From a virus, in the IMG/VR virus record IMGVR_UViG_3300045988_162176, positions 1 through 64,000 of that record: DNA of 64,000 nucleotides. The stretch is one strand, 5' to 3'. The notes beneath the pieces were generated by a model. It was not told where the DNA came from and ran no database searches. It saw only the letters and a list, made by a program, of their open reading frames with translations. The translations under genes and the position numbers were made by a program. Below are positions 1 to 64,000 of this stretch, piece after piece. How positions within the stretch are numbered: position 1 is the stretch's first letter; each line of letters opens with the position of its first letter.

Positions 1-55
1 AAAAGATATATTGAGAAAAGATATATTGAGAAAAGATATATTGAGAAAAGATATA
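1..55. repeat. Tandem 15-nt direct repeat AAAAGATATATTGAG (about 3.6 copies, cut by window edge)
   Basis: Read at 1-15, 16-30, 31-45, partial 46-55. Last unit forms inverted repeat AAAGATATA (47-55) / TATATCTTT (71-79). Confidence 0.85.
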
Positions 56-106
56 AAGATGATTTATCCGTATATCTTTGTTATTAATTTGAAAGGAAGT
101 GTTTTT

Positions 107-1333
107 ATGGGTAGAAAAATAATTGATTTAACAGGTAAAGATTTTGGAATGTTTCATGTAGTAAAATAGAGTGAGAAAAAATATATTACAGAAAGTGGAC
201 ATTCATTAGTTTAGTGGGATTGTGTTGATAAAGATGGAAATGAATATAAATTATTAGCGCAATATTTAAAAACTTATCCTACTGAATATAATCCATATAA
301 TAAAAAAGGCCATACAGACTCTAAATATAAAAACAATAAAAATACTTGGGTTCAACAAAAAGTTAACTCTTGGAAAGAAAATAATACTACTGAAATTAAA
401 CATCAAAGAAAAAAATATGATTTAATTGGACAAGTCTTTGGAGATTGGGAAGTTCTTGAAGAAGGCGAACCATATCAAAATAAATCTACTATATATACTA
501 GACGTACATGGAGATGTGTTTGCCATCATATTTTAAACGATGGAACAGAATGTGGTAAAGTTGAAGATGTTATTGAAGCTAATCTTGTAAGAGGTAAAAG
601 TTCTTGTTGCAAAGATTGTGTAAAACTTATTTCTTCAAAGAAAATAGAAATTGGGTAGATTTATGGAAAATTAAAAGTTGTTGAGAAAATAACAAAGGAC
701 CCTACTTTAACTGATAGATAGTGTGAATGGTTGTGTGAATGCCAATGTATATTAAAGACAAAAGTAATTCGTTTTCGGAATGTGCTCTTAAGTTCTTCTT
801 CAGTTGGAAAAGCTTGTCATCAATTCGGATGTAATACTAATGAAGTCATAACTGATGAAAATGGAAATATTTTAAAAAGAAAATGTAAAATATGTGGAGA
901 AATGAAAGATGCTTCTTGTTTTAGAAGTTCGCTACAAGCAAGAAAAAATCCAGTATGCTTAGAATGCAATCCAAGGCATCCAGTTATACCAATGACTCCT
1001 GAAGAAAAAAGTCCTCATGAAAGATATAAATTTTATCAAAATCGAGCAAAAAGTAAGGATTGTGAATTGGAATTTACAGAAGAAGAATTTGATAAATTTA
1101 CTAAATAGCCATGTTTCTATTGTGGGGGATATTCTATTAGCAAACAATATCAAGATTAGTTTTGTGGAATAGATAGAGTTGATTCTAACAAAGGGTATTC
1201 AAAAGATAATTGTGTACCGTGCTGTTTTAGTTGTAATGTTATGAAAATGGGACTTGATGTTTATGATTTCTTGGACAAAGTAGAATTGATAAACAAGAAT
1301 CTGGATAATATTAAATAGGCTTTGGAAAAATAA
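107..1333 (+). CDS. HNH homing-type endonuclease, 408 aa if 7 in-frame TAG codons are sense
   Basis: ATG 107 follows GAAAGGAAG. One frame is free of TAA/TGA until TAA 1331-1333, with TAGs at 167, 212, 656, 719, 1106, 1157 and 1316. C-terminal CFYCGG...GIDRVDSNKGYSKDNCVPCCFSCNVMK HNH motif; three Cys-rich FG..L.V N-terminal modules. Confidence 0.8.
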
Positions 1334-1451
1334 TTTTTTTGATTTTTTTGAAAAATTTTTTTCATTTTTTAATTCTCGTACCCCGAAATCTACGACAAAT
1401 AATATAAAAACTAAATAAAAGTAAGTAAAAAAATGTAATTTCAAGTAATAA

Positions 1452-1480
1452 AGCTGGTTAGTGAGTAATCATTAGCCAGC
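1452..1480 (+). terminator. Stem-loop AGCTGGTTA/TAGCCAGCT downstream of the HNH gene
   Basis: 9-bp stem with one T.G pair, followed by TTTAAAT. Weak T-run. Confidence 0.4.
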
Positions 1481-1515
1481 TTTAAATATATTTATCTTTA
1501 AAGGAGTCAAAGAAA

Positions 1516-1707
1516 ATGAAAGAGTACAAGTTCATCGCCCTCATCCTCGCTATCGTTCTCATCGGTCTTGGTTGCGTAAGATTTTGCAACCATCTGGTTG
1601 AGAAAACAATTGACCAAACAATCAAGAATGCAGTTCTTGTTGAATCAAACGAGAGCGGCTACACATTAAATTTCTATGGTCAGGAATATGATTATTCCTT
1701 TGATTAA
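1516..1707 (+). CDS. hypothetical small membrane protein (63 aa)
   Basis: SD AAAGGAG about 8 nt upstream of ATG; hydrophobic FIALILAIVLIGLG segment. Confidence 0.7.
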   Translation: MKEYKFIALILAIVLIGLGCVRFCNHLVEKTIDQTIKNAVLVESNESGYTLNFYGQEYDYSFD

Positions 1708-1722
1708 AAACTTTTCAATCCG

Positions 1723-1795
1723 ACTCGTTCTGGAAGGTTAACGAGTATAAACAAATAGCCTTTCTCCAATAGTCCTGCAATAATAAATTTTAAAG
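1723..1795 (+). repeat. about 70-nt intergenic repeat, copy 1 (hairpin ACTCGTT/AACGAGT plus conserved tail)
   Basis: About 80 percent identical by eye to 2052-2121; same position upstream of the next small gene. Confidence 0.75.
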
Positions 1796-1833
1796 ACCTC
1801 CTTGGGAAAGAGGCAAAGAAAGGAACAAAAGAA

Positions 1834-2043
1834 ATGAAAAAATCCATTAATAAAATGAGCAACGAGGAGCTGCGTGTTGCAGCTACCGAAAAGAAAACCC
1901 TTAAAAATGGCAAAAAGGTCTTCACAGACAGGGCAATTGCAGCCCAAACACGACTGTATGAGGAGAGCTTCTCCTCGTGCAGCAGAGGGTATTATATACC
2001 CACGAGGGAGGATGACACCATTCTCCTAAGTGATGAGTGGTAA
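1834..2043 (+). CDS. hypothetical protein (69 aa)
   Basis: ORF track; SD AAAGGAA upstream of ATG. Confidence 0.65.
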   Translation: MKKSINKMSNEELRVAATEKKTLKNGKKVFTDRAIAAQTRLYEESFSSCSRGYYIPTREDDTILLSDEW

Positions 2044-2051
2044 CATCCCTT

Positions 2052-2121
2052 ACTCGTTCTGAAGGATTAGCGAGTATAAATAATTAGTCCTATCCCATTA
2101 GTCATTGCAATAATATTTTAA
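2052..2121 (+). repeat. about 70-nt intergenic repeat, copy 2
   Basis: Matches 1723-1795; stem kept as ACTCGT/GCGAGT with a T.G pair. Confidence 0.75.
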
Positions 2122-2172
2122 GTCCAGCGTAATGAACTGGCGCTCCCAAATAAGGGAGAGAAGGAGTAAAAA

Positions 2173-2424
2173 ATGAAGTACAACAATATCGAAATGATGC
2201 GTAACATCGCTATTGCACTCGGCATGAAGGAAACTGTTTTCAATGGGCGTACCACATTTAGTGGCACAGTAAGAGGAAAGCACGCTTTCCTCTCTGGCGA
2301 TGCTAAATATGGCTGGTTCTTAAGATTAAGTCCCAGTCGTGATTGCGACTTCATTGATGAAGTCGAATCGTACTGCATTAGCGATGAAGTTGCAGCTTTG
2401 AGAATAGTTGAAGAGTTTGGTTAA
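2173..2424 (+). CDS. hypothetical protein (83 aa)
   Basis: SD GAAGGAG 7 nt upstream of ATG. Confidence 0.7.
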   Translation: MKYNNIEMMRNIAIALGMKETVFNGRTTFSGTVRGKHAFLSGDAKYGWFLRLSPSRDCDFIDEVESYCISDEVAALRIVEEFG

Positions 2425-2457
2425 TCCAGACTCTTCTAATTCCTAAGCATTGTTAAA

Positions 2458-2494
2458 GCCCAGTATCCAATCCCTCAAAGAAAAGATACTGGGC
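2458..2494. terminator. Bidirectional stem-loop GCCCAGTATC/GATACTGGGC (cassette 1)
   Basis: 10-bp perfect stem after stop of 2173-2424; short T stretches on both strands. Confidence 0.6.
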
Positions 2495-2590
2495 TTCATA
2501 GAGTGCTTAGTGTGAATAAGCTCTCTGCTTAATTATGGATTACCTACATAGTCTATAATTAAGTACTAAATTACGAAAGGAGTGATGCAA

Positions 2591-2665
2591 ATGTAGAAAA
2601 TCACTTTTATTAATTACGCTCTCAACGTAGTTGGTATGATTATTTTGAAGAACCACAACTTCTAA
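2591..2665 (+). CDS. mini-ORF 1, MQKITFINYALNVVGMIILKNHNF (24 aa, TAG at codon 2)
   Basis: SD AAAGGAG 8 nt before ATG 2591, which is followed directly by TAG. Peptide aligns with 5 paralogous mini-ORFs. Confidence 0.55.
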
Positions 2666-2713
2666 GATAATTTTGTGCATTAAGAGGGTTGTGTAGGCAA
2701 TCCTCTCATTATC

Positions 2714-2742
2714 ATAATAACACATTTTAAAATGAATGTCAA
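2714..2742 (-). promoter_or_regulatory. antisense promoter TTGACA-N17-TATTAT with TGT extension (cassette 1)
   Basis: Minus-strand -35 at 2737-2742, -10 at 2714-2719, 17-nt spacer. Confidence 0.65.
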
Positions 2743-2776
2743 GGAAAAGACAATAAAACCAGAAAGGAAATGAAGC

Positions 2777-3178
2777 ATGTTTATTAATATGACCTCTATT
2801 ACCATCATTACCATTGCTATTCTGATTATCATAGTTGTCTATGGTCTTGTTATCAATCTTGAAGCAATGGCTCAAAATAAGAGCATGAATCCCAGAGCGA
2901 TGTTCTTGTTAATGGTCATCATTGCTATTTGCTGTGCAATTTTTGCAGACCATATTGATTACAGTAAAAGCATCCCCGCAGAAGTCTACACCAACGAAGA
3001 CGTAACTGGAGCATATAATGCTGGTTACGATGCTGGTATTGAAGAAGCCTATGCAACTACTGAGGATTGGTTCTCTAACCTTCAGTCTGTTACTATTGGT
3101 GAAGATGGAACAACAATCCATCTCATTGATGGTAATGGAGAAGAATGGGTTCTGGTAAGTGACGATTATCAGAACTAA
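2777..3178 (+). CDS. hypothetical membrane protein (133 aa)
   Basis: SD GAAAGGAAA upstream; two hydrophobic segments at the N-terminus. Confidence 0.7.
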   Translation: MFINMTSITIITIAILIIIVVYGLVINLEAMAQNKSMNPRAMFLLMVIIAICCAIFADHIDYSKSIPAEVYTNEDVTGAYNAGYDAGIEEAYATTEDWFSNLQSVTIGEDGTTIHLIDGNGEEWVLVSDDYQN

Positions 3179-3222
3179 CCTCTCGACCCGAGCAAGTCGT
3201 TAAACTACTCAAACATAACAGA

Positions 3223-3248
3223 AGGAGAGATATCCCCCTATCTCTCCT
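3223..3248. terminator. Bidirectional stem-loop AGGAGAGATA/TATCTCTCCT (cassette 2)
   Basis: 10-bp stem, C-rich loop, T-rich flank on the minus strand. Confidence 0.6.
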
Positions 3249-3308
3249 CTGTAGTGAATAAGGACCTACATCCTTGTTTGCTTCTATCAATCTTCAGGAG
3301 GTAAAATA

Positions 3309-3383
3309 ATGAAGAAAATCATTAGCATTAATTATTTCTTTAATGTTGTTGTAAGCATTATTCTCAAGAACTACAACTTCTAA
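3309..3383 (+). CDS. mini-ORF 2, MKKIISINYFFNVVVSIILKNYNF (24 aa, no TAG)
   Basis: SD AGGAGG 7 nt upstream of ATG; close paralog of mini-ORF 1. Confidence 0.55.
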   Translation: MKKIISINYFFNVVVSIILKNYNF

Positions 3384-3446
3384 TAAGATGTAATTAAATA
3401 TCCTTAATAAGAGAGGTGTGTAGGCACTTCTCTTATTCTAACAACA

Positions 3447-3475
3447 AGTATAACATATAAAGTTGTGCTTGTCAA
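3447..3475 (-). promoter_or_regulatory. antisense promoter TTGACA-N17-TATACT with TGT (cassette 2)
   Basis: -35 at 3470-3475, -10 at 3447-3452 on the minus strand. Confidence 0.65.
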
Positions 3476-3502
3476 GAGTTTTATAGAAAGGAATCAAAGA
3501 AG

Positions 3503-3838
3503 ATGAAATTAGCCGTCCATGATATCTGCAATATGTTAGTTGGTATTGCAAAACCTTGGGAAGATACTGAAGTATTCGCTCAATGGGAAGATAGAGGAGC
3601 ATTTGCTCAGTCCCACTTTGGGACAGATTATTGGCTTCACGTATATGTCTCTCCTGATAGAGTGCTAAATGAAAATAATACAACTTATTATATAAAGTTG
3701 TATTGTGAATACACACTATCTAAACTTAATATGATAGCTAGGCCAATCAAAGAAAAAAGAATACAAATTACTTCCAAGGAAGATTTTGAATCTTTCATTA
3801 TGGAAGTACGCTCTCTCAAGGAACGTTACATCGGTTAA
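3503..3838 (+). CDS. hypothetical protein (111 aa)
   Basis: SD GAAAGGAA upstream of ATG; ORF track. Confidence 0.7.
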   Translation: MKLAVHDICNMLVGIAKPWEDTEVFAQWEDRGAFAQSHFGTDYWLHVYVSPDRVLNENNTTYYIKLYCEYTLSKLNMIARPIKEKRIQITSKEDFESFIMEVRSLKERYIG

Positions 3839-3865
3839 GCATTATTAGCAGAAAGGAAAAAAGAA

Positions 3866-4207
3866 ATGAATTACTCTATTAAATTTGTTAAAAGCATCTG
3901 CATTTATGATGCTGAGTCTATTATCAACAACTTTGAACAAGGGTGGAAGCCTGAAGGGGTGGATGGCCATCACCCCGATATTGTAAGTGTTTCTAGGGTA
4001 GTAGAAATTAAATTTGAAAACGATGCTAGACTTATGAAGTACATCAAGTCTCTTCAGGAACTCAGCAAATATGATATTATTGTCATGGCTGCTGAAAGTC
4101 ACCTCGCCACTTATACATTGAACAAAAATGAGCACCGCTGGGAGAAAAAAATTGGAGGAACTGTTCGATGGTTTAATTTCGTCTCTAATCAGTGGATTAA
4201 CATCTAA
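3866..4207 (+). CDS. hypothetical protein (113 aa)
   Basis: SD GAAAGGAAA upstream of ATG. Confidence 0.7.
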   Translation: MNYSIKFVKSICIYDAESIINNFEQGWKPEGVDGHHPDIVSVSRVVEIKFENDARLMKYIKSLQELSKYDIIVMAAESHLATYTLNKNEHRWEKKIGGTVRWFNFVSNQWINI

Positions 4208-4220
4208 ACGAGGTGTATAT

Positions 4221-4412
4221 ATGAAACTCAAATATTATTACGATGGTCCTGTAACCAGATGGAACGATTACTATTGTCATTATTCTGGTTACACAATGGC
4301 AAGTAGTGACAAACAAGCCCTGAATAACTTGCGTGGCAGAATCAAGCGTGAAAAAGGCTTAACCATGGATTCTAAGCTTGAGCTTAGTTCCAAATATCTC
4401 AAGCAAGTGTAA
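4221..4412 (+). CDS. hypothetical protein (63 aa)
   Basis: Start moved to ATG 4221, preceded by GAGGTG; the longer track ORF overlaps the upstream gene. Confidence 0.6.
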   Translation: MKLKYYYDGPVTRWNDYYCHYSGYTMASSDKQALNNLRGRIKREKGLTMDSKLELSSKYLKQV

Positions 4413-4452
4413 GTATCAACAATCAATTTGACAAAAGAAAGGAATTAAAGTC

Positions 4453-4785
4453 ATGTTTAAGAAAATGAAAAACACTGTTCGCTCTCTCACCAACAATCCC
4501 ACCCATTTAGAAGCGCCTTCTCTTAGTAGAGCGCTTGATACCTATGGAAATCTGAACTGTCTGATTGATTCAGGATTAAAAGAAATCATCCGATGGTGTG
4601 CAAAAAGCACCAGAGATGATACAAAAGAGAGATACATCTTTTCTAAAAAGAACCTTGATTATGTGCTCGACCATTTGAGCACTGAGGTTCTTGTGTCTAT
4701 TCAGGTCACACCTCTTGAAGATGATAATGGTAGTATCTGGTGTTGGATGCTTACCAAAATCAAAAAGAAACGTATTTACTTCTAA
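4453..4785 (+). CDS. hypothetical protein (110 aa), paralog of 27152-27478
   Basis: SD GAAAGGAA; shares RY.FS.K..Y...L and DNGSIWC motifs with 27152-27478. Confidence 0.7.
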   Translation: MFKKMKNTVRSLTNNPTHLEAPSLSRALDTYGNLNCLIDSGLKEIIRWCAKSTRDDTKERYIFSKKNLDYVLDHLSTEVLVSIQVTPLEDDNGSIWCWMLTKIKKKRIYF

Positions 4786-4847
4786 CCAATTGGCTTAAGG
4801 CGAATCAAAAACCAAATTTAATACAGACTTGAAAGGAGTCAAAGATT

Positions 4848-5162
4848 ATGAAAAAACTTACTATTATGGGTCGCAACTATACTCTCGACCAGACTTTAAC
4901 TGAAATGAACAGTTCTTGGGGGGTTAAACATCTTTGTAAGGTGAAAAACAACTTCTGCCTTAATATCTGCAAAGGCAAGAGTTGCAAATCCTGCGAAAAA
5001 TGTGAGATTGAACAATGTTTCAATCTTTCGCTTAAGGAAATCAAAGAGGGAAAGCGTAAGGAGTTAATTCCTTGTGCTGAGTACTTCAATGATAGAACCA
5101 ATTATGGTGCTCGTCGTTATTACAATGGCAAGGGCATCAAAACCGAAGTTTGGCACATTTAA
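4848..5162 (+). CDS. hypothetical Cys-rich protein (104 aa)
   Basis: SD GAAAGGAG; CKGKSCKSCEKCEIEQC cluster. Confidence 0.7.
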   Translation: MKKLTIMGRNYTLDQTLTEMNSSWGVKHLCKVKNNFCLNICKGKSCKSCEKCEIEQCFNLSLKEIKEGKRKELIPCAEYFNDRTNYGARRYYNGKGIKTEVWHI

Positions 5163-5176
5163 GGAGGTGAAACAAT

Positions 5177-5371
5177 ATGTTCAAGATTATTAATCGTTAT
5201 GGTAAAAGCGTAACTGTATTGATTAAGATGAAAGAGGTTACTGTATTTGAAGATGACCTCTTCCCCAGCATCATTTGCTCATTCCTTAATAAGAAGGAAA
5301 TTAAACCTGATTGGTTTGTGAACAGTTTTGATTTTAACTGGTGCAAGCCTTACATGGTTGCGCGTGTTTAA
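5177..5371 (+). CDS. hypothetical protein (64 aa)
   Basis: SD TAAGGAGGTG 7 nt upstream of ATG. Confidence 0.7.
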   Translation: MFKIINRYGKSVTVLIKMKEVTVFEDDLFPSIICSFLNKKEIKPDWFVNSFDFNWCKPYMVARV

Positions 5372-5380
5372 ACATTGTTA

Positions 5381-5408
5381 GAGGGATGGAAAATAACTTC
5401 CATCCCTC
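5381..5408. terminator. Stem-loop GAGGGATGGAA/TTCCATCCCTC (cassette 3)
   Basis: 11-bp stem directly after stop of 5177-5371. Confidence 0.55.
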
Positions 5409-5499
5409 AATAGAGTGTTTAAGCCCAACTTATTCACTCACACATTAATTTAGCCTACAATAAATTAATGTCTTATTAAATTAGAAAGGAGTTTTTGCT

Positions 5500-5571
5500 A
5501 TGTAGAAAATCTTAGCAGTTGACTATTATTGGTCCACAGTAGTAGTCTTCATCATTTACAATCGTAATTAA
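5500..5571 (+). CDS. mini-ORF 3, MQKILAVDYYWSTVVVFIIYNRN (23 aa, TAG at codon 2)
   Basis: SD AAAGGAG 8 nt upstream of ATG-TAG. Stop codon lies inside the 10-bp hairpin CGTAATTAAT/ATTAATTACG. Confidence 0.55.
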
Positions 5572-5622
5572 TCCATATTAATTACGTCACAAGTAGAGAG
5601 TGTAGGCTTTCTACTTGTGTTT

Positions 5623-5651
5623 ATCTTAGCACACTTGATAATATCTGTCAA
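5623..5651 (-). promoter_or_regulatory. antisense promoter TTGACA-N17-TAAGAT with TGC (cassette 3)
   Basis: -35 at 5646-5651, -10 at 5623-5628 on the minus strand. Confidence 0.6.
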
Positions 5652-5697
5652 GTGGTAATTACAAACATTTTTTGATTTATGAAAGGAATTTAGAATT

Positions 5698-6630
5698 ATG
5701 AAGAAGATTAACCTCACCAACATCAAGAACGAAAAGTCCGTTAGCGAAGTCCTGTTCGATGCACTTAAGCCCAAAGCAATCACCAATGAACAGTCTAAAA
5801 CTGTTTATGCTCTCAAACTCTCTGTTGAGAGAGAAATTGAGAAAAGAGAAGACGGTCGTAACTGGGCTATTAGAGACCTTCCTCTTTATCTTCCTGAAGT
5901 GGATTTACACTATCAGCGTGAACCCAAAAATTATGAAGTAGCCAAAATTACCAACAACTTTAATATCAATAAAGTTGAAGTTAAAGCAGCCTCTATTCGT
6001 AAAGTTGGTAACACTTGGCATCTGTTTCTTATGGATGGTGCTCATACTTTGAGCGTTCTGCTTTATATGCAAAGCAAGGGTTTCCCCATTTATGCTATCA
6101 CTTGTAAGGTTTTTATCAATCTTACTCTGGAAGAAGAAGCAGATTTGTTTGCTACTCAGAATGAGGGCAAGACTAACCTTCGTGGCTACGAAAGATATAA
6201 AGCTGAACTTTGTGCAAAGAAGCCCACAGCAGTGATTATCAATCAGGTTACAAAGGAATTTGGTCTGACTGTTAAGACCAATCGCAATAGCACCATCAAT
6301 CGTTATAACAACATCAATGCAGTTGAAGAGCTGTATCGTATTGTTAAGCGTGATGGTGAAAACGCTCTTCGTTTTGTGTTCGCTGTTCTTCAGGGAACTG
6401 GTTGGAAGGATGATATGGTTTATACTCAGCGTATGTTGGCAGGAATTTCTGCTTGTTATAAGCACTGTGAAGATACCAAAGCGTTCAACTATTTTCTGTT
6501 GAATCTTAAGCAGTATAAGAGCTGTGATGAGTTTGTTCGTGTTGCTCAGGACAAGATTGAAGAACACGAAGGTCATCCTGCTGAAAAGATTCGTGATTAT
6601 CTTCTTACTTACATGGTTTACAAGAAGTAA
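5698..6630 (+). CDS. ParB/Srx-fold N-terminal domain protein (310 aa)
   Basis: SD GAAAGGAA. YQRE...NFN..KV......V....W.L.DGAHTL pattern resembles the ParB-like nuclease N-domain (DGQHR-type); assigned by eye. Confidence 0.6.
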   Translation: MKKINLTNIKNEKSVSEVLFDALKPKAITNEQSKTVYALKLSVEREIEKREDGRNWAIRDLPLYLPEVDLHYQREPKNYEVAKITNNFNINKVEVKAASIRKVGNTWHLFLMDGAHTLSVLLYMQSKGFPIYAITCKVFINLTLEEEADLFATQNEGKTNLRGYERYKAELCAKKPTAVIINQVTKEFGLTVKTNRNSTINRYNNINAVEELYRIVKRDGENALRFVFAVLQGTGWKDDMVYTQRMLAGISACYKHCEDTKAFNYFLLNLKQYKSCDEFVRVAQDKIEEHEGHPAEKIRDYLLTYMVYKK

Positions 6631-6638
6631 AAGAAAAG

Positions 6639-6668
6639 AGACTGATAGCTGTCCAAACTACCAGTCTC
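6639..6668. terminator. Bidirectional stem-loop GAGACTG/CAGTCTC (cassette 4)
   Basis: 7-bp stem; TTTTCTTTT on the minus strand after the stem. Confidence 0.55.
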
Positions 6669-6732
6669 ATTTAAGACACCAGACTCCTGTAAAGTCTGTT
6701 TACATAATTACTCACAGAAAGGAGTATATCAC

Positions 6733-6804
6733 ATGAAAAAATATCTTTATGTCGATATGGTTGCATAGGTTTTTGCAATCAGAGTCCTCTACAACAGGAA
6801 TTAA
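6733..6804 (+). CDS. mini-ORF 4, MKKYLYVDMVAQVFAIRVLYNRN (23 aa, TAG at codon 12)
   Basis: SD AAAGGAG 8 nt upstream of ATG. C-terminal YNRN shared with mini-ORFs 3 and 5, with Arg coded by AGG here and CGT there. Confidence 0.55.
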
Positions 6805-6873
6805 TGAAATAATCGGGGACTAAAACCTACACTCGTCAAGTAAAAGTTACAGGCTACCTTGCTTGATGAGTGT

Positions 6874-6902
6874 AATATAACACAAACAACAACACTTGTC
6901 AA
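6874..6902 (-). promoter_or_regulatory. antisense promoter TTGACA-N17-TATATT with TGT (cassette 4)
   Basis: -35 at 6897-6902, -10 at 6874-6879 on the minus strand. Confidence 0.6.
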
Positions 6903-6959
6903 GTACTTTGTAAAAATTTCTTTTAAATACTTGACACCATTAAGAAAGGAAAGTATAAT

Positions 6960-7151
6960 ATGACCAATAATAAAATTAATTTCACCATTGAAACCCTCAA
7001 TGATAACGGTTCTGGTATGAAATATACTTCTAAGGAAGAATTCATGAAAGAACTGGGTTTAATGATTGATGATTGTATTGCCAATGGCGGTACATTCTTC
7101 GACATTCAGGTTGATTCTGATGCAAGTTGCTTCTGCACTGATGAGGACTAA
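6960..7151 (+). CDS. hypothetical protein (63 aa)
   Basis: SD GAAAGGAAAG upstream of ATG. Confidence 0.65.
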   Translation: MTNNKINFTIETLNDNGSGMKYTSKEEFMKELGLMIDDCIANGGTFFDIQVDSDASCFCTDED

Positions 7152-7187
7152 ACAACCTTTGTGATTTAAGAAGGGAAGTAAAAAATT

Positions 7188-7463
7188 ATGACTATGTATG
7201 CTATGGTTGTTTTCACCAAACGTTATTACAACGGACTTCAAAGAACTCATTCTCTTGAGTTTGAAGTTACAGAAGCTACAAAGAGCTTTGTCAGAACCAC
7301 AAAGGAAATTTGTCACATCCCCATTCGTCTTTCTAAAATTAACGAATACCGTCTTTGTAGCGGATATGAATGTTTGTATTTCTTTGGTCAAGACAAAAAC
7401 AAATTACTCGAAATATGGGAAGAAATGATGACTCCTACGACCAGATTCCTTGAAATGCTTTAA
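7188..7463 (+). CDS. hypothetical protein (91 aa)
   Basis: SD AGAAGGGAAG upstream of ATG. Confidence 0.65.
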   Translation: MTMYAMVVFTKRYYNGLQRTHSLEFEVTEATKSFVRTTKEICHIPIRLSKINEYRLCSGYECLYFFGQDKNKLLEIWEEMMTPTTRFLEML

Positions 7464-7492
7464 CAAATTTATCTAAGAAAGGAAAGTATAAT

Positions 7493-7660
7493 ATGAAATA
7501 CATTATTACATTTACTCGTTATGGCTTCGTTGAGGTTGAAGCTGATTCTGAATCTGAAGCTTTTAATAAAATTGGTGGTTATTGCGCCGACGATATCCCT
7601 TGGTCGGATGAATTTGAAGCTACCAATGTTCAGTCTGATGAAGAAATGGAGGAGGTTTAA
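7493..7660 (+). CDS. hypothetical acidic protein (55 aa), below the ORF-track size cut-off
   Basis: Same 21-nt SD region as gene 6960 (AAGAAAGGAAAGTATAATATG); translated by hand to MKYIITFTRYGF...EEMEEV with TAA at 7658-7660. Confidence 0.6.
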   Translation: MKYIITFTRYGFVEVEADSESEAFNKIGGYCADDIPWSDEFEATNVQSDEEMEEV

Positions 7661-7662
7661 CC

Positions 7663-7995
7663 ATGACCAATCAAACTTACAATTATGTCCTCATTGCCCA
7701 TGATGGTGAGAATTTCTTTCCTGTTTATTCTTCCAACCATAGAACAGTTGTAGAGAATATTATGTGGGCTGTGTGTATTCAAGAAGATGGCTTCAATAAA
7801 ATTGATAACAACAAATTGAGAGATTTCCTTATCCTCAATCGTATCAAACCTGTTGACCAGTTGGAAAACAAAGAAAATCCTGAATCTCCTGATTGGGATT
7901 GGAGAATTTCTCCCTCTCATCTTTTGAAGAAGCTTGAGGGGAATCGCTGGGGTTGGAATATGTATCTGCTTACTGTCCCTGCTCTTAACTTCTAA
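7663..7995 (+). CDS. hypothetical protein (110 aa)
   Basis: SD GGAGGAGG 7 nt upstream of ATG. Confidence 0.7.
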   Translation: MTNQTYNYVLIAHDGENFFPVYSSNHRTVVENIMWAVCIQEDGFNKIDNNKLRDFLILNRIKPVDQLENKENPESPDWDWRISPSHLLKKLEGNRWGWNMYLLTVPALNF

Positions 7996-8005
7996 AGGCT
8001 GATAG

Positions 8006-8033
8006 AGTGCAGGATTGAAATATATCCTGCACT
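8006..8033 (+). promoter_or_regulatory. stem-loop with conserved TGAAATAT loop, copy 1
   Basis: AGTGCAGGAT-TGAAATAT-ATCCTGCACT, 10 nt after stop of 7663-7995. Confidence 0.55.
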
Positions 8034-8101
8034 TCAATGAGCCTTTAAGCTCAATGAATTTACGTCACGTTCAAGACGTTAAAACGGAAAGGAGCCAAAC
8101 T

Positions 8102-8632
8102 ATGGCTAACATCAACATCAACACCAAGAAGTCCCTCAATCGCGTTCAGCTCATGAAAGAAAACAACACCAATATGGAATTCCTCTATATTGACGGAATC
8201 AAGTGCGGTTGCATGGGTTCTGTCAATGACCGCGACCGTGAAGCTGGTCTTGCTGTTATTCAGCGTATCGTTGATAACAGTGATAAAACTGGCATGGCTC
8301 TCGTCATGGAGGTTATGGCTCAGGTTCAGTTTGAATCCTCTATGAATGAGAAGGAAATCAACCCTGATGAAGTCCTTGAAATCAAGGTTGATGGTATTAC
8401 TTATCCTTGCGTCCTCAACTACGAAAAGAAGGCTTTATTTGATGAGGCTGGCGAGGAAATCTGCAACACTCGTGATATTGATTGCGAACTTGATGAGCGG
8501 GCTCTTAAGGCTCTCCTTGAAGCTCGTGCAATCAATGCTCTTCGTAAGGATTTAGCAAGCAAGTATGATGACCGCGAGGACGAAGATGAGGATTGTGAAG
8601 AAGATTATGAGTATTCAATCATCTGCCTATAA
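8102..8632 (+). CDS. hypothetical protein with acidic C-terminus (176 aa)
   Basis: Start moved to ATG 8102 after SD GAAAGGAG; the longer track ORF begins inside the hairpin. Confidence 0.7.
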   Translation: MANININTKKSLNRVQLMKENNTNMEFLYIDGIKCGCMGSVNDRDREAGLAVIQRIVDNSDKTGMALVMEVMAQVQFESSMNEKEINPDEVLEIKVDGITYPCVLNYEKKALFDEAGEEICNTRDIDCELDERALKALLEARAINALRKDLASKYDDREDEDEDCEEDYEYSIICL

Positions 8633-8658
8633 ATTTTCATCAGATTAACAACAAAATA

Positions 8659-8684
8659 GGAGAGGGTTGAAATATACCCTCTCC
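8659..8684 (+). promoter_or_regulatory. stem-loop with conserved TGAAATAT loop, copy 2
   Basis: GGAGAGGGT-TGAAATAT-ACCCTCTCC after stop of 8102-8632. Confidence 0.55.
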
Positions 8685-8708
8685 ACCTTAAAGAAAGGAA
8701 AAGAGAAA

Positions 8709-9065
8709 ATGAATAATAAGAATAATAGCAGTTATATTTCTATTTATAGTGACATTGATACCATCCTTATCGCAGCTACTATTATTATGGCTATTCTGAA
8801 GTACAAGGCAGGATATGATATTCCTACAATTATTGTGTTTACACCTTTAATTGTTATAGCAATTATATTTGGTATTCGCCTTGTTACTGCTATCCTTGCA
8901 TTGGTAGTTATTACTGTTATGGATATCCATGAAGGAAGTAAAAGATATCATGATATTCACTCTCGCTATGAAAACACTCATAGAATTTATTGGAATCCAG
9001 AAACAAAAGAAATAGAAGGAGTTGAACCTATGCCCGAATACGACAAATGGAAAGATGAAGACTAA
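8709..9065 (+). CDS. hypothetical membrane protein (118 aa)
   Basis: Start moved to ATG 8709 after SD GAAAGGAAAAG; two hydrophobic segments. Confidence 0.7.
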   Translation: MNNKNNSSYISIYSDIDTILIAATIIMAILKYKAGYDIPTIIVFTPLIVIAIIFGIRLVTAILALVVITVMDIHEGSKRYHDIHSRYENTHRIYWNPETKEIEGVEPMPEYDKWKDED

Positions 9066-9113
9066 CTCAGATAACACAATCAGTTAATTTAAAAATGAAA
9101 GGAAATTCAGAAA

Positions 9114-11447
9114 ATGAACACCACTTATATTGACAACATCCCCAGCGAAATCATTGAAAAGGATAAAGCTATTGTAAAGAAGTTTCTCTCAACTAAAGAA
9201 AGTATTAATCCCAATCCTAATAGTTGCCCTGATATCATTGTATATTGGCAACAAAAAGCAAATGGTAAAGCTTTCCATTTGCTGAGAGGTGAATATGAAA
9301 TTATTCAACATAACGATACTATTGGGCAGTATCGTAAAGGAGTAACTGGTCATTTCAATGTGAGTAATATTCAATCTCACACAATCGTTGTTGGCTCTGG
9401 TAAAGATGCAAAAGTGGCTTATGCCAAATATTATCCTGAATTTGAAATGCTTGTGTTTGGTATCATGGGAATTAACACAAAAAAGATTCCCGAAGAGAAA
9501 AGAAATTACCATTTTATAGAGCGTTATTTTCTTTTCAAAAATTGCCCTGCTCCATTTGATGTCAATGGAGACATTGCATTTAAATCTAAAGGAGGTAAAT
9601 TCTATAGTTTAGGATTTACTAATTTTCTTCAGCATGATTTGCATAAGACTGTTTCTCATTTCTATTTTTCTCAAGCAATTGAGGAATTTACTAGGAAGGG
9701 ATGCAATCCAAGAATCAAATGGACGCAATGGACTCCCTATACATTTGCTGATTACTATAAAGCAATGTATCCTCGTACTATTTCTAAATCTTCAGCAGAT
9801 ATCTCTGAAATTGTTAATAGCTTACCAACTATTAATTTGGACGAGCTCCGTCAGTTATATCCTAAAAAAGCCGTTGATGTTAAAAACTCTTGGAATGATG
9901 AGTATCACACTGAATACAAAGATACAATTTGGACATTTAACATCTTAAATGATAATTACTGTGTTATTCGTCAGTTTGGCGGTTATTTCGGGTTTGAAGA
10001 GCAATCACGTATTCTTATTGATAATAAAGGAAAAGTAACAATCTTTAAACCCATTTCAATTATTGATGGAGTTGTCGTATTTAGAGTATCTAGCTCTTCC
10101 GATGTTGGAGTTCCTGCTGATAATGTCTGTTTCTTCAAAGGTTTTGAGGATATGTTTAAGTTTAAGAGATTATTTTATATCTCTTCTATCATCAATGATA
10201 GCGACATTATGACTAAAACAAATTCCTTAATTCTCAGGATTATTTACACTCTTAGATGTCCTGCTATCGAACAATTTTATAAAGCTGGATATAAATATAT
10301 TGCCAATTATTTCATGAGTGCGTCTGCAAAATCTGATATTGAACATTTTTTTGGATACAAAAAGTATTCTAAATCTGCAAACATTTATGAGCTTAGTGGC
10401 ATGAACAAACATCAGCTTGAATTGGTAGATAAGATGTTTGAGGAAAAGAAAAAGAGTGCCAACAAATTTGTTAACCAAGGTCTTTCTTATACTCCTCGAT
10501 GTGTAATTGAAACCGTTCGATTTGTTGCTGGCGTTAAAAACCTTTCTTCTATTACTGACAAAGATTCCGACTTTTACTTTACCATGGCAAAAAGAATGAA
10601 TAATGTTCGTTCTGACTATCGTGAGTTTTTGCATTTTGTTGGAGTAAATAACAGCGTGTACACTTTTTATTTTAATAGAAGAAATTATTGGAAAGAAAGT
10701 TTGTATATAAACAAAGAAAAAGATATCCAGTCATCAACTCCCGAACAAAATGAAAAGGATAGAAAGAATCTCCTCAAGCTTATGCGTCTTCAGGAAAAAA
10801 CAGACAAGAAAGGTATTAACGAGGATGTGTTCAGAATCTTTTCCGATGCTCTCAACCTGTTTAAGCAAATCTCAAACACTAACAGACCAGATATTGACCT
10901 TTATGCCTGTAAAGATGTTAATGAACTTCATCGTTATCACAACATGTTGATTGAAATCAACATTGCAGACAAAGAAACGAGAGATAAAGAAGAACAGGAG
11001 AGATTGAATAAGTTAGCAGCTAAACTTTATGACCAACGCAAAGAAAAGTTTGAGTATGCTGATGATAACTTCTCTATCATTGTTCCTGAAGAAATGAACA
11101 AGATTACGAAGGAAGGTGTATATCTCCATCATTGTGTTGGTGGTTATATTAGTCGTGTTGCTGAAGGTAGAACAAATATTCTATTCTTAAGAAGAAATGA
11201 AGAAATTGAAATTCCTTTCTTCACGATTGAAGTTAACAACCACAATGAAATCATTCAGATTCACGGGCTTTATAATCGTTGGCTTGGAAATGAACCTGAT
11301 GCAGTTAAGTTTGTAATTAACTGGATTTATGAAAAGGGAATTAAATGTCCTGTAAACATTGTACTTAATAAAGGTCAAGGTTATAGCGCAAGTAGTAGTA
11401 AGCTTGATGCTAAAGAATATGGTTTGGAGGGTAAAAGTTATGTCTAA
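9114..11447 (+). CDS. PcfJ-like domain protein (777 aa)
   Basis: SD GAAAGGAAA. C-terminal GVYLHHCVGGYISRVAEGRTNILFLRR...FFTIEV...IIQIHGLYNR matches the PcfJ-type pattern and the C-terminus of 16657-18270. Confidence 0.7.
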   Translation: MNTTYIDNIPSEIIEKDKAIVKKFLSTKESINPNPNSCPDIIVYWQQKANGKAFHLLRGEYEIIQHNDTIGQYRKGVTGHFNVSNIQSHTIVVGSGKDAKVAYAKYYPEFEMLVFGIMGINTKKIPEEKRNYHFIERYFLFKNCPAPFDVNGDIAFKSKGGKFYSLGFTNFLQHDLHKTVSHFYFSQAIEEFTRKGCNPRIKWTQWTPYTFADYYKAMYPRTISKSSADISEIVNSLPTINLDELRQLYPKKAVDVKNSWNDEYHTEYKDTIWTFNILNDNYCVIRQFGGYFGFEEQSRILIDNKGKVTIFKPISIIDGVVVFRVSSSSDVGVPADNVCFFKGFEDMFKFKRLFYISSIINDSDIMTKTNSLILRIIYTLRCPAIEQFYKAGYKYIANYFMSASAKSDIEHFFGYKKYSKSANIYELSGMNKHQLELVDKMFEEKKKSANKFVNQGLSYTPRCVIETVRFVAGVKNLSSITDKDSDFYFTMAKRMNNVRSDYREFLHFVGVNNSVYTFYFNRRNYWKESLYINKEKDIQSSTPEQNEKDRKNLLKLMRLQEKTDKKGINEDVFRIFSDALNLFKQISNTNRPDIDLYACKDVNELHRYHNMLIEINIADKETRDKEEQERLNKLAAKLYDQRKEKFEYADDNFSIIVPEEMNKITKEGVYLHHCVGGYISRVAEGRTNILFLRRNEEIEIPFFTIEVNNHNEIIQIHGLYNRWLGNEPDAVKFVINWIYEKGIKCPVNIVLNKGQGYSASSSKLDAKEYGLEGKSYV

Positions 11448-11619
11448 ACGTACACCTAACAATGCTATCACAGAGTATCCCCAGTACGATGGTATGTACT
11501 ATGACCGCTGTGAAGGAATCCAGCGTAAGACTCATGGCAGTTATCGGTACAAAATTAACAAGCAGTACAAAGAAAAGCGGAAGCAATATTTGTACACAAT
11601 AGAAAAAGAGCAGGAATAA
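11440..11619 (+). CDS. hypothetical basic protein (59 aa)
   Basis: ATG 11440 after GGAGGG; overlaps the upstream stop by 8 nt. Confidence 0.55.
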   Translation: MSKRTPNNAITEYPQYDGMYYDRCEGIQRKTHGSYRYKINKQYKEKRKQYLYTIEKEQE

Positions 11620-11630
11620 AATCCTGCTCT
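11607..11630. terminator. Bidirectional terminator AGAGCAGGA/TCCTGCTCT (cassette 5)
   Basis: 9-bp stem spanning the stop codon; TTCTT after the stem on plus, TTTTT on minus. Confidence 0.65.
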
Positions 11631-11705
11631 TTCTTGATATAAGCATTTCCTATAAACTGTTTATATAATTTACCCCTTGTCTAAGGAGGAAAGGAGTTGA
11701 AAGCC

Positions 11706-11777
11706 ATGTAGAGAATCTTCTATGTTGATTATTTCTATGCTATTGTGTAGATAATGGTCATCTATAATCGTAATTAA
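11706..11777 (+). CDS. mini-ORF 5, MQRIFYVDYFYAIVQIMVIYNRN (23 aa, TAG at codons 2 and 15)
   Basis: Double SD AAGGAGGAAAGGAG upstream of ATG-TAG; stop inside hairpin GTAATTAAT/ATTAATTAC. Confidence 0.55.
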
Positions 11778-11849
11778 TCTAGGACATTAATTACAAAACT
11801 ACACAGATGGTAGTTAAGAAGTATAGGATTCTTTCTATCATCTGTGTAT

Positions 11850-11878
11850 ATATTAACACACAACATCAATCTTGTCAA
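11850..11878 (-). promoter_or_regulatory. antisense promoter TTGACA-N17-TAATAT with TGT (cassette 5)
   Basis: -35 at 11873-11878, -10 at 11850-11855 on the minus strand. Confidence 0.6.
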
Positions 11879-11919
11879 GTAGTTTCTAATATTTAATTTA
11901 CTTTATTTGGTTTAAATAC

Positions 11920-11948
11920 TTGACAAACACGGATTTGAGATTTATAAT
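11920..11948 (+). promoter_or_regulatory. plus-strand promoter TTGACA-N17-TATAAT, divergent from the cassette 5 promoter
   Basis: -35 at 11920-11925, -10 at 11943-11948. About 80-nt leader to ATG 12029. The only clear sigma70-type plus-strand promoter seen in the plus block. Confidence 0.6.
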
Positions 11949-12028
11949 AATCTCATCTTAAATCAATCAACATAATAACACATTAAAAACATTTTTGTTT
12001 AGAGCTAATGCTCGGAAAGGAATTTACT

Positions 12029-13039
12029 ATGGGTCTCGCCTCTTATAATACCGATAAGGTCAACGCTGTTATGGAAGCTGTTGAAAATACTCCTCGTAAG
12101 AAGTACTATGAGGATATGGGTATCACTCTTGAGAATGTTCACTCTCTTGAGTCTGCCCTTAAGCTCAGTGGTCTGGATTATTCTGTCGAAAAGCGTCCTG
12201 TCCAGTTCGTAAACAAAGTTGAGCAGGAATGGAATGGTCAGAAGATTCTGGTTGATACTCCGTTTATCATCCCTGACCAGTTTGCAACCATTCGTACTGA
12301 TACCAATGCTCCTCTGGGTATTGTCGGTAAGAACTACAATATTCTCCAGAATCGTGAAGCTTTCGACTTCCTTGACTCTCTTGCTTTGGGAGGTGCTAAG
12401 TTTGAAACTGCTGGTAGTTATGGACCTAATGGAGCTAAGAGCTTCATTACCATGTCTACTGAGCCTATGAAGATTCTGGATGATGAATTCTTGCCTACCA
12501 TGATGTTCCTTAATAGTCATGATGGTTCCAAGGCAATTCAGGCAATGTTCATCAGTATCCGTATCTTCTGTTCCAACTGCATTGCTCGTGCAACTAGAGG
12601 TGCTGAGAATCGTGTGAGTATTCGTCACAGTAATTCTATGCAGGCCAAGTTGGAACAGGCTAAGACCATTCTGCTTCAGAATACCAATTATCTTGAGCGT
12701 CTTAAAGTGGAAGCTGAGAAGCTTGCGGTTACTCCTTATTCCAAGGAAGCCTTCGAAGCTCTTGCTCGTGAGCTTTTCCCTGTCAAGACTGAGGATTCTG
12801 AGATTATTCAGATTCGTAATCTGGCTATGATTGAAAAGCTCATGACGGCTTACAATCAGGATGATTTGGCTAATTTCTCTGGAACTGCATGGCGAGCACT
12901 TCAGGCCATTTCTGACTTTGAATCTCATCCCACTCAGATGCGTAAGTCTTCCAAGTCTACCACTACGGGAGCGTTCACGGCTGTCGCAGTTAATACTATG
13001 CCTATTCTGAACTCTGTTTGGAATCGTATTGCCGCTTAA
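12029..13039 (+). CDS. DUF932-type phage/plasmid-like protein (336 aa)
   Basis: Start at ATG 12029 after GAAAGGAA. TIRTDTNAPLGIVGKNYNILQN and LNSHDGSKA motifs are typical of the DUF932/TIGR03299 family (by eye). Confidence 0.7.
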   Translation: MGLASYNTDKVNAVMEAVENTPRKKYYEDMGITLENVHSLESALKLSGLDYSVEKRPVQFVNKVEQEWNGQKILVDTPFIIPDQFATIRTDTNAPLGIVGKNYNILQNREAFDFLDSLALGGAKFETAGSYGPNGAKSFITMSTEPMKILDDEFLPTMMFLNSHDGSKAIQAMFISIRIFCSNCIARATRGAENRVSIRHSNSMQAKLEQAKTILLQNTNYLERLKVEAEKLAVTPYSKEAFEALARELFPVKTEDSEIIQIRNLAMIEKLMTAYNQDDLANFSGTAWRALQAISDFESHPTQMRKSSKSTTTGAFTAVAVNTMPILNSVWNRIAA

Positions 13040-13056
13040 TCGAAAGGAGAATAAAA

Positions 13057-13482
13057 ATGAAAAAGATTAATCTGTTTGTCCTCATCATTGCAATCCTCAT
13101 GACTTTTATGTATCTCAATAGCAGAGAAAGAGTTGCAGCTTTGGGTGATTCTGTAAAGGATTACCTCACACAAGTAGAGGAATTACAGGAACAGTTAGCT
13201 AAGACTAACGCTCCTATTCCTCCCAGCAACCTTCCTGAAGCAAAGTTCGAAGAAAACACCTATCCTGTTTATGCAGAACTTGTGGATTCAGATGTAGAAC
13301 ATGGGGAATATCGTTTCAGAGTTCTCAATGTAACCCAAGATGAAGGTTTCGATGGTATTTACACTCTTGAAACCAATATGGCTGTATATGAAGATGCTCC
13401 TTATATTCTCACTATGGATAACAATGGGACTAAAGAAACATCTGATGACTACATTGCTGTTGTGTGGATTGCGACTCCGTAA
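13057..13482 (+). CDS. hypothetical membrane-anchored protein (141 aa)
   Basis: Start moved to ATG 13057 after SD GAAAGGAG; N-terminal hydrophobic anchor. Confidence 0.7.
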   Translation: MKKINLFVLIIAILMTFMYLNSRERVAALGDSVKDYLTQVEELQEQLAKTNAPIPPSNLPEAKFEENTYPVYAELVDSDVEHGEYRFRVLNVTQDEGFDGIYTLETNMAVYEDAPYILTMDNNGTKETSDDYIAVVWIATP

Positions 13483-13534
13483 TCTACACTCACATAATAC
13501 CTACAAACAATCATATTAAAGAAAGGAAACCATT

Positions 13535-13873
13535 ATGAACACTATCGCTTACAAGCCTTCTGTCAACAATAACAAGGAAATGATGGAAAAGACCAATCCT
13601 GACAGTTGGAAAGCTATCATTGAGTTTGATTCTCTCGATGAAGTTCTAGCTCTCTATCATGCTCTTAATGATGCAATTGATGACCATTTTAAAGATGCTC
13701 GTAATAAGCATGTATGGGCATTGGGAGCTAACACACAGGAAGAATCTCTGTATTACGAAGCCCTTGCGGAACAGCAGAGAAAATATGGATATAAACTCAT
13801 GAATATTAAGAACGAGCTTGAAAAAACCTTTCATTGTTCTGAATATTACTTTGAAAGAGGTGCAAATAAATGA
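13535..13873 (+). CDS. hypothetical protein (112 aa)
   Basis: SD GAAAGGAAA upstream of ATG. Confidence 0.7.
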   Translation: MNTIAYKPSVNNNKEMMEKTNPDSWKAIIEFDSLDEVLALYHALNDAIDDHFKDARNKHVWALGANTQEESLYYEALAEQQRKYGYKLMNIKNELEKTFHCSEYYFERGANK

Positions 13874-14019
13874 TTACAATTATCCAGAATAAGGATAGAG
13901 CCACATTCAGAGTGATTAACGATGTTGCTTTTGACGAAGTAACCGTTATGATGCAGGATGCCGAAGCTGCGGATGAAATGATTTATCATCTGCTTGTAAA
14001 TGTGATTAAAGGAGAATAA
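13870..14019 (+). CDS. hypothetical protein (49 aa), below the ORF-track cut-off
   Basis: ATGA overlap with the upstream stop; GAAAGAGGTG upstream; fills the gap exactly up to the SD of the next gene. Confidence 0.5.
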   Translation: MITIIQNKDRATFRVINDVAFDEVTVMMQDAEAADEMIYHLLVNVIKGE

Positions 14020-14021
14020 AC

Positions 14022-14321
14022 ATGAAGAAATACATGTACATTGACACTTGTGAACGTGAAATTAACGAACCTACTTTCTTTGATAAGAAGGAAAAAGCCA
14101 TTTACCACATGGTTAATGATTTCTGCACAGTCAGAGACATTGGCATTGATATTGTTCCTCTTGTCATTGATGAGAAAACTTTAAAAGAAGCTTTGTCTAT
14201 TCTTGAAAAAAATGAACTCATGGATGATGAGAACATGGTGGATATCGAAAGTCTTTTGGCTTATGGTACTACACTGAACCACGATAACTGGGATGCTAAA
14301 ATCTTCGAAATTGAAATTTAA
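14022..14321 (+). CDS. hypothetical protein (99 aa)
   Basis: SD AAAGGAG upstream of ATG. Confidence 0.7.
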   Translation: MKKYMYIDTCEREINEPTFFDKKEKAIYHMVNDFCTVRDIGIDIVPLVIDEKTLKEALSILEKNELMDDENMVDIESLLAYGTTLNHDNWDAKIFEIEI

Positions 14322-14401
14322 TCCCAAATTTATATAACTCTTTTATCACAAATTAATTTATTATCCTGTGCTATCGGGTTTACGGGCAGAAAGGAAATAT
14401 C

Positions 14402-14893
14402 ATGAATAACACTTATTTCAACCTCAAGGTCAACTCCATCCCCGCTGGTCAATTCTTCAAGATGGCTTACGTTTCCGATGTGACTCTCTCTGCGCTCGGT
14501 CGTAAAGCTGGTGTCTCTGTTCTTAAGCGTGTTATCGGTACTTATCGTATTGGTGTCAACTACAAGCACACCAAGAAGGCAATCGCAAAGGCTGCTGAGA
14601 AGAATATCCCTATTGATACTGCTTCTAAGCTTCCTTGGGGTCAGTGGAAGGATAACAGCAATCGCATCATCTGCCACACTAATAAGAAGGGTGAGTATAA
14701 TGAGTACCTCCGTGTGTATGACACTCCCAATAAGCCCAAGGTCCAGCACTATCTCAATGGAAAGCCTATTTCTAAGGAAGACCTTCGTAAGACTGGTTTT
14801 GTTCCTGATAGTTATTTCACATCTTTCAATGAGACTGGTTGTATGACTATCAAGGCAGACAATATTGAATGGCTTGGTAAGCCCTCTGTCTAA
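14402..14893 (+). CDS. hypothetical protein (163 aa)
   Basis: SD GAAAGGAAA upstream of ATG. Confidence 0.7.
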   Translation: MNNTYFNLKVNSIPAGQFFKMAYVSDVTLSALGRKAGVSVLKRVIGTYRIGVNYKHTKKAIAKAAEKNIPIDTASKLPWGQWKDNSNRIICHTNKKGEYNEYLRVYDTPNKPKVQHYLNGKPISKEDLRKTGFVPDSYFTSFNETGCMTIKADNIEWLGKPSV

Positions 14894-14918
14894 TTTCAAC
14901 TGTTCAACACATCAATTT

Positions 14919-14944
14919 GGGAGAGAGTGAAATATCTCTCTCCC
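14919..14944 (+). promoter_or_regulatory. stem-loop with conserved TGAAATAT loop, copy 3
   Basis: GGGAGAGAG-TGAAATAT-CTCTCTCCC after stop of 14402-14893. Confidence 0.55.
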
Positions 14945-14977
14945 TTAAATTAAAATATTTTGAAAGGAATTGTAATT

Positions 14978-15133
14978 ATGTCTACTAATGATTATCCTCA
15001 GCTTCGTACTCTCCTTTTTAATTTCTGCCGCAATGAAATTAATCATGGTCGCTGTCCTGCGGATTGTTGTGAGTTCTGTTGTGTAAATAAAACTATTAAC
15101 CTTATCAACATTATAATTAGCGAGACCCTGTGA
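14978..15133 (+). CDS. hypothetical Cys-rich protein (51 aa), below the ORF-track cut-off
   Basis: SD GAAAGGAA 8 nt upstream of ATG; HGRCPADCCEFCC; TGA at 15131-15133. Confidence 0.55.
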   Translation: MSTNDYPQLRTLLFNFCRNEINHGRCPADCCEFCCVNKTINLINIIISETL

Positions 15134-15169
15134 TAAAACTAAAAGCTCTAGTAAGAAAGGAGATTAAAT

Positions 15170-15364
15170 ATGATTGTTCACGTTACCAATATTGAATGGG
15201 ACACTGATGAAAACGATATCCCCAGTGAAAGCCTTCCATCTGAAGTTGACCTTGAGTACGATGACCTTTGTACCAGTTTTTTAAGAGATATGGAAGCCTT
15301 TATTTGTGAAAGCCTTGAAGAAAGGTATGGATATTGTATAAAGAATTTTGCTATTGACACTTAA
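15170..15364 (+). CDS. hypothetical acidic protein (64 aa)
   Basis: SD GAAAGGAG upstream of ATG. Confidence 0.7.
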   Translation: MIVHVTNIEWDTDENDIPSESLPSEVDLEYDDLCTSFLRDMEAFICESLEERYGYCIKNFAIDT

Positions 15365-15383
15365 AAAGAAAGGAGATGTAACA

Positions 15384-15587
15384 ATGATTACCTTAGTAGA
15401 AAATCTTAGTGGCGCTTTGGTCGATTTTGAAGCATCTATTCCCTTCATGGATGACTATATCAGAGAAATGGTTCATAGCATGGGTGACTACAAAACTGAC
15501 CAAGAATTCTTTACTGCTTATGAAGAAGCCCATGCGCTGTTGAAAAAAGAACCATGGGAACTTTCTAAAACTAATCCAACTTATTAA
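15384..15587 (+). CDS. hypothetical protein (67 aa)
   Basis: Start moved to ATG 15384 after SD GAAAGGAG. Confidence 0.7.
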   Translation: MITLVENLSGALVDFEASIPFMDDYIREMVHSMGDYKTDQEFFTAYEEAHALLKKEPWELSKTNPTY

Positions 15588-15600
15588 AAAGGAGAATAAC

Positions 15601-15849
15601 ATGGTTATCGGTAATTTTACTATCACTTTTGAAGGAATTTCTACAGACTCGGAAAGTAACAAAGTATATTATTTATTTATTGTTACTCGTTTCGATTATA
15701 AAAACAAAGCTCTTGATAGCAAAGTGTTTTACTTTGCGTTTATGCCTCACTTTAAACCTAGAGACACAGACTTAATTACTGAGCTTTATAAGTTTCCCAG
15801 TCGCACAAGAATCGCTGGCGCTCATGTTACCTTTGATGTAGAGAAATAA
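15601..15849 (+). CDS. hypothetical protein (82 aa)
   Basis: SD AAAGGAG upstream of ATG. Confidence 0.7.
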   Translation: MVIGNFTITFEGISTDSESNKVYYLFIVTRFDYKNKALDSKVFYFAFMPHFKPRDTDLITELYKFPSRTRIAGAHVTFDVEK

Positions 15850-15916
15850 CTCTACTCAAATATAAACATCAAACATAAACAACAACACATCTATTGAAAA
15901 GAAAGGAAAAAAGATT

Positions 15917-16585
15917 ATGGCTATCTATGCTCCGTATCAGGGTGCTTATCTTAACGAGGAATTTGTTGGCTATGAAAGAGCTAAAAAGTTCATCAAAGAA
16001 TGGGATATGTGGGAAAAATGCTTTCCCACCCATATCCTTCTTTGGCTTGTGAATGAGAAAATTAAGATGAAAGATATCTGTGGTATCAAGTATATCCCTG
16101 TATCTTCTAGAAATCAAGAATTCTACTCTCAAAACTATCCTTTTATCCCTGAAATCGAGAAAAATTTTATATTCACAGAAGAACATAATGGTTGGAAAAG
16201 AGACCATCGCGAAAATGCTTACCAGTATATTGTCCCTCTTAACTATCAAAGTGTCTATCTTAGTAAGATTTTCAAAGAGGCAATTCTTATGGCTTATCCT
16301 TATCTGAAGAAATACAAATTCAATGCTTATGTTCCTACTTACGGCTCTGGCTCATGTGACATCTATATTAAAATGCCATATAAGCACAAGGGTGAAGAAG
16401 TTACTGTAAGCCTTTACTGCCCTCTTGAAGCATTATTGGAGAAAAACCCTGATATGATTTATCAGAGACATTTTGGTTATAACTCTGACTACTATAAGAG
16501 TCAGCCCGAAGCTAAAGATAAGATTCTTGGTGTCCTCAACAGCCAAAAGTACAAAGCTTTCTGCAAAAAGGTGAAGGAGGGTTAA
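15917..16585 (+). CDS. hypothetical protein (222 aa)
   Basis: SD GAAAGGAAAA upstream of ATG. Confidence 0.7.
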   Translation: MAIYAPYQGAYLNEEFVGYERAKKFIKEWDMWEKCFPTHILLWLVNEKIKMKDICGIKYIPVSSRNQEFYSQNYPFIPEIEKNFIFTEEHNGWKRDHRENAYQYIVPLNYQSVYLSKIFKEAILMAYPYLKKYKFNAYVPTYGSGSCDIYIKMPYKHKGEEVTVSLYCPLEALLEKNPDMIYQRHFGYNSDYYKSQPEAKDKILGVLNSQKYKAFCKKVKEG

Positions 16586-16656
16586 CCCCTCCTCCCTTTA
16601 ATATATAATCACTACAAACCATACCAAACATTTGAATTAAGAAAGGAAAATTGATT

Positions 16657-18270
16657 ATGTCTAACACTGCTATTGCTAACTTCTACAAGTCTACTACACA
16701 TGATTATGCAAGTTTTTTTAAGAACTACGAAGCTTCTGCTAAAGAGAAAGAAATCAACACTCGTATCAAGCATCTCACTGACCAACTCGAAGAAGCAAGA
16801 GTCGAAATGACTAAAGTTCAGAACAACCGTTACAATAGCGATTTTACTCCTCTTGGAAAGAAAATCATTGTTCACTATAGCTCAAATCGCTCTGATGTTG
16901 AGTTGTATTTTGATTTATTCACTGGCGCTTCTACCAGTCGTGATTATCTTGCACCTAATACTTTTATCATCAAAGAAATTAATTTGAAAGGTGGTGATTT
17001 CTGGGTCAATGTTGGTTATTGCTTCCCTCTTGGGGCTATTGTATCTCGTCATTATAGATATAGAATTGCCACTAACAACTCTTCTTGCAATTTTATTATG
17101 GATGGTGAGCAATTAATTCCTATCCTTGAGCCTACCGCAAAACCTGTCAGTGATGGTGATGCTCCTGTCTATGAATCTGGAATGGGTGATAGTGCTATCT
17201 ATTTCATCTCTCAGGCTTGGGATATTCCTATTGAGAATATTGGACCTAAATACACTTTCAGAGAATTGAGATTTGCATTAAGTAGAAATAAATCTACTGA
17301 AATCATCTTCCGCACTGCTCCTAAATCCATTCAAAATGACCTTCTTAATCTTAAAATTGAAACTGCTGAACCTGTTTACAAACTTGTTCATCTTACTAAA
17401 GCAGAATATAAAGAAGCTAATGACAGAGGCATTCTTGATGATTGGATGAATTTGATGTCTATTGTTGGTTCCGCTTTTAGAGATGATAATAAAACTTATT
17501 ATGGTTTTAATGACAACATGACTCTGGAAGATTTTTGTCACTATACCAATCAGGAATGGTTTGACATCATCGAAAAAGCTAAGTATTGGGATGAGGAATT
17601 TGAATTTAATCACGTCCAAACTGGTGGATATGGTGGAAAAGTTTTCTTTAATACTTTGTCTGCTTATCTCAGGAATAATAATTCTTATAGAAATTCCAAA
17701 TTCTATCAGTTCTATACCTTTGGTAAGTTCATGGATTATGTTTGTGAGGAAACAGTCAATCAGGGCTTTAAAACTTTAAACTCGTTTATGGGTGAACTTC
17801 GTGACTATCTTGATATGTGTGTTTCCATGAATATCAAGCCTACTCTTTATAGTTCTTACCTTAAACAGACTCATGATATCACCTCTCGTAACTATGAAGT
17901 TAAGCTTACCGAGGAACAGGCTGAGATGTTTGAAAATGCTTATAAAGATTTCAAGCCTTTTATCACTGAGGATAAAATATATAGTATTATTCGTCCTAAG
18001 AATGCAGATGATGTCAAGCACGAAGGTTCTGAACTTAATCATTGTGTTGCCAGTTATATTTCTAGAATTTTCAAGAGAAATTGTCTAATTGTTTTCCTTC
18101 GTAAGACAAAAGCTACTGACAAACCCTTGGTTACTATTGAAATTGAAAACAATGCAATTGTTCAGGCAAGGGGGGCTTCCAACCGTAGTATCACTGAGGA
18201 CGAATATAAAGCTATTTGCGAGTATGCCAACAAAAACAAATTCAAAGTTCGTGTTACTCCTCGTGACTAA
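16657..18270 (+). CDS. PcfJ-like domain protein (537 aa)
   Basis: ATG 16657 after GAAAGGAAA. C-terminal GSELNHCVASYISRIFKRNCLIVFLRK...LVTIEIENNAIVQARGASNR parallels 9114-11447. Confidence 0.7.
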   Translation: MSNTAIANFYKSTTHDYASFFKNYEASAKEKEINTRIKHLTDQLEEARVEMTKVQNNRYNSDFTPLGKKIIVHYSSNRSDVELYFDLFTGASTSRDYLAPNTFIIKEINLKGGDFWVNVGYCFPLGAIVSRHYRYRIATNNSSCNFIMDGEQLIPILEPTAKPVSDGDAPVYESGMGDSAIYFISQAWDIPIENIGPKYTFRELRFALSRNKSTEIIFRTAPKSIQNDLLNLKIETAEPVYKLVHLTKAEYKEANDRGILDDWMNLMSIVGSAFRDDNKTYYGFNDNMTLEDFCHYTNQEWFDIIEKAKYWDEEFEFNHVQTGGYGGKVFFNTLSAYLRNNNSYRNSKFYQFYTFGKFMDYVCEETVNQGFKTLNSFMGELRDYLDMCVSMNIKPTLYSSYLKQTHDITSRNYEVKLTEEQAEMFENAYKDFKPFITEDKIYSIIRPKNADDVKHEGSELNHCVASYISRIFKRNCLIVFLRKTKATDKPLVTIEIENNAIVQARGASNRSITEDEYKAICEYANKNKFKVRVTPRD

Positions 18271-18350
18271 TATTTAGCAAATCAACTTTACATTAACGAA
18301 TAACATATTTAAGCTGACCTAACGGCTATACGGGGAGAAAGGTTTACATT

Positions 18351-18902
18351 ATGACTAACACTAAGACTTACAAGGATATGACCGTTACCGTTACTTGTGA
18401 AGAAAACGAAGATACTGAAATGATGGAACTTCTTCAGCATTATCAGGATGCCAAGACTGTTTGTGAAGCTACAAAGGAATATTATATTCCTCGTACAGAA
18501 GCAATCGGTAGAGCTAAGTGGACTGTGATTGTTAACCAGATTTTTTCTTTGGTGAAAATTGCTGAAGAAACTAATCTCTTTTCAAGAACAAATCTTTATG
18601 CTCATTATTACAGAGATTATGGTAATGATGAAAGCGTAGCAGTTAGCAAACAGGGTGGTCGTTATTATATCACTTGGAGAAGTGGTAGTTATACTGACTC
18701 TATTGCACTTGATGCTTCTCCTGAATGCTGTCCCGAACCTTTGCTTGAAGATAAAGATGGTTGGCTTGCTAAATGGGATGAATATGAAATCTATTCTACA
18801 ATGAGAGCCAACCTTGTTTACAGTATTAGAAGCGCAACTAAAGCCATCATTGAAGAAAAGAACAAGATTGTTGAAACTTTCAAAGGATTTGCTGGGGAAT
18901 AA
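18351..18902 (+). CDS. hypothetical protein (183 aa)
   Basis: GGGGAGAAAGG upstream of ATG. Confidence 0.7.
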   Translation: MTNTKTYKDMTVTVTCEENEDTEMMELLQHYQDAKTVCEATKEYYIPRTEAIGRAKWTVIVNQIFSLVKIAEETNLFSRTNLYAHYYRDYGNDESVAVSKQGGRYYITWRSGSYTDSIALDASPECCPEPLLEDKDGWLAKWDEYEIYSTMRANLVYSIRSATKAIIEEKNKIVETFKGFAGE

Positions 18903-18917
18903 TCCCCAGCTTTTTCT
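18891..18917 (+). terminator. intrinsic terminator GCTGGGGA/TCCCCAGC plus TTTTTCT
   Basis: 8-bp GC-rich stem spanning the stop codon, followed by a T-run. Confidence 0.75.
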
Positions 18918-18962
18918 ATATCAAAACATTCTACTTACAAAAAAAAGAAAGGAAAAAAGATT

Positions 18963-19508
18963 ATGGCTACCAAGAATAACAAAAGCAATCCTCATATCGT
19001 TTGGAGCAACTACAACCTCAATCTCGTTGATTGGACTGATGGCATTAAGGAAAGACTCGATGAACGTGGGGTAGATTACTCTGAGTGGGATGAGAATAAG
19101 TTCTATGAGGAAATGGTCGAGGTAAATAATTTGTACTTTGAAGATGAAAAGTGCAACCTTAATATTCCAACTGGACGTATCATTGAGATTGCTGATGTTG
19201 GTCTTCGGGATGGACGTAGAACAGGTTACAACCTCCTTAACGAGTATAATATCAAAGCTTGTCTTAATTTCAAGCAAGACTGTGAATATGCTGAATGGTG
19301 GGTTGATTCTCACAATAATCTTCGCTCTCGTCAGACACACCATGATGGAACTCATTATATTTTGTATAGGGAGGTGAAGCCTAAAATCACTTCTGACCAG
19401 CTTGATAATTTCTGCTGGAAGCTCTACCGTGGTGAAGCAACTTCCAAGGATATTACCAAGTATACCCGCGCTATTGGTAAGCAAATTCGCAATGTTTACG
19501 GCTGGTAA
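18963..19508 (+). CDS. hypothetical protein (181 aa), paralog of 20660-21205
   Basis: SD GAAAGGAAAA. Shares WSNYNLNL.DW, CDYAEWWVD.HNNLRSRQTHHDGTH and SKDITKYTR.IGKQI..YGW with the paralog. Confidence 0.75.
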   Translation: MATKNNKSNPHIVWSNYNLNLVDWTDGIKERLDERGVDYSEWDENKFYEEMVEVNNLYFEDEKCNLNIPTGRIIEIADVGLRDGRRTGYNLLNEYNIKACLNFKQDCEYAEWWVDSHNNLRSRQTHHDGTHYILYREVKPKITSDQLDNFCWKLYRGEATSKDITKYTRAIGKQIRNVYGW

Positions 19509-19548
19509 CTACAAACATTTTTGATTTAAGAAAGGAAATATAAACAAA

Positions 19549-20379
19549 ATGAAACATTTTTATGAAAAGGATATTTTTATCAGTAAGGATGTTGCTGCTA
19601 AAATTAACAAAGCTTGTTCAACAAGTTATCCTGAAGATTGGTTCTCGGAAGATGAAACACCTTTTACACTTACCGCTAAATTTGCGGATGGAACGACAAT
19701 GGATATTCGTTGTTGTGGTTCACAAGAGGCTCCCTCTTGGTGTGAATCTATTCTTTGGGCTCCTGATGAAAACGGCGGTTTGCATGAAATAAATTGCTCT
19801 GGAGAAGTTTGTGATTCCATCCTCGGTAACTGGGAACTGGTTGACCATGATACTGAGAATAAATATATTGTCAATGTCAAAATTGAGGAGGAAAATGAAA
19901 TGCCTACTAACAAGAAGTTTAACGAAATGATTATCCATTCTGAGAAAAACAATTGTTCCCCTTACGTCTCTGTCGATACTCCTAATGGTCAGTTTAGAAT
20001 TTACTGTGAACCTGAAGATGGATATCATGGAGCGTTTATCACGTTTATTCGTGATGGTCAAGCAGTTGAGCAAGATATCTGTATGGCAGAGATTGACCCT
20101 GATGATAAGTCTGGTAATACCTTCTCTGTCAAGGTTTGGAGTGAACCTCAGTCTGAAGAGTATCAGGAAAATATTCATTTTGGTCAGTATCGCGAGCCTT
20201 GTTGTCCTTATTGTGGAAATAAAAGTGTGGATGAGGTAGATGATTTTGGAAACAAAATCAAGTTCCTTTGCCAAGAATGTGGTCAAGATTTCTTAATGAG
20301 TATTTACACAGGCGAATATTTTACTCTTAATCGTATTCCTCTTAAACCTTTTGAGGAAAAAGAAAAGGAACAGGAGTAA
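19549..20379 (+). CDS. hypothetical protein with C-terminal zinc-ribbon (276 aa)
   Basis: SD GAAAGGAAA; CCPYCGN...CQECG near the C-terminus. Confidence 0.7.
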   Translation: MKHFYEKDIFISKDVAAKINKACSTSYPEDWFSEDETPFTLTAKFADGTTMDIRCCGSQEAPSWCESILWAPDENGGLHEINCSGEVCDSILGNWELVDHDTENKYIVNVKIEEENEMPTNKKFNEMIIHSEKNNCSPYVSVDTPNGQFRIYCEPEDGYHGAFITFIRDGQAVEQDICMAEIDPDDKSGNTFSVKVWSEPQSEEYQENIHFGQYREPCCPYCGNKSVDEVDDFGNKIKFLCQECGQDFLMSIYTGEYFTLNRIPLKPFEEKEKEQE

Positions 20380-20388
20380 CCCTGTTCC
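20367..20388. terminator. Bidirectional terminator GGAACAGG/CCTGTTCC (cassette 6)
   Basis: 8-bp stem spanning the stop codon; TTTTCTTTTT after the stem on the minus strand. Confidence 0.6.
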
Positions 20389-20465
20389 TATCTAAAACTC
20401 CAGCCCCGTAAGCTGTTCATATAAATGAAACCCTTGTCTTAAGGAAGAAAAGGAGATGAAAGACC

Positions 20466-20546
20466 ATGTAGAAAATCAAATAGATAAACTACAAATTTAA
20501 CATTTATTACTTCGTGATAGTGTTAACAGGTTTCCTTGAGCTATAA
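20466..20546 (+). CDS. mini-ORF 6, MQKIKQINYKFNIYYFVIVLTGFLEL (26 aa, TAG at codons 2 and 6)
   Basis: SD AAAGGAG upstream of ATG-TAG; stop inside hairpin GTTTCCTT/AAGGAAAC; most diverged family member. Confidence 0.5.
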
Positions 20547-20606
20547 GGAAACTAAAACCTAATACACATAGGGTTGAGAGGTTACGGGTCTCTTAACTCT
20601 ATGTGT

Positions 20607-20635
20607 ATTGTAACATATCAACACAACTTTGTCAA
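20607..20635 (-). promoter_or_regulatory. antisense promoter TTGACA-N17-TACAAT with TGT (cassette 6)
   Basis: -35 at 20630-20635, -10 at 20607-20612 on the minus strand. Confidence 0.6.
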
Positions 20636-20659
20636 GTATTTTAAGAAAGGAATTTTGCT

Positions 20660-21205
20660 ATGTCTACTAAAACTAATAAGCATATTATTTGGAGCAATTA
20701 CAACCTTAATCTCGAAGATTGGATTGAGGATATCAAAGAAAATCTCAAATACTGTGGAGTTGATATCTCTACTTGGACTAGAGAGATGTTTGAGCAGGAG
20801 ATGATTGATACAAATAATTTGTATCTTGATGATGAAAAAGGCAACCTTAATATCCAGACTGAGGGTGATATTATTATCATCGCCAAGTTGGGTTTGTGGA
20901 ATTGTTTTCCTATAGCCTATAAGTATATCCCTTCCAACTGTCGCAATATCTCTAATTGCTTATGCTTTGAACCTAATTGCGATTATGCGGAATGGTGGGT
21001 TGATTTTCATAATAATCTTCGTTCAAGACAGACTCATCATGATGGTACTCATCAGTTGCTTTATCGTGAGCTTAAGCCTAATCTCTCTTGGAAACAGAAA
21101 GACAATTTCTTTAATAAGATTCTTCAGAGGACATTAACCTCTAAGGATATAACCAAGTATACTCGTTCCATCGGCAAACAGATTTGTGAAATCTACGGCT
21201 GGTAA
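20660..21205 (+). CDS. hypothetical protein (181 aa), paralog of 18963-19508
   Basis: SD GAAAGGAA; same length and motifs as 18963-19508. Confidence 0.75.
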   Translation: MSTKTNKHIIWSNYNLNLEDWIEDIKENLKYCGVDISTWTREMFEQEMIDTNNLYLDDEKGNLNIQTEGDIIIIAKLGLWNCFPIAYKYIPSNCRNISNCLCFEPNCDYAEWWVDFHNNLRSRQTHHDGTHQLLYRELKPNLSWKQKDNFFNKILQRTLTSKDITKYTRSIGKQICEIYGW

Positions 21206-21257
21206 ATATTTATACACACCACACAAACAATTTTTGATTTAAGAAAGGAAAATTGCT

Positions 21258-21974
21258 ATGTCTAAGAAGTATGATTACAACAAGTCCGATATCGCTAACA
21301 TCGTTTTGGAATTCAAGTCTTTGCTTGAAGAGCATGAATGCCTTGACGATGTTTGCATCTATTATAACAATAGACGTACTCGTTACATCCGAAATCTATG
21401 GGATAAGGATGAGAAGAAATATGTCCCTCTGAATACTTGGGTTGATGAGGGTGAAGGCTTCCATCCCACTAAATATTGCGAGTACGCTCCTTCTACCAAT
21501 ATTATCAGTTTCTCTTCTGAGGGAACTTTGAGTGGTTATATGTACTCAGGTGCTCCTGAGTGGCTTGAGAAGTTTGCTCTTAAATATGGTATGTACATTG
21601 AGTGTGCAACTTCTTGGTTTTTCTATTTCGCTCCTTGCAATAATTGGAGTGATTATGAAACCGATGATACCGAAGAGCATAAGGATTATCCCATCCCTCT
21701 CTTCTGTCCTGAAGATTATGATGATAATAAAATTCCTGCTATCAAAGCTATTGCTCAGGTTTGGGAAGACCTTTGCAGAATGTCTGAGGATAAGGGATGC
21801 TGTGCAATTGGATATGGTATGATTTTCAGATACGAAGGTCAGAAGTATAAAATGATTCCTCGTTCTGATAAGCAGGGTGAATGGAGTTGGGAACAGTGGG
21901 TTGACAAGATTAAGAACTATCTTATTATTGTTGGCTGTACTGAAATCTACTGGGATTATGGACATATGGATTAA
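21258..21974 (+). CDS. hypothetical protein (238 aa)
   Basis: SD GAAAGGAAAA upstream of ATG. Confidence 0.7.
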   Translation: MSKKYDYNKSDIANIVLEFKSLLEEHECLDDVCIYYNNRRTRYIRNLWDKDEKKYVPLNTWVDEGEGFHPTKYCEYAPSTNIISFSSEGTLSGYMYSGAPEWLEKFALKYGMYIECATSWFFYFAPCNNWSDYETDDTEEHKDYPIPLFCPEDYDDNKIPAIKAIAQVWEDLCRMSEDKGCCAIGYGMIFRYEGQKYKMIPRSDKQGEWSWEQWVDKIKNYLIIVGCTEIYWDYGHMD

Positions 21975-21993
21975 TTGAGAGGAGGTGAACAAA

Positions 21994-22182
21994 ATGTTGC
22001 GAATTATTAATGGTACAGGTAAGTGTTGTCCTTGTTGTGGGGTTGAAGTAAATCTCACCTTTGATGATGAATTTGACTATATTTGTCCTGAATGTGGTCA
22101 ACTTCTTTATTCTTGGGAATGTGGCAACACAGTCCAAACTACTATGCAGGACATCAAAGAGCAAGAAGCTCTGGAACGCTAA
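21994..22182 (+). CDS. hypothetical zinc-ribbon protein (62 aa)
   Basis: ATG 21994 after GAGGAGGTG; CCPCCG...CPECG. Confidence 0.65.
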   Translation: MLRIINGTGKCCPCCGVEVNLTFDDEFDYICPECGQLLYSWECGNTVQTTMQDIKEQEALER

Positions 22183-22217
22183 CAATAACTTTTATTAAAA
22201 GAAAGGATTTAAGAATT

Positions 22218-22778
22218 ATGTCTCAATATACCAACATTGAAGCTGTTAAAAATTATATCGAACTGGCAAGAATGAATTTGATTCATCTTGGATTCACTGA
22301 ATTGTCCGATATAAAAATCGTGACAGAATGGAACACAAGAGCTAAGAACCGACTTGGGCAGTGCTGTCCTAAACGTGCTTTTGACGGCAAGCGCTATTTC
22401 GTTCTCAGCTTCAACAAGAAATATTTTGAGATTGGAGATGATAACAATGTACGAGGCACAATTATCCATGAAGTAGCTCACTGTGTTACTAATGGGTTAA
22501 GCCATGAGCATTCAAGCGGATGGTACAAAGCTATTACCAAATATAACGCTGTTTATGGCACGCATATTCAGAGATGTAGTTATGACCCTGTTTACCATGA
22601 ATATCTTAACAAACAGTCTAAATCAAGCAACAATTACAAAATCTATTGTGATTGCTGTAAGAAGGTGGTGAAAACTTATCAGCGTAATTGCAACACAGTT
22701 CAGGGTATCAGGTCTAATCCTTCTGGTTGGAGATGTGGTGGCTGTGGTAAAACAGGAACTCTTAAGCTTTTGAGTTAA
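22218..22778 (+). CDS. SprT-like zinc metallopeptidase domain protein (186 aa)
   Basis: Start at ATG 22218 after GAAAGGA; HEVAH (HExxH) motif plus C-terminal CDCC...CGGCG zinc ribbon. Confidence 0.65.
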   Translation: MSQYTNIEAVKNYIELARMNLIHLGFTELSDIKIVTEWNTRAKNRLGQCCPKRAFDGKRYFVLSFNKKYFEIGDDNNVRGTIIHEVAHCVTNGLSHEHSSGWYKAITKYNAVYGTHIQRCSYDPVYHEYLNKQSKSSNNYKIYCDCCKKVVKTYQRNCNTVQGIRSNPSGWRCGGCGKTGTLKLLS

Positions 22779-22811
22779 ACTAGTCTAACAAAAAAGAAAG
22801 GAAGTGTTTAT

Positions 22812-23075
22812 ATGTCTAATATCATTCTTACTGATTCTCACAATGTCGTTCATTGGAAGCCTGTAACTGGTACAAAAGGAGAAAACTTCTATATGTCTAA
22901 GGATGAGAAATATTATATTTCTCGTCCTGTTTTCTCCCGTAAGGGTTGGGAACTAAGTAAAAGAAGTGTCATTGATGGTGTAGTTGTTTACACTTTCATC
23001 AAAGCATTCTCTTCACTTAAGGCTGCAAAAAATTATGTGGCTAACACCCTGCATTCCTACAACTACAACTGGTAA
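22812..23075 (+). CDS. hypothetical protein (87 aa)
   Basis: SD GAAAGGAAG upstream of ATG. Confidence 0.7.
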   Translation: MSNIILTDSHNVVHWKPVTGTKGENFYMSKDEKYYISRPVFSRKGWELSKRSVIDGVVVYTFIKAFSSLKAAKNYVANTLHSYNYNW

Positions 23076-23111
23076 CAAAATAATCTGTTTTAATTTGAAA
23101 GGAGTTTAACT

Positions 23112-23387
23112 ATGAAGTACATTTCTTCCACCCTTTATAGCTGGCTTTCTGATACTGCTGATTCTAAGTCTCAGCTTCATATCTACGCAATCCAGAGCGA
23201 AGAGGAATATCTCAATCTGGATGCTATGATTGAAAACGGCGAAGAACAGGAAATCCTTGAATATCTGCATTACGAAAGTGATGTCATTCCTGTCGAAGCT
23301 ATTCAGGGCAAGGAATACACTACTTATCATTGTAAACTTATTGGTGATTTCCTTGTCGTTGAAGAAACTGTTATCATTGATGTTTAA
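23112..23387 (+). CDS. hypothetical acidic protein (91 aa)
   Basis: Conserved leader AATTTGAAAGGAG upstream of ATG. Confidence 0.7.
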   Translation: MKYISSTLYSWLSDTADSKSQLHIYAIQSEEEYLNLDAMIENGEEQEILEYLHYESDVIPVEAIQGKEYTTYHCKLIGDFLVVEETVIIDV

Positions 23388-23427
23388 CATTTAATTTGTT
23401 TGTTTAATTTGAAAGGAGTTATGAATT

Positions 23428-24072
23428 ATGTCTTATACTTTATATCATGGTTGCGTCGAATCTGCTATTGAGCCTATTATCAATGGGGAATACGGAGTGG
23501 AGAAATCTGCCCCTATTGTTCATCCTTGGATTTGTGCAAAAGGGAAAGAAATCTTCTTTTATGACAAGGAATTAATTAAAGAAGATGAAGGTATTGATGA
23601 TGAAGATGATGCCAGTGCTATTGAGTATTGTATTGAACGCTGCAATGGACAAGCACAAATTCAGAACGCCTGCCTTCCTCAACCTTTTAGTGTAACTTGC
23701 GTTTTAGAGGTAACTTTCTATTACGACAAGAATGGAGACTCTATTGATTCTTGGGAGGATATCTGCGTGGAAGACAATAGCTGTGAAAACATGGCAGCCG
23801 CAGTTTGTATGGATACTGATGTCTTCAATTCTTTGGTAAAGGAGGATAAAGTCGATTTTAAAGTTCATAAATATGAATTTTTTCCTAAGCTTGCTTTGTG
23901 TTATATTGCTTCTATGCCTACTGAAAACAATCTCTTTAATAAGAATTGTTTATCAGAGGGAGAACTGAAAGCTTGTAAAGCTATCATGGACGCAGAAGTT
24001 TACATTGATGAACTTTATGAAGCCAATCAAGTAGATTGTTATGAAGTTCCTCCTCTTACACTTAGACAATAA
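23428..24072 (+). CDS. hypothetical protein (214 aa)
   Basis: Conserved leader AATTTGAAAGGAG upstream of ATG. Confidence 0.7.
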   Translation: MSYTLYHGCVESAIEPIINGEYGVEKSAPIVHPWICAKGKEIFFYDKELIKEDEGIDDEDDASAIEYCIERCNGQAQIQNACLPQPFSVTCVLEVTFYYDKNGDSIDSWEDICVEDNSCENMAAAVCMDTDVFNSLVKEDKVDFKVHKYEFFPKLALCYIASMPTENNLFNKNCLSEGELKACKAIMDAEVYIDELYEANQVDCYEVPPLTLRQ

Positions 24073-24106
24073 TAAAACTTTTTTGAATTTGAAAGGAGCA
24101 CAAATT

Positions 24107-24667
24107 ATGAAAGACCAGCCTATTACTTCTAAGTTCACTTCCGTCAATAACTCTAAACTTCCTCGTGTCTACAATCATATTGATTGGAGTCAGTTGAAAT
24201 ATGACAAAGTTTGGTGTAAAAACGCCTTTAGCCATTATCAAACTTTTGGAACTCCCTTGGTTGTTTATGATTGGGGATGTGGTCGCTATCCTGAAGTTAT
24301 CGGGGATTTTCTTAAGTCTAAGAACATTAAATATATTGGGTATGACCCATATTGGTATCCTGAAGGGTATAGAAATTATCCTGAAGAGGGCTATGGATTT
24401 CCCAGCGCAGATGTGTTCATCTGTTCCAATGTTCTCAACGTAATCTGTGATTGGACGGAGGTGAAACGTATCTCTCAGATTCTTCGTAATCAGTGTAGAC
24501 CTTTCTTTATTACTTGTTACGAGGGAACAAAATCTTACATTGGTCAGGAAACTCGTAAGGATTGTTGGCAGTGGAATAAGCCTATCGAATCTTATATCAT
24601 GAATCATAAGGATACGATTAAAAAGAAAGTGCTTACAAACGAAAGATATAAGTCCTACATCATTTAA
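24107..24667 (+). CDS. class I SAM-dependent methyltransferase-like protein (186 aa)
   Basis: Start at ATG 24107 after TTTGAAAGGAG; motif I-like VVYDWGCGRYPE and DVFICSNVLNVI. Substrate unknown. Confidence 0.55.
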   Translation: MKDQPITSKFTSVNNSKLPRVYNHIDWSQLKYDKVWCKNAFSHYQTFGTPLVVYDWGCGRYPEVIGDFLKSKNIKYIGYDPYWYPEGYRNYPEEGYGFPSADVFICSNVLNVICDWTEVKRISQILRNQCRPFFITCYEGTKSYIGQETRKDCWQWNKPIESYIMNHKDTIKKKVLTNERYKSYII

Positions 24668-24700
24668 ATTAAACCGTTTAAATTTGAAAGGAGTATAACT

Positions 24701-25027
24701 ATGGCAGCTTTAAATCTTCATTCTGTTCGTACCAACATCAAAAATGAATATGGTAAGTTTAAAATTTTTACCCCTTGGGCAAATGTAGAGCATAGATATT
24801 ATATCGAGTTCTATCCTCCCAAAATTGACATTCTTGATGAAAGTCCCGAAAGATGTTTGGGAATCATGACTATCTACAACCCTGAAACTGAAAAACTTTC
24901 TATCAAGTGGATTTGGGATAGCCGTGATTGGAAAAATCATTATGCGTTTTCTTATACACATAGTTTTGTTCCTATCGTAAATTCCATGTTGTCTCACATC
25001 AAAGAAATTGAAAAGGAGTGTGCGTAA
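24701..25027 (+). CDS. hypothetical protein (108 aa)
   Basis: Conserved leader AATTTGAAAGGAG upstream of ATG. Confidence 0.7.
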   Translation: MAALNLHSVRTNIKNEYGKFKIFTPWANVEHRYYIEFYPPKIDILDESPERCLGIMTIYNPETEKLSIKWIWDSRDWKNHYAFSYTHSFVPIVNSMLSHIKEIEKECA

Positions 25028-25557
25028 TGTTAACTTATTTCTGTGGAGACCATATCAACAAACCCGTTGTCATGATTGCTTTTGGAGACCCTGAGTATTA
25101 CGACAACATTTCTTTGCCTACTTCTTACTATGATGGCAAACATATCAAAGAAGCCTATATGTATGAGTATCTTCGGGACTTTATGAAGTATCTCAAGGAG
25201 CAGTCTGAAATGAAGGAGGAACTTGAACATCCCACTGTCTATTGGATTGTTGACCTTAAGAGAAACATTACTCTTTGGACTGGTCTTGCTCTTAAGTCTA
25301 GCTTTGCTCAGGCTATAAGAACTCTTAAAGAGTATTATGCAACAGAACTCAAACAGTCTTCTAAGTTTCAAAAATATGACGTTCTTCTTGAGGTTAAAGG
25401 CACCCTAGAAGTTGCAGTTGAAGCAAAAAGTTTCGATGATGCCAAACACAAAGCTCAAAATCAGCTTCATACTTTTACAAATGAAGACCTTCTCTGCCTT
25501 TCTACTAAGGCAATCAGTGCTATGGATGAAAGTAAAACAACTCATGAGTACTGTTAA
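25027..25557 (+). CDS. hypothetical protein (176 aa)
   Basis: ATG 25027 overlaps the upstream TAA (TAATG); AAAAGGAG upstream. Confidence 0.65.
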   Translation: MLTYFCGDHINKPVVMIAFGDPEYYDNISLPTSYYDGKHIKEAYMYEYLRDFMKYLKEQSEMKEELEHPTVYWIVDLKRNITLWTGLALKSSFAQAIRTLKEYYATELKQSSKFQKYDVLLEVKGTLEVAVEAKSFDDAKHKAQNQLHTFTNEDLLCLSTKAISAMDESKTTHEYC

Positions 25558-25615
25558 TATATAGTCCCTAAATATACATTAACTAACAATTTATTTTTGA
25601 AAGGAAGTTTTAATT

Positions 25616-26317
25616 ATGGCTAAGTCTGTTAACAACAAAAAGGAATTCACCATGTCTCGTGAGGAATACATTCAGCATCTCTCTATGAGAACGAATGAGA
25701 TTCACATGACTACTAAGAACTCCAAGACTGGTATGGGAGTCATTGATTTGGCAGTTCCGACTTGTTGTTGTCGTGAAGATGCGCCTTGTAAGAAGGGTGG
25801 TTGTTATTGTATGAAAGGTACTCAGACCTTAACCATCGTTCAAGCTTCGTATCTTCGCAATCTTCGCATTTATAATAGCGACCATGAAGATTTCTGGAAT
25901 CAGGTTGACTTTAAGCTCAAACATTCTGGTCTTAGTATGTGTCGTTTCTTTGATTGTGGCGACATTCCTGATTACGATTTCTTCGACGGAATGGTTAACA
26001 TTGCTTTGAAGAATCCCAAGATTAAGTTTATGGCATTTACGAAGAAGTATTTTATCGTGAATGAATGGCTTTCTGAAAATGAAAAGCTTCCTAAAAACTT
26101 AAACGTTATCTTCTCTGCATGGGATAAGGATTGGGTTGTTCCTAATCCGTATAATCTTCCTGTGGCTTATGTTGATTTCAAGGATAAGTCCAAGAACCCT
26201 GAGTTCCCTAAGAATTATTCTACTTGTCCTAATCAGCATGATAAAACTGTTACTTGCACAGTTTGCCAGAAATGTTGGAATAAAAAGGTGAAAACCGTTG
26301 TGTTTAAGCAGCATTGA
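25616..26317 (+). CDS. hypothetical Cys-rich protein (233 aa)
   Basis: Leader TTTGAAAGGAAG; CCCREDAPCKKGGCYC and TCTVCQKCW clusters. Family not recognised with confidence. Confidence 0.7.
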   Translation: MAKSVNNKKEFTMSREEYIQHLSMRTNEIHMTTKNSKTGMGVIDLAVPTCCCREDAPCKKGGCYCMKGTQTLTIVQASYLRNLRIYNSDHEDFWNQVDFKLKHSGLSMCRFFDCGDIPDYDFFDGMVNIALKNPKIKFMAFTKKYFIVNEWLSENEKLPKNLNVIFSAWDKDWVVPNPYNLPVAYVDFKDKSKNPEFPKNYSTCPNQHDKTVTCTVCQKCWNKKVKTVVFKQH

Positions 26318-26341
26318 TGTTATAATAAGAAAGGAGGTGAT

Positions 26342-26947
26342 ATGATGTTGTATGCTTTATTTGCATTCTTCGTGGGTCTGTTAGGTACAGCAATTTTCAA
26401 TAAAGGTTTGTTCGGAAGTGCTTTGTCTACTATTGTCGTTTTTCTTTTAGCAATTCCCGTTGTTCTTGCAATTGGTGGAGCAATCCACGAAAGTAAAGAA
26501 GAAGAACAAAAACAACAAGCAGAGTACGAACGAAAACAGAGAGTTAAACGTGGTCATCTTGAGGATGATTTGACTCCTAAACAAAGAATCCTTTGGAATT
26601 CTCTCCATAAGTATCGTTATAGTGATGTCTTAACAGAGAACATTATTAACGAAACTAAAAGAGAACACGACCAAAAAATGTGGAGTTGGAGGTATAACAA
26701 AGAACTTAAAGAAAAATATTTCGCTTCTTATTGTAAAGCTAAGAGAGAAGGTGATTTACTAAAAGCTCAAGTTGACTACACTACATTTACGTATTATGAA
26801 CGTAATACAGATACAGAAGCTAAAGAGCTTCAGAAAATCGGACTTCTTGACAAGTATAGGAATTATACTTTTTGGGATAATTTTCCTGATAATTGGAAGT
26901 TGTCTGATGAAGAGTTAGAGGCATTAGATTATGAGGATGAAGACTGA
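26342..26947 (+). CDS. hypothetical membrane protein (201 aa)
   Basis: SD AAAGGAGGTG; two N-terminal hydrophobic segments, charged C-terminal part. Confidence 0.7.
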   Translation: MMLYALFAFFVGLLGTAIFNKGLFGSALSTIVVFLLAIPVVLAIGGAIHESKEEEQKQQAEYERKQRVKRGHLEDDLTPKQRILWNSLHKYRYSDVLTENIINETKREHDQKMWSWRYNKELKEKYFASYCKAKREGDLLKAQVDYTTFTYYERNTDTEAKELQKIGLLDKYRNYTFWDNFPDNWKLSDEELEALDYEDED

Positions 26948-27081
26948 AAGGAGGTGATGTCCATGTAGATTCCTTAAAATCTAATGAAAGGAGGTGAAGC
27001 GTATAACTATCGAAGGTATTTTGCTTTGCTTCGAGATTGCAATTGCAATCCTGTGGCTCATTGGTAGAGCTAAATAAGATT

Positions 27082-27106
27082 GGGGAGAGAAATCTCCCCC
27101 TTTCTT
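27082..27106 (+). terminator. intrinsic terminator GGGGAGA-GAAA-TCTCCCC plus CTTTCTT
   Basis: 7-bp GC-rich stem, tetraloop, T-rich tail. Confidence 0.7.
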
Positions 27107-27151
27107 ACAAATCAATCTCAACAACTAAACTATTTATTTTAGAAAGGATTT

Positions 27152-27478
27152 ATGGTCATGAAAAAGAATCTTAACAACAACACTGCTCTTATCTCTTCTG
27201 CTGCTATCTTCGCTGAAGTTATGTCTGAAATGCTTGACTCTTATTTTGCAGAATGCATCTGTCATTTCAACAAGCTTTGTATGCGCAAGCGTAAGGATGA
27301 AACCACTCGTTATTTCTTTTCCATGAAGGAAGTGAATTATGTCAGAGATAATTTACAGAATCCTGATAGTGTCGTTGTTAGACCTTTATATGATAACGGC
27401 TCTATTTGGTGTTATGAAATGGATTATGCTCAGGTAACTAAAGAAAAGAGAGGAGGAAAGGTTGCCATCAATACCTAA
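27152..27478 (+). CDS. hypothetical protein (108 aa), paralog of 4453-4785
   Basis: SD GAAAGGA; shared DNGSIWC motif. Confidence 0.7.
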   Translation: MVMKKNLNNNTALISSAAIFAEVMSEMLDSYFAECICHFNKLCMRKRKDETTRYFFSMKEVNYVRDNLQNPDSVVVRPLYDNGSIWCYEMDYAQVTKEKRGGKVAINT

Positions 27479-27511
27479 GTATAATCAAAATTAAAGAAAG
27501 GTTGTGATACT

Positions 27512-27961
27512 TTGGGTTATTTTGCAATTGGTCTTCCTATTGCAATCCTGATTCGTCTGTTTGCAGGAGTTCCTTTGTTTTGGTTTATTGTAATTCCTAT
27601 TACAATTCTCACATTCATTGGAATTGCTAAGATGGATGAAACTTCAATCTTAGCAGCAAGAAAGTTTAAGGATGGTAAATCTATTGACTCTTTAGCTATG
27701 GCTAAAAAGTATTACGAAGAATACCGTCGAAGGGATGAAAAATATGAATACAAGCACTTCTGTGAACAGCAAAAATATTTTTGGAAGAAAGTATGGAGGG
27801 AACGTCCAGTGACTCAGATTTATCTTAAAGATGGCACTGATATGTGGTGCGATTATGTAACTTGGAATGAACGGCTTCAGGAGATTCATCTTCGTAACAA
27901 TAATCGAGAAGAATATAAAATTGTACGTTATGAAGACATTGGTTCAATCCGTGTCGTATAA
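27512..27961 (+). CDS. hypothetical membrane protein (149 aa), TTG start
   Basis: AAAGAAAGG 9 nt upstream of TTG; two hydrophobic segments. Last gene of the plus block. Confidence 0.6.
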   Translation: MGYFAIGLPIAILIRLFAGVPLFWFIVIPITILTFIGIAKMDETSILAARKFKDGKSIDSLAMAKKYYEEYRRRDEKYEYKHFCEQQKYFWKKVWRERPVTQIYLKDGTDMWCDYVTWNERLQEIHLRNNNREEYKIVRYEDIGSIRVV

Positions 27962-27975
27962 GTGATGTCTTGGTA

Positions 27976-28291
27976 GGGAGGGTGGGTTAGACTTCTCAGT
28001 ACTTATAGTTACTCAGTGGCTATAAGTTAAGATTCTTACTCAGTGAGAATCTATCTCCCTTTTCATAGGGATTTTTTTTCCTTGTTTAAGGGGAGATTTT
28101 TCCCTGATTTCCAAGGGGGAGATTTTTTAGGTTCCCCACCACCACCCCAGAAAATTAAAAATCAGTAATCGAAAAGAGAAACGCCTTCTTTTCAATAAAC
28201 CACAAACAAGTGGCAAAACTTTTTCAGGTTCGTCGGATGCGAAGGTCCCACTATGTTTCTCTCTCACTTTAATCTCCCAACCCACCCACCC
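27976..28291. other. structured non-coding module bounded by a 13-nt imperfect inverted repeat
   Basis: GGGAGGGTGGGTT (27976-27988) versus AACCCACCCACCC (28279-28291), 12 of 13 complementary. Contains hairpins 28001-28027 and 28031-28051, G-run/T-run repeats, and a minus-strand GGGTGGGTGGGTTGGG tract at 28276-28291. Confidence 0.6.
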
Positions 28292-28584
28292 TTTTTAAAG
28301 TGCAACGGGGGGGAAGTCTTTTTAAAACACCAAAGGGAAATCTTTTTCCCGCTTCGCTTCTCACAACTCTTCTCAAGGAATATTCAGCAATTCAATCACC
28401 CATTTTCACCTCTTATATTCCACTCACCATTTCATTATAAACAATTCTTTATAAATTTCATCTCAGAATCAATTTCAACTTCAACCCATCAAATTACACT
28501 CCCTAATCCCTACCTTTCAAAATTGGAACTCAAATATAGATAATTTATTTATAAGTTATCTATCTTATATCCTCTCTCACCCAT

Positions 28585-28621
28585 AAAACAAAAAAGACCC
28601 AACTTATAAAAGTCAGGTCTT
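28585..28621 (-). terminator. intrinsic terminator for the 29383-28636 operon
   Basis: Minus-sense AAGACC...GGTCTT stem followed by TTTTTGTTT. Confidence 0.6.
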
Positions 28622-28635
28622 CTTATAATTACTCT

Positions 28636-28935
28636 TTATTCCTTATTTCCCCATCTTGAAGCAGCAATTCTCTTACCACGTTCTACCATAGCTTCTCTCT
28701 GTTCCTCTGTCAAATTACGACTCTTAGGAGGTCTAGGATTTCTCATCCACTTAGCAGGAATCTTAATAGTCAGGCATCTGTTCTGCCCATCACTATCACT
28801 GTAGTCAGATACAATGCTTACTTCATCAGGATAATTCTTGAGATATTCTTCCATAGTTCTAATCACAGTAAAATAATCAGAACTCCATACAACAGTATCT
28901 TCACCATGAATGAAATCAATATTAGTTTCAGCCAT
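28636..28935 (-). CDS. hypothetical protein (99 aa)
   Basis: SD AAAGGAGG upstream of ATG; overlaps the upstream gene end by 8 nt. Confidence 0.7.
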   Translation of the reverse strand: MAETNIDFIHGEDTVVWSSDYFTVIRTMEEYLKNYPDEVSIVSDYSDSDGQNRCLTIKIPAKWMRNPRPPKSRNLTEEQREAMVERGKRIAASRWGNKE

Positions 28936-29383
28936 TAGAATTATCCTCCTTTGAATTTTTGTTTGGATTATTTAAATTCTCATCATAGTTCTTAGCCATA
29001 TATTCTGGCTTGTAGTATGATTTAACTTCTGCTCCATGCTTAATGAGCCATTTATTAATAACTTCACCTAAATCAGAAGCGCACCTACTACAAATGTAAG
29101 GTTGCATTTCCTCTACAGCAAAGTGATAAGGCGCAAGTGTTGTAAGCAAAGATAGATTTAATCTGCGCCCTGAATAAATAGGTTCTTTGCAACATACGCA
29201 TCGAGGTGTGTCATCCTTCTTTGGTCTACCTTTATTTACAGTACCTACTTCTACTCCCATTTCATTAACATCTTTTGTCTTAGTAGTCCCACTAGAGACT
29301 TCCTTTACAACATCCCCACTAGAGTTTGTTGTGACAGTATCGGTAACAGGTAAAGGATTTTTCCTCGGTCTACCTCTCGGCAT
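28928..29383 (-). CDS. AT-hook DNA-binding protein with zinc-ribbon-like Cys pairs (151 aa)
   Basis: Start moved to ATG 29383 after AGAGAGG; PRGRPRKNP and KGRPKK AT-hook motifs; CVCC...CSRC. Confidence 0.65.
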   Translation of the reverse strand: MPRGRPRKNPLPVTDTVTTNSSGDVVKEVSSGTTKTKDVNEMGVEVGTVNKGRPKKDDTPRCVCCKEPIYSGRRLNLSLLTTLAPYHFAVEEMQPYICSRCASDLGEVINKWLIKHGAEVKSYYKPEYMAKNYDENLNNPNKNSKEDNSNG

Positions 29384-29419
29384 TGTATGCACCTCTCTTT
29401 ACATCTCTTTACATTAATT

Positions 29420-29448
29420 ATTATAACAAAATGCCTGTAGCTTGTCAA
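29420..29448 (-). promoter_or_regulatory. promoter TTGACA-N17-TATAAT with TGT
   Basis: -35 at 29443-29448, -10 at 29420-29425 on the minus strand, upstream of 28928-29383. Confidence 0.7.
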
Positions 29449-29877
29449 GAGTTTAATAACTTTTCTTGACTTGCTACAGACATTGGGCAACTTTAGTTGC
29501 TGTGGATTTCTTTAGGTTGTATAAAGCATACTTGAGCAATAGATATACAACTAAACAAAATTATGGATTAATTATATATTAATTACTTATAAATTTCGTT
29601 CTGTTTTTTGTTGCATCATCATTTAGGTAAAAGTATACTACTAATTTTTAGTAGCTTTGTACTTTTGTAATGTAATGTATTTATTATAATTAAATTGTTT
29701 TCTGTTTTTTTGCTTTATTTGTTATTTCTTTTTAATTTAATTATAATTATAATTACTTTTCAGCCTGAATTTAATTTAGCATTCCAAAGGTTAAATTATA
29801 CTCAGACCGTACTCAAGTCCTAAGCTTGCTTACAAATAAATTATATTATTATAAATCTTTAACTTTATTAAAACCTA

Positions 29878-30834
29878 TTAACCTTCTCTGGTATAATTGA
29901 TTACAGGTTCATTCTTTAAAGCAAAGAATTTATGACCACCAATATAATTAGTAGTACTTCCATCTTCATTTACATAAGTAATAGGCTTTAAAGTCTTAGC
30001 ATTTTCATGCCATGTACCTTTACTATGTGCAGGAGCATAGAAGAATAATACAAAATCATCTGTAGGCATACTATAATTATCGAATATCTCTTTTACTGCT
30101 TGTCTACATTCATCAGCAGCATTTGTGTTGCCATAGGCTTTAAGACATTCTTTTTCAAATTCATCAATGTCCTTATATCCATCATAGGAGTATTGCTTTC
30201 TTACTTGTGAGGGGGACATATTATCTCGTAACATACCATTATAAACAGCCTGAGCCACGAGTTTTTTGCCCACAAAGGGCTGATTACCACTCTCACCAGC
30301 TACAATACTTTCTACTACATGACGTTCAGAATCAGTGAGATGAATTAAATATGCGTAGCGATAAGTTGAGGTTTTAGATTCTGTCTGCTCAGGTTCAGAA
30401 CTTTGGTTTTCAGAAGTTTGACCCTCGGAATACTGTACGCTCATGTCTGAAAAAATATAAACAGACTCATCATTATTGTTTTCAACCATCTTACTCATAT
30501 CCACATAAAAAATTCTATTAGGACTAATATTTCCAATATTATTTATGTCCCAATAATTTTCTTTTTGTGTTTGAAAGTTTTTAATGGCGATATAATGAGG
30601 AGAAGTTGTTTCAACTAAAGAAGAATTATCCTCTCCTGTTTTATTTAAGGCTTGAGCATACCCTACTACACTTACCACTAAACTGAATGTGAGACAAGTT
30701 GCAATCGCTTTATGAATACTTGTCTTAATTAGGGGGTGTGAATTTGTGAGCTGTGTCTCATGTGTGGGTGTATTTGTATTTGTGTTACTATGGTTAGGCT
30801 TGCTATATTTAATTGTATATTTCTTGTTTTTCAT
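29878..30834 (-). CDS. SleB-type cell wall hydrolase domain protein with N-terminal membrane anchor (318 aa)
   Basis: SD AAGGAAGGAAA; hydrophobic anchor ATCLTFSLVVSVVGYA. ERHVVESIVAGESGNQPFVGKKLVAQAVYNGM resembles the Hydrolase_2/SleB signature (by eye). Confidence 0.6.
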   Translation of the reverse strand: MKNKKYTIKYSKPNHSNTNTNTPTHETQLTNSHPLIKTSIHKAIATCLTFSLVVSVVGYAQALNKTGEDNSSLVETTSPHYIAIKNFQTQKENYWDINNIGNISPNRIFYVDMSKMVENNNDESVYIFSDMSVQYSEGQTSENQSSEPEQTESKTSTYRYAYLIHLTDSERHVVESIVAGESGNQPFVGKKLVAQAVYNGMLRDNMSPSQVRKQYSYDGYKDIDEFEKECLKAYGNTNAADECRQAVKEIFDNYSMPTDDFVLFFYAPAHSKGTWHENAKTLKPITYVNEDGSTTNYIGGHKFFALKNEPVINYTREG

Positions 30835-30960
30835 TTATCGTTTCCTTCCTTAAGTCTATATGATGGGCAAGGCTAACTTACGGATGGTTAGCTTACACAC
30901 CCTTAATGCTTAGGTCGTTGGCAATAATGTTTATTACCTACTTTATACAACCATGAGAGT

Positions 30961-30989
30961 ATTATAACATAGGAAGAAGATGTTGTCAA
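30961..30989 (-). promoter_or_regulatory. promoter TTGACA-N17-TATAAT with TGT
   Basis: -35 at 30984-30989, -10 at 30961-30966 on the minus strand, upstream of 29878-30834. Confidence 0.7.
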
Positions 30990-31223
30990 GAAGTTAATGA
31001 AATTTTGGTTACAGATTGTTACTTTTTGGACATTGAAGTGGGCATTGAAGTGAAAAATGCTAATTTTTGAGTATTTAGGGGTGGTTTGTTTGGATTATGA
31101 ACAAATTATGAATTTTTTGTAAATTTTTTTGAAAAAAAGATTGTGTTTGTGCCTACCTCTCTTTACCTAAAAGAGCACCAGAATGGGAAAATGGGCAAAA
31201 TTGGCCTTCGGTACGTCAGGGCT

Positions 31224-31291
31224 AATGTACCAAATATTCCAAGAATGTTCCAAACATTCCATTAAATGTACTAAATGTACCATAACGTTCC
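31224..31291. repeat. phased array of 7 AAyrTwCy octamers (about 10-bp period)
   Basis: AATGTACC 31224, AATATTCC 31233, AATGTTCC 31244, AACATTCC 31253, AATGTACT 31265, AATGTACC 31274, AACGTTCC 31284. Confidence 0.7.
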
Positions 31292-31625
31292 AGATTACGT
31301 TTTTTCTCAAACAAAATTATCGTTTAACAATAATTCACTCTCAAACTTTACAATTTTCTTGTAATTCATTCAAACTTTAACAACAATCTTGTTATCTATA
31401 TTTTATCTATATCTATCCTATATCGACTACCGATATACTCTCAATTTTCCCCATACAATTCAAGCCTTAATTCCATTTCACCTCTCAAAACCTCCCCAAA
31501 AACTTTACACAACTGTCCAATATCTGCACACCCTATCCAAAATGTACCTTCTTACGTTTTTCTCCATATTTTTCCTACCAAAAACAAAAATCAATACTTG
31601 AACTTTTCAAATACCCCTTATTCAT

Positions 31626-32123
31626 TTACCAGTACACAACCTGTTCAGGGTTAGTACAATTTTTCATAAACTCATTAAACTCATATTTACTAATTAAACC
31701 AAATCTATGCCATGTATTCATTCCAACTGTTCCAGTCATCGGCATAGTTACTTTTTCAGCGTCTTCCTTAGTTTTATAAGTAAAAACAAAATCATTCATA
31801 ATATGTTCAGAAAAACAATTAGAACAAACAAACCAATCCTTATAAATATAAAAAGTATTACAACCACAAGCGCACCTATAAGTAATCCACTTGTTAACAG
31901 TCATCTTATAATACTTAAGTTTTCCTGTCAATAAATTTCTAATGTTATTTCTCCAAGTATTATCACAACCACCATACATATCACAGTACTCATGATGCCC
32001 ATAACAAGAAGACTGTTGATTATCAGTAAAAATAACTACATATAAATTATTTTCATCAAAAGCACTTTCAAGATTTTTCTCAAACTGTTCTTTTTTATGT
32101 TTAATATACTCTTTCTTATTCAT
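31626..32123 (-). CDS. hypothetical Cys-rich protein (165 aa)
   Basis: ORF track; weak SD GAGAG; several CxxC-like pairs. Confidence 0.6.
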   Translation of the reverse strand: MNKKEYIKHKKEQFEKNLESAFDENNLYVVIFTDNQQSSCYGHHEYCDMYGGCDNTWRNNIRNLLTGKLKYYKMTVNKWITYRCACGCNTFYIYKDWFVCSNCFSEHIMNDFVFTYKTKEDAEKVTMPMTGTVGMNTWHRFGLISKYEFNEFMKNCTNPEQVVYW

Positions 32124-32136
32124 TTATATTTATCTC

Positions 32137-32199
32137 TCACATTCCAGCCGCAATAGCCAAAGCCAACACACAACAAAAAATAATACCAATAATAACCAT
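32137..32199 (-). CDS. possible 20-aa hydrophobic peptide MVIIGIIFCCVLALAIAAGM
   Basis: AGGAG 9 nt upstream of ATG 32199; fills the gap between two genes. Very short, so uncertain. Confidence 0.35.
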   Translation of the reverse strand: MVIIGIIFCCVLALAIAAGM

Positions 32200-32212
32200 A
32201 TTAATATTCTCC

Positions 32213-32728
32213 TCATATAGTAAGCTTTTCCAACTTAAAACCACTCTCAGTAACCAAAGGAACAGACAAACCATTACACAAAGTATACAAGCAAGAGATA
32301 ACAGCATAAGTACTATCAAGAAAAAATCCATCACTACAAACCTGAATAAGAGAAGTAAACTTAGACAAAGGAAGAGATTCAAACAACTCAGCCAGAGCTT
32401 TCATAGTCCAACCATTCTTATTATCAACTGCATCTTGAACAGTCTGCATAAAATTCAAAAAAGTAACGCCAGTAGTAAAAGTAACACTACTATCTTGACT
32501 ATACTTATAACCTCTATAAACAACATTGTCTACACGATTACAAAACTCAACAACCTTACTCAAATTACCGCGCTCAAGAGCAAGCAAATCAAAAGGAGCA
32601 TTTTCACAAGAATACTCCCAAGTCATATCAATAGCCAAATTATCAACAATCAAGTGATGTTCACTATCTTCTTCGGTATAATAATTAAGATAAAGGATAT
32701 CCTGAAAATTATAAACACGTTCAGACAT
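32213..32728 (-). CDS. hypothetical protein (171 aa), paralog of 32731-33246
   Basis: SD GGGGAG; C-terminal ...YAVISCLYTLCN...GFK motif shared with the neighbour. Confidence 0.7.
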   Translation of the reverse strand: MSERVYNFQDILYLNYYTEEDSEHHLIVDNLAIDMTWEYSCENAPFDLLALERGNLSKVVEFCNRVDNVVYRGYKYSQDSSVTFTTGVTFLNFMQTVQDAVDNKNGWTMKALAELFESLPLSKFTSLIQVCSDGFFLDSTYAVISCLYTLCNGLSVPLVTESGFKLEKLTI

Positions 32729-32730
32729 TT

Positions 32731-33246
32731 TTAATTCTCCCCTGTCATATTAATAAACTTAAACCCTGCATCTGCCAATGTAGCAAAGTTAGGATTCTTA
32801 CACATAAGATACAAAGCTGAAATAACAGCATACTCATCATTGATATCATCACTGTTATCAATCATAAGTTTAGCAAACTTAAACAAAGGTTGCTTCTTAA
32901 AGACTCTCAAGAAACTATCCCAATCAACGCGCGAGCGTTGCTCGCAATCATAGTCATAAACACCGATTTTCTTATTGAAATTACTAATAAAATGTTCAAT
33001 ATAGCAACCAGAGTTATAACCAAAGATATCATTAGGATGTAACTTAAGAATAATACTGACAATATTATTTTCAAGGTCTTCTTTATTATCAGTGGTACGC
33101 TTTGTATAATCAATAGGATAGTCATTAGAATTCTTAAAAGGAGAGTTATTTTGAAGATAATCATCAGAAAGAGAAAGATATAAACAATCATTATTACTAT
33201 GATAAGCAATATCAATCATATCTTTAAATTTAAAACAAGTAATCAT
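32731..33246 (-). CDS. hypothetical protein (171 aa), paralog of 32213-32728
   Basis: SD AAGGAG; carries GC-rich element copy A1. Confidence 0.7.
   Translation of the reverse strand: MITCFKFKDMIDIAYHSNNDCLYLSLSDDYLQNNSPFKNSNDYPIDYTKRTTDNKEDLENNIVSIILKLHPNDIFGYNSGCYIEHFISNFNKKIGVYDYDCEQRSRVDWDSFLRVFKKQPLFKFAKLMIDNSDDINDEYAVISALYLMCKNPNFATLADAGFKFINMTGEN
32926..32945. repeat. GC-rich dual-hairpin element, copy A1 (AACGCGCGAGCGTTGCTCGC)
   Basis: 27 nt including flanks identical to 34448-34474. Two overlapping hairpins: AACGC-GCGA-GCGTT and GCGAGC-GTT-GCTCGC. Confidence 0.8.
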
Positions 33247-33261
33247 AATTTAATTTGCTCC

Positions 33262-33780
33262 TTATTTTTTAGAGTTATATTCCTCTTCTAACTTCTTAGC
33301 CTTAGCTTTATCTTTGTCTGTAACCATACCATCAACAAATTTAATGTTTACCTTTTTAACTTCCTTAGTCTTATTCATATCACGAATTAGCGCGGGAGCG
33401 CTGCTCCTAATACCAGTTAATTCTTCAAGGTAAACATTTTCAACAGGCTTAACAATTTCAATACTACATCTATAAAAATTATAATTCTTTTCCATAATTT
33501 CAATAACTTCATCAACAAGTTCAGAAATATTCAAAGGAGAAGAATTACCATCATAAATAGCAGATTTAGCAAAAGAGTCAAACTGGTTTTTCAAAAGATA
33601 ATCAAAAGTATCGAATACATCTTGAAGTTCATACTCCATAATACTAGTACTTAACATCATATCATCACAAGGAGTAAAAGCTACGATACAAGGAGCGACC
33701 TCATTAGTATTCTCATAGATAGAATGAATAGTACGAAATACAGTATAAGTACCAAACGTATGAGTAAGAATAGAACCCAT
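33262..33780 (-). CDS. hypothetical protein (172 aa)
   Basis: SD AAAGGAAG; carries GC-rich element copy C. Confidence 0.7.
   Translation of the reverse strand: MGSILTHTFGTYTVFRTIHSIYENTNEVAPCIVAFTPCDDMMLSTSIMEYELQDVFDTFDYLLKNQFDSFAKSAIYDGNSSPLNISELVDEVIEIMEKNYNFYRCSIEIVKPVENVYLEELTGIRSSAPALIRDMNKTKEVKKVNIKFVDGMVTDKDKAKAKKLEEEYNSKK
33389..33408. repeat. GC-rich dual-hairpin element, copy C (AGCGCGGGAGCGCTGCTCCT)
   Basis: Same layout as copies A1/A2, with paired changes that keep both stems. Confidence 0.75.
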
Positions 33781-33800
33781 AATTACACTTCCTTTATTTT

Positions 33801-34109
33801 TTAATTAAGCACATTATTAAGAAATCTCTTAGCATCTCTCTGAAAAGAATTCATAAAAGAATTCATATTATTATTAGAAATAAGTGTATAACAAGCAGTA
33901 GAATTATTTCCAATAATATAGTGAACTCTTTTATTTCTATTGAAATAGATAAAAAAGTTATATGCTCTATAAAAGATACCATCTTCCTCATCCCATTCAG
34001 CAGCGTAAACAGCAAATAGAATGATATCATTCTTTTTTGCTTTAAGGTACTTAATCTGGAACTTATTATTTTTATACTTAGCAGAGGTATTAAGTTTAAT
34101 ATTTCTCAT
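33801..34109 (-). CDS. hypothetical protein (102 aa), paralog of the 34109-34534 core
   Basis: SD GAGGAG; TAATG overlap; FMNSFQRDAKRFLNN aligns with FMKCFNENAYYFLKR of the neighbour. Confidence 0.7.
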   Translation of the reverse strand: MRNIKLNTSAKYKNNKFQIKYLKAKKNDIILFAVYAAEWDEEDGIFYRAYNFFIYFNRNKRVHYIIGNNSTACYTLISNNNMNSFMNSFQRDAKRFLNNVLN

Positions 34110-34534
34110 TATTCTTTCTCCTCATTTTTTTTATTTTCAGGATATTTTCTTTTTAAAAAATAATAAGCATTCTCATTAAAACACTTCATAAAAGTTTTAA
34201 AAGGAATGGGGTCATTAATGATACAAATACCCAAACTAAGGTCTTTACAAAGGACAAAAGAAGTAATATTATTACAAGAAGTTTTAAAGAAGAAATACAT
34301 ACGGTCAGCACTATCTGTAAACACACTACACTTATAATGAGCAAAAACAGAAGTATTATTAGGATTAACATGTCTAAGAACAGTAATCTTGTATTTTTTA
34401 TCTTTTAAAGTATCCATTATATTTTTATTAAGCAAAATAGACTTCATAATCAACGCGCGAGCGTTGCTCGCAATACAAACTCCATTCACAGGGGAAGTTC
34501 TAAGTTCAGTGTTCGTGCAAGCACTCCACTTCAC
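34109..34534 (-). CDS. hypothetical protein (up to 141 aa; start uncertain)
   Basis: Longest frame starts at GTG 34534 after a weak GGAAG. The paralog alignment suggests the conserved core begins near ATG 34447 or 34417, which would place GC-rich element A2 in the leader. Confidence 0.5.
   Translation of the reverse strand: MKWSACTNTELRTSPVNGVCIASNARALIMKSILLNKNIMDTLKDKKYKITVLRHVNPNNTSVFAHYKCSVFTDSADRMYFFFKTSCNNITSFVLCKDLSLGICIINDPIPFKTFMKCFNENAYYFLKRKYPENKKNEEKE
34452..34471. repeat. GC-rich dual-hairpin element, copy A2
   Basis: Identical to 32926-32945. Confidence 0.8.
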
Positions 34535-34609
34535 ATAAGAACTTCCAGAATTTTGGTGTTACGAAAGACAGATATTTATATTTTATCAATTATCTTTCTC
34601 AGTATAGAT

Positions 34610-34638
34610 ATAATAACAGATATAGAGTAAGAAGTCAA
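34610..34638 (-). promoter_or_regulatory. promoter TTGACT-N17-TATTAT with TGT
   Basis: -35 at 34633-34638, -10 at 34610-34615 on the minus strand. Confidence 0.6.
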
Positions 34639-34639
34639 T

Positions 34640-35394
34640 AGTTTAATAAAGATTTTTCTTGTTATTGTAATGATTTTTTATTGTAATGGTGTTTCTGAGT
34701 AATGATTTATAATTACGAAGGTGCTTCATTGCGATGATTTTTATTGCAATGGTGCTTCGCCGATAATCCACCGTGATGCGGTGTTTGTATCATTATGAAA
34801 GATGGTCGCATTACGCTCCGTCCGTCGCTAATGCTCTCTCTTTCATAATGCAAACATCCTCTCGCGGTTACAGCCAAAAATAGAAAAAGAAGGCATAAGA
34901 GTTTGTAATCGTTCGCAAGGCTCACTTCAACAAACTCTAATGCTTTTTCTAGTTTTTGACTGTACTTTTTTCAAATGAAACAGGAAGGTATTACTTATTA
35001 TTATAGAAATATTGAGATAAAAGTTATAGAAAATGTAGAGTTTCTTAGTGAATACGAGCGTAAGCGAAGTATGAAATTAGAAACTCTCCTGTTGAGGGAC
35101 TTTTTTAAAAAAACGTACATTTTGAAATTTCAACAAATTTCTAAATATAGTAAATATAAGGGTTTTAAGAGGGTCAGGTCAAAATCCTTCCATAGAAAGA
35201 AAAAACATTTTATTTCTCTGTCTCGGTTACAGACGGTAACAAAATTACGAATTAAAAATGTCATAAACCCTATATAAATACTGTATTTAATTTTAAAAAT
35301 CCTTAAATGGGATTCTCCAATACTAATATCTATTATATAATATATCCGAAACTGTTTTAAAGAATTTTTTAAATTTAAAATTAGAAAACCCTTA
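34640..35394 (-). ncRNA. candidate non-coding transcript with a GC-enriched structured core
   Basis: Own promoter at 35401-35429. No SD-led ORF. Long hairpin CATTATGAAAGA...TCTTTCATAATG (34789-34850) with inner GCATTA/TAATGC stem. Confidence 0.3.
34664..34751. promoter_or_regulatory. four ATTGyrATG sites just upstream of promoter 34610-34638
   Basis: ATTGTAATG 34664 and 34680, ATTGCGATG 34728, ATTGCAATG 34743; they sit within two roughly 31-nt direct repeats. Confidence 0.5.
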
Positions 35395-35400
35395 TTTTAT

Positions 35401-35429
35401 ATGATAAAAACGAAGATAAATTTTGTCAA
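35401..35429 (-). promoter_or_regulatory. promoter TTGACA-N17-TATCAT
   Basis: -35 at 35424-35429, -10 at 35401-35406 on the minus strand; faces a 750-nt ORF-free stretch. Confidence 0.5.
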
Positions 35430-35494
35430 AAATTTTGCATTTCAGAACGAAACTGTCACCGAGGAAGAAATAAACATAGAAAAATAAAGGTTTT

Positions 35495-36886
35495 TCAATT
35501 TTTATCCTGATAGTTTTTAATTTTTGTCCATGATTTATTAAACAAATCTTCCCATATAGAATTTTTTTCAGTAAGATTAGAAGAAAGAGAATTAAAATTT
35601 TGAGGAATAAGCTTATCTAAGTTAAGTTGAATAAGGTCTTTATTTAACTTTTCATATAAGAAAGTTTCATAATATTGCGAAAGTTGAAAAGCTTCCTCTT
35701 CTTTTTTGTCAATAAAATAAACAGTTCCATCAGGTTGATTGATAACATTTCTTGAATTTGGTATTTCTTTAGCTTGTCTACTCTTTTTTAATTTAGAAAT
35801 TTTCTTTTGAGTTTCTTTATTATTAGTAGTTAAATTCTTTTTTAATAATACATCATCAATATCAGAAGTTTGTTTATAAAGAGATGCACATACAGCAATA
35901 TGTTCAGTAGAATATCTAATTAAATAAGATGGATAAGCAAACAAAGCACCAAGATTAATGATAAGAGAGTGGGTTAATTTCTTTTGAAATTCTTTTAATA
36001 ACCCTTTTTCTAAAATATCAGAATAACCTTTACAATTATACTCAGCAAAGATTTTACCGCGAATATTAACAAAAGTATTTAATTCATTTGGTTTTAAAGG
36101 TCTTTCTTTGTAGGTAACTAATAAAGGCGATTTATCTTTTAATGGTAAATAAAAATTACCATCTTCTTCATATATAGTTGAATAATCAGCATTAAAAGGA
36201 AGTCTATCTTTTTCTATAAATCCACCAACAAATACATCTTGAGGAAAAATAACTCCATCTTTTTCTAATTTATCAATAATAGTTTCTATTTGATAAAAAT
36301 TTTGTTTAGAAGTATGAGAATCATAATCGTCTAAAAGATTTTGAGTTCTTTTAGTTATATTATGAGCAGTTTCTTTGTTATTTCTTAATTCACGGATTTC
36401 TTTTTTAGGTTGAGTAACAAAAGGATATTTTGAATCTCTTAAATTTAAAGTATATTCTTCTAAGCGTCTACCATAAGAATAAGGAGAAAAATGAAATTGT
36501 TTATAATTTTCATTTTGTAATCCTATTGCAATAGCTAAGTCTCCTTTAGACATACAAAGATTTTCTCTTTTAGTATACTAACCATATACATTAAGAAAAG
36601 CGCAAAAAATCCATATAGCTGTATTTTGATATAATTCTTTTGCAACAGCACGATAATATTCATCAGGAGGAACTATTTTAATACAGGTAAATTTATCCTT
36701 GTTCTTTCTCCAAGTAAAACATTTCTTCCAATTTTCTAATTGTTTTTTCTAAAATTTCTTTTGCGATGGAGAAGAATAATTAGGTTCATCAAGTAGCTTG
36801 CAAAGTTCTTTATAGCTATTGACGGTGGAAACATTAGATAGTTTTTCCTAAACTCTAAGATAAAGGCTCTATTTCTAATCAGCCAT
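35495..36886 (-). CDS. hypothetical protein (463 aa) with 5 in-frame TAG codons in the first 103 codons
   Basis: ATG 36886 after SD AAAGGAG. The frame joins the 352-aa track ORF when TAG at codons 4, 6, 13, 46 and 103 is sense. Confidence 0.65.
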
Positions 36887-36954
36887 AAATTATCTCCTTT
36901 ACATAAGTAGTATTAATAGTTGCACAATATGGCGAATTCTATTAATCCATATAT

Positions 36955-36983
36955 AGTGTAACATATAAAAATCAAGCTGTCAA
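36955..36983 (-). promoter_or_regulatory. promoter TTGACA-N17-TACACT with TGT
   Basis: -35 at 36978-36983, -10 at 36955-36960 on the minus strand. Confidence 0.6.
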
Positions 36984-37074
36984 GTACAATTTAAAATAAA
37001 AAACAAACTTGTTTATCCGATATGAGATAAACAAGTTTAAAATAAGTTATGAAAATAGTTTAAAATAATGTTTA

Positions 37075-37398
37075 TTATCTAAGCTGATAATTTTTTTCAA
37101 GAAAACGTTCAGAATTAGAAATATATTTTTCGGTAATATCTTCCGCAGTAAAGACCTGAATACAAAGGAATTGAACAGATTCTAACTTTCTTCTTGGAAA
37201 AGCAAAATCAGGATTGATGTTAATGTCTTTTAAGATATCTGTAAGCCATTCTCTCGCATCATTAATAGTTTTAAATCTTTTTGCTTGGTCAAAAGAACGG
37301 AAAGGAGAAGGAAGAGAAAGGAGGACATAGCCAGCATAAGTGGTACGAATTTTACCTTGTTCATAATAAGTAAACTCAATGATAAACTGATTTTTCAT
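37075..37398 (-). CDS. hypothetical protein (107 aa), TTYAGY-motif family
   Basis: SD AAAGGAG; the RTTYAGY...FDQAKRF...A..W pattern recurs in 37410-37799 and 54389-54775. Confidence 0.7.
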   Translation of the reverse strand: MKNQFIIEFTYYEQGKIRTTYAGYVLLSLPSPFRSFDQAKRFKTINDAREWLTDILKDININPDFAFPRRKLESVQFLCIQVFTAEDITEKYISNSERFLEKNYQLR

Positions 37399-37409
37399 TT
37401 TATTCTCCT

Positions 37410-37799
37410 TTAAATCTTCTCTACATCTTCTGTATTAATAACGATTTTGGAAATGTAAGTGGAAGAATTTTCCCTCTCAGTAATAATCTTAAAGTAATTC
37501 TTCTGCTTTTCATAGAAATTCTTAGCCGCTTCAATATTGTCAAATTTTTCAGCTTCATTGAAGTCACAGTAAGGATAAGGCCACCAATTATAACCAACCC
37601 TATTATAACCAGCATAAGTGGTCTGAATAAAGTTATTAGAATCCTTCCAAACAAACTTAATAACGTAATAGGTCATGAATTTAGACTGTACAGTTAATTT
37701 GCTTTTTTCACTTTCCCAATTACATCGAGTACATGTTACTCGACCATAGTAAGCATTAAATTCAGCGATAGCACCGCACTGAGGGCAAATTTTGCACAT
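37410..37799 (-). CDS. hypothetical protein (129 aa), zinc-ribbon plus TTYAGY-motif domain
   Basis: CPQCG...CTRC at the N-terminus; QTTYAGY...FNEAEKF. Confidence 0.7.
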   Translation of the reverse strand: MCKICPQCGAIAEFNAYYGRVTCTRCNWESEKSKLTVQSKFMTYYVIKFVWKDSNNFIQTTYAGYNRVGYNWWPYPYCDFNEAEKFDNIEAAKNFYEKQKNYFKIITERENSSTYISKIVINTEDVEKI

Positions 37800-37867
37800 A
37801 TTGCTTCACCAGTTTCCTTTCACGGCTCAAATTTGAAGTCTTACGAATTCTTTCTTTTTGTATTTAC

Positions 37868-37896
37868 AGTATAGCAAATCACAAAGTAGAAGTCAA
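37868..37896 (-). promoter_or_regulatory. promoter TTGACT-N17-TATACT with TGC
   Basis: -35 at 37891-37896, -10 at 37868-37873 on the minus strand. Confidence 0.6.
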
Positions 37897-37900
37897 GTAT

Positions 37901-37935
37901 TTAATAAAAAAGAAGAGCCAAAATGACTCTTCTTT
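37901..37935 (-). terminator. intrinsic terminator AAAGAAGAG/CTCTTCTTT plus T-run
   Basis: 9-bp stem, then TTTTTATT in minus sense. Lies 10 nt after TAA 37945-37947, not after TAG 38101-38103. Confidence 0.65.
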
Positions 37936-37944
37936 ATAATATCA

Positions 37945-39708
37945 TTATAATTTTTTTGCGTGGGTTGAAGTAGCAAAACTATTATTATATATTTCCTTTT
38001 TCCATGATGGCCATAACTCAGCAGTTTTTCGAACTGCATTATAAACAGAGGAATAATTTTTAACCTTTTCAGATGATGGTAGGGTGCTTTTCAATTCGTT
38101 CTATCTTTCTTCAAGTCTTCTCCTACGTTCTTCTTCTTGGATTTCATTAAGATTATACAAAATAACATCATCAATAGCCTCGATAACTTCATTCAGCTTA
38201 TGAACAATATCGGTAGTAAGTTTAGTATTTACTTCATAGCTATAAGCAGAATCAGTAAGATAAAGCTTACTAAGATAATTAGGAAGTGAATCAGCACTAG
38301 TAACTTTTCTGCTGGATGGAGGTGATGCATTATCTGTTGTAGATGTGTTAGAATCTTTTTCATTTTTACAATCATTTACATATTTATCATTTACATATTT
38401 ATCAAGATAAGGAAACTGCTTAAAATTATCTTCACTTAACTTATAAACAGAATCAATACGAGCCATTTCCTTGACGCAATTAAGGTCAGACATGAGATAG
38501 TTGCCGATGCGCTTATAATAGTTCTCATAGGGATAAATCAAACTAAGTTCCTTGTCAACTTCAAGGTAATTATATGTTTTATCTTTATAAGAGACAATAA
38601 TAGGTGTCCAACAATAATAGCAATACTTATCATTATATCCAATGCGAGAAATATAGCCAACAGAATTATTGTTATTATAGACAACATCACCGAGCTTAAA
38701 GACAGGTTTGGGCTTTTCTATATCAACACTACCAACCTTATGCGTTCCAGTATCCGTATCATTGTTATCAATGGTAACAACAGACTGATTATTATTTACT
38801 TTAACAGTTTTAGTCTCAGGTTCTTCTTTAACTTCTTTTGTGTAATCCTTGTACTTTTCTTTCATCCAGCTCTTAAATTCATCGAAAGTTTTTTTAGAAA
38901 AATCGGAAGCTGAATAAAAAGTGTCCACCACTCGTGTACAAATTTCATCCAAATCCTCATCAGAAAAGCCAGCAAATTTCTTAACGGATTCTTTACACTT
39001 ATTTTTAGCAGTATTTGTATGGGTTTCAAGGAAGCCATCAATTTTTTTGATAGCTTCATCGAGTTCTTCCTGTGAATAAAATGCGGATTTTAACTGGGTA
39101 TCGACACCCGTTTTTCCCTTATTTTTAGGGAAGTAATTTTTTTCGTTTTCAGTCATTTTTTTGTCCTCTTTCGGGAGACATTTTTCAGTCTCTTTCTCAA
39201 TTTTGTCCTTTAAATCATCAAAAGTTCGTAGGGTAGAAAACTGCCCAACCTTTTCTTCATATTTCTTATCTTCTTCTTGAGTTAAAAGGAATAACTTTTG
39301 AATATCTTCCTTTTCCTCTTTTGTGGGAAAAGTTGTAGGAGACTTCATCGTGTCAAAAATGCTCCAAAGCACATTATAATTTTGAACAAAAGTAATAATA
39401 TTCCAATCTTTAATAGCAGGAATTGTGATTGCATTGCTATCAACATAAAGATAGTACTTAGAAGCAAGGTCATAACGAGTTAACTTTTCATAAGTATTAT
39501 AATAATGACCGCCAGCCCAATCTTCGTTGCAATCTTCACTATGAATACAACGAATATTAATTGTTATTCTACGACCATCAAAAACGACATAGGAAGAAAC
39601 TTCCCAAATATTATAAAACTTGTCGATTAAAATATCTCCCTCTTCAATATTTTCCCAAACATATTGAGCAAAAGCTACGGGATTAGTGGGGAAATCATTC
39701 TTTTTCAT
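37945..39708 (-). CDS. hypothetical protein (587 aa if TAG 38101-38103 is read through; 535 aa otherwise)
   Basis: SD AAAGGAG; a stop-free 51-codon extension after the TAG ends at a TAA followed by a terminator. Confidence 0.65.
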
Positions 39709-39719
39709 ATTATTCTCCT

Positions 39720-40160
39720 TTACTTTTCAGGGGCATCCTTAAAATCAACAATATCTGTAGGAATATCGCCAGTATCATACTCAATCTTAACACCAGTGTT
39801 CTTGTAAGGAGCATCCTTAAGAGTGAGCTTCTTATCAATCATAGGAGTCAAATCAAAATACTCTTCAATTTCCTTGTCAGTAAGAAGAAGAGCCCCAGTA
39901 AGAGCGCCTACAATCAAATAAAGAGGGTTTTTATGATTATCCTGAGATTTAAGCTCTGTAGAGAAGATAGCACACTGAGTATCATTTTCCTTAAGGATGT
40001 ACTTGACATCATTAGGATTGTCACTATCTTTAGTATCAGGAGTAGGAAGGTTCTTCTTACAAGTCAGCTTGGGAAATTCCTTCTGACGAGCAAGAAGTGT
40101 GTAGTTACGAGAAATGCCCTTACGAGCCTTGAAATTGCGTGCCATACGAGATTTAGGCAT
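39720..40160 (-). CDS. hypothetical protein (146 aa)
   Basis: SD AAAGGAG upstream of ATG. Confidence 0.7.
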   Translation of the reverse strand: MPKSRMARNFKARKGISRNYTLLARQKEFPKLTCKKNLPTPDTKDSDNPNDVKYILKENDTQCAIFSTELKSQDNHKNPLYLIVGALTGALLLTDKEIEEYFDLTPMIDKKLTLKDAPYKNTGVKIEYDTGDIPTDIVDFKDAPEK

Positions 40161-40192
40161 TATAGTTATCTCCTTTTTTAAATTGTTTTATT

Positions 40193-41017
40193 TTAAATCC
40201 AGTAATTGTAATAATTATTATGCGCTCTTTCTTTTTCAGTAGCAATAGAATCAGAATTAAAATTTAATATTGAATTAACTGCATTAATAGACAAATGAAG
40301 TTTGTGAATTGCAACCATTGTTTGTCTTATTTCATTACAATTTTTTGAATTATTTATAATATTATGTTGTTCTAAAGTGCGCCAAATACAAGATTCTTTT
40401 TCATATTTATCAAGAGTAATACGAATTGTTAAATAATCTAAAAGAGCAAATGCAAATTGTAAATCATGCCAATGACGAGTAATATAAAATCCCAAACTTC
40501 CAAAATACTTGTTACAAATTTTGTTGTTGCCGTTTAATGCGCGTTCAAATGCTTGAGTAATAACAACCTCATTTTCTTCAAAAAATGTTTTTCTTTCGAT
40601 AATGTCAAACCAAGTAATATGGAAAAGTTTACCATTTAATAGGTTGTTATAAGATGCACCATCATTAAGATAAGTAAAAGGTTGTGGCAGTTTTCCACTT
40701 GTTTTTGCATTCCATAATGAAGCATTACTTACAAAAGACACAAACCAACTTGGTTGCCATACAATTAAGTCATAGCAATATTCAAGAATAGCATCGAATT
40801 TTTTAGAAATGCTATAAAGAATCATCCAATCATTTTTGTTCTCAGGCTTTTTATAAACAAATTCCCCAAAATCCATATCACCTAAATCTTTCGTCAAGCA
40901 AGTCATAGCTGCAATAAATTGAACAATATTATGTCTGTTAGGCTTTTTCCCTTTAGAAAGAATTTTAGCTTTTTCAGCTTGATATTCATCTATGTTATAC
41001 ATATCTAAATAAATCAT
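40193..41017 (-). CDS. hypothetical protein (274 aa)
   Basis: ATGA overlap with the upstream stop (translational coupling). Confidence 0.65.
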   Translation of the reverse strand: MIYLDMYNIDEYQAEKAKILSKGKKPNRHNIVQFIAAMTCLTKDLGDMDFGEFVYKKPENKNDWMILYSISKKFDAILEYCYDLIVWQPSWFVSFVSNASLWNAKTSGKLPQPFTYLNDGASYNNLLNGKLFHITWFDIIERKTFFEENEVVITQAFERALNGNNKICNKYFGSLGFYITRHWHDLQFAFALLDYLTIRITLDKYEKESCIWRTLEQHNIINNSKNCNEIRQTMVAIHKLHLSINAVNSILNFNSDSIATEKERAHNNYYNYWI

Positions 41018-41904
41018 GTAGCTGTCCTCAATAATTCAGTACATTCTGCAACAACTCTGTGAGCATTTTCACGCAAAGTTCTATCAAATTCTCCCTCAAT
41101 TTCTTCCCCAATGATTTCAGCGGCAATATTATTAAATCTTGTGTGAGGAATGGTTTCAAAGAAATTTGTTCCTTCTCCACCTCTAGCAAAAGTTAAATCG
41201 GCAGTAACGGGGAGGAGGGGATTATCATTACCAACGGCTGTAACAGGAACAAAAGGGTTATAAATAACTTGGGTGTTTGGTTGAGTGCAATGAATATAAA
41301 TCATGTTATTTATTGGATTGTAAATCATATTGTCTACTGGATATCGACTTACACCCTTCTTTTTTACCAAGATATAATTGCCATAAAATCCCATTAACTC
41401 AGTTAAAATCTTAATAGTTTTTACAGAAATACTTTTATAAATAGGATTAAGATAATTTTTTGGGGCATCAAGCATAAGAAAAAAATCATCTATAATTGAA
41501 ACACAATTTTTTAAAGCCTTGAGATATTTATACATTAGACTATAATTTTTAATGGCGTCATTTTTAACAATGAAATCTGCATTAAAAGAAGTATTCATTT
41601 CAGTATAATAACCAACCCAATTACAAAAACTAGTTATTTTTAATCCATCTTTGTTCTTTTTATAGTCAAAGAAAGGATTATTCATGAAAAATGGAACAGT
41701 TACATCTGGATTTTCAGTTCGAAGCATAGTAATATAAGGAAGTATTGGAAGAGTAGGTTCAAGATAATTAAACAATACCGCAAATTTATCAGGGCAAATC
41801 TTTTCATTGTCAAAGAAAGAATTAAAAGGAATTTCAACAAGAATCTTTAAGAAAGAGACAAATTGTTTTTTAATATCCTCACAAGTAATTGTTTTATTTT
41901 CCAT
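41014..41904 (-). CDS. hypothetical protein (296 aa)
   Basis: TAATG overlap with the upstream gene. Confidence 0.65.
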   Translation of the reverse strand: MENKTITCEDIKKQFVSFLKILVEIPFNSFFDNEKICPDKFAVLFNYLEPTLPILPYITMLRTENPDVTVPFFMNNPFFDYKKNKDGLKITSFCNWVGYYTEMNTSFNADFIVKNDAIKNYSLMYKYLKALKNCVSIIDDFFLMLDAPKNYLNPIYKSISVKTIKILTELMGFYGNYILVKKKGVSRYPVDNMIYNPINNMIYIHCTQPNTQVIYNPFVPVTAVGNDNPLLPVTADLTFARGGEGTNFFETIPHTRFNNIAAEIIGEEIEGEFDRTLRENAHRVVAECTELLRTAT

Positions 41905-42698
41905 TAATAATCATCCCCACAATTCTCGTCATTAGGAATATCTGGAGTAGAATTAAACGTGTCCCCATGTTCATTAAAACCATGATAATAAATACACTTT
42001 TCCATGTCTCTGCTAATTCGCGTAATAAGAAAAAGATTGTAATCAAATTTACTTTTCTTTAGGCTGTTTTCACAAACTTTCAATTCACTTGTAGAATAAT
42101 AAGTAAGGTCAGTAATATGAGTACCAAAACAACGCCCGTTAAGCATTGTAGCTATAGGATAGCTTTCTTTTATTAAATCTCTAAAAGCCCAAATTACAGT
42201 TAAAGCTCCCCAAACATCTTCCATAATACAATATAAGAAAATGAAAAGGTTTTTTTTATTTTGCTTTTTTAAATCCATAATTAATTTATCAGTGTCTTCA
42301 AATAAAGTGATTTCTGATTCAAGAAACTTTTGGCTCAATTGTTCTGGACGTAAACCGTAATCAAGAACAACCTTATCGTAATTTTTAGTATGAGAAACTA
42401 AAAAGTTTTCTTCCATGCAGTCAAGCCAGCTGCTATTAAACATGATTGACTGTTTAGCGGGAAACATGTAAAAATTACGAGGATTCTTTAAGGTTAAAAG
42501 ATACTCATAAGTAGGAACAAAAGCAAAAAACCACTCACGATATTGAAATAACACATCAATAGTCATTTCATTAAAAAGAATTGGTTCGAATAATACGTCT
42601 TTGTTTTGTTCAATCAATCCATTTTTACCTAAAATATGTTCAGTTATATCCACAGCATTAATAACATTCGCATTAGGAGGAGTTACTTTCATTGCCAT
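41904..42698 (-). CDS. hypothetical protein (264 aa)
   Basis: Start moved to ATG 42698 after GAGGTG; the longer track ORF starts upstream of promoter 42721-42749. Confidence 0.65.
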   Translation of the reverse strand: MAMKVTPPNANVINAVDITEHILGKNGLIEQNKDVLFEPILFNEMTIDVLFQYREWFFAFVPTYEYLLTLKNPRNFYMFPAKQSIMFNSSWLDCMEENFLVSHTKNYDKVVLDYGLRPEQLSQKFLESEITLFEDTDKLIMDLKKQNKKNLFIFLYCIMEDVWGALTVIWAFRDLIKESYPIATMLNGRCFGTHITDLTYYSTSELKVCENSLKKSKFDYNLFLITRISRDMEKCIYYHGFNEHGDTFNSTPDIPNDENCGDDY

Positions 42699-42720
42699 AC
42701 TTTCACCTCTATTCTTTAAT

Positions 42721-42749
42721 ATAATACAACAAAAAGTCTTATTTGTCAA
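42721..42749 (-). promoter_or_regulatory. promoter TTGACA-N17-TATTAT
   Basis: -35 at 42744-42749, -10 at 42721-42726 on the minus strand. Confidence 0.6.
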
Positions 42750-42788
42750 GGGTTTAATCAAGACAAATAAGACTTTTATGATATATTT

Positions 42789-43055
42789 TTACTTATTCTT
42801 ATAGAGAAGAGCACGACGAGGGTAAAGATTGGGAGTTTTCATAATTGAAAGATTCTTAATAGCGAAAGCGTAGAATTTGTTAAACTCTTCAAGAGAAGAC
42901 CAACAAAGAATATTCTCATCATTTTTTTGACCAAAGTAATAATACTTATCAGTTGCATTCCAACAGAGATAAGCGCCTGTATCCCGACAGAGACAAGGAC
43001 CTTTTGTATCACTATAAATAGTGTAGACAATTTTCTCCTGTGTGGCATTTGTCAT
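42789..43055 (-). CDS. hypothetical protein (88 aa)
   Basis: SD GAAAGGAG upstream of ATG. Confidence 0.7.
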   Translation of the reverse strand: MTNATQEKIVYTIYSDTKGPCLCRDTGAYLCWNATDKYYYFGQKNDENILCWSSLEEFNKFYAFAIKNLSIMKTPNLYPRRALLYKNK

Positions 43056-43070
43056 GATAAAATTCTCCTT

Positions 43071-43334
43071 TCAATTTAATCTTGTCCAAAAAACAAAATT
43101 TATATCAATCTCACGAGGAGAAATATCCCAAGGATACTTGTTAGGATAGGACTTAAAATTACTTAAAGTTATCAAATATTCATCTGCGTAACAATCAAAT
43201 TTTTTGCCTTGGAATATTGCTGAATAAACTTCGTAGTTTCCACCAAAAATTTCATCCGTAAATCGAATATCTTCAAGTATAAGAACTTCTTCTCCGATAC
43301 GGGGCTATCTATCTTCAAAACTATACCATTCCAT
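43071..43334 (-). CDS. DUF551-like small protein, array copy 1 (87 aa, TAG at codon 10)
   Basis: MEWYSFEDR(TAG)PRIGEE...FWTRLN; missed by the ORF track because of the TAG. Family name is tentative. Confidence 0.65.
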
Positions 43335-43351
43335 TTTTGTTAATTCCTTTT

Positions 43352-43591
43352 TCAATTCAATCTTGTCCAGCGCAAACAGGAAGATAAAAAATAATGATAT
43401 TGGCTCGAATAATCTTTTTGGATGTATTTTTTAAAATTGTCTAACTTAACATCAAACATTTCTTCGCTATCTACTCTTTTTCTTCCTAAATAAGTAGCGA
43501 TAAATATTTTAGTGTCATTAAAAAATATTTTCGCTACGAGAATTTCTTCCCCAATATGAGGTCTTTTCTTTTCAAATTCAAACCACTCCAT
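43352..43591 (-). CDS. DUF551-like small protein, array copy 2 (79 aa)
   Basis: MEWFEFEKKRPHIGEE...RWTRLN. Confidence 0.7.
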   Translation of the reverse strand: MEWFEFEKKRPHIGEEILVAKIFFNDTKIFIATYLGRKRVDSEEMFDVKLDNFKKYIQKDYSSQYHYFLSSCLRWTRLN

Positions 43592-43594
43592 AGG

Positions 43595-43870
43595 TTATTC
43601 CAATCTTGCCCAACGGAATCTTTTTGGTTCAAATGGAAAAGATGCATGTTCACTTTGTTTGCAAAAGAAATTACCAGAAATTAAAACAAGGTCAGAAAAT
43701 TCAAGTTTTTTGTGATAATAATCATAACGATGCTGTCCAGTAACAGTGCTAAATTTTTCGTAAACACATTTATAAATAACACTTCGTTTTGAACTGTTAG
43801 GAGTTGACCAACAAAGAAGAATAGTTTCTCCCACAAAAGGTTTTTTCTTTTCAAAATCAAACCATTCCAT
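43595..43870 (-). CDS. DUF551-like small protein, array copy 3 (91 aa)
   Basis: MEWFDFEKKKPFVGET...RWARLE; 3-nt gap to its neighbours. Confidence 0.7.
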   Translation of the reverse strand: MEWFDFEKKKPFVGETILLCWSTPNSSKRSVIYKCVYEKFSTVTGQHRYDYYHKKLEFSDLVLISGNFFCKQSEHASFPFEPKRFRWARLE

Positions 43871-43873
43871 AAC

Positions 43874-44155
43874 TTAATCCAATCTTGTCCAATGAACGAA
43901 TTTTGAATAAAACTGTCTCTTTTCTAAATGGTCATGAAGTTTTTCTCCATCAATTATTTTTAGATTTACAACATATACCATACTCATATCAATTCCAGCA
44001 TAAACACTTTTTTCGATATTTTTATAATTACACTCGTAAATAGTATAATGTTTAGTGGGAATACGCCCGATGATATCGTTAGTACACCATTCATAAATGA
44101 TTAAAATTCGCTCCCCGTTTTTAGGGCGGTGTTCAAAAAAATTTTTCCAATTCAT
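43874..44155 (-). CDS. DUF551-like small protein, array copy 4 (93 aa)
   Basis: Start moved to MNWKNFFEHRPKNGER; ends ...HWTRLD. Confidence 0.65.
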   Translation of the reverse strand: MNWKNFFEHRPKNGERILIIYEWCTNDIIGRIPTKHYTIYECNYKNIEKSVYAGIDMSMVYVVNLKIIDGEKLHDHLEKRQFYSKFVHWTRLD

Positions 44156-44166
44156 AATGAGCCCTC

Positions 44167-44406
44167 TTAATCCAATCTTCCCCAATGTAAATTTTCAGAT
44201 GCAAAAAAATGAAATTGACTTATATAATTTTTTGGAAAATATTTCTCAAAATTATCCAATTCAACGTCGCAACTTCCATTATTACATATATTTATTCTCC
44301 CTAAATAAGTAGCAATAAAAATATTGGTTCCTTTCCACATATCTTTAGCTACAAAAATTTTTTCTCCAATACGAGGTTGTCTCTTTTCAAATTCAAGCCA
44401 TTTCAT
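44167..44406 (-). CDS. DUF551-like small protein, array copy 5 (79 aa)
   Basis: MKWLEFEKRQPRIGEK...HWGRLD; Gln (CAA) at the position of the TAG in copy 1. Confidence 0.7.
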   Translation of the reverse strand: MKWLEFEKRQPRIGEKIFVAKDMWKGTNIFIATYLGRINICNNGSCDVELDNFEKYFPKNYISQFHFFASENLHWGRLD

Positions 44407-44409
44407 AAT

Positions 44410-44649
44410 TCAATATAATCTCGCCCAATGAAGACTGACAGACATAAATCTATTATGTTGATTTAAATAACTTTTATTATTATATCTTTTAAAATTATTT
44501 AATCTAATAACAGATACGCCAAAAATATCTATATGCTCTCTTCCTAAATAAGTGCAATAAAAAATATTATTACCATTAGAAAGTTGTTGAATTACAAGAA
44601 TCCTTTCTCCGATAATAGGTCTTTTCTTTTCAAATTCAAACCAATTCAT
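44410..44649 (-). CDS. DUF551-like small protein, array copy 6 (79 aa)
   Basis: MNWFEFEKKRPIIGER...HWARLY. Confidence 0.7.
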   Translation of the reverse strand: MNWFEFEKKRPIIGERILVIQQLSNGNNIFYCTYLGREHIDIFGVSVIRLNNFKRYNNKSYLNQHNRFMSVSLHWARLY

Positions 44650-44652
44650 AAC

Positions 44653-44910
44653 TTAGTTTAACCTCGCCCAATGTAACCCTCTTGCACCAATATATTGAGT
44701 TTTTTCAAAATTATTACACTTTTCTCCAGTAATGTGTTTTAAATTTATAAAGTTGACAGTATACTTCTTGATGTTTTTGAAATTACATTCATAAATAGTA
44801 TAACATGCTTTAGTAGAATGTAATTCAAAATTATATTCACCCCATTCGTGAATGATTAAAATTCGTTCTCCAACTTTAGGGAGGTATTCAAAAAAACTAT
44901 ACCATTCCAT
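44653..44910 (-). CDS. DUF551-like small protein, array copy 7 (85 aa)
   Basis: MEWYSFFEYLPKVGER...HWARLN. Confidence 0.7.
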   Translation of the reverse strand: MEWYSFFEYLPKVGERILIIHEWGEYNFELHSTKACYTIYECNFKNIKKYTVNFINLKHITGEKCNNFEKTQYIGARGLHWARLN

Positions 44911-44915
44911 AACTT

Positions 44916-45197
44916 TTAAATCATTCTTGCCCAGTGTAAATCTCCTGCGTCAAAATACTGGCTTTGAAAAAAATTAACAAATTTTTTCCCAGCAATTTGT
45001 TTTAAATTTGTAAGATTAACAACTGTTCTTTTAGCACTCCCATAAATATTTCTTTTAACGCTTTTGAAATTACACTCATAAATAGCCCAGCATCTTTTCG
45101 ATTGATTCAACTTAAAATCATAATCTACCCATTCACGAATGACTAAAATTCGTTCTTCAATTTTAGGTTGTTTAACACTAAAATTAAATCATTCCAT
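44916..45197 (-). pseudogene. DUF551-like array copy 8 with TGA replacing the invariant Trp codon 3
   Basis: ATG GAA TGA TTT... reads ME(stop)FNFSVKQPKIEERILVI and is in frame with track ORF 44916-45110. The other 7 copies have TGG here. Confidence 0.5.
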
Positions 45198-45199
45198 GG

Positions 45200-45850
45200 T
45201 TAAAATTCAGGACAACGCCCAGCGTCTACTGTCCAACGGAATTCATCTTTTGTTAACTGCCAATAAAACTCTCCTCTCATACTAACAAAAATATACTTCC
45301 CGTTTGTAGAATCATAACAATATTTAGCAGGGAAAGTGTTATAAGGAGAACAATTGGAAGTAGAGGGACGTTCCTTAACACAAAGAGTAATAGGAAGTCC
45401 AACAGGAGGAATCTTTTCATTAATGCTCCACCACTTAAGGTCTGCAATGTTAATGAAATTTTTAGTAATGAGGGGATAAATCTTTTCTTCTTTGGTCGAT
45501 TTACGAACAGCAACCTTATGAGACTTCTTCTCTTCTTTGGTAGATTCCTCTTTATAGTCGATAACAGTAGCAGAGTCATTTTCAACACGCTCGAAAAAAT
45601 CTGCTGGAATAATAGCTCCATTAAAAGCTGGGCCTTTAATTACATAACATTCTTTGTATTGACCCATGGAATTATTGTAAACAGGACCTTCAATTGTATG
45701 AAAACATCCCCAAAGAAAATTTTTGGAAGTTTCATCTACAGGGATACCATAAAGTGATGTTGCAGAGTCTCCATTCTTATCTTTATACTTCTGGACAGCC
45801 CAAGGAAAATATTTTTCAATATAAAGAGAATTGGAAAGAATACCAATCAT
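45200..45850 (-). CDS. hypothetical protein (216 aa) with a DUF551-like C-terminal module
   Basis: SD GAAAGGAAG; C-terminal WWSINEKIPPVGLPI...FRWT resembles the array motif. Confidence 0.7.
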   Translation of the reverse strand: MIGILSNSLYIEKYFPWAVQKYKDKNGDSATSLYGIPVDETSKNFLWGCFHTIEGPVYNNSMGQYKECYVIKGPAFNGAIIPADFFERVENDSATVIDYKEESTKEEKKSHKVAVRKSTKEEKIYPLITKNFINIADLKWWSINEKIPPVGLPITLCVKERPSTSNCSPYNTFPAKYCYDSTNGKYIFVSMRGEFYWQLTKDEFRWTVDAGRCPEF

Positions 45851-45884
45851 AATTTACTTCCTTTCATTTTTATCAAAGTTACTG

Positions 45885-46079
45885 TTAATCCTCTCTTGAA
45901 AGAGTTTTATCTTCATCTGCAAGAATGAGTGGCTTTGTATCACGCATACGGGTTCTCTTCACAGTGTATGTCTTATGGCAGTAAAAACAAGGAACTTTAT
46001 AATTCCCATTCCAACCTACCATATTAGCTCTTCCGCAATAAGGGCAATCAATAATGCCCAGTACAGGCTTATTAGCCAT
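45885..46079 (-). CDS. hypothetical zinc-ribbon protein (64 aa)
   Basis: SD AAAGGAGG; CPYCG...CFYCH. Confidence 0.7.
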   Translation of the reverse strand: MANKPVLGIIDCPYCGRANMVGWNGNYKVPCFYCHKTYTVKRTRMRDTKPLILADEDKTLSRED

Positions 46080-46103
46080 TAGATTTCCTCCTTTATAACT
46101 TCT

Positions 46104-46322
46104 TTATCGGGCGGCATCTTCAATTCTAACGATAAAGGTCTTAGATATAAAAGGCGAATCTTTATCATAAAATTTAACAACAAGACCAGTATCATTTTCA
46201 GGTTCGTAATGAAAATCAACATAGTCTCCACCAAGAACTGCATTATCTCCGAAGAGAGCTTTGACAATATCTTTTCTCAAATCTTCCTGAGTGTATGCGA
46301 CAAGATTTTCAATTCGTTTCAT
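46104..46322 (-). CDS. hypothetical protein (72 aa), paralog of 46342-46566
   Basis: Start moved to ATG 46322; the same 23-nt SD region AAAGGAGCTGTTATTTTATGAAA as the paralog. Confidence 0.7.
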   Translation of the reverse strand: MKRIENLVAYTQEDLRKDIVKALFGDNAVLGGDYVDFHYEPENDTGLVVKFYDKDSPFISKTFIVRIEDAAR

Positions 46323-46341
46323 AAAATAACAGCTCCTTTTT

Positions 46342-46566
46342 TTAGAACGCTTCCTCAACTTCATCAATCATAATACGAAAAGTCTTAGTAAGATTAGGCT
46401 GGTCTTTATCTTGCACCTTAACAAAAAGTCCAGCGCGATTATCATCATCATAATGGAAATCGATATAATCCTCGTGGAGAATGGCATATTCACCAAAGAG
46501 AGCCTTAATGATATCTTTTCTCAAATCTTCCTGATGATACCACAGAACTTTATCAACCTTTTTCAT
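46342..46566 (-). CDS. hypothetical protein (74 aa), paralog of 46104-46322
   Basis: QEDLRKDI.KALFG......DY.DFHY motif shared with the paralog. Confidence 0.7.
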   Translation of the reverse strand: MKKVDKVLWYHQEDLRKDIIKALFGEYAILHEDYIDFHYDDDNRAGLFVKVQDKDQPNLTKTFRIMIDEVEEAF

Positions 46567-46598
46567 AAAATAACAGCTCCTTTCTTTACTGTAACTAT

Positions 46599-46627
46599 AT
46601 TATAGCAAGTAAGAAAGAAGCTGTCAA
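46599..46627 (-). promoter_or_regulatory. promoter TTGACA-N17-TATAAT with TGC, embedded in a hairpin
   Basis: -35 at 46622-46627, -10 at 46599-46604. The spacer pairs with the downstream SD region (46573-46589 versus 46609-46624). Confidence 0.7.
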
Positions 46628-46641
46628 GTGTTTATTAAATT

Positions 46642-47466
46642 TTAATCAAAAATATCAATGTCACTACGAGGACAATAGGAACGAGATTCTTCAAGTGTTT
46701 TCTTAGCTCGATTGTTAGCAGCATTAATTTTTTCAACAATCAAGCCACAATTTTCAAGCTTGTTGATAATTTCCATCTGTTCCTTAATAGTACGTCTTGC
46801 AATAAGGACATCTTGAAGCTTTTTAAAGATAAGATAGCCATTACAAGCGTCAAGGTGAGAGAACTCGATGTAATGAAGAATATCAACCACCTGAGCATTA
46901 TAATCACCCAGTTGAGTTGCTAAATCTTCATTAGAAGGAAGAGAATTAATAGCAGAAGTGATATTTTCAAAAATCTTTGACATAGCTTCCAAAGGAGGAA
47001 GAATCTTATTTCTGGAATATTCACTTGCTTGATATCTCTTGTTTGAATCTTTGACAGGAAGTTCATCACCATCAATCATTGCTTTTGCGCAATTGGAATG
47101 AGAAACAACGGGCAAAACCGAATCTTTAAATTTCATTTCGATAGGATTCCCATTTGTGACAGGTGCTTCACCTAAGCTTTCTTGCAAGTTAAGAACCGCT
47201 TTAGAAACACTTGAGAGAATTAATCCTTTATTTGCCACATTAGAGACAAGTTTATCATATACCAGATTGCCAGTTTCGGCGTGATAAATGGAAAATACGC
47301 GATTTGACAAAAACTTGTCAACAAGAGAATGATTGAGAACAATGTTTGCAGCTTTGTCAACATCCTTAAACAAATGTTTCTTGTCAGGATTTGAAATATA
47401 GCTGTACTGATTACCAACAAACTGAACATAAGAGTTAGTTGTAGTTTCTTTCAGATAAAAGCTCAT
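46642..47466 (-). CDS. hypothetical protein (274 aa)
   Basis: Start moved to ATG 47466 after GAAAGGAG. Confidence 0.7.
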   Translation of the reverse strand: MSFYLKETTTNSYVQFVGNQYSYISNPDKKHLFKDVDKAANIVLNHSLVDKFLSNRVFSIYHAETGNLVYDKLVSNVANKGLILSSVSKAVLNLQESLGEAPVTNGNPIEMKFKDSVLPVVSHSNCAKAMIDGDELPVKDSNKRYQASEYSRNKILPPLEAMSKIFENITSAINSLPSNEDLATQLGDYNAQVVDILHYIEFSHLDACNGYLIFKKLQDVLIARRTIKEQMEIINKLENCGLIVEKINAANNRAKKTLEESRSYCPRSDIDIFD

Positions 47467-47500
47467 ATCAGCTTTATCTCCTTTCAATCTTGATATGGTA

Positions 47501-47529
47501 ATTATATCAAAATAAAAGGATTATTTCAA
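47501..47529 (-). promoter_or_regulatory. promoter TTGAAA-N17-TATAAT with TGA
   Basis: -35 at 47524-47529, -10 at 47501-47506 on the minus strand. Confidence 0.6.
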
Positions 47530-47536
47530 GGGTTTA

Positions 47537-47914
47537 TTAACAAATTTTTTCGGGATTAATAATAGAATAATTAATTCCAACCACAAGAAATTCATCACGA
47601 TGAGATAAGTAAAACAAATGAATTACTCTTTCTCCGAGATAAATTTCTTCGTCTGCATCAAGTAACATATATCTCTCATGTTCAGGGCTAATTTCATAAA
47701 TATCTGTTCTAATTTCTGTAATGGTTTTAAGTTCATTTTCAGACAACGGATTATCCCCTTTATTATCCATAACAGAAATTTCATTTAAAGGAACAAAGTT
47801 TCCAAGCAAAGGAGAATTATTAGAAGTTAAACAAATACCAATTTTAGTGTCGTTATGCCAAACAGTACTTGTCCCTCTAAGACCAATAGGCATAGAAAAA
47901 ATATTATTAGTCAT
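47537..47914 (-). CDS. hypothetical protein (125 aa)
   Basis: SD GGAAGGAAA upstream of ATG. Confidence 0.65.
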   Translation of the reverse strand: MTNNIFSMPIGLRGTSTVWHNDTKIGICLTSNNSPLLGNFVPLNEISVMDNKGDNPLSENELKTITEIRTDIYEISPEHERYMLLDADEEIYLGERVIHLFYLSHRDEFLVVGINYSIINPEKIC

Positions 47915-48176
47915 CTAAAATTTTCCTTCCGCAATAAGGACAAAAATTCATATCTAAATGTAATTGTTCTCCACATTCAGAACAAACTTCAAAGATTCGA
48001 GCAATATTATAGCGTCCATCTTTTTGATATGTAGTTACAAGTTTCTTCCTGCATGTTACTTTACTACCTACTCCAAAGCCAAGTGTATTCAATTGGTCTT
48101 CTACAAGGTCTCTTTCCCACGCAACTTGTTCGTAGACACCATAAGAAACGGTATCAGGATGTTCTTTATTATTCAT
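47907..48176 (-). CDS. hypothetical protein with C-terminal zinc-ribbon (89 aa)
   Basis: Start moved to ATG 48176 after GGAGGA; CSECG...CPYCG. Confidence 0.65.
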   Translation of the reverse strand: MNNKEHPDTVSYGVYEQVAWERDLVEDQLNTLGFGVGSKVTCRKKLVTTYQKDGRYNIARIFEVCSECGEQLHLDMNFCPYCGRKILDD

Positions 48177-48213
48177 TAATATAAATCCTCCGAGTAAAGT
48201 TCTGTTTTTTATG

Positions 48214-48447
48214 TTAATTACAACCATTTTTCATAAAAGCTCCACAAACAGGACAATAAGAACTGGCAATAACATGAATTCCAACGTCGTTAATAGTGGT
48301 TCGGATGATACCTCTTTTTTTACAATGAGAACACGTTGCTATAGCAAGAGTCTTATAAAAAGGCTTAACATCATAATAAAAATCTATATCAGTCCAATTT
48401 GCTTCGGGGGAAGAAACAACTTTAGATTTAATATATTTGGTTTTCAT
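48214..48447 (-). CDS. hypothetical zinc-ribbon protein (77 aa), paralog of 48791-49003
   Basis: Start at ATG 48447 after GAGGTG; ATCSHC..RG.IRT......SS.YCP.CGAFMKNG shared with the paralog. Confidence 0.7.
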   Translation of the reverse strand: MKTKYIKSKVVSSPEANWTDIDFYYDVKPFYKTLAIATCSHCKKRGIIRTTINDVGIHVIASSYCPVCGAFMKNGCN

Positions 48448-48477
48448 ATTACTTTTCACCTCATCATTTGTTAGTCA

Positions 48478-48789
48478 TTAATACAAATCCTCCGAGTAAA
48501 GTTCTGTTTCTTTACGCTGTTCTTTAAAGTAAATAAGAGAAGCAGGAAGAGAATCTTTTACAAGCTCAAAAGCCTTTTCTCTGGTATAAAAGTTTCCAGC
48601 TTCGTCAATAAAACCTTCTTCTTTGTCCCAATCAAAAGGTTTGTAATTTCCTGTTAACATATTGCTAATACGTGCAAAATTTCTATAACCATCACCATGA
48701 CGAGGACAGGGAAGAATAATATCCTTTTTAATATCATCAGGGATAAATCTAGGAGTAAATTTAATAGCAGCACAAATAATTTTTGACAT
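48478..48789 (-). CDS. hypothetical protein (103 aa)
   Basis: ORF track; weak SD AAGG. Confidence 0.6.
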   Translation of the reverse strand: MSKIICAAIKFTPRFIPDDIKKDIILPCPRHGDGYRNFARISNMLTGNYKPFDWDKEEGFIDEAGNFYTREKAFELVKDSLPASLIYFKEQRKETELYSEDLY

Positions 48790-48790
48790 A

Positions 48791-49003
48791 TTATACCTTA
48801 ATTAAGCCGTTTTTCATAAAAGCACCACAAGCGGGACAATAAGGACTACTGATTGCGTAGTCACCTTCCTTAGTAACTTTGGTTCTAATTTTTCCTCTAC
48901 GGTTACAATGAGAACAAGTTGCAACTTCTGTGTTATAATTAATGTCATACCAGTAATTTTCTTCTGGTAAGACAACTTTAGATTTAATATGTTTAATTTT
49001 CAT
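48791..49003 (-). CDS. hypothetical zinc-ribbon protein (70 aa), paralog of 48214-48447
   Basis: Start at ATG 49003 after GGAGGG. Confidence 0.7.
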   Translation of the reverse strand: MKIKHIKSKVVLPEENYWYDINYNTEVATCSHCNRRGKIRTKVTKEGDYAISSPYCPACGAFMKNGLIKV

Positions 49004-49004
49004 A

Positions 49005-49319
49005 TTAACCCTCCATTTCTTCAACAGGAAAAATTTGATTCTTCATGCCATTATCTTTAGGGATGGCGATGAATTTACCATAACTATCGGGATTGTAGAT
49101 ATTCCTATCTCCGTACCAGCAACCCATAAAAACGCCAAAGGCTTTCTGATACCTATTATAAAACACCCTTCCCATATAGGAATGATTCTTACCCTTAATT
49201 TCATATAAATTGCCAGTAATAATATTGTTACCATTGACATCAAGAAGAGAGGTTACGACGTTGCAATTTTCTCTCTTGTCGCGGGTAGGTTCTCTGCGTC
49301 CCTTTTTAATACGTTCCAT
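49005..49319 (-). CDS. hypothetical protein (104 aa)
   Basis: Start at ATG 49319 (TAATG overlap) after AAGGAG. Confidence 0.65.
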   Translation of the reverse strand: MERIKKGRREPTRDKRENCNVVTSLLDVNGNNIITGNLYEIKGKNHSYMGRVFYNRYQKAFGVFMGCWYGDRNIYNPDSYGKFIAIPKDNGMKNQIFPVEEMEG

Positions 49320-49717
49320 TAATAACGCTCCTTCCATTCATAAGTATATATAAATTTAGAAATAAGTTCTTTATGCCCTTTGTAATTAATGAATCTTTTT
49401 TCTCCGATGCCGATAAAAACAGATTTAATTTTACCGACTTTCTTTACTTGGACAGGCTTTTTAATCCAACATTCACCAGTAATAATTGCATCAATTACAT
49501 GGGTTTTACATGAATAACCTTTTAACTTTTGGTTAACAGGAGTATATACATAATATTCTGTACCAATGTCCTGCAAAGCTGAAAGGCAACCTTTAATAGT
49601 AGGAGAAAAACAAACTCTTGGAATAGAAACATCCTCATTAAAGGCTACAGCAGTTTCTGGAATTTTGGGAGTTAGAATTGTAAGATTAGGGTCACGAGAG
49701 AGATGATATAACATCAA
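49319..49717 (-). CDS. hypothetical protein (132 aa)
   Basis: SD GAAAGGAG; ATGA-type overlap with the upstream gene. Confidence 0.7.
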
Positions 49718-49983
49718 ACTCTCCTTTCAGCATCAGGTTGAGTATATACACGACGATACATTTGTTCATAAACTCCCTCAGTAAGAATGAGAGGGGAGCT
49801 AAATACACGAGTAGAATGAGAAACGGTACGTACAAAGGTCTTTATATAAATTTCCTTATCAGGCGTAACTTCGAGAACAGAACCATCAGCAAAATTGTTA
49901 CCCTGATACCAACAATCTTTATACCAAATCTCTTCCAGAACTTCCTCAAAAGTTAAATTATAAGTGTACTTTTTCTTTTCCAT
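49714..49983 (-). CDS. hypothetical protein (89 aa)
   Basis: Start moved to ATG 49983 after AAGGAG plus T6. Confidence 0.7.
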
Positions 49984-50013
49984 AAAAAACAACTCCTTAT
50001 TCTTGATATTTAA

Positions 50014-50042
50014 ATAATACCAAAAGAATAAGGAGTTGTCAA
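50014..50042 (-). promoter_or_regulatory. promoter TTGACA-N17-TATTAT with TGG, embedded in a terminator hairpin
   Basis: -35 at 50037-50042, -10 at 50014-50019. A 13-bp inverted repeat (49990-50002 / 50026-50038) brackets it. Confidence 0.7.
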
Positions 50043-50046
50043 GTAT

Positions 50047-50736
50047 TTAATCTTTTTTCTTGCCAAGAATTGCAAGCAAACGAATAAAGATATTAATAAT
50101 ATCAAGATAAAGGTCTGTTGCACAACTAATGGCATTATAAGGTGTAGCAGCATAGTTCTGAGAACAGTACCAATCATAGCCAATATAAAGAGAAAATAGT
50201 GCTACAACTGCATAATCAATTACATGACCTTCGTATCCGAGAAAGAATACTAAAACTCCCTCAATAAAAATAATACTAATTAAAGATACAAGAAGGATAT
50301 GTCCAAGAGAACAAAAATACTCTGGAAATACTGTGCTAACAATAATCATAATTACCACAATAATAGCAGTAAGAAGACATACATAACTAATACTCAACAC
50401 TGTATACTGACTTACATAAACGCTTAGAAGTGCTCCAATGGGCAAGCAAATAAGATTAAACCCAAGAAAAGCAACTATAGCGTTTTCTGTGCCACTAATA
50501 ATAATAGCCCCAAGAAAAGCCAGAGCAAAATATCCCAAAATAAAGAGAAGAGGATGAGACGATACAAAGCTAAAGACCTGTGTTTCAAGGAACATACAGA
50601 TGAAAAAATTACAAATCAATCCCCAAAGAATAGTACATCCCATGAGAGCATTAAATCCTGCATCACTCATTTGCATATCTTCTGGCATACAGTCAAAAGC
50701 AATTCTATCTTCTTTTAAATTAAAGCCGTTATTCAT
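50047..50736 (-). CDS. Bax inhibitor-1/YccA-family membrane protein (229 aa)
   Basis: Roughly 7 hydrophobic segments. C-terminal DLYLDIINIFIRLLAILGKKK matches the BI-1 family signature (by eye). Confidence 0.6.
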   Translation of the reverse strand: MNNGFNLKEDRIAFDCMPEDMQMSDAGFNALMGCTILWGLICNFFICMFLETQVFSFVSSHPLLFILGYFALAFLGAIIISGTENAIVAFLGFNLICLPIGALLSVYVSQYTVLSISYVCLLTAIIVVIMIIVSTVFPEYFCSLGHILLVSLISIIFIEGVLVFFLGYEGHVIDYAVVALFSLYIGYDWYCSQNYAATPYNAISCATDLYLDIINIFIRLLAILGKKKD

Positions 50737-51034
50737 TCTTAGTTTCCTTTTCTTTTTCTAGTTTCTTCTTCCACATTTTCAAGTAATCATCAAGGTCAAG
50801 AAAAGAAATATTATTAGTTAACCCCTCTTTAATTTTATCCATCATCATTTTTGCCAACCAATACTCATCTTCTGTAAAAACACCCAAGTTACAAGAAGAT
50901 TTATCATTAAGCTCAATAGTAAGAGAATAAACAAGGGGAGAAGTTTCCCAGCCAAAATCTCCACAGACAATAATGTGAATAGCTTTCCAGCCCATATCCA
51001 AATTGATAATTTGATTATCATAGCAAATAATCAT
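50729..51034 (-). CDS. hypothetical protein (101 aa)
   Basis: SD GAGGAGG upstream of ATG. Confidence 0.7.
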   Translation of the reverse strand: MIICYDNQIINLDMGWKAIHIIVCGDFGWETSPLVYSLTIELNDKSSCNLGVFTEDEYWLAKMMMDKIKEGLTNNISFLDLDDYLKMWKKKLEKEKETKNE

Positions 51035-51256
51035 TTAGATTACCTCCTCAAGTTTGTTTTCGGAGATATCTACAATAGAAGAATTCTTTGTAATAGCAAC
51101 ACGAATTTTAGAGAAAGCCTTTTTTGCAAGGTCTTCATTTTCATACTTTAAAAGGTAGTTTCTATTTGCTAAACCAATCGTAATATTATTTTTATTAATT
51201 CTTATAAATTCAATTTTATCAAGATTAAATAAAGTATTATTACTAACAATAAACAT
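51035..51256 (-). CDS. hypothetical protein (73 aa)
   Basis: Start moved to ATG 51256 after AAGGAG. Confidence 0.65.
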   Translation of the reverse strand: MFIVSNNTLFNLDKIEFIRINKNNITIGLANRNYLLKYENEDLAKKAFSKIRVAITKNSSIVDISENKLEEVI

Positions 51257-51304
51257 TTTAAATATTCTCCTTAGCATTTTAATCAAATAAAAGATTTCTT
51301 TTAT

Positions 51305-51952
51305 TTAAAAATCTACCATGGGAGGGTCATTGTCATATTCTGTTTTCATCTTTATAAGGGCAGCAATATCTTTTCCTTTTATATTATTATGATGCCAATG
51401 TAATTCTTTATCAAGATTTTCTTTAACTTTTGTAGAAGTCTCTGCTGCTTTCTTCATTTCTTCTTCGGACTGTTTTTTAAGAATTTCAATATCTTCCTGA
51501 GCACTTTCAAGAATAAGTTTGAGATTTTTTACCTCTCTTTCATTCGCTTCTCTGGTTTCTTTAGACTTGAGATATTTATGTCTCCATAAAGAATATTTTA
51601 GATTGCCAATAAAACCAAAATCTACATAAACATCTTTAATACAATAACTATGATTCCAATAATTTGAGGTAATAATAATATCTCCAAACTTCGGTCTGGT
51701 TGTATCAATGCGACAAGATGGGAGGCAACCTAAACTCCATTTTTTAGTATTCAAGCAATAAATATCATACCATTTATCGAAACCCATCTTGACACATTCT
51801 TCACGTTTGCGCTTTTCGTTAATGTCATCTAAATCAGCATCAAAGATTCCTTTGAAAACAAGCGGACCAATTAAAAGCCCAAAAAGAAGCCATACAAGAA
51901 CTCCACCTAAAAAGACAAGAAATAAAATCATAGCAATTTTTAATAGTATCAT
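51305..51952 (-). CDS. membrane-anchored coiled-coil protein (215 aa), paralog of 51954-52496
   Basis: N-terminal TM; shared DFGFIGN.KY and Q.DIE..KK..EE..KA motifs. Confidence 0.7.
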   Translation of the reverse strand: MILLKIAMILFLVFLGGVLVWLLFGLLIGPLVFKGIFDADLDDINEKRKREECVKMGFDKWYDIYCLNTKKWSLGCLPSCRIDTTRPKFGDIIITSNYWNHSYCIKDVYVDFGFIGNLKYSLWRHKYLKSKETREANEREVKNLKLILESAQEDIEILKKQSEEEMKKAAETSTKVKENLDKELHWHHNNIKGKDIAALIKMKTEYDNDPPMVDF

Positions 51953-51953
51953 A

Positions 51954-52496
51954 TCAATTCTCCCATCTATCAGTAGATTTTAATTCAATTTCTTTATTTA
52001 AATAAGACTCTCGAATTTTATCAATTTCTTTTTTGGCTTTGTTGGTTTCTTCTTCGGCTTTCTTTTGGATTTCTTCAATATCTCCCTGCACAGCTTCAAG
52101 AACATATCTTAAACTGTCTTGAGAGTTTTTGTTAAATTCTTCTTTCTTTCGTTTATTTTTCATGTCATATTTAAAGAAGACATATTTAATATTTCCAATA
52201 AAACCGAAATTGATATAAACATTACCCCAATTGCCTGTTTTTGTTCTAACAGTTCGGCACGGTGCGAACCATTTCAACTCCCATTCATGAGGAGCTAAAA
52301 TATAATATTTCTTCCAATCATTAAACTTTAAATGTGCCCAACTACGCCAATCTTTGCGATATTCTTTAATCCAATCAGTTATTGTATTTTTATATCCATA
52401 GTCTTCGTCTTTATAAATAATATAGGCAAGATAACAAACAAATACAACAAGTGCAATAAAAAACAACCCACTAATAAAACACAAAATTGTTAACAT
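51954..52496 (-). CDS. membrane-anchored coiled-coil protein (180 aa), paralog of 51305-51952
   Basis: SD AGAGAGGTG; N-terminal TM. Confidence 0.7.
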   Translation of the reverse strand: MLTILCFISGLFFIALVVFVCYLAYIIYKDEDYGYKNTITDWIKEYRKDWRSWAHLKFNDWKKYYILAPHEWELKWFAPCRTVRTKTGNWGNVYINFGFIGNIKYVFFKYDMKNKRKKEEFNKNSQDSLRYVLEAVQGDIEEIQKKAEEETNKAKKEIDKIRESYLNKEIELKSTDRWEN

Positions 52497-52525
52497 AAAA
52501 ACACCTCTCTTTTTTTAGTATATTC

Positions 52526-52554
52526 AATATACCATAAAAGAGAAGTGTTGTCAA
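52526..52554 (-). promoter_or_regulatory. promoter TTGACA-N17-TATATT with TGG, embedded in a hairpin
   Basis: -35 at 52549-52554, -10 at 52526-52531. The spacer arm 52537-52549 pairs with the SD arm 52500-52512. Confidence 0.7.
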
Positions 52555-52574
52555 CTATTTATTAAATTAAATTG

Positions 52575-52880
52575 TTAGTTTTCCTTGGGCTTAATAGTAA
52601 TAATTGAATCAATTTTCTTAACAAAAACAGAAAATCCATAATATTCTGAGATAAAATCACACATATCCTTGAAGAGTTGATGGTTAATTACATTTAAATA
52701 TTGTGGATAAATAGTATAAATACAAACATTTTCAAGTTCATAATCATAACTGATAAAGAAAGTATCTGTTAAAGTAGCCAGAGTTTCATCTTGGTCAATA
52801 ATACGCTGAATAAAATCTGCAATTTCCTAGTCAATAGGGGAAGTAATATCAGAAATTATCTCATATTTCTTTTTGTTCAT
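52575..52880 (-). CDS. hypothetical protein (101 aa, TAG at codon 18)
   Basis: ATG 52880 after GAGGAA. Translated by hand; absent from the ORF track because of the TAG. Confidence 0.6.
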
Positions 52881-53226
52881 TGCTTTTTTCCTCGCTTAAA
52901 TCGCTTAAATATTCATCTAATACACTATCAACATTACCACTTACAAAGATGATAGGAGGGTCTTCTTTGGAATAGGGATAAGAAGTAGAATTAAGATATT
53001 CATAGTCTTTAGGCATTACACAAGCCCAATGATTTAGTTTGGGTACATAAACAAGATTAGAAAAACCCCAGTTATAAAACAAATCAAGTTCTCTCGCAGT
53101 AAAATTTAATCTGTAAGCTTCATGTTTATAATATTCAGATTTCTTTTTATCGTTTGTTTTATTAGAAGCTTTAAGATAATCTTTTAAAATTTCTTCAATT
53201 TTAAGACAAGTATCAAAAATTTTCAT
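52861..53226 (-). CDS. hypothetical protein (121 aa)
   Basis: Start at ATG 53226 (TAATG overlap) after GGAGGAA. Confidence 0.65.
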   Translation of the reverse strand: MKIFDTCLKIEEILKDYLKASNKTNDKKKSEYYKHEAYRLNFTARELDLFYNWGFSNLVYVPKLNHWACVMPKDYEYLNSTSYPYSKEDPPIIFVSGNVDSVLDEYLSDLSEEKSNEQKEI

Positions 53227-54257
53227 TATTCCTCCACATAACAGATATAGCAATTATATCCTTTTTCAGCTAAATCAGCCTTAACCTTTTCAGCACCAGA
53301 CTTTTTAGCAAAGAATCCTACTTGAACCTTGTAAAGTTTGGTTTTATGGTCTAGTATACAGAAAGCAGTTGAATAATCAATAATACCAGTTAAGGTGCGA
53401 ATCTCATTACGGTAGGTAATCGCACGAGCAGAATTACTAAAAGCTCCCAACTGACAGCGATAGCCAGTCTTTTTAGGACGGTTTTCCTCTTTCTTATCAA
53501 TTTTATTCTGTTTCTTTTCTTCTATCTCTGCTTTTTCTCTTTCGGCATTAGAACGAAGCCAGAAAGCGAGAATAGAATCAACAGGTCTCAACCAACCAGA
53601 AGCAGAAAGTCGTGTTCCTTCAAAGTTTGTGTAAGTAGAATTTCCACCATCCTGATTGCAACAATAATCTACATCAGGAAAAAGAGATTTAATAAAGTTC
53701 TGAGCAGTAGAAAGCTTCATACCACCAGACACAACAGAAACAATAAAGTACTTTTCATTCTTGGGATTGCCATCTGTCTTTGTCCAACCGAACATCTGTC
53801 TCTTAGCTTCGTAATCAATATCAGCATAGTTCTTTACAGATTGAGGTTGCTTATTTTTAAACAGGGCAGGATATTCTGTGCCAAAATCTCTCCAACCAAC
53901 GCCATTGTTAAATACGCCATTCATAATCTTTCCAGAATTTGTAATACCCCAACCATTAGAGAAATTACTATCTTTGGCATAAACAGTATTGTTGCTTTTC
54001 AAATTCCAGATAGAAGTTCCACTTGCAGTATCAAAGAAGAAAGCGTTCGTTACAATATCAGGCTTGTAGCCATAAAGATTATACATCTTTTCAGGGCTTA
54101 ACTTGGGTTGAGTACACATATCAATACTTGCACTCTTTAATTCGCTTTTAGGCCAATCAATTACAACTACATTGTTATAAGTAACCCCTCTTACAATAGG
54201 GTGATACCAACGAAGCAGAGAATTGTTTTTACCATAATGATACTAAATATTTGCCAT
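53226..54257 (-). CDS. putative cell-wall hydrolase: DUF2233/phosphodiester-glycosidase-like domain plus C-terminal SPOR domain (343 aa, TAG at codon 5)
   Basis: ATG 54257 after TGGAG, and in frame with the 297-aa track ORF if TAG 54243-54245 is sense. NQDGGNST motif; C-terminal YRCQLGAFSN...YKVQVGFFAKKSGAEKV is SPOR-like. Confidence 0.6.
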
Positions 54258-54333
54258 GTTATCTCCATTCTTCTATATATTTCAATAGATTAATTTAAAT
54301 TAAAATAAAGGACAAGTATCCTTTTCTATTATT

Positions 54334-54362
54334 AGTTTAGCATAAAAAAGAATACTTGTCAA
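54334..54362 (-). promoter_or_regulatory. promoter TTGACA-N17-TAAACT with TGC
   Basis: -35 at 54357-54362, -10 at 54334-54339. Followed by a leader hairpin AAAGGA/TCCTTT plus a T-rich run before the lysin gene. Confidence 0.6.
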
Positions 54363-54388
54363 TATTTAAATTGTTAAATTTTTATGAA

Positions 54389-54775
54389 TTATACTTCTTT
54401 GTAAGGTTCTGTAATGGGAACATCTACCTTTTTCTTTTTATTATATGTACGCTTCTTGGTAGTTTCAAGAGTTACATTGTTAGTAACAGTCTCTTCCTTA
54501 GAAAGATAAATATTCATAACAGGAACAAGCTTAAGCTCTTCAATGGTAATGCTTGTCCAGTCATAGTACTTAGGAGGAAGATTGGTTTCATCAAAATGGA
54601 ATTTAAACCACTTTTCTGCTGAGAGGGGACAACTAAAACGTCTCGCCTTATCAAAATCAACAAAGAAGCCAGTAAGACCGAGATAATCTTCTCCTGCATA
54701 AAGAGTCTTAATTTCAGAATCTCGGTTTGCTTTAATGGTAATATAATACACAGGCTGATTTTTAAGAGCCACCAT
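54389..54775 (-). CDS. hypothetical protein (128 aa), TTYAGY-motif family
   Basis: SD AAAGGAG; KTLYAGEDY...FDKARRF. Confidence 0.7.
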   Translation of the reverse strand: MVALKNQPVYYITIKANRDSEIKTLYAGEDYLGLTGFFVDFDKARRFSCPLSAEKWFKFHFDETNLPPKYYDWTSITIEELKLVPVMNIYLSKEETVTNNVTLETTKKRTYNKKKKVDVPITEPYKEV

Positions 54776-54786
54776 AATATTCTCCT

Positions 54787-55119
54787 TTAATGCATGATAG
54801 TATACTTACTTCCAATTTCTACCTTGATAATCTTTGCGTAATTGAAATCATATTCCTTGGCATAAGTCTTATTTTCAAGGAAGAACTTCTTATTTTTGCC
54901 CCACCATTCCTTAGCATCTTTCTCTGTGTCAAAAGAATAGCAAGAAAGAGTAAACTGTTCCGCAATAAGATAGGGAACGTTTGCCCAACCTCTATTAGCA
55001 AAACCATAAGAGGGAGATTCACCATAATTAAGAGGTAATTTCTTTCTAGGAATACCAACACAGTAATAAGTCTCCATGTTAGAATGAGCAAGACCATTAT
55101 CTGTAAGATTAAAAACCAT
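54787..55119 (-). CDS. hypothetical protein (110 aa)
   Basis: Start moved to ATG 55119 (GGAAAG upstream); overlaps the upstream gene end by 11 nt. Confidence 0.6.
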   Translation of the reverse strand: MVFNLTDNGLAHSNMETYYCVGIPRKKLPLNYGESPSYGFANRGWANVPYLIAEQFTLSCYSFDTEKDAKEWWGKNKKFFLENKTYAKEYDFNYAKIIKVEIGSKYTIMH

Positions 55120-55618
55120 TGTTCTTTCCGTCCCTTTCTGCAATCTGTTTTTTAAGATTGTCAATATGAGCCAACTTTTGTCTCAAGGTTTCTTTTGTGC
55201 CTTCAATTCTATTGGCATAATATTCAAAGCTGGTTTGCAAACGCTTAAAAGATTTCTCTTCTTCATCATAAGCGTGTTCAGCTTTAGCCAATGCTTCATC
55301 AAGAGAATCTCTAACGGGAAAATTATCAGCGAAAGAAATTTTTCTATTCTTGGGAATGTGAACATAAAAACGTCTGCTATTAAGACTAGCAAGAGGATTG
55401 TTTTGTCTCCAACTCATATATTTTTCGTAAGATTCAAAGACGTAATTTTGATAAGAATTTTTTCTAATTGTAATTACTTCTGTAGAACCTGATACTCGAC
55501 AGACATAAAAATCTTTGTTCTCATAAACGACAGGATACACAGAAATAGACTTGATATCATGATGAATTTCAACAATCTTTCCGTGTTCCCAAGGTTTCAT
55601 AGCTTCGTAGTTATCCAT
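55109..55618 (-). CDS. hypothetical protein (169 aa)
   Basis: SD AAGGAGG upstream of ATG. Confidence 0.7.
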   Translation of the reverse strand: MDNYEAMKPWEHGKIVEIHHDIKSISVYPVVYENKDFYVCRVSGSTEVITIRKNSYQNYVFESYEKYMSWRQNNPLASLNSRRFYVHIPKNRKISFADNFPVRDSLDEALAKAEHAYDEEEKSFKRLQTSFEYYANRIEGTKETLRQKLAHIDNLKKQIAERDGKNNGF

Positions 55619-55629
55619 GTTAAACCTCC

Positions 55630-56034
55630 TTAAAAGTTTTCAGGGGAAGTGTGATATTTATTATCCATTAAAGAAGTGGTAACAACATGTTCTTTTCGAA
55701 TAACAGAAAAATAATGTTCAAGATATTGAGGCGCATTAGGAAAAGGACTAGGATTATTGTAGGATTTAACAGCTTTAACAAAAGTGTTAATTAAATTTTC
55801 ACTGTTTGGGTCAGATTTAAATTCCCCAACCAATGCTAAAGCCTCTCCTTCAGAATTAGCACTGAGAATATTGTCTTCTTCATAAGTTTGCGAAAAGAAA
55901 TAATTGTGGACAAAATACATAAGGTCGCGCTTAATAAAATAAATACATTTGTATTTATTAAACTTAACCACAAGAACAGGATAATAGGTAATAATTTTGT
56001 TTTCTACTACATTATTTCCAATTTTATAATTCAT
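55630..56034 (-). CDS. hypothetical protein (134 aa)
   Basis: SD GAGGTG upstream of ATG. Confidence 0.7.
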   Translation of the reverse strand: MNYKIGNNVVENKIITYYPVLVVKFNKYKCIYFIKRDLMYFVHNYFFSQTYEEDNILSANSEGEALALVGEFKSDPNSENLINTFVKAVKSYNNPSPFPNAPQYLEHYFSVIRKEHVVTTSLMDNKYHTSPENF

Positions 56035-56043
56035 AATTTCACC

Positions 56044-56382
56044 TCAAATATTTTTTAGTTCGATTACAGTTTTAAGAGTGCAAGCATTTTTTCCAGCAAA
56101 CACAAAGACAAAACCTTTATAATAATAAATACGTTCGCTATTAGATTTAGTGCGGAAACGACGTTTAAAAGCATACATTTCTTCACTGGTTAGTCCATTT
56201 TTCTCGTAGTTGTAAATAGTTAAAGCATCAAGATTGATGCCTTTGTTACGAGCATTACAAGCTAACTGACGAAGCTCTCTTTCGTTCTTAATACCAAGTC
56301 TTTCCAATCCACGGTCACGAGAATGAAAAGTTAGCTTGATTTTATCAGAACCAATTTTGTTGTGAAAATTACGATTGTACAT
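56044..56382 (-). CDS. hypothetical protein (112 aa)
   Basis: SD GAAAGGAG upstream of ATG. Confidence 0.7.
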   Translation of the reverse strand: MYNRNFHNKIGSDKIKLTFHSRDRGLERLGIKNERELRQLACNARNKGINLDALTIYNYEKNGLTSEEMYAFKRRFRTKSNSERIYYYKGFVFVFAGKNACTLKTVIELKNI

Positions 56383-56423
56383 TTATTAAACAACTCCTTT
56401 CGGTGGATTCACTTCATATTTAA

Positions 56424-56452
56424 AGTATACCAGACCTAAAAGGAGTTGTCAA
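56424..56452 (-). promoter_or_regulatory. promoter TTGACA-N17-TATACT with TGG, embedded in a hairpin
   Basis: -35 at 56447-56452, -10 at 56424-56429. Arms 56439-56449 / 56390-56400 pair the spacer with the SD. Confidence 0.7.
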
Positions 56453-56459
56453 GTGTTTA

Positions 56460-56948
56460 TTAAATTGATTCTGGGAATACAGCTAATCTTTCTCTAAGAG
56501 CCGCATACTCTTTTAAAATCTGGTTATAATTATCAATAGCGTCTTTAGTTCCTTCTTCTGCTTCTTCAATGGTAAGAAGTTCAAGAGAAGTATTGTCTCC
56601 CCGACTGTCAATTTTTACGCCAATAAGATAATACTTCTGACCATTTTGATGATTAAAGCAAAATTCAGCTAAGGTTTTCTTTTGCCAAGAACTAATATAA
56701 ATCCTTAGAGAATATTCTAAAAAGCTAAGAAGATAAGCAGGAGTAGCTTCTTCTCCCATAACAAACCAATATTCGTCTTCGCTTTCATAAGGATTGGGAA
56801 TATAGAAGCAACGCTTTACCATTACGGCACGAATATCAGAACTTTTTTCATAGGCAAAACATTCCTCTTCTGTATTGAACATACGACCATCTTCTGCAAC
56901 CCAATACGTTTTTTCTGTTGCAGGAACTACTTCTTTCTGCATTTTCAT
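56460..56948 (-). CDS. hypothetical protein (162 aa)
   Basis: ORF track; AAGGA upstream. Confidence 0.65.
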   Translation of the reverse strand: MKMQKEVVPATEKTYWVAEDGRMFNTEEECFAYEKSSDIRAVMVKRCFYIPNPYESEDEYWFVMGEEATPAYLLSFLEYSLRIYISSWQKKTLAEFCFNHQNGQKYYLIGVKIDSRGDNTSLELLTIEEAEEGTKDAIDNYNQILKEYAALRERLAVFPESI

Positions 56949-56949
56949 A

Positions 56950-57300
56950 TTAATTAAAATCCTTAATTACTTTATAATAAAATTCATCTTTTAATTTATC
57001 AGAAATGATGCCCATCTTGTGAAAATGCTCGTTTAGTTTAATGCAAGCTAATTTAATAAATTCGTTATAATTAAATATCCATGTCCAACCTAAAACAAGG
57101 TTTATGATTGGAAGAGCACTTAAAATAAGAATTTGAATAATTGGAATTGCAGAACCAGTACTGGATAATTTAATTTTAACATTTCTTGCATCAAAAAAAT
57201 TATTCACATATTTTGTAATTTCTTTGACAAGATAAAAGAAAACCAAAACATCCAGAATAAAAACAAATCGCCAAACATTAATTAGAATTTTTAGAATCAT
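56950..57300 (-). CDS. hypothetical membrane protein (116 aa)
   Basis: ORF track; two or three hydrophobic segments; overlaps the end of 57278-57505. Confidence 0.55.
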   Translation of the reverse strand: MILKILINVWRFVFILDVLVFFYLVKEITKYVNNFFDARNVKIKLSSTGSAIPIIQILILSALPIINLVLGWTWIFNYNEFIKLACIKLNEHFHKMGIISDKLKDEFYYKVIKDFN

Positions 57301-57505
57301 CTGTCTTTGTATCTTTCTCCTTTACTTCTTCAACTTCTTTCGGGACTTCTTTGAATTTTTTACAAAGATAAGATAAATGCCCCATGGAATTATATGTAAA
57401 TCCACTTTCATGATGTCTTACACAATCCTTCCATGGGCATTTCTTTTCATCACAGCCAGTAAAAGGAAGTAAAGATATCTATCTGTCACCTTTTGGAATA
57501 TACAT
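57278..57505 (-). CDS. hypothetical protein (75 aa, TAG at codon 9)
   Basis: ATG 57505 after AGGAG. Hand translation MYIPKGDR(TAG)ISLLPFTGCDEKKCPW...; TAA at 57278-57280. Confidence 0.55.
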
Positions 57506-57528
57506 TTATTTTTCTCCTATATGTATTA

Positions 57529-58065
57529 TTATCCCTTAATTTGAATATAAGGGATAGACTCGGGACCAATATCAAAGTCCCATCCGTTTTCCACAATTTT
57601 TTCAAGAAAAGTCTTGTTATTTGCCAGATTCCAAACAATATTACTACAGCAATCTTTATGAATGGTATAATAAGGATGCTTGATATTTTTTTCACGACCA
57701 ACTTCAAAAAGACGCCCCATAATGACATTAAAGAAATAACTTGCATCATTATCTTTAAAAGTCTGATTCCAAACTTCTGCATCTTCCTTTGCTTTTGCGC
57801 TGGTAATATCAACCCAAGAACCATCTTCATTCTTTTGAAAGGAGAGTTCATACCCTCTACACTCGCAAAGCTCTTTAAATCGCTTATCATTGGTTAGAAT
57901 TTTCCATAAAGTCGGAGTGAGCTGGAAACTTTCAAAACGTGCAACACTATATCCCAAACTGGAATTGTGGTCAAGACGTTCTTCGATATAACTAAGAAGC
58001 TTGGTGATATTATTATTCTTATTATTGCTCTTGTATTCTTCAAGATATTCCTGTTTAGTAAACAT
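57529..58065 (-). CDS. hypothetical protein (178 aa)
   Basis: GGGAG upstream of ATG. Confidence 0.7.
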   Translation of the reverse strand: MFTKQEYLEEYKSNNKNNNITKLLSYIEERLDHNSSLGYSVARFESFQLTPTLWKILTNDKRFKELCECRGYELSFQKNEDGSWVDITSAKAKEDAEVWNQTFKDNDASYFFNVIMGRLFEVGREKNIKHPYYTIHKDCCSNIVWNLANNKTFLEKIVENGWDFDIGPESIPYIQIKG

Positions 58066-58104
58066 AATTTAACAACTCCCATTGCTTTTTTAGTTGATAT
58101 TTAT

Positions 58105-58133
58105 ATAATACTACAAGCAAAGAGAGTTGTCAA
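58105..58133 (-). promoter_or_regulatory. promoter TTGACA-N17-TATTAT, embedded in a hairpin
   Basis: -35 at 58128-58133, -10 at 58105-58110. The spacer ACAACTCTC pairs with GGGAGTTGT at the SD. Confidence 0.65.
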
Positions 58134-58140
58134 GTGGTTA

Positions 58141-58530
58141 TTAAGTTTTTTTACCAATTTTATAAGGGTATAATTTTAATTCTTCTGATAAATCTTTATA
58201 CTGGATAGCTTTTTCTTCAATAAGATAAGAATCATTTTTCTTTTTTGAAGATTTCATATCTTTAAGATTTTTGCTACCACAATAAGGACAATAAATAAAT
58301 TCTTTTTCGAGAGCATATCTTGTAATGAATTCTGGATTAGATAAAGTAGAAGTTGCGTGCATATATTCTCTGCAATTTATACAATAAGAATAAAAAGCTC
58401 CATCATGGATAAATTTAATTACAAGCCAGTCTCCATTTCGAAATAAGACTCTGTAACGAGGGTCATTACCATTGTACTGATAATCACTGTACTTCGCTTG
58501 TCTTATCTTCTTTCTTTGTTTCTTCGACAT
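58141..58530 (-). CDS. hypothetical zinc-ribbon protein (129 aa)
   Basis: ORF track; CINC...CPYCG. Confidence 0.65.
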   Translation of the reverse strand: MSKKQRKKIRQAKYSDYQYNGNDPRYRVLFRNGDWLVIKFIHDGAFYSYCINCREYMHATSTLSNPEFITRYALEKEFIYCPYCGSKNLKDMKSSKKKNDSYLIEEKAIQYKDLSEELKLYPYKIGKKT

Positions 58531-58535
58531 TTTCT

Positions 58536-58832
58536 TTATTTTAACTTTCCTTGAAATAAATATGTTACTGTAGTATTTGTTTTGTCGGCAATAATCATAA
58601 AATCACGGCAAGTAAGAAAATATTTTTTATGAATAATTTTTCTTACATTCTTTTCTGAAATATTAAGAAATTCAGCCCACTGCTTGTATGAATAAGGACT
58701 TGCTTTCATTACTTTGCTTACTCGCTTTAATTTATCCATATAAGGTTTATTAGGATGAATATAATAGAATTTAATATAATACCAAAAACCAAGAAGTTTA
58801 TTTTTAAAATTTTTCATGGCTTCTTTTTCCAT
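58536..58832 (-). CDS. helix-turn-helix (XRE-like) protein (98 aa)
   Basis: KQWAEFLNISEKNVRKIIHKK resembles an HTH. No clear SD. Confidence 0.5.
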   Translation of the reverse strand: MEKEAMKNFKNKLLGFWYYIKFYYIHPNKPYMDKLKRVSKVMKASPYSYKQWAEFLNISEKNVRKIIHKKYFLTCRDFMIIADKTNTTVTYLFQGKLK

Positions 58833-58847
58833 TATTCGAAAGTATTT

Positions 58848-59033
58848 TTAAGAATTGCTTTTTTGAAGAAATTCTTCCACATTCTTTAAACAATTACTAC
58901 ATAAATCATAAGATTGATAATCATCCCAAATTTCGCCGCCACGTTCAAAATGTCTTTTTATTTTTAAAATATTAATATTGAAAGGATTTGAAATAGGCAT
59001 TCCGCATCTATCGCAAAAACATTTAGTTGCCAT
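58848..59033 (-). CDS. hypothetical zinc-ribbon protein (61 aa)
   Basis: Start moved to ATG 59033 after AAAGGAG; CDRCG...CSNC. Confidence 0.65.
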   Translation of the reverse strand: MATKCFCDRCGMPISNPFNINILKIKRHFERGGEIWDDYQSYDLCSNCLKNVEEFLQKSNS

Positions 59034-59325
59034 TTTGTTTTTCTCCTTTGTAGTATTTCTTCTCAATCATCTGGTCGATACAGCCTTTATAACAACCTCG
59101 ATGAACTGTTCTTATATGACCTTTATGCCAAATCCATTTCCACCAAGGTAAATATCCTTTGTAATGAAAATCATGCTCCCCTTCTTCATCAAGCCACATC
59201 CAATGTGGGCAAGGAACTTTATTCAAAAAAACAGGAAGATACATTATTTTAATTTTAGGATTTTTTATTTTAGCTTTAATAGCTTCAAATAAACAATTAG
59301 AATAAAAGTCTTTTGAATTTTTCAT
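59023..59325 (-). CDS. hypothetical protein (100 aa)
   Basis: ATGA overlap with the upstream stop. Confidence 0.65.
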   Translation of the reverse strand: MKNSKDFYSNCLFEAIKAKIKNPKIKIMYLPVFLNKVPCPHWMWLDEEGEHDFHYKGYLPWWKWIWHKGHIRTVHRGCYKGCIDQMIEKKYYKGEKQNGN

Positions 59326-59816
59326 TTACTAATCCTATCTGCAATCGTACTTGCTACAAAACTATCTGGTTTAACAGTTGGTTCGTAACCAGCACCTTTT
59401 AACCACCCAACAATTTCTGGAATTACTTGACCACTTGGTCCAGCATATCCAGCATCTACATGAATCCCAATGCTAGTATACTTTTCATAGTCAAAATTTT
59501 CTTGAATAGACAAAGTTGTTAATTCATCAATTAACTGGTCAGCATATACAATGCTTAATTCAGTTTCCTTGTGAATTTTAACTTTTAAATTTAAAATAAT
59601 GGGGAGCTTTTGAATTTCATAGAAGAACTTACCACCTTTGCCATCGGTATAGACAGCAATGACAATGACGGCTTTTGTTTCATCTTTGTGATTTTGACTA
59701 TCAGTACCAATGACAATATGATTATGTTCTGCTACATCTGCATGGTCTCTAATATAGTCAAAAATAATTTCGGCTATTTGGCGCATATTTACTCGTCCAT
59801 ATGTCGGACTAATCAT
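59322..59816 (-). CDS. YkuK/DUF458-like RNase H-fold protein (164 aa)
   Basis: SD AAAGGAA; IVIGTDSQ, IHVDAGYAGPSG and KPDSFVASTIADR motifs resemble the YkuK family (by eye). Confidence 0.6.
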   Translation of the reverse strand: MISPTYGRVNMRQIAEIIFDYIRDHADVAEHNHIVIGTDSQNHKDETKAVIVIAVYTDGKGGKFFYEIQKLPIILNLKVKIHKETELSIVYADQLIDELTTLSIQENFDYEKYTSIGIHVDAGYAGPSGQVIPEIVGWLKGAGYEPTVKPDSFVASTIADRISK

Positions 59817-59842
59817 ATTATCATTCCTTTACTTTGTTTTAA

Positions 59843-60676
59843 TTATAAACTGTTAAGTTTATCTATGATTTGATTAAACTTATCAATTGTTTTAGAAGAG
59901 AATTCGTATTTTTTGTTCGTGTTTCTATCGTAAATTGTACTAATTACACTACCAGAATCATACTTATAGTAAAAATCGTCCTTCGTAAAATGAGGAAGTT
60001 TTGCCTTAGCTTCTTTAACAGGCATTTCTACAACAACACGAGTTGTAGTAAAAATCTCATAATCTTCTGGATTATAAAACCAATTCAGTTCTTTCTTGAG
60101 AGCTTTAATAGAAGTGAAATACTTAGCTCCATCTTTATCTGTAACAAGTGGCGTATCTCCAAAAGTACTCATTCCTTTATAATAGCACTCTTCGGGATTA
60201 GAACCTTTAACAAACTCAGAATTAATTTTAGCAATATAAACTTGCTCTTCTGTTTTTGTTTCTGTCTCTTTTTTTAGAGGCTTTCGAATTGTAATTTCTT
60301 CAATTTCATAATCTTCTTCATTGAAAAACCAATCAGCCGTGCATTTTGCTTCAAAGAAAGTTTTAAAAGGATAAGCTTCTTCTTTCTTACCAAAAACAAC
60401 TTCTTCATGATGTAAACCAGACGCATTACAATAATAATTTTTTCCTTCTGTGGGAACTTCATGTTCTTTTGCATTAGATTTAATACAAATAACATCAGGT
60501 TTAACACGAATAATAAAACGTTTGTTTGAATCATTACCATTTTTAAGATTTTCATTTAGCAAAGTGCCACATACAGGACAATAATTAGCATGGACATAAA
60601 AATCCCCATGGTCAATAAGATTCTTTTTACTTGTAGCGTTAATAGTGAATCTATAATTCTCACACCACTTACACAT
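59843..60676 (-). CDS. hypothetical protein (277 aa), zinc-ribbon plus two internal repeats
   Basis: SD GAAAGGAG; CKWC...CPVCG; two WF.NEEDYEI-type repeat modules. Confidence 0.7.
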   Translation of the reverse strand: MCKWCENYRFTINATSKKNLIDHGDFYVHANYCPVCGTLLNENLKNGNDSNKRFIIRVKPDVICIKSNAKEHEVPTEGKNYYCNASGLHHEEVVFGKKEEAYPFKTFFEAKCTADWFFNEEDYEIEEITIRKPLKKETETKTEEQVYIAKINSEFVKGSNPEECYYKGMSTFGDTPLVTDKDGAKYFTSIKALKKELNWFYNPEDYEIFTTTRVVVEMPVKEAKAKLPHFTKDDFYYKYDSGSVISTIYDRNTNKKYEFSSKTIDKFNQIIDKLNSL

Positions 60677-60713
60677 ATAGAAAAGACTCCTTTCAGTCTA
60701 ATTTACTATCAAT

Positions 60714-60742
60714 AGTATAAACCAAAAAGAGTCTGTTGTCAA
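60714..60742 (-). promoter_or_regulatory. promoter TTGACA-N17-TATACT, embedded in a hairpin
   Basis: -35 at 60737-60742, -10 at 60714-60719. The spacer AGACTCTTT pairs with AAAGGAGTCT at the SD. Confidence 0.65.
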
Positions 60743-60747
60743 GAGTT

Positions 60748-61017
60748 TTATTTAATTTTCTTTTGTTTTCTTATTTCACTTTGAATTTTAAACCAATAAA
60801 TTGCTGCCATAACAAGAGCAATAGGCCAACAAAAAATCAAAGTTAAATAATGTAATAAGGTTACTTCTTTATCATTTTTATTAGCAGGACAATTATAAAC
60901 ATTATATGTTACTGCAAGCCCACATAAAAGATAAAGAGCAAAACCTATTAGAGATACATCATTCAATCTCATTGGTAAGTTGCCACTCAAAATGTATTTA
61001 AATATATTTAAACACAT
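60748..61017 (-). CDS. hypothetical small membrane protein (89 aa or shorter)
   Basis: Two hydrophobic segments. No SD before ATG 61017 or the internal ATG. Lies directly downstream of the tnpB 3' region. Confidence 0.4.
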   Translation of the reverse strand: MCLNIFKYILSGNLPMRLNDVSLIGFALYLLCGLAVTYNVYNCPANKNDKEVTLLHYLTLIFCWPIALVMAAIYWFKIQSEIRKQKKIK

Positions 61018-61019
61018 CG

Positions 61020-61200
61020 AGAAATTGAAATCCTTACGGATAATTCTTACTGCTTCATAATATATGCTTTCACGATTATAAATAATCCGCTATTCGCAGG
61101 TCCTTGTATATTCCACAGTCGTAAATTCCCGAAATAGCCTTCGGTACATACTTATGATTGCTTAATTATACAATTTCATAAGTTAAAGCATCTCTCAAAT
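61020..61200 (-). ncRNA. candidate TnpB guide RNA (omega/reRNA) scaffold
   Basis: Overlaps the tnpB 3' end and the 150-nt ORF-free tail. Minus-sense hairpins CCGAA..TTCGG, GATTAT..ATAATC and ATCC-GTAA-GGAT. Confidence 0.4.
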
Positions 61201-62317
61201 TAAGACTTGCATTGAAATCTCTATCTGCAATATAACCACATGAACAGTAGTATACTCTGTCTGAAAGTTTTAAGTCTTTATTAATATTACCACAACAATG
61301 ACATAATTTAGAAGAGGGATAAAATCTATCTACAATTCTTAATTCAATATCATTTTCGGCACATTTAACTTTTAATTTTGTTCTAAATTCATAAAACTTT
61401 TGTGCGGCAATAGCTTTTGAAAGATACTTATTCTTCATCATACCTGATATATCTAAATTTTCAATAGTTATATAAGATGGCTTGGTTTTTACTATCTCAG
61501 CTATTATTTTATTGATATAATCAGTTCGAATATTAGTTATTTTATGATAAAGTTTTTGTACTTTAAGTTTTTGTTTTTGTATATTTTTTTGAGTGCTGCC
61601 TCCTTTCTTAAAATTTTCATATTTACGAGAAAGACATCGTTGTTCTCTTCGTAATTGTTTTTCTATTTTTTTTATTTCCCTTGATTTGTTGATATTTTTA
61701 TATATTTTACCATTTGAAATAACGGCAAAATCTTTCAAACCCAAATCAATTCCTATACCTTCATTAAAATTGTGCGCAATTTGAATATTTGGCATCTCTA
61801 CTAAAACAGATACAAAATATTTATTTGCTTTAATAGATACTGTGCCGCTCTTAATTTTCAAACCGCTTTTAGATACTGGTATATAACCTTTTTCTTTTAA
61901 ACGAACCCATCCCAAACTTGGAATTTTAATTCTATGTCTTTCACAAAGACAATCGGTTAAATTATTTTTAACAAAATACATTTTTACATCAGATTTTCCT
62001 TTTTTCTTAAATTTAGGATAACCTGATTGATGTTTAAAAAATTTTGTAAAAGCAGCATATCCATCTTCAATAGATTTTTTTACTGCTTTTGAATATACTT
62101 CTTTAATCCATATTTTGTCAGGATTGTTTGGAATATATTCATTATTAAGCCATAAACTAAAACTTTTTCCTGTTACAAATTTTTTATTTCGGTCATATAA
62201 TTCTTTATTATAAGACAAATAAAAATTGTAAATATATCTACAAGTCCCAATTGTTTTATTAATTTGAATCTTTTGTTCTTTTGTTGGATTTATTTCCGTT
62301 TTAAAACTTTTTAACAT
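61166..62317 (-). CDS. tnpB: TnpB RNA-guided nuclease (IS605 OrfB family, 383 aa)
   Basis: GIDLGLKDF, ITIENL and ADRDFNASLNL RuvC-like D/E/D motifs with a CHCCG...CSCG zinc finger. No in-frame TAG. Confidence 0.85.
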   Translation of the reverse strand: MLKSFKTEINPTKEQKIQINKTIGTCRYIYNFYLSYNKELYDRNKKFVTGKSFSLWLNNEYIPNNPDKIWIKEVYSKAVKKSIEDGYAAFTKFFKHQSGYPKFKKKGKSDVKMYFVKNNLTDCLCERHRIKIPSLGWVRLKEKGYIPVSKSGLKIKSGTVSIKANKYFVSVLVEMPNIQIAHNFNEGIGIDLGLKDFAVISNGKIYKNINKSREIKKIEKQLRREQRCLSRKYENFKKGGSTQKNIQKQKLKVQKLYHKITNIRTDYINKIIAEIVKTKPSYITIENLDISGMMKNKYLSKAIAAQKFYEFRTKLKVKCAENDIELRIVDRFYPSSKLCHCCGNINKDLKLSDRVYYCSCGYIADRDFNASLNLRDALTYEIV

Positions 62318-62332
62318 TTTTACCTTTTAATT

Positions 62333-62460
62333 AAAATAAAAAGAACTGTGGTACAAAATTTGTTTTTGGAGGAAACAAACATGAACAAAATACGAAAAAG
62401 GAGGTGGCCTTATTAGCAAATCCAGTCTATTATAAGGAGGTAAATTGTACCACAGTTCTT
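62333..62460 (-). ncRNA. about 125-nt promoter-to-terminator RNA upstream of tnpB
   Basis: The inferred start site falls at the first base of a 16-bp stem (62445-62460 / 62341-62356), which is followed by TTTTTATTTT. The interior carries three CCUCC motifs. Confidence 0.5.
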
Positions 62461-62466
62461 ATTATT

Positions 62467-62495
62467 ATATTAACATACTCTTTCGAGTTTGTCAA
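62467..62495 (-). promoter_or_regulatory. promoter TTGACA-N17-TAATAT with TGT
   Basis: -35 at 62490-62495, -10 at 62467-62472 on the minus strand. Confidence 0.65.
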
Positions 62496-62506
62496 CAACT
62501 TATTAG

Positions 62507-63514
62507 TTATTTTTTAAGAAGCATCTGATGAGAATAAAGAATCTGCATCTTTTCAGCTACAGACAAACTTCTGTTATAAGCATCATCATTGTCAGCCAAA
62601 CGCATTGCAAATTGATAGTCAAGATGGTTGAGGATTTCTTCTGTTAACACATGACCATAATTCATGTTTAAACATTGAGAAACTTTTTTATATTCGATAA
62701 TATATACATCAAACATACACTGAGCATAAGTCATATCAAAAGGTTGACCATTCTCAACAAGACTAAGCATCTTCTTATAATCAAAGAAAGTGATGTTAAG
62801 ATTTTTTGTCAGTTTTTCAAAAGTGTTTAAACTAACACCTTTAGTTTTACAAGTAGATTTTAAATAATCACAAGCATTATTATTAAGAACACTACTGTTC
62901 CAATACACATCATGGTCTCGATTAGCGTAAACTTCTTCTGGACTAGCAAAACCAGTTAATACAATTGCTTTGCCAACAATTTTACCGTTGTCAAGTTTGT
63001 TTTTGCCATAGCAATTTGCCAAATCCTTTTTATTAACTAAAAGTTTTGCTTTAGCAACAACGGTTAATTTAATATTAACAGAATAAGTATAGCCATAATT
63101 TGAAATATATGAAATATAATTATACCATTTTAGAGCATCTTTTACAGTTAAACAAGCATGGAAACCATTGCCACAGTAATCAATTTTACTAAATTCCTCT
63201 TCTTCTGGTAGTGCATAAACTTTATTAAGTTCATAGACAAAGTTACGACTGGGACCCATATATTTTACTTTTTCATCGGAAAGATAATAGGTCTTATAAA
63301 GAGCTTTGTAACAATCAATCCATTCCCAATCTTCTCCAATAGGAAAAGGAACATCTTCCATTTTTTCATATTCCCAAGTATTCCTACTGATAACTGTATG
63401 ATTAGGAAGATTATTCGTGTAAGATTCGCTGGAAGATTCTTCAAAATCTACCCCAGATGCAGGGTAAGCTTCATATTCGACAGGATTGTTTTTTTTAGAC
63501 TTATTAAAAAACAT
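62507..63514 (-). CDS. hypothetical protein (335 aa)
   Basis: AAAAGGGGA upstream of ATG. Confidence 0.7.
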   Translation of the reverse strand: MFFNKSKKNNPVEYEAYPASGVDFEESSSESYTNNLPNHTVISRNTWEYEKMEDVPFPIGEDWEWIDCYKALYKTYYLSDEKVKYMGPSRNFVYELNKVYALPEEEEFSKIDYCGNGFHACLTVKDALKWYNYISYISNYGYTYSVNIKLTVVAKAKLLVNKKDLANCYGKNKLDNGKIVGKAIVLTGFASPEEVYANRDHDVYWNSSVLNNNACDYLKSTCKTKGVSLNTFEKLTKNLNITFFDYKKMLSLVENGQPFDMTYAQCMFDVYIIEYKKVSQCLNMNYGHVLTEEILNHLDYQFAMRLADNDDAYNRSLSVAEKMQILYSHQMLLKK

Positions 63515-63530
63515 ATTTTATTCCCCTTTT

Positions 63531-64000
63531 TTAAAACCTATAAAATTTACGAGGTTTAATATCTCGCACCATATTTTTAATTATCCCTTGAGATTTTTGA
63601 ATTGCTTCTTCCATTTTCTTATCAAATTCGTCACGAGGTACTTCCTTGAAATGGTCAGTATCATTTGGATAATTTAACAGGAAGAATAAATCAATATCCT
63701 CATTATAATACGGAGCAATATCAATTTCTGAATCTTCATAACTACCATAAGGTATTTCATATTCAAAATTGTTAATTTCAATACAACCCCATTGAGAAGA
63801 ATAAGAAACTTCACATCTACCTTCTAACAACTTGGAAGGCTGAACAATCATAATATAATGTCCTCTATGAATATAACAATTTCCAATCAACTTTGGAGCG
63901 AGTTCTTTCATAATATATTCATCATAAGACTTTCTTGTAAGCTTGTTTAATTCTTTAACAGTTTCAGAAAGCTCTTTCTTTTTAGTTTCCAGTGACGTTT
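63531..64000 (-). CDS. hypothetical protein, 5' partial (frame open to the window edge)
   Basis: No SD before ATG 63911, and the frame stays open upstream (…TSLETKKKELSETVKELNKLTRKSYDEYIMKEL…). Confidence 0.6.
   Translation of the reverse strand, partial: TSLETKKKELSETVKELNKLTRKSYDEYIMKELAPKLIGNCYIHRGHYIMIVQPSKLLEGRCEVSYSSQWGCIEINNFEYEIPYGSYEDSEIDIAPYYNEDIDLFFLLNYPNDTDHFKEVPRDEFDKKMEEAIQKSQGIIKNMVRDIKPRKFYRF

Follow-up and report, generated by a model that had tools for sequence, protein, structure and literature searches.

Why do very short reading frames in the genome of a virus place a TAG codon directly after the start codon, in a region where TAG is otherwise avoided? The question is raised by a stretch of 64,000 nucleotides, here called the window, corresponding to positions 1 to 64,000 of the IMG/VR record IMGVR_UViG_3300045988_162176. 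Six mini-ORFs reside in the window (Table 1). An earlier note, made from the sequence alone, had claimed that four of them begin with ATG-TAG, that further TAGs are found at codon 12 of copy 4, codon 15 of copy 5 and codon 6 of copy 6, and that the plus-strand genes nearby are devoid of this codon, a mobile HNH gene excepted. Our counts agree in all these points. Mini-ORFs 1, 3, 5 and 6 open with ATG-TAG, the additional TAGs are where they had been placed, and the total is 7 TAGs per 149 codons (143 sense codons, 149 including stops). The HNH gene (107-1333) carries 7 in-frame TAGs. The remaining 48 genes of the plus strand, with 7,533 codons of which 200 are CAA or CAG, feature no TAG in frame, an absence partly built in by the definition of the ORFs, and none as stop, which is an independent fact; they end with TAA (44) or TGA (4). 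As 130 out-of-frame TAGs occur in the same genes, the trinucleotide itself is not depleted there. The ratio of TAG to CAA/CAG is 7:0 in the mini-ORFs and 0:200 in the 48 genes (Fisher p = 3e-13).

Mini-ORFs measure 23–26 codons, and are preceded at a distance of 8–10 nt by a Shine-Dalgarno (SD) sequence of the GAAAGGAG type. ATG-TAG is found behind a GGAG SD at 2591, 5500, 11706, 20466, and also at 26963, as had been noticed before. Sequences fitting AGGAG-N6-11-ATGTAG occur 5 times, against 0.10 expected from shuffles. Under the standard code, termination after one codon, as proposed in the earlier note, would take place in four of the six copies. Each mini-ORF is part of a module of roughly 300 bases (<300 bp), called here a cassette. 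The six cassettes are found only in intergenic gaps of one co-directional gene block. The encoded peptides have a mean hydropathy of 0.8–1.8 at residues 4–20. Small size (<60 aa), hydrophobicity and an own ribosome-binding site are the features of type I toxin ORFs.

Table 1. Cassettes and related elements in the window (x in peptide sequences denotes a TAG codon)
Feature	Position	Strand	Details
Cassette 1, whole module	2480..2743	+	nhmmer profile match
Cassette 1, hairpin	2500-2526	+	
Cassette 1, hairpin-C loop	2543-2548	+	CCTACA
Cassette 1, SD	2579-2582	+	
Mini-ORF 1	2591..2665	+	MxKITFINYALNVVGMIILKNHNF; TAG at codon 2 (2594-2596)
Cassette 1, hairpin B	2683-2706	+	
Antisense promoter 1	2714..2743	-	CTTGACA-17-TATTAT, TG extension
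Cassette 2, whole module	3212..3476	+	
Cassette 2, terminator	3249-3222	-	
Cassette 2, hairpin-C loop	3265-3270		
Cassette 2, SD	3297-3300		
Mini-ORF 2	3309..3383	+	MKKIISINYFFNVVVSIILKNYNF; sole window copy without any TAG
Cassette 2, hairpin B	3406-3437		
Antisense promoter 2	3447..3476	-	CTTGACA-17-TATACT, TG extension
Cassette 3, hairpin at 3' end of predicted antisense RNA	5381..5408	-	sequence inspection, alignment
Cassette 3, hairpin-C loop	5454..5459	+	CCTACA, complementary to hairpin-B loop
Cassette 3, SD	5488..5491	+	GGAG core, 8 nt before ATG
Mini-ORF 3	5500..5571	+	MxKILAVDYYWSTVVVFIIYNRN; TAG at codon 2 (5503-5505); TAA stop 5569-5571
Cassette 3, hairpin A	5563..5586	+	10-bp stem around stop codon; fold
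Cassette 3, hairpin B	5588..5619	+	14-bp stem, loop GTGTAGGC (TGTAGG 5601-5606); plus-strand RNA structure by G-U vs C-A test
Antisense promoter 3	5623..5652	-	CTTGACA-17-TAAGAT, TG extension; predicted start near 5616
Predicted antisense RNA 3	5375..5616	-	about 240 nt, from promoter and hairpin positions; spans hairpin B, entire mini-ORF, SD, hairpin C
Cassette 4, whole module	6629..6903	+	
Cassette 4, terminator	6668-6638	-	with U-tract
Cassette 4, hairpin-C loop	6686-6691		CCTGTA
Cassette 4, SD	6721-6724		
Mini-ORF 4	6733..6804	+	MKKYLYVDMVAxVFAIRVLYNRN; TAG at codon 12 (6766-6768)
Cassette 4, hairpin B	6828-6874	+	TACAGG at 6848-6853
Antisense promoter 4	6874..6903	-	CTTGACA-17-TATATT, TG extension
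Cassette 5, whole module	11597..11879	+	
Cassette 5, terminator	11634-11603	-	with U-tract
Cassette 5, hairpin-C loop	11649-11654		CCTATA
Cassette 5, SD	11693-11696		
Mini-ORF 5	11706..11777	+	MxRIFYVDYFYAIVxIMVIYNRN; TAG at codons 2 and 15 (11709, 11748)
Cassette 5, hairpin A	11770-11794	+	
Cassette 5, hairpin B	11800-11848	+	TATAGG at 11822-11827
Antisense promoter 5	11850..11879	-	CTTGACA-17-TAATAT, TG extension
Cassette 6, whole module	20357..20636	+	
Cassette 6, terminator	20389-20366	-	with U-tract
Cassette 6, hairpin-C loop	20405-20410		CCCGTA
Cassette 6, SD	20452-20455		
Mini-ORF 6	20466..20546	+	MxKIKxINYKFNIYYFVIVLTGFLEL; TAG at codons 2 and 6 (20469, 20481)
Cassette 6, hairpin B	20560-20610	+	TACGGG at 20583-20588
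Antisense promoter 6	20607..20636	-	CTTGACA-17-TACAAT, TG extension
SD-ATG-TAG-ATT-CCT-TAA	26949..26977	+	4-codon ORF under TAG = Gln; conserved in 7 relatives
Second kind of small hydrophobic ORF	27003..27077	+	ITIEGILLCFEIAIAILWLIGRAK; own SD, ATA first codon

The mini-ORF family includes 74 distinct versions, encoding 66 distinct peptides, from about 20 related contigs; members are not phylogenetically independent, and counts must be read accordingly. Differences among 33 of the sequences concentrate at third codon positions (221/166/415 at the three positions), and conserved residues are specified by alternative codons: AGG, AGA, CGT or CGC at the invariant Arg22, CTC, CTA, CTG or TTG at Leu19, AGC, TCA, TCG or TCC at Ser6. 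Stops are TAA in 70 versions, TGA in 4 and TAG in none, and intact copies are never interrupted by TAA or TGA. By these substitution patterns, mini-ORFs are real coding sequences. Selection on the amino-acid sequence is purifying, which speaks for a peptide product or a nascent-chain effect. The family has 11 CAA/CAG codons, all confined to codon positions 6, 12 and 15, which are TAG in other members, and the variants MDRxIS and MDRQIS coexist in one orthologue group of cassettes. Similarly, the motif QSRQIDKTKIG of the RNA polymerase has two TAGs in this phage (xSRx), which correspond to CAG..CAG in the relative L418. Alignment of in-frame TAGs with Gln in relatives, and lack of TAG terminators (0 of 48 plus-strand genes, 0 of 74 mini-ORFs), are the marks of genes gated by recoding (code 15). 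As judged from the alignments, TAG is a sense (Gln) codon in the phage, and its decoding inside the mini-ORFs, which the earlier note had supposed, is borne out by the swaps.

Codon 2 stands apart from the other Gln sites of the family. It is TAG in 57 of the 74 versions, AAG in 12, AAA in 4, AGT in 1, but never CAA or CAG; TAG and CAR occur 30 and 11 times, respectively, at internal sites (Fisher p = 3e-5 for the contrast). The stop-like codon itself, rather than glutamine, therefore appears to be kept at codon 2, and from the codon counts it appears to be under selection. At least one TAG is kept in 57 of the 66 peptides; when codon 2 is Lys or Ser, TAG is often found at codon 12, 14 or 15 instead. 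TAG makes up 5.0% of the codons in the mini-ORF family vs 0.8% in the TAG-using late block. SD-ATG-TAG was not found on long genes in the stretches scanned (the window, L042, L045, L046, L285, L286). Since TAG is decoded in the mini-ORFs, the peptide output should hinge on recoding. Not all members have the gate: three paralogue types lack TAG; they make up 9 of the 66 peptides, and copy 2 of the window belongs to them.

The 3' end of the cassettes is marked by an invariant minus-strand promoter, CTTGACA-N-TGnTAnnnT. The -35, TG and -10 positions are unchanged in 27 of 27 aligned cassettes, the spacer varies, and no other cassette element is as invariant. CTTGACA-N13-16-TGNTANNNT is found 12 times in the window, always on the minus strand, against 0.08 expected; six matches are at the cassettes, six upstream of minus-block genes. 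From positions of promoters and hairpins, antisense RNAs of about 230–245 nt are predicted, which would cover the entire ORF and the SD and end, in most cases, at an intrinsic terminator within the bounds of the cassette. Intrinsic terminators on the minus strand were identified in four of the six window copies. A canonical one is absent from cassettes 1 and 3; the cassette 3 hairpin is viewed as a weak terminator because it has no U-tract. In the terminator stems G-U and C-A cells are 80 to 3 in the minus, 21 to 15 in the plus orientation. In silico, the cassettes thus feature what type I systems have, an antisense RNA gene with its own promoter across the putative toxin mRNA. Antisense pairing had been mentioned only in passing in the earlier note; minus-strand promoter, terminator and loop covariation are additions of this analysis.

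Structure is predicted for the sense RNA as well. In all 27 cassettes compared, hairpin B (3' of the ORF) has its more stable fold on the plus strand. Cell counts and alifold runs on single orthologue groups gave, for hairpin B, 82 G-U vs 3 C-A cells and 16 compensatory pairs within these groups; RNAalifold gave no consensus across mixed paralogues because the stems are in different registers. The loop of hairpin B is complementary to that of hairpin C, located 5' of the SD. Of 27 cassettes, 26 have the complement of the B-loop hexamer in their hairpin-C loop; comparisons across types gave 0 such matches. Five covarying loop types have been identified (TGTAGG, TACAGG, TATAGG, TACGGG, TGTGGG), the fifth (TGTGGG/CCCACA, L040) matched by eye, the script alignment being one base off there. 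As far as pairing patterns tell, strand-specific RNA structure exists on both strands. From the loop covariation it follows that the functional sense RNA begins upstream of hairpin C. A candidate plus-strand promoter for the mini-ORFs, the conserved TTTAYATAAT, is found after hairpin C, and has neither -35 nor TG element.

We propose, with a probability of about 55%, that the cassettes are self-contained modules similar to type I toxin-antitoxin systems, equipped with a genetic-code lock. Transcripts, antisense repression, toxicity or membrane activity of the peptides, and late expression are inferred from the sequence features described. The plus strand, by its strong SD and its ORF of 23–26 codons, would direct the synthesis of a small hydrophobic, probably membrane-active peptide, whose N-terminus is basic and C-terminus polar, with about 17 hydrophobic or beta-branched residues between them. 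The minus strand would be transcribed from the host-type consensus promoter located immediately 3' of the ORF, and the resulting RNA, complementary to ORF, start codon and SD, would by analogy with type I systems block translation, trigger cleavage of the sense RNA, or both. A kissing interaction of loops C and B may close the module. Under the standard code of the host a start would be followed by an immediate stop at TAG, and not even a truncated hydrophobic peptide would be made; with TAG turned into a Gln codon by the phage, synthesis of the complete peptide would become possible. The peptide is probably made only after the code switch, and after the antisense RNA has been overcome. The strict form of this idea, a genetic-code AND-gate in which peptides appear only if the cell already decodes TAG as glutamine and the antisense RNA is outpaced, is put forward as a tentative model. 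Host-type promoters also serve plus-block genes, and therefore a timing of the kind 'antisense early, peptide late' is not implied by the promoter type. The presence of multiple, diverged paralogues resembles the pattern of chromosomal type I families. For a transmembrane helix the hydrophobic core is atypical: it is short, with many Tyr, Val and Ile residues and a conserved Asp/Asn at position 8.

Different functions may be envisaged for the same elements. The earlier note proposed a sensor of the recoding state; a cis-acting RNA switch is not supported as the main function, since purifying selection on the amino-acid sequence points to a peptide or nascent-chain effect. We regard as unlikely a sensor of recoding or leader peptide acting in cis, in which translation itself or stalling of the nascent chain at the stop codon matters rather than the free peptide. 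Ribosomes would leave at codon 2 when TAG is a stop; when TAG is decoded they would open hairpin A, and change the folding of hairpin B, the C-B kissing, the access of the antisense RNA or read-through to the gene downstream. The stop codon, said to be enclosed by a hairpin in three copies, is so in the folds of two (5563-5586, 11770-11794); the third hairpin (about 20527-20551) is seen by eye and left unpaired in the fold, and hairpin A is missing from the other three copies and from some copy 6 orthologues. Although the loop changes among orthologues, the non-coding 3' arm of hairpin A stays complementary to its coding 5' arm; in the orthologues of cassette 3 pairing is kept through wobble changes. 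In favour of a sensor, hairpin B is a plus-strand RNA structure, and in cassette 3 is followed by a U-rich stretch, but has no U-tract in five of the six copies. Two observations speak against control of a downstream gene. Consensus plus-strand promoters directly follow cassettes 4 and 5 (6931, 11920), so that the genes downstream are independent of read-through, and some relatives host tandem cassettes with no gene in between. For lack of U-tracts, and because of these promoters, the cassettes are not classified as attenuators with a leader peptide. The most conserved part of the peptides within each subfamily is C-terminal (YNRN, KNYNF, TGFLEL), and conserved C-terminal residues are typical of arrest peptides such as TnaC. 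These motifs differ among subfamilies, which ill suits a single ribosome-stalling mechanism, and synonymous-biased change extends over the whole peptide, not just over a few regulatory codons. The SD-ATG-TAG at 26963, conserved upstream of the ribosome-binding site of another ORF, would agree with a sensor.

The invariance of the antisense promoter, and its six additional occurrences upstream of minus-block genes, could denote that antisense transcription is itself the main function, the mini-ORF being secondary. Six strong host-type promoters directed against the plus operons could act as insulators, or provide double-stranded RNA for cutting of long plus transcripts by RNase III; the confinement of cassettes to intergenic gaps of a co-directional block, and the sharing of one antisense promoter by two modules in some tandems, suit this explanation. 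It seems improbable to us, as it accounts neither for amino-acid selection, strong SD, enrichment and position of TAG, nor for the terminators which confine the antisense RNA to the cassette, and an ORF would be superfluous in a pure insulator. A further possibility is that cassettes are selfish repeats in decay, remnants of a mobile or duplicated element, and TAGs inactivating nonsense mutations. Copies are dispersed and vary in number among genomes, and some, in relatives, are clearly decayed (ACG start, in-frame TAA, frameshift, truncations). The comparative data already contradict this origin, which is very hard to sustain: TAG reads as a sense codon in this genome, occupies an identical position in 57 of 74 otherwise diverged versions, and is followed by codons still under coding selection, and TAA and TGA never interrupt intact copies.

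GenBank phages gave no match at the nucleotide level to 25 kb of the window (near relatives) or to cassette 3 (distant relatives). In a protein search of the same phages the DUF932 gene retrieved only relatives of <31% identity, and an annotated relative of the phage was not found in this collection. Mini-ORF peptides did not match Pfam or PADLOC entries (E up to 10), nor three cassettes Rfam families (E up to 5; nearest, Ref66, 19 bits vs a 92-bit threshold), and hence homology to described toxin or antitoxin families was not found in these collections. When 185,579 genomes of bacteria and archaea were scanned with a TAG-independent pattern, true cassettes, five in number, were identified only on one 28-kb MAG contig; no standard-code chromosomal homologue was found among these genomes. 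Four or five cassettes mark the recoded relative L418, whereas the TAG-free relative L420 has none within 10 kb of the RNA polymerase gene, which suggests, from one genome of each kind, that cassettes and recoding occur together. No tRNA gene is present in the window, and as far as the window goes the suppressor tRNA is therefore an assumption. A suppressor tRNA(CUA) was not found in the window, in L042-L047 and L285-L287, or at loci of relatives; besides the window these tRNA searches covered 30 loci and about 50 kb of sequence, either flanking or related, and thereby part of the 214-kb genome. In a collection-wide search for the tRNA(CUA) pattern, no contig of the clade of this phage was among the matches listed.

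The cassettes share features with several known systems. As in the Ibs/Sib modules of E. coli, the ORF is very short and hydrophobic (18–19 aa in Ibs, 23–26 here), the antisense RNA is directly opposite, over the entire ORF and the ribosome-binding site, and several diverged copies coexist in one genome. In contrast, Ibs/Sib modules are chromosomal, not phage-borne, have no known stop-codon gate, and are not similar in sequence to the cassettes (Pfam, Rfam). To our knowledge, a covarying 5'-3' loop pair has not been described for Ibs/Sib. In hok/sok and in AapA1/IsoA1 of Helicobacter the toxin mRNA is kept inert by a long-distance 5'-3' interaction, and the antisense RNA targets the translation initiation region by way of loop contacts. 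These systems rely on extended 5'-3' helices and 3' processing rather than on a loop-loop contact of 6–7 nt, their toxins are 30–50 aa long, their antisense RNAs short and limited to the 5' part, and none is known to depend on the genetic code. Some members of the hok/sok family are prophage-borne (hokW/sokW), and one is reported to aid phage release (PMC8621323). Type I modules of Bacillota phages, as bsrG/SR4 and yonT/SR6 of SPbeta and those of Clostridioides difficile prophages (PMC7699646, PMC5961336), encode toxins of 38–58 aa, have antisense RNAs overlapping mainly the 3' end, use the standard code, and lack sequence similarity to the cassettes. The phage has a YonO-like RNA polymerase and YonG-like genes in common with SPbeta, and its strong SD sites suggest a Bacillota host.

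In gut phages, stop-codon recoding is proposed to set when late and lysis genes are expressed, and large recoded clades are predicted to infect Firmicutes or Bacteroidetes (bioRxiv 10.1101/2021.08.26.457843; PMC9523058). As in these phages, translation is tied to the code change by in-frame TAGs, neighbouring genes avoid TAG, and the genome, about 155–220 kb, fits the large recoded clades. In the recoded late genes, structural and lytic, TAGs are scattered; here TAG sits at codon 2 of a mini-ORF, is about six-fold denser, and marks cassettes that lie in an otherwise TAG-free block and are combined with an antisense RNA. Start-stop elements, in which AUG is followed by a stop, have been described in bacteria (bioRxiv 10.1101/520783) and eukaryotes (PMC13338717). 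Read by the standard code, the 26963 site and four of the six cassettes match SD-AUG-stop exactly. The cassettes were not assigned to this class: classical start-stops have no conserved coding after the stop, and here 21–24 downstream codons are conserved as protein, further TAGs swap with Gln, and the 'stop' is a conditional sense codon. The mini-ORF design is start-stop only under the host code. The trpL, ErmCL and TnaC leaders also feature a short ORF with a strong SD and critical codons within it, followed by hairpins; the cassettes differ from them as they have no evident terminator/antiterminator alternative, precede in some cases an independent promoter, and include an antisense promoter as an integral part.

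So far, recoding as a timer has been supported by where recoded codons occur in ordinary late genes. A conditional stop at codon 2 of a tiny ORF with strong initiation, never replaced by a synonymous Gln codon and located in an otherwise TAG-free block, looks like selection for the switch itself. If the AND-gate holds, an effector would be tied to the completion of the code switch by the phage, and may depolarise the membrane, time lysis, shut off the host, or kill cells which lose or mis-time the programme; the codon-2 TAG would then be a purpose-built switch, start-stop until recoded, and codon reassignment would have a regulatory role so far undescribed. Cassettes are self-contained, multi-copy and short enough (<300 bp) to make an easy test system, and they extend the repertoire of large gut phages by a type I-like family of modules. 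The mini-ORFs also illustrate how gene callers miss short recoded ORFs. If toxic, the peptides would provide synthetic biology with a ready-made, code-dependent kill switch.

The 26963 site was considered as a seventh cassette and discarded, as the nhmmer profile has no match there. Its conservation in relatives includes a swap of TAA and TGA, and the small hydrophobic ORF of the second kind directly follows it.

A profile made from the repeats matched the window exactly six times, over ~290 bp each. These cassettes feature a Shine-Dalgarno (SD) sequence, a mini-ORF whose product measures 23-26 residues, hairpins 5' of the SD (C) and 3' of the mini-ORF (B), and a minus-strand antisense promoter; two or three copies have a further hairpin around the stop codon (A). 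The earlier note had reported SD-ATG-TAG starts in mini-ORFs and one more at 26963; all are present (2591, 5500, 11706, 20466, 26963), and AGGAG-N6-11-ATGTAG has 5 matches in the window against 0.10 expected. The TAG codons within the mini-ORFs all lie exactly where it listed them.

Features of the six cassettes and of related loci
Feature	Position	Mini-ORF start	Antisense promoter (minus)	Intrinsic terminator (minus)	B loop	C loop
Cassette 1 (profile match)	2464-2756	2591	2742		TGTAGG	CCTACA
Cassette 2 (profile match)	3190-3491	3309	3475	3249-3222	TGTAGG	CCTACA
Cassette 3 (profile match)	5381-5668	5500	5651		TGTAGG	CCTACA
Cassette 4 (profile match)	6609-6918	6733	6902	6668-6638	TACAGG	CCTGTA
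Cassette 5 (profile match)	11579-11891	11706	11878	11634-11603	TATAGG	CCTATA
Cassette 6 (profile match)	20341-20650	20466	20635	20389-20366	TACGGG	CCCGTA
Fifth loop type (matched by eye; script alignment one base off there)	L040				TGTGGG	CCCACA
Polymerase and NT5C-like region, 7.8 kb before the first base of the window	L042 1-3182

The window is part of the 214,176-bp human-gut contig ena:ERZ27296301:k119_55060. GC skew and ORF layout divide it into two gene blocks, one on the plus strand (1 to ~28,550) and one on the minus strand (~28,600 to 64,000). The absence of TAG from some 48 other plus-strand genes, save for the HNH gene, had also been claimed, and is borne out. In a simple gene model, the 48 genes of the plus block besides the mini-ORFs contain 7,533 codons, 200 CAA/CAG and no in-frame TAG, and terminate at TAA (44) or TGA (4), so that TAG is neither sense nor stop in them. 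The ratio of TAG to CAA/CAG is 7:0 in mini-ORFs and 0:200 in these genes (Fisher p = 3e-13). The HNH endonuclease gene (107-1333, +), which has a normal HNH motif and 7 in-frame TAGs, is the sole long gene of the block using TAG. Immediately upstream of it, ~3.7 tandem copies of the 15-bp repeat AAAAGATATATTGAG are found (window 1-55).

Cassettes were collected by pattern scans of IMG/VR and then by a profile search, yielding 120 matches on about 20 contigs (around fifteen phage contigs from IMG/VR, 108-220 kb long; assemblies from ENA, Logan and JGI; one MAG contig), which reduce to 74 different mini-ORF sequences encoding 66 different peptides. Differences between related copies at codon positions 1/2/3 are 221/166/415 (first set, 33 sequences), and invariant residues are specified by several codons (Arg22 AGG/AGA/CGT/CGC; Leu19 CTC/CTA/CTG/TTG; Ser6 AGC/TCA/TCG/TCC). 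The mini-ORFs code for protein, and their TAGs belong to the code. TAG occurs at codons 2, 6, 10, 12, 14 and 15, and the 11 CAA/CAG codons of the family all reside at codon 6, 12 or 15; MDRxIS and MDRQIS (x, TAG) coexist within one orthologue group. Codon 2 is TAG in 57 of the 74 sequences, AAG or AAA in 16, AGT in one, and never CAA/CAG. At internal Gln sites TAG and CAA/CAG number 30 and 11, respectively; the codon-2 contrast (p = 3e-5) is indicative only, the sequences being related. Where codon 2 is Lys or Ser instead, TAG is often present at a later codon (MKKYLYVDMVAx..., MKRIFFVSYVYNFxx..., MSKIIHIDYTYNTCx...). At least one TAG is found in 57/66 peptides, and three paralogue types, window copy 2 among them, are TAG-less. 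TAG makes up 5.0% of codons in the mini-ORF family, versus 0.8% in the TAG-using late block. No SD-ATG-TAG heads a long gene in the window and the five further loci scanned (L042, L045, L046, L285, L286).

On the opposite strand, upstream of the window, a YonO-type (YonO/RdRP-like) RNA polymerase gene (Pfam PF05183) contains 3 in-frame TAGs, and the adjoining NT5C-like gene 2. All three polymerase positions are Q in homologues. In the related locus L418 the DNA reads CAG at both TAG positions of the conserved motif QSRQIDKTKIG, and the evidence is therefore not circular. On these alignments, the genome decodes TAG as glutamine. In a close relative the post-polymerase genes, YonG-like and CHAP-domain genes included, hold 1-6 TAGs each. 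No suppressor tRNA was found in the window or in the flanking and related sequences examined, and the 64-kb window contains no tRNA genes. The NT5C-like gene and the polymerase gene follow each other in that order on one strand, and the former has a host-type extended -10 promoter (L042 3242-3214, minus strand) immediately upstream. The phage polymerase itself would be under code-switch gating.

A TG-extended promoter on the minus strand (CTTGACA-17 nt-TAnnnT) closes every cassette 3' of the ORF. CTTGACA-N13-16-TGNTANNNT matches the window 12 times, on the minus strand only, against 0.08 expected, and the six non-cassette matches are upstream of minus-block genes. The 27 distinct cassettes aligned differ in the spacer but never at the -35, TG or -10 positions. 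A canonical minus-strand intrinsic terminator is located upstream of the SD in 4/6 window cassettes, its place being taken in cassettes 1 and 3 by a hairpin lacking a U-tract. The predicted antisense RNAs measure ~230-245 nt, and span hairpin B, ORF, start codon and SD. Terminator stems feature G-U and C-A cells in a proportion of 80 to 3 in minus orientation and 21 to 15 in plus orientation. Hairpin B, with 82 G-U versus 3 C-A in plus orientation and 16 compensatory pairs within orthologue groups, is more stable on the plus than on the minus strand in 27/27 cassettes. These strand-specific patterns support transcription of both strands. The antisense promoters of cassettes 4 and 5 each adjoin, in divergent orientation, a perfect (12/12) sigma-70-type plus-strand promoter (6931-6959 and 11920-11948). 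In the first of these two the -10 box abuts the ATG at 6960, and the gene starting there would be leaderless or outside the transcript.

The loop of hairpin B is complementary to that of hairpin C, a small stem-loop lying 43-61 nt 5' of the ATG. A single match of this kind is not rare by chance, and the evidence thus resides in covariation: 26 of 27 cassettes contain the complement of their B loop, and no comparison across types gave a match. In the fold predicted for cassette-4 sense RNA, CCUGUAA sits exactly in a 7-nt loop; in that of cassette-5 antisense RNA, the B and C elements pair directly. A cis-antisense pair requires no such internal complementarity, which argues for selection on an intramolecular contact. 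The contact may be likened to the pairing between 5' and 3' regions that closes type I toxin mRNAs such as hok and AapA1.

Coding ORFs, TAG read as Gln, selection of TAG at codon 2, antisense promoter signals and loop covariation are all very probable as statements on the sequence. The cassette is viewed as a type I toxin-antitoxin-like module with an added TAG lock (probability about 0.55), because it combines a strong SD, a small hydrophobic ORF whose amino acids are under selection, a predicted antisense RNA that overlaps this ORF fully and has a promoter of constitutive appearance, a sense RNA closed by long-range contact, and multiple diverged copies, some in tandem or decayed. The lock is the novel part. 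Under the host code, translation would meet start-stop sites in 4/6 window copies, and copy 4 would give an 11-residue fragment only; full peptides would require the recoded state. The peptides may serve in late membrane damage or lysis timing, in shutting off the host, or in addiction-like killing.

The proposal of the earlier note, a sensor of the recoding state acting in cis, is unlikely. It would accommodate the 26963 site, the conservation of the C-termini, and the two or three copies whose stop codon lies within hairpin A, but selection acts along the entire peptide, U-tracts are missing, cassettes occur in tandem, and cassettes 4 and 5 are followed by independent plus-strand promoters. 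That antisense transcription is the main function is still less probable, as the ORF would be left unexplained, and the view of cassettes as decaying repeats, contradicted by the comparative data, is hardly tenable.

Relatives (L009 3369-2875; L008 8474-8200; L135 1921-1642) show tandem cassettes whose upstream member has no antisense promoter of its own, and decayed copies, with ACG for ATG plus an in-frame TAA, or a frameshift. The family both gains and loses copies. Paralogous 181-codon genes (18963-19508 and 20660-21205, +), 70-75% identical at the nucleotide level over several stretches, flank gene 19549-20379 plus cassette 6, suggesting a segmental duplication.

The 26963 site was rejected as a cassette, having no profile match; the six cassettes are elsewhere. 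SD-ATG-TAG-ATT-CCT-TAA (26949-26977, +) is kept in seven relatives, with one TAA-to-TGA swap retaining the stop. At 25 nt downstream of this start-stop, a second SD precedes an ATA-initiated 24-codon hydrophobic ORF (27003-27077, +; ITIEGILLCFEIAIAILWLIGRAK), which features synonymous changes between genomes. A plain SD-ATG version, devoid of the start-stop, is found at the related locus L295. This second use beside a small hydrophobic ORF supports SD-ATG-TAG as a design element.

Cassettes were found only in one MAG contig and in the clade of this phage, whose gut contigs measure 108-220 kb; nucleotide and protein searches revealed no close annotated GenBank phage. L418 (RNA polymerase 60% identical) is heavily TAG-recoded, with as many as 10 TAGs in a gene, and has 4-5 cassettes. 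Across 38 genes (6,231 codons), L420 (71% identical) uses TAG neither in frame nor as a stop codon, and the 10 kb around its polymerase gene lack cassettes; this is a single comparison with L418. The clade thus includes both TAG-recoded and TAG-free relatives. Stop-codon recoding has been proposed as a timer (10.1101/2021.08.26.457843), and phage-carried type I systems (PMC8621323, PMC7699646) and start-stop elements (10.1101/520783, PMC13338717) have been described; full-text literature searches retrieved nothing combining the three.

In the minus block, a TnpB-like ORF of the IS605 family (61166-62317, -; Pfam OrfB_IS605 and Cas12f1-like_TNB) is followed immediately downstream by a match to RAGATH-18 RNA (61047-61119, 59.9 bits). 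The pair is absent at the same place in the related loci L045 and L047, and looks like a recent insertion. Plus-block genes 9114-11447, 16651-18270, 12029-13039, 5698-6630 and 22218-22778 encode two PcfJ-like proteins, a DUF932, a ParB-like DUF6551 and an SprT-like protein. Such a set is met more often on conjugative elements, leading regions included, than in the early regions of phages.

What the first reader, a model, noticed from the sequence alone, without database searches (positions are those of the whole stretch)
6680..6874. Hairpin A and hairpin B loops are complementary, and the loop sequences co-vary between cassette copies
Seen: in every cassette the loop of the hairpin upstream of the mini-ORF is the reverse complement of a segment in the loop of the downstream hairpin. 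The sequence differs between copies. Copy 1: CCTACA (2543-2548) with TGTAGG (2692-2697). Copy 2: CCTACA (3265-3270) with TGTAGG (3419-3424). Copy 3: GCCTACA (5453-5459) with TGTAGGC (5601-5607). Copy 4: CCTGTAA (6686-6692) with TTACAGG (6847-6853). Copy 5: CCTATA (11649-11654) with TATAGG (11822-11827). Copy 6: CCCGTAA (20405-20411) with TTACGGG (20582-20588). The stems also differ in sequence while the architecture is kept. The copy 5 and 6 upstream stems are weak (6 AT pairs and 4 bp). Inference: this is a loop-loop (kissing) contact enclosing the SD and mini-ORF. The same downstream loop is also the perfect target of the 5' hairpin of the antisense RNA, so cis and trans partners would compete, as in kissing-loop antisense control of plasmid copy number.
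Basis: partly seen in the sequence, partly recalled or inferred. Interest (0 to 1): 0.85.

Follow-up and report, generated by a model that had tools for sequence, protein, structure and literature searches.

The report
Matched hairpin loops around phage micro-gene
A repeated 250-base module in the early region of a large gut phage holds a tiny gene flanked by two RNA hairpins whose loop sequences stay complementary as they change, so the loops almost certainly pair to control that gene.

Summary
It also holds outside the window.

- **Scale.** I collected 271 distinct homologous cassettes from related metagenomic contigs. About 90% keep a 6-8 nt Watson-Crick match between the loop of hairpin A and the loop of hairpin B.
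- **Covariation.** There are nine loop sequence types and at least 13 independent coordinated switches. G-U pairs are almost absent from the core.
- **Antisense promoter.** It is conserved and belongs to the promoter class that drives the element's own genes.
- **Mini-ORF.** It is a real gene for a 23-26 residue peptide under purifying selection. In-frame TAG appears at codon 2 and at codon 12 or 15, where relatives have Gln codons. Two other genes in the window also carry in-frame TAG, so this looks like an amber-recoded phage of about 214 kb.

Best reading: a type I toxin-antitoxin-like micro-gene, guarded by an antisense RNA and gated by TAG. Hairpin A is a cis copy of the antisense RNA's recognition loop and kisses loop B.

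Not shown: which strand carries the contact, whether cis and trans partners compete, and whether the peptide is toxic. No Rfam or Pfam family, cultured phage or plasmid matches.

The parts
6638..6668 (-). c4 upstream hairpin T0, an intrinsic terminator oriented for the minus strand; probable 3' end of the antisense RNA
   Evidence: 13-bp stem followed by TTTTCTTTT on the minus strand. Across relatives, 31 such hairpins are minus-type and none is plus-type.
6680..6698 (+). c4 hairpin A: stem CAGACT/AGTCTG, 7-nt loop CCTGTAA (6686-6692)
6720..6724 (+). c4 Shine-Dalgarno AGGAG
   Evidence: Invariant in alignment A1 and nearly invariant in A2.
6733..6804 (+). c4 mini-ORF, 23 codons plus TAA, with in-frame TAG at 6766-6768 (MKKYLYVDMVA*VFAIRVLYNRN)
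   Evidence: TAG aligns with CAA/CAG in paralogs. Codon-position and synonymous-change patterns indicate coding selection.
6829..6873 (+). c4 hairpin B: long stem with a G-U pair on the plus strand; loop holds TTACAGG (6847-6853)
6874..6903 (-). c4 antisense promoter CTTGACA-N17-TATATT with TG extension
6931..6959 (+). Forward consensus promoter TTGACA-17-TATAAT that starts the next plus-strand operon; c4 therefore sits at an operon end
2528..2563 (+). c1 hairpin A, loop CCTACA (2543-2548)
2591..2665 (+). c1 mini-ORF, with TAG at codon 2
2684..2707 (+). c1 hairpin B, loop TGTAGG (2692-2697)
2714..2743 (-). c1 antisense promoter
3260..3275 (+). c2 hairpin A, loop CCTACA (3265-3270)
3309..3383 (+). 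c2 mini-ORF; the only copy in the window without TAG
3406..3437 (+). c2 hairpin B, loop TGTAGG (3419-3424)
3447..3476 (-). c2 antisense promoter
5442..5471 (+). c3 hairpin A, loop GCCTACAA (core 5453-5459)
5500..5571 (+). c3 mini-ORF, with TAG at codon 2
5588..5619 (+). c3 hairpin B, loop TGTAGGC (5601-5607)
5623..5652 (-). c3 antisense promoter
11637..11666 (+). c5 hairpin A (weak stem), loop with TCCTATA (core 11649-11654)
11706..11777 (+). c5 mini-ORF, with TAG at codons 2 and 15
11801..11847 (+). c5 hairpin B, loop TATAGGA (core 11822-11827)
11850..11879 (-). c5 antisense promoter
20401..20415 (+). c6 hairpin A: 4-bp stem CAGC/GCTG, loop CCCGTAA (20405-20411)
20466..20546 (+). c6 mini-ORF, with TAG at codons 2 and 6
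20564..20606 (+). c6 hairpin B with two G-U pairs on the plus strand, loop TTACGGG (20582-20588)
20607..20636 (-). c6 antisense promoter

Best explanation
Each cassette is a small regulatory module of the type I toxin-antitoxin kind. It sits in the plus-strand early or anti-defence operons of a large gut phage of about 214 kb that appears to be amber-recoded.

**Parts on the sense RNA.** The sense (operon) RNA carries hairpin A, a Shine-Dalgarno sequence, a 23-26 codon gene, a hairpin over its stop codon, and the long hairpin B.

**The antisense RNA.** A constitutive promoter of the phage's own class sits immediately downstream and fires backwards. The 5' hairpin of the resulting antisense RNA is the complement of hairpin B. 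Its loop (CCYRYA in most copies) therefore has the same sequence as loop A. In many cassettes this RNA runs across the whole module to a minus-oriented terminator.

**The contact.** Loops A and B form a 6-8 bp kissing helix. In several copies the whole A loop is consumed, as in TAR/TAR* or ColE1 loops.

**Proposed mechanism.**
- In the sense RNA the kiss closes a domain of about 150 nt around the ribosome-binding site and the micro-gene.
- The kiss also occupies loop B, which is the nucleation site for the antisense RNA. Hairpin A thus acts as a cis-encoded mimic of the antitoxin's recognition loop, and the two compete for B.
- Translation has a second lock: TAG at codon 2, and often at codon 12 or 15. 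The peptide is made only once amber suppression is established.

**Shown:** the pairing constraint, the conserved promoter, selection on the coding sequence, and the plus-strand bias of hairpin B.

**Inferred:** which RNA carries the kiss, the competition, reading of TAG as Gln, and the activity of the peptide.
For: **Pairing constraint.**
- Exact matches in 6 of 6 window copies.
- 239 of 271 relatives have the CC-type match, and six more have matches in unrelated loop sequences.
- Cognate pairs reach 81% against 22% for non-cognate pairs.
- Three or four core pairs change on both sides with almost no breaks.
- At least 13 independent switches.
- Both loops are accessible.

**Antisense promoter.** It is invariant in alignments A1 and A2. 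The scan finds it in all six copies with a TG extension. It is in the same class as the promoters of the 28-64 kb gene clusters.

**Support for the sense strand.**
- Hairpin B has 192 G-U pairs on the plus strand against 77 that would be G-U on the minus strand.
- It is 4.7 kcal/mol more stable on the plus strand in 99 of 101 cassettes.
- Its 3' arm abuts the -10 box, so its outer 3-6 bp cannot be part of the antisense RNA.
- Rare wobble intermediates in the kissing core are G-U on the plus strand in four cassettes (L176, L249, L225, L204) and G-U on the minus strand in one (L131).
- Forward promoters lie only at operon starts, so operon RNA contains hairpin A.

**Support for a cis contact.** Several cassettes in one genome share a loop type, so the variation looks like compensated drift rather than orthogonal addressing.

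**The micro-gene is real.**
- 100 of 102 are intact at 22-26 codons if TAG is read as sense.
- All 83 internal stops in the ORF alignment are TAG; none is TAA or TGA.
- Variation by codon position runs 3 > 1 > 2.
- Single-nucleotide synonymous differences number 5016 against 3287 non-synonymous.
- TAG alternates with CAA/CAG.

**TAG is sense elsewhere in the element.** See 2-1333 and 35495-36889. The collection's gene caller lists a 408-residue product across the first region.
Against: - There are no transcript data. The sense 5' end, the antisense 3' end and the relative abundances are unknown.
- By symmetry the same kiss can form in the antisense RNA, which contains both complements where the minus-type terminator T0 exists. 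Hairpin A shows no strand bias.
- Seventeen of 271 cassettes keep the ORF and promoter but lack the match, so the contact is not indispensable.
- The peptides have only a hydrophobic core of about 9-10 residues. They match no toxin family, so the word 'toxin' is an analogy.
- No suppressor tRNA was found in the window or in the flanks I could reach.
- Nested-structure predictors cannot score a kissing contact, and RNAalifold on the MAFFT alignment returned nothing.
Confidence: 0.5

Rival explanations
1. The functional kiss is in the minus-strand RNA. A non-coding RNA of about 240 nt starts at the conserved promoter and ends at the minus-oriented terminator T0. It pairs its 5' hairpin loop (B') with its 3'-proximal hairpin loop (A'). 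This closes the RNA for stability or masks its recognition loop. The sense-strand complementarity would then be a mirror image. A variant is that both RNAs use the contact.
For: - The promoter is conserved and of a proven class.
- When hairpin T0 is a canonical terminator, it is always minus-type: 31 against 0.
- G-U is nearly absent from the core, about 0.3% against 12% in the hairpin B stems. That is expected if the helix must be Watson-Crick on both strands.
- One intermediate, L131, is G-U only on the minus strand.
- Hairpin A has no strand bias.
Against: - Hairpin B is much weaker on the minus strand and is truncated by the predicted start site.
- Four of the five wobble intermediates are valid only on the plus strand.
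- Half of the cassettes have no recognisable terminator before or after A', so A' may often lie in a heterogeneous 3' tail.
Confidence: 0.2
2. The cassette is a leader-peptide riboregulator for the downstream gene rather than a toxin module. Ribosomes terminate at codon 2 (TAG) early in infection and read through once amber suppression is on. That remodels hairpins C and B and the A:B contact, and switches expression of the next gene. The cassette would be a sensor of the code switch.
For: - Each cassette lies directly upstream of a gene.
- Four of the six window cassettes have no forward promoter between the cassette and that gene.
- TAG occupies fixed positions, codons 2 and 12 or 15.
- The stop codon lies inside a conserved palindromic hairpin.
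- The C-terminus next to the stop is conserved (YNRN, KHRN, KNYNF), as in arrest peptides.
Against: - c4 and c5 are followed by perfect forward promoters, so the next gene does not depend on read-through.
- By inspection of c3 I found no alternative antiterminator pairing between hairpin C and hairpin B.
- Hairpin B mostly lacks a U-tract.
- The whole peptide is under purifying selection, not just the regulatory codons.
- This model gives no role to a strong convergent antisense promoter.
Confidence: 0.15
3. The complementarity acts at the DNA level. The two loop motifs would be short inverted repeats used by a recombinase or by single-strand hairpin processing. The cassettes would then be mobile regulatory cassettes that shuffle early genes, like PeSL elements of T4-type phages or IS200/IS605-derived elements.
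For: - Gene content between cassettes is mosaic among relatives, and homology breakpoints fall in the 3' part of a cassette.
- A TnpB gene is present in the window.
- G-U is absent from the core.
Against: - The repeat is only 6-8 nt, it sits precisely in hairpin loops, and the flanking stems are not complementary to each other.
- A protein site would not drift through nine sequence types while staying self-complementary.
- The cassettes are syntenic among relatives and no target duplications were seen.
- Mosaic breakpoints are explained more simply by homologous recombination between similar cassettes.
Confidence: 0.05

Closest known systems
hok/sok (fbi fold-back) and Helicobacter AapA1/IsoA1 type I toxin-antitoxin systems
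   Same: A small ORF whose mRNA is locked by a 5'-3' long-distance contact. An antisense RNA from a convergent promoter recognises the mRNA through loop-loop contacts. Local helices sequester the SD or AUG (my own knowledge; AapA1 in PMC5416894).
   Different: Here the long-distance contact is a 6-8 bp kiss between two hairpin loops, not an extended helix. The 5' partner has the same loop sequence as the antisense RNA. The ORF is additionally gated by TAG codons. The host element is a phage. There is no sequence homology.
Ibs/Sib of E. coli
   Same: Multi-copy diverged cassettes with a peptide of about 20 residues and an antisense RNA that covers the whole ORF. Paralogs are told apart by short recognition domains (my own knowledge).
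   Different: Ibs/Sib has no reported intramolecular loop-loop contact and no stop-codon gating. It is chromosomal and proteobacterial, and it is not homologous.
ColE1 RNA I/RNA II and R1 CopA/CopT kissing-loop antisense control
   Same: Fully complementary 6-7 nt hairpin loops nucleate the RNA-RNA recognition. Loop sequence defines specificity, and both sides change together.
   Different: Those are trans contacts that control replication. Here there is an extra cis partner, and nothing links the cassettes to a replicon.
c4 antisense RNA of phages P1 and P7
   Same: An upstream hairpin encoded on the same strand has loop bases complementary to a downstream target on the same transcript. Covarying differences set the specificity (my own knowledge; not retrieved from the library).
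   Different: c4 is processed out of the transcript and blocks a ribosome-binding site. Here the target is the loop of a hairpin downstream of the ORF, and a true antisense RNA is also present.
PeSL (promoter-early stem-loop) cassettes of T4-type phages
   Same: Repeated intergenic cassettes with a promoter and a stem-loop in a hyperplastic early region. They coincide with mosaic breakpoints (my own knowledge).
   Different: The promoter here points backwards. The cassette also encodes a conserved peptide and a covarying loop pair.

Membership tests
Type I toxin-antitoxin system | Small protein-coding gene (under 60 aa) that is really translated | tested here: met
   ORFs of 22-26 codons are intact in 100 of 102 cassettes if TAG is sense. 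Codon-position and synonymous/non-synonymous patterns indicate coding selection. Translation itself was not observed.
Type I toxin-antitoxin system | The peptide is toxic, usually hydrophobic and membrane-active | not testable with these tools
   The hydrophobic core is only about 9-10 residues (for example NVVVVIVL), and some paralogs are charged (DMDRQISVIR).
Type I toxin-antitoxin system | Antisense RNA gene overlapping the toxin mRNA | tested here: met
   A minus-strand CTTGACA-N17-TGnTAnnnT promoter is conserved in all copies. The minus strand has no conserved ORF. Expression was not observed.
Type I toxin-antitoxin system | Homology to a described toxin or antitoxin family | tested here: not met
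   No Pfam hit at E up to 10 for ten peptides. No Rfam family at the gathering threshold or at E up to 5.
Kissing-loop RNA contact | Two hairpin loops with Watson-Crick complementarity, both single-stranded in the secondary structure | tested here: met
Kissing-loop RNA contact | Compensatory covariation across homologs | tested here: met
Kissing-loop RNA contact | Physical formation of the complex | not testable with these tools
   This needs probing, gel shift or NMR.
Plasmid copy-number antisense control (ColE1/R1 type) | The target RNA is a replication primer or a rep mRNA leader | tested here: not met
   The cassettes lie between small early genes, PcfJ-like, DUF932 and ParB-like genes. 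No replication initiator or origin is adjacent.
Amber-recoded (code-15-like) phage | Genes with multiple in-frame TAG and no other in-frame stops | tested here: met
   Window 2-1333 has 7 TAG in 443 codons and an HNH-like motif. Window 35495-36889 has 5 TAG. TAG is the terminal stop of only 3 of 92 long ORFs.
Amber-recoded (code-15-like) phage | Suppressor tRNA-CUA or a release-factor gene in the genome | tested here: inconclusive
   No tRNA in the 64-kb window or in about 20 kb of flanks. About 130 kb of the source contig could not be fetched.

The most novel reading that the evidence does not exclude
The cassettes are a new class of phage timing device. A toxic or lysis-related micro-peptide would be held off by three stacked locks: an antisense RNA, a cis hairpin that mimics the antisense RNA's recognition loop by kissing the target loop, and an amber codon at position 2 that is read only after the phage has switched the cell's genetic code. 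The module would then report or enforce the code switch. The loop pair would be a freely reprogrammable 6-8 nt address, already seen in nine versions in nature.
Probability: 0.25. Interest if true: 0.85.

Novelty: new variant of a known kind. Interest (0 to 1): 0.78.

Why it matters
**RNA control.** If the contact works as proposed, it adds a new control logic to antisense and type I systems: a cis-encoded mimic of the antitoxin loop. Natural compensatory variants are already available as a ready-made mutant series.

**Stop-codon recoding.** The cassettes tie small regulatory ORFs to stop-codon recoding in gut phages. They give a concrete set of early-region genes that can only be translated after the code switch. 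That makes the proposed 'recoding as a timer' idea (bioRxiv 10.1101/2021.08.26.457843) directly testable on a 250-nt module.

**Engineering.** The programmable kissing pair is also attractive for building orthogonal RNA devices.

**Annotation.** Standard-code gene callers and Rfam miss the whole module, although it occurs five to ten times per genome in a phage lineage seen in many human gut samples.

Tried and rejected
**Searches that found nothing**
- Rfam at the gathering threshold and at permissive E-values: no family for the cassette.
- BLAST of the region against cultured phages and plasmids: no match. DUF932 protein hits are only distant, below 31% identity.
- GTDB representative genomes: no relative of the neighbouring ParB-like protein. 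The DNA-pattern scan returned mostly chance hits plus one true divergent contig, L045.
- Suppressor tRNA: not found in any DNA I could reach. One exact-protein look-up at the window end found nothing.

**Analyses that gave no answer**
- Genome-wide recoding judged from ORF lengths: no clear signal. Per-gene inspection was needed instead.
- A naive longest-complement search between 70-90 nt flanks was too noisy in this AT-rich DNA: non-cognate pairs gave 6-7 nt. I replaced it with loop-restricted tests.
- MAFFT put some loop groups 2 nt out of register, and RNAalifold on that alignment predicted no pairs.

**Ideas I rejected**
- A sense-strand sigma-70 promoter between T0 and the SD. There is no conserved -35/-10 there. 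The conserved CTGTTTAYATA after hairpin A does not fit a promoter (reading).
- Hairpin B' as an intrinsic terminator that would make a short antisense RNA of about 50 nt. Only 11% of cassettes have a run of at least four A before hairpin B.
- A minus-strand ORF. None is conserved.
- Conjugative leading-region single-strand promoters (Frpo-like), which I considered because of the PcfJ and DUF932 genes. The hairpins do not rebuild -35/-10 boxes, and the element has phage-like features and in-frame TAG.

Full report
**1. The observation**

Extending the register shows a Watson-Crick core of 6-8 nt in each copy, with nothing consistent beyond it. In minimum-free-energy folds of both strands the two motifs sit in hairpin loops. 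With long-range pairs excluded, the mean unpaired probability is 0.94 for the A core and 0.76 for the B core, against 0.39 for all positions. In c1, c2, c4 and c6 the loop of hairpin A consists only of the complementary bases. That is the geometry of classical kissing hairpins. The six cassettes are homologous at about 54% identity. The invariant blocks are the Shine-Dalgarno sequence, the ATG and the motif TARCAYA-N12-TGTCAAG.

**2. The surroundings**

- The window is part of a 214-kb human-gut metagenomic contig, ERZ27296301 k119_55060. Loci L007 and L136 are identical to it.
- Close relatives occur in many samples on contigs of 155-220 kb, and as IMG/VR viral contigs.
- Positions 1-28 kb form a plus-strand array of small genes. 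It includes two PcfJ-like proteins, a DUF932 protein, a ParB-like DUF6551 protein and, in relatives, an AcrIC5-like protein.
- Positions 28-64 kb are transcribed on the minus strand.
- Just left of the window lies a 912-residue protein with the PF05183 RNA-polymerase fold.
- Nothing similar exists among cultured phages, plasmids or GTDB representative genomes, apart from one divergent 28-kb contig, L045.

**3. Promoters**

All six cassettes carry a minus-strand TTGACA-17-TAnnnT promoter with a TG extension, directly abutting hairpin B. The extended motif CTTGACA-N17-TAnnnT occurs 17 times in the window against 0.23 expected.
- Nine sites head the minus-strand gene clusters of 28-64 kb.
- Two sites are forward promoters in the plus array, at 6930 and 11919. 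Two more forward sites lie left of the window.
- Six sites are the cassette antisense promoters.

The antisense promoters therefore belong to a class that the element uses for real genes. The plus array falls into four operons. c4 and c5 sit at operon ends, and c1-c3 and c6 are internal, so operon RNA necessarily contains hairpin A.

The GC-rich hairpin just upstream of hairpin A (T0) is a canonical terminator only in the minus orientation. This holds for 31 cassettes, and none is plus-oriented. In those cassettes the antisense RNA probably spans the whole module, about 240 nt. Only 11% of cassettes have an A-run before hairpin B, so a short one-hairpin antisense RNA is not the rule. The minus strand has no conserved ORF.

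**4. The mini-ORF is a real gene that contains TAG**

Five of the six window copies have in-frame TAG, four of them at codon 2. I examined 102 distinct relatives.
- 100 have an intact ORF of 22-26 codons if TAG is read through. All 83 internal stops in the ORF alignment are TAG, and none is TAA or TGA. In the other two frames TAA dominates.
- Differences by codon position run 3 > 1 > 2. Among codons that differ at a single nucleotide, 5016 changes are synonymous and 3287 are not.
- The TAG positions are fixed: codon 2, and codon 12 or 15. At those positions paralogs carry CAA or CAG, which points to Gln.

Two other genes in the window also need TAG as a sense codon. The region 2-1333 has seven TAG in 443 codons and an HNH-type motif. 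The region 35495-36889 has five TAG. The collection's own gene call gives a 408-residue product across the first region. TAG ends only 3 of 92 long ORFs.

This fits the amber-recoded large gut phages described in bioRxiv 10.1101/2021.08.26.457843, which reports clades of about 150-210 kb. I did not find a suppressor tRNA, but I could only read about 84 of the 214 kb.

**5. Covariation with homologs**

I collected cassettes with an nhmmer profile from all fetched loci, including a metagenome scan.
- Of 271 distinct anchored cassettes, 239 have a CCNNNN hexamer in the A region whose exact complement lies in the B region.
- The six CC-type hexamers are CCTACA, CCTATA, CCTGTA, CCCGTA, CCCACA and CCTGCA. 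That is six of the eight possible Y-R-Y combinations.
- Two small subfamilies carry unrelated loops that still match: TCCGTG/CACGGA and GCTCGAAC/GTTCGAGC.
- A motif-blind test on RNAfold hairpin loops finds at least 6 nt of complement in 81% of cognate pairs. Random non-cognate pairs reach this in 22% of cases, and non-cognate pairs of different type in 8%.
- On 124 distinct loop pairs, the count of structure pairs gives three core pairs with 30, 45 and 64 cells changed on both sides and one broken cell each. It also finds a change on both sides in one of the two 'invariant' C-G pairs. The covariation score is 0.421 against 0.202 for shuffles (0 of 500 as high), and the signal collapses when the partner is slid.
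- A neighbour-joining tree of the remainder of the cassette requires at least 13 independent loop-type switches.
- Several cassettes in one genome share a type. The variation therefore looks like compensated drift under a pairing constraint, not selection for orthogonal addresses.
- Seventeen cassettes lack the match.

**6. Which strand?**

Because an antisense RNA exists, the A:B complementarity is mirrored as B':A' on the minus strand.

Points that favour the sense RNA:
- Hairpin B has 192 plus-strand G-U pairs against 77 of the opposite kind, and is on average 4.7 kcal/mol more stable on the plus strand in 99 of 101 cassettes.
- Its 3' arm ends at or inside the -10 box, beyond the predicted antisense start.
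- Four rare wobble intermediates in the core are G-U only on the plus strand (L176, L249, L225, L204), against one on the minus strand (L131).

Points that keep the antisense RNA in play:
- The terminators are minus-oriented.
- Hairpin A shows no strand bias.
- G-U is nearly absent from the core, about 0.3% against 12% in the hairpin B stems. That would be expected if the helix must hold on both strands.

I rate the sense-RNA kiss as the most likely reading and keep the antisense or dual reading as the main rival.

**7. Mechanism and comparison**

The architecture combines:
- a small conserved ORF;
- SD or AUG sequestered in local helices;
- a stop-codon hairpin;
- a convergent antisense promoter;
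- multi-copy diverged paralogs.

That is the architecture of type I toxin-antitoxin loci such as hok/sok, AapA1/IsoA1 and Ibs/Sib. No sequence family matches, and toxicity is untested.

Three things differ from the known systems:
- The 5'-3' lock is a loop-loop kiss rather than a helix.
- The 5' partner copies the recognition loop of the antisense RNA, so cis and trans partners would compete for loop B.
- The ORF carries an amber lock.

Rival readings are a leader-peptide sensor of the code switch and a DNA-level recombination signal. They are weighed in the rival entries. The first is weakened by the forward promoters after c4 and c5. The second is weakened by the loop-restricted, drifting 6-8 nt match.

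**8. Verdict**

The strand, the competition and the peptide's role remain to be shown. The module is undescribed as far as the libraries searched here can tell. It is best classed as a new variant of antisense-controlled small-ORF systems, with an unexpected link to stop-codon recoding.

Noticed in passing
window 2-1333 (+) and 35495-36889 (-): Two genes are open only if TAG is read as a sense codon. The first is a Cys-rich HNH-type protein with 7 in-frame TAG. The second is a 112-codon N-terminal extension with 5 TAG. The element looks amber-recoded. No suppressor tRNA was found in the DNA I could reach.
   Followed up: partly
window, 17 sites, e.g. 29420-29449(-), 30961-30990(-), 36955-36984(-), 6930-6959(+), 11919-11948(+): One promoter class, CTTGACA-N17-(TG)nTAnnnT, occurs 17 times against 0.23 expected. 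It heads the minus-strand gene clusters, four plus-strand operons and all six cassette antisense RNAs. Together with strong Shine-Dalgarno sites it suggests a Firmicute-type host, although the divergent relative L045 is binned as Bacteroidaceae.
   Followed up: partly
window 6893-6942 and 11869-11931: At c4 and c5 the antisense -35 box and the -35 box of the next forward promoter are arms of an inverted repeat (TTGTCAAGTA ... TACTTGACA). The nearly palindromic CTTGTCAAG is more conserved than a -35 box needs to be. It may be an operator for a dimeric regulator.
   Followed up: no
window 6696-6709, 11661-11672, 20413-20424 and relatives: A conserved CTGTTTAYATA follows hairpin A in many subfamilies. 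It is complementary, with one G-U, to the TATGTAGA start-codon region. It could be an anti-start element. Covariation was not tested, and cassettes with other start contexts do not fit clearly.
   Followed up: no
window 5563-5586 (c3), 11770-11796 (c5), 20530-20553 (c6): A third hairpin (C) spans the mini-ORF stop codon, for example CGTAATTAAT-CCAT-ATTAATTACG. It is a perfect palindrome in several copies.
   Followed up: no
window 61047-61119 (-) and 61166-62317 (-): A RAGATH-18 RNA (Rfam RF03064, 59.9 bits) lies directly downstream of an IS605 OrfB/TnpB gene. The element is absent from related contigs L138 and L140, so it is a recent insertion.
   Followed up: partly
L007 7040 (= window 2737) against L004, L001, L006: Relatives are mosaic in the early region. 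A homology block starts in the promoter end of cassette c1 in three comparisons, which suggests that cassettes act as recombination joints for shuffling early genes.
   Followed up: partly
L136 125-2863 (-), about 5.6 kb left of the window: A 912-residue protein with the PF05183 (RdRP / YonO-like two-barrel RNA polymerase) fold is encoded divergently from the plus-strand early array.
   Followed up: no
window about 15384-15587 (+): By offset from L007, this small ORF corresponds to the gene that carries a PF22147 AcrIC5 (anti-CRISPR) hit in relatives. That supports reading the plus array as an anti-defence region.
   Followed up: no
L016, L028, L004, L005, L009 upstream of c5-type cassettes: An extra hairpin of type B (CTAAAGAGGATTGTATAGGCAATTCTCTTTAG, loop TGTATAGGC) stands alone upstream of a complete cassette. 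It looks like a remnant or a tandem partial cassette.
   Followed up: no

Follow-up and report, generated by a model that had tools for sequence, protein, structure and literature searches.

The six strong promoters that point against the plus-strand block of the genome segment analysed (64,000 nucleotides of a viral record, hereafter the window) are real and conserved. Each of them ends one copy of an intergenic cassette of ~300 nt, present in six paralogous copies in the plus block, which is probably a type I toxin-antitoxin-like module whose antisense RNA and amber codons would limit a small peptide to late infection. The order of the cassette elements is hairpin A, RBS and ATG, a hydrophobic ORF of 23-26 codons, hairpin B and the antisense promoter; a weak or ill-defined sense promoter is found between hairpin A and the RBS. 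There are exactly six cassettes, all sense-oriented, all within the plus block and sited between operons. A search of the minus block and of the 10 kb upstream of the window yielded no copy.

The six minus-strand promoters reported in the initial annotation were all recovered by motif search (2742-2714, 3475-3447, 5651-5623, 6902-6874, 11878-11850 and 20635-20607 for cassettes 1 to 6, respectively); in each, a spacer of 17 nt separates TTGACA from a TG-extended -10. The motif TTGACA-N14-TGnTAnnnT matches the window at 15 places, all of them on the minus strand, while shuffled sequences give 0.13 +/- 0.34. Dropping the TG requirement raises the count to 23, where 1.5 are expected, and 21 of these belong to the minus strand. 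The count of 16 sense-direction promoters given previously for the 35-kb minus block is about right (15 exact TTGACA-17-TAnnnT sites and a few TTGACT or TTGAAA variants). Among 40 unique cassette copies collected from contigs of related ~215-kb gut phages, the -35 hexamer is 100% conserved, the TG 97-100% and positions 1, 2 and 6 of the -10 100%, whereas conservation of the spacer is 38-75%. The sites thus carry the TTGACA, 17-nt spacer, TGn and TAnnnT of sigma70/sigmaA extended -10 promoters, with their contacts kept and a variable spacer. The proposal that a host polymerase of the sigma70/sigmaA type makes discrete antisense RNAs at these six points is very plausible, considering that the contact positions are near-invariant in 40 diverged copies and that four of the six antisense units are closed by a minus-oriented intrinsic terminator. 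The genes of the plus block, to which these RNAs were first thought to be directed, are not their apparent target: each promoter is the final element of a repeated, self-contained cassette and covers the cassette's own ORF.

Cassette 5 illustrates this organization. Its antisense promoter (11850-11878, minus strand) has the -35 TTGACA at 11878-11873, the TG at 11858-11857 and the -10 TAATAT at 11855-11850. It is followed on the same strand by hairpin B (11800-11848), the predicted 5' stem-loop of the antisense RNA, which folds in the sense RNA too. The plus-strand ORF (11706-11777; MxRIFYVDYFYAIVxIMVIYNRN, x being TAG at 11709 and 11748) is preceded by an AGGAG RBS (11692-11696), and its stop codon lies in a hairpin identified by fold prediction (11770-11794). 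Hairpin A (11603-11634, minus) is an intrinsic terminator, AGAAAGAGCAGGATTTTATTCCTGCTCTTTTT, whose T-run belongs to the minus strand; it overlaps the stop of gene 11440-11619. The antisense RNA is predicted to be ~245 nt long with its 3' end at hairpin A, and no convincing ORF was found on the antisense strand of this cassette. The other five cassettes are built alike, their ORFs all on the plus strand. Cassette 1 (2456-2742) has hairpin A at 2456-2496, the RBS at 2578-2582, the ORF at 2591-2665 (MxKITFINYALNVVGMIILKNHNF, TAG at 2594) and hairpin B at 2682-2707. Cassette 2 (3222-3475) has a minus-strand terminator at 3249-3222, the RBS at 3296-3300, an ORF free of TAG at 3309-3383 (MKKIISINYFFNVVVSIILKNYNF) and hairpin B at 3407-3436. 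Hairpin A of cassette 3 (5381-5651) is found at 5381-5408 and is followed by a weak plus-strand promoter (TTCACT-17-TACAAT, 5433-5461), the RBS (5487-5491), the ORF (5500-5571; MxKILAVDYYWSTVVVFIIYNRN, TAG at 5503) and hairpin B (5588-5619). The minus-strand terminator of cassette 4 (6638-6902) spans 6668-6638, its RBS 6720-6724, its ORF 6733-6804 (MKKYLYVDMVAxVFAIRVLYNRN, TAG at 6766) and its hairpin B 6829-6873. Cassette 6 (20366-20635) comprises a minus-strand terminator (20389-20366), the RBS (20451-20455), the ORF (20466-20546; MxKIKxINYKFNIYYFVIVLTGFLEL, TAG at 20469 and 20481) and hairpin B (20564-20606).

The minus-strand intrinsic terminators of cassettes 2, 4, 5 (11634-11603) and 6 bound antisense units of ~230-245 nt. 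Hairpin A of cassettes 1 and 3 has no proper T-run and the 3' ends of the corresponding antisense RNAs are therefore uncertain. For cassettes 1-3 the start of these transcripts was initially placed at the very first nucleotide of hairpin B, which holds only roughly: the stem opens 1-4 nt past the -10, its core extends from +4 to +11, and a start at +6 to +8 would fall at or just within the 5' arm of the hairpin. Hairpin B is supported by covariation (alignment A3), with double changes in 9/9 pairs and a score of 0.438 against 0.279 +/- 0.023 in shuffles, 0/500 of which reach it; slid controls score 0.13-0.23. It has no T-run in the sense direction and is not a sense terminator. Secondary structure is unusually pronounced in both cassette RNAs (z = -4.4 and -4.1). 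In fold predictions the AUG-UAG sits inside a hairpin, the SD region is partly base-paired to a CCUU stretch and the stop codon of the ORF is sequestered by a hairpin in the families of YNRN type. The predicted antisense RNA overlaps the ORF and its RBS completely. The cassette RNAs had no match in Rfam, antitoxin RNA families included, either at the gathering threshold or at E<=1. The antisense partner has, in silico, an attribute of type I systems, namely a predicted RNA complementary to the ORF with its own promoter and, in 4/6 cassettes, a minus-strand terminator.

The cassette is conserved beyond the window. Of the 40 copies, 39-40 retain the ORF length (23-26 codons), the frame, the RBS and the ATG at a mean column identity of only 48%, AGGAG and ATG being invariant, and the more diverged copies L027, L052 and L054 keep all cassette parts. 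No close relative was found among deposited phages by megablast and tblastn. A scan of bacterial genomes with the cassette pattern gave one true match, L054, a contig of 28 kb assigned to Bacteroidaceae by binning, and three further matches due to chance. With its strong Shine-Dalgarno sites and sigmaA-type promoters, L054 probably comes from a phage and was mis-binned. Copy number and arrangement vary among close relatives, with tandem cassettes that have no gene between them (e.g., L004 5380-5890) and some copies devoid of an antisense promoter, and a single copy is frameshifted (L018:1127). This could indicate mobile or duplicating repeats with an incidental outward promoter and no target, or ORFs that are decaying pseudogenes, a disfavoured reading that is very improbable: neither terminal inverted repeats nor a transposase were seen, the promoter contact positions are invariant, and 39/40 ORFs are intact in length, frame, RBS and ATG despite their divergence. 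Moreover, their interruptions are exclusively TAG. Over the 40 copies the reading frame has 46 TAG and no internal TAA or TGA; in the other two frames there are 104 TAA and 41 TGA, from which ~70 in-frame TAA/TGA would be expected.

The encoded peptides are under constraint at the amino acid level, and their hydrophobic pattern is conserved across families. Variable sites are distributed over the codon positions as 13/6/20 and 5/2/11. The best 15-residue Kyte-Doolittle window of all six peptides in the window is 1.6-2.05 and their net charge +1 to +3, the hydrophobic stretch being short for a membrane helix. The version of cassette 4 found in relatives, MxKILHVDMDRQISVIRIVYHRN, is polar (best window 0.57). 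Searches of Pfam and NCBIfam with the peptides gave no match, toxin families Fst, Hok, Ldr, Ibs, TisB, BsrG and TxpA included. The ORFs have sequence features of type I toxin genes (for the general class see PMC2887945): they are shorter than 60 aa (23-26 codons), hydrophobic and endowed with their own RBS.

TAG is present in five of the six ORFs of the window, at codon 2 and/or at codons 6, 12 and 15. Codon 2 is TAG in most copies, TAG positions are conserved within families and the orthologues of the cassette 5 ORF retain both TAGs and the frame, while cassette 2 is free of TAG in every relative. Exchanges between TAG and CAA/CAG occur at cassette codon 12 and between TAG and Q at position 15; at codon 2 TAG alternates with AAG/AAA (Lys), and the AUG-UAG hairpin could account in part for the conservation of TAG at this codon. 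Recoding extends to larger genes. The gene of an HNH-like endonuclease (2-1333, plus strand) has 7 in-frame TAGs across its conserved domain and no TAA or TGA; it had no match in Pfam, and its homology to annotated HNH endonucleases was found by tblastn; of three TAG positions, one aligns with Q and two with N. A NT5C-like gene and a gene for a RdRP/YonO-type RNA polymerase have 2 and 3 in-frame TAGs, respectively, and neither TAA nor TGA. TAG serves as terminator in at most 4 of 119 genes. Judging from these coding sequences, TAG has a sense meaning in this phage and is probably decoded as Gln. CAA/CAG and TAG number 198 and 0 in the ordinary genes of the plus block and 0 and 7 in the cassette ORFs. 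Counts of ORFs obtained by reading through TAG, TGA or TAA were uninformative as a test of recoding because TAA read-through merges many genes. A search for tRNAs, suppressors included, found none in the window or in ~90 kb of related loci (the genome has ~214 kb), and contigs of this clade were absent among the matches listed in a scan of viral contigs with a generic suppressor-tRNA pattern. In phages that use code 15, TAG stands for Gln, and recoding favours small transmembrane proteins associated with lysis (10.1101/2021.08.26.457843).

The plus block had been described as lacking host-type sense promoters but for a single comparable plus-strand site at 11920-11948. This does not stand, since the block has no fewer than two such promoters, both perfect and conserved. 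The promoter at 6931-6959 (TTGACA-17-TATAAT, 12/12) diverges from the antisense promoter of cassette 4 (6902-6874), and that at 11920-11948 from the one of cassette 5 (11878-11850); neither departs from the consensus in any related contig examined, which for the 11920-11948 site include L001-L010. The predicted 11920-11948 promoter would drive the DUF932 operon (12029 onward). A third sense-oriented site, TTGACA-N14-TGcTATAAT, is found just left of the window start in a near-identical contig (L181:7820-7848). The plus block also codes for PcfJ, ParB-like and SprT-like proteins besides DUF932, a repertoire that had led to consider Frpo-like single-strand promoter hairpins of the leading region of conjugative elements. 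This candidate was rejected: the divergent promoter pairs share hexamers only and are not inverted repeats, and the element is a ~214-kb phage.

The distance from the antisense -35 to the ATG of the next gene is only 24-46 nt in cassettes 1, 2, 3 and 6. Four of the six cassettes thus have no space for a sense promoter before the next gene and the sense transcripts must traverse the antisense unit. Transcriptional interference or RNase III processing may accordingly still occur, as proposed in the initial annotation; it is the designation of the block genes as target that is not supported. A wider interpretation is that sense transcription of the block depends on means other than host sigma70, such as a phage polymerase or long read-through, the antisense promoters mainly interfering with it or triggering RNase III. 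The crossing imposed on transcripts at cassettes 1, 2, 3 and 6 is consistent with it, as is the sense read-through favoured by minus-oriented hairpins A and by a hairpin B that has no sense T-run. The RdRP/YonO-type RNA polymerase gene is located 8-10 kb left of the window (PF05183, E = 8e-15, L181:1-2206; a sequence search of the PDB with this fragment gave no match), and YonO, encoded by SPbeta, transcribes the late operon of that phage (PMC5467207). This interpretation is nevertheless unlikely. The perfect sense promoters at 6931-6959, at 11920-11948 and left of the window are of the sigma70 type, the antisense units are short and have their own terminators within the cassette, what they overlap is a conserved small ORF rather than the block genes, and tandem cassettes such as those of L004 have no gene between them. 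In addition, the RNA polymerase gene carries in-frame TAGs, hence its product would not be made early unless packaged in the virion. The promoter of this class of polymerases is not known (PMC5467207); the only recurrent sense motif found, ATAGAGTG, was discarded as a candidate, its 5 occurrences (5/5 on the plus strand) being a weak excess over the 2.1 expected.

Since hairpin B is not a sense terminator and four cassettes have no space for a separate promoter of the next gene, the main function of the cassette could be to gate or lead the operon that follows, and not that of a toxin module. In its explicit form, the small ORF would be a regulatory uORF rather than an effector gene: ribosomes would halt at TAG under the standard code and pass it when the suppressor is active, remodelling the leader RNA at the stop-codon hairpin and hairpin B and, jointly with the antisense RNA, making the operon dependent on the code switch. 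Cassettes are always found directly upstream of an operon, four of them with no other promoter, codon 2 is TAG in most copies and the stop-codon hairpin is present in the YNRN-type families, all in agreement with such a function. There is little probability, in our view, that this is the main role: the peptide is constrained at the amino acid level and keeps its hydrophobic pattern across families, cassette 2 has no TAG in any relative, a gate would be needless after cassettes 4 and 5 where independent perfect promoters are found, some relatives have tandem cassettes with no intervening gene, and no terminator/antiterminator alternative was found.

The toxin-antitoxin-like reading is thus preferred. 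From the organization of the cassette we infer production of the antisense RNAs, repression, toxicity or membrane activity of the peptide, and timing. In early infection, host polymerase would fire the antisense promoters of the cassettes alongside the promoters of the same type in the minus (early) block. The early status of that block is assigned by its promoters only, because almost all of the ~30 proteins of the block searched against PHROGs and Pfam are ORFans. The products of the antisense promoters would be RNAs of ~230-250 nt that open with a stem-loop protecting their 5' end. Fully complementary to the mRNA of the peptide, they would span its ORF and RBS as well as the -10 region of the sense promoter. 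Silencing of this mRNA could result from duplex formation and RNase III cleavage, RBS occlusion and interference between convergent transcripts. The conserved in-frame TAG codons of five of the six ORFs would provide a second lock. Since TAG is sense-decoded in other phage genes, the peptide could be completed only once amber suppression is switched on. A membrane-active peptide made late could aid host killing or the timing of lysis. That the cassettes operate as a dual-lock timer, in which a killing or lysis peptide appears only after early transcription ends and the code switches from TAG stop to glutamine, is put forward tentatively.

Multi-copy chromosomal repeats of type I toxin-antitoxin systems are found in Escherichia coli, namely Ibs/Sib, whose Ibs peptides have 18-19 aa, and Ldr/Rdl. 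They resemble the phage cassettes in being several diverged paralogous intergenic units with a very short hydrophobic ORF and an opposite-strand small RNA that has a strong promoter and fully overlaps ORF and RBS. They differ in that the cassettes belong to a Firmicute-type phage rather than to a proteobacterial chromosome, show no sequence similarity to them, have ORFs with conserved in-frame TAG, and are located at operon boundaries where they may feed downstream genes. Prophages of Bacillus subtilis carry the type I systems bsrG/SR4 and yonT/SR6 (SPbeta) and txpA/RatA (skin), single-copy loci with toxins of 38-59 aa. Phage-borne and from a low-GC Gram-positive context, they also have a convergent antisense RNA expressed from a strong sigmaA promoter. 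SPbeta further resembles the present phage in coding for a YonO-type RNA polymerase (PMC5467207). The Bacillus systems are distinguished by longer and unrelated toxins, overlap at the 3' end only, standard code and single-copy occurrence. The plasmid-maintenance loci Fst/RNAII par (Enterococcus pAD1) and hok/sok (R1) likewise combine a small membrane peptide silenced by antisense RNA with a structured toxin mRNA whose SD/AUG is sequestered. There is no homology to them (the Pfam models of Fst and Hok had no match), the overlap geometry is another one, and a role in the lytic cycle is proposed here. The code-15 phages of Borges et al. (10.1101/2021.08.26.457843) share decoding of TAG as sense (Gln in those phages, probably Gln here), a host with standard code, early genes compatible with that code, and small membrane-type proteins rich in the recoded codon, which was proposed to guard against premature expression. 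An antisense RNA layer, ORFs of 23-26 codons and repeated cassettes were not described in those phages, and the recoded ORFs found here lie inside a block that is otherwise TAG-free and early-looking. The ~200 kb genome from Hadza gut samples resembles their 'Sapphire' clade, a likeness to be taken as a lead only.

Strong promoters whose orientation looks wrong for the phage operon they lie in can flag unannotated modules of small ORF and antisense RNA, whose ORFs standard gene callers miss because they look broken by stop codons. Recoding in gut phages has been proposed to delay lytic functions, and concrete, tractable regulatory units that would do so are scarce. The cassettes are self-contained units of ~300 nt, repeated, with two independent locks on one peptide of 23-26 residues. 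Their synthesis and assay in a Firmicute with or without an amber suppressor would make the concept of recoding as a timer directly testable. If true, the dual-lock timer would be the first toxin-antitoxin-like module with a toxin gated by a change of the genetic code.

The six minus-strand promoters that the initial annotation placed within the plus-strand gene block (2742-2714, 3475-3447, 5651-5623, 6902-6874, 11878-11850 and 20635-20607) were all recovered by a promoter scan, each combining a TTGACA -35 hexamer with a TG-extended -10 across a spacer of exactly 17 nt. They are not scattered inside genes: each is the final element of one intergenic cassette of ~300 nt (c1 to c6, at 2456-2742, 3222-3475, 5381-5651, 6638-6902, 11603-11878 and 20366-20635). 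The promoters are best explained as the antisense side of these cassettes, each built around a small ORF and carried by a TAG-recoded phage, an explanation more specific than the one first advanced. The cassettes are mutually homologous (alignment A1), and searching the window with a profile of all six yields those six alone, in one orientation and always in the plus block; no copy is present in the 10 kb upstream of the window or in the minus block. Their order of elements, 5' to 3' on the plus strand, is hairpin A, then a -10-like box whose -35 is poor, the AGGAG and ATG (both invariant), an ORF of 23-26 codons, a hairpin that includes the stop codon (some families only), hairpin B and the minus-strand promoter. 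Matches to the cassette DNA pattern are confined to this phage clade, where distant copies (contigs L027, L052 and L054) keep all elements, including ATG-TAG. A c6-type cassette without its own antisense promoter is found in tandem, directly upstream of a c5-type cassette, in three related contigs (L004:5380-5890, L005:5181-5697, L009:5204-5708); there, both ORFs could be covered by one antisense RNA that starts in the downstream cassette.

The pattern TTGACA-N14-TGnTAnnnT has 15 matches in the 64-kb window versus 0.13 +/- 0.34 in dinucleotide-preserving shuffles, 15/15 on the minus strand. Dropping the TG requirement gives 23 matches (1.5 expected), of which 21 are on the minus strand. The original figure of 16 promoters for the minus block is close to the tally here, 15 exact sites and a few variants with TTGACT or TTGAAA. 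The count of a single comparable plus-strand promoter was too low: two perfect ones exist (6931-6959 and 11920-11948), each divergent from an antisense promoter and perfect in all related contigs examined. A third sense-oriented site, TTGACA-N14-TGcTATAAT, is found in the near-identical contig ERZ27296301:k119_55060 (L181:7820-7848), immediately left of where the window starts. Note that the -10 of the 6931-6959 promoter abuts the ATG of gene 6960-7151, whose RBS is inside the promoter spacer (6931-6962, plus strand). Transcripts from this promoter would therefore begin past that ATG, and the gene either depends on transcripts from further upstream or has a mis-assigned start. A 15-nt tandem repeat, ATTGAGAAAAGATAT, separates a consensus sense promoter from the HNH gene (2-55; L181:7853-7883); the window has ~4 copies of it, the near-identical contig 2.

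Among 40 unique cassette copies (alignment A2), the antisense -35 hexamer is 100% conserved, the TG 97-100% and -10 positions 1, 2 and 6 100%, versus only 38-75% for the spacer positions. Judged from sequence, this is the pattern expected for a promoter under selection, and the six antisense promoters are almost certainly functional.

The small ORF spans 23-26 codons in 40/40 copies, one of them frameshifted. Across the set, TAG occurs 46 times in frame, and TAA and TGA never occur internally; the remaining two frames of this DNA contain 104 TAA, 41 TGA and 39 TAG. Variable sites at codon positions 1/2/3 (13/6/20 and 5/2/11) form what reads as a coding signature. The TAG positions are themselves conserved. 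Most families have one at codon 2; others occur at codon 15 (c5 family), codon 12 (c4-type families) and codon 6 or 10 (c6 family). TAG and CAA/CAG replace one another among close orthologues (at codon 12, CAA in six, CAG in one, TAG in one), and in distant copies TAG exchanges with Q. An origin by decay or as a mobile repeat is contradicted by the TAG-only interruptions and the invariant promoter contacts. It is possible that the small ORF is instead a leader peptide, an amber-sensing uORF gating the downstream operon. Against this stand the constraint on the peptide at the amino-acid level, the c2 ORF, which is without TAG in every relative, the independent promoters that follow c4 and c5, and the occurrence of tandem cassettes with no intervening gene.

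The reading frames show that the phage reads TAG as a sense codon outside the cassettes too. The HNH-like endonuclease ORF at 2-1333 (plus strand) carries seven in-frame TAG and no TAA/TGA; all seven are kept in an orthologue. It aligns across its TAGs with a 43%-identical paralogue that bears its own TAGs elsewhere, and matches annotated HNH endonucleases across the TAG positions. Standard-code ORF finding fragments it (731-1108 and others); the gene caller of the source collection read through the TAGs. At 8-10 kb left of the window start (L181:1-3182), a gene for an RdRP/YonO-type single-chain RNA polymerase (PF05183, E = 8e-15) has three in-frame TAG, and the NT5C-like gene beside it two, both without TAA/TGA. 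Of 119 predicted genes, no more than 4 end in TAG. The single solid case is a 535-aa gene (37945-39708, minus strand) whose frame is open 53 codons further, to TAA-TAA, and which could have a suppression-dependent C-terminal extension. No suppressor tRNA was found in the ~90 kb scanned. As published for code-15 phages, TAG is decoded as Gln and recoding falls preferentially on small proteins of the membrane or lysis type (preprint 10.1101/2021.08.26.457843). The contrast between ordinary plus-block genes (198 CAA/CAG, 0 TAG) and the six cassette ORFs (0 CAA/CAG, 7 TAG) fits this picture.

Hairpin A scores as a minus-strand intrinsic terminator, T-run included, in 4/6 cassettes (3249-3222, 6668-6638, 11634-11603, 20389-20366), which makes these complete short minus-strand transcription units; in c1 and c3 it is without a proper T-run, so the antisense 3' ends are uncertain. 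A complete predicted unit runs from a strong promoter to a terminator; its RNA opens with a 5' stem-loop and pairs over ~230-245 nt with the ORF, the RBS and the region of the sense -10. Placing the antisense start on hairpin B's first base, as the initial annotation did, is approximately right: the stem begins 1-4 nt past the -10 hexamer and its core lies at +4 to +11. Both-side changes occur in 9/9 tested pairs of hairpin B; its covariation score, 0.438 versus 0.279 +/- 0.023 in shuffles, is reached by 0/500 shuffles (slid controls, 0.13-0.23), and RNAalifold finds the core independently.

The initial annotation proposed that the plus block is transcribed without sigma70 and that the antisense promoters may interfere with sense transcripts. 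This has some support in the phage RNA polymerase gene and in the failure of either hairpin to terminate sense transcription; moreover, in c1, c2, c3 and c6 just 24-46 nt separate the antisense -35 from the next ATG, so transcripts of those operons must cross the cassette. The three consensus sense promoters, the closure of antisense units by their own terminators and their targeting of a conserved small ORF argue against it. A polymerase itself needing amber suppression could be an early product only if carried in the virion. As a sense signal of non-sigma70 type, the octamer ATAGAGTG is a weak candidate; it occurs five times (166, 2498, 3657, 5410, 8002), all on the plus strand, versus 2.1 expected on both strands; three of the five lie just past hairpins in intergenic DNA.

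No close relative was found among deposited phages. IMG/VR and ENA hold a clade of 108-220-kb contigs with 95-100% protein identity from human gut metagenomes, including Hadza samples, one of them (214,176 bp) near-identical to this element, which is thus a large, jumbo-class gut phage. Strong Shine-Dalgarno sites, found before nearly all genes, and sigmaA-type promoters point to a Firmicute host; L054, the lone 'Bacteroidaceae' MAG contig with diverged cassettes, is probably a binning error. The plus-block gene set (5698-26317) resembles plasmid leading-region/anti-restriction islands, coding for DUF6551 ParB-like (5698-6630), two PcfJ-domain (9114-11447, 16651-18270), DUF932 (12029-13039), SprT-like (22218-22778) and GP88 (25616-26317) proteins. 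The 35-kb minus block (28600-64000) consists nearly entirely of ORFans without Pfam or PHROGs match, excepting a SPOR-domain protein (53226-54119) and a weak endolysin-like match (29878-30834); with ~15 consensus promoters it is as expected for an early host-takeover region. It also carries an IS605-family TnpB gene (61166-62317) with its own promoter (TTGACA-17-TGnTAATAT, 62495-62467) and, immediately downstream, a RAGATH-18 RNA (61047-61119), all on the minus strand. The locus is present in L179, but L178 and L180 lack it at that position, so the insertion into this phage lineage is recent.

In their makeup the cassettes resemble type I toxin-antitoxin modules, since a very short, hydrophobic, positively charged peptide is encoded by an mRNA with a predicted fold that pairs the AUG and part of the SD region, fully overlapped by an antisense RNA from a much stronger predicted promoter. 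Functionally among the closest systems are multi-copy type I repeats such as Ibs/Sib, prophage-borne type I modules of B. subtilis and recoded lysis proteins of code-15 phages. Searches of Rfam, Pfam and NCBIfam place the cassettes in no known toxin or antitoxin RNA family, and full-text literature searches turned up nothing on recoded phages whose small ORFs hold conserved amber codons under antisense control. A dual lock, of antisense RNA and amber codons, is plausible from these sequence features. Because the antisense and minus-block promoters are of one class, host polymerase would make the antisense RNAs early in infection; these would silence the peptide mRNA, and the in-frame TAGs would act as a second lock, opened only by active amber suppression. 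The peptide would thereby be restricted to late infection, and its analogy and composition suggest an effector that may act in membrane damage, lysis timing or host killing.
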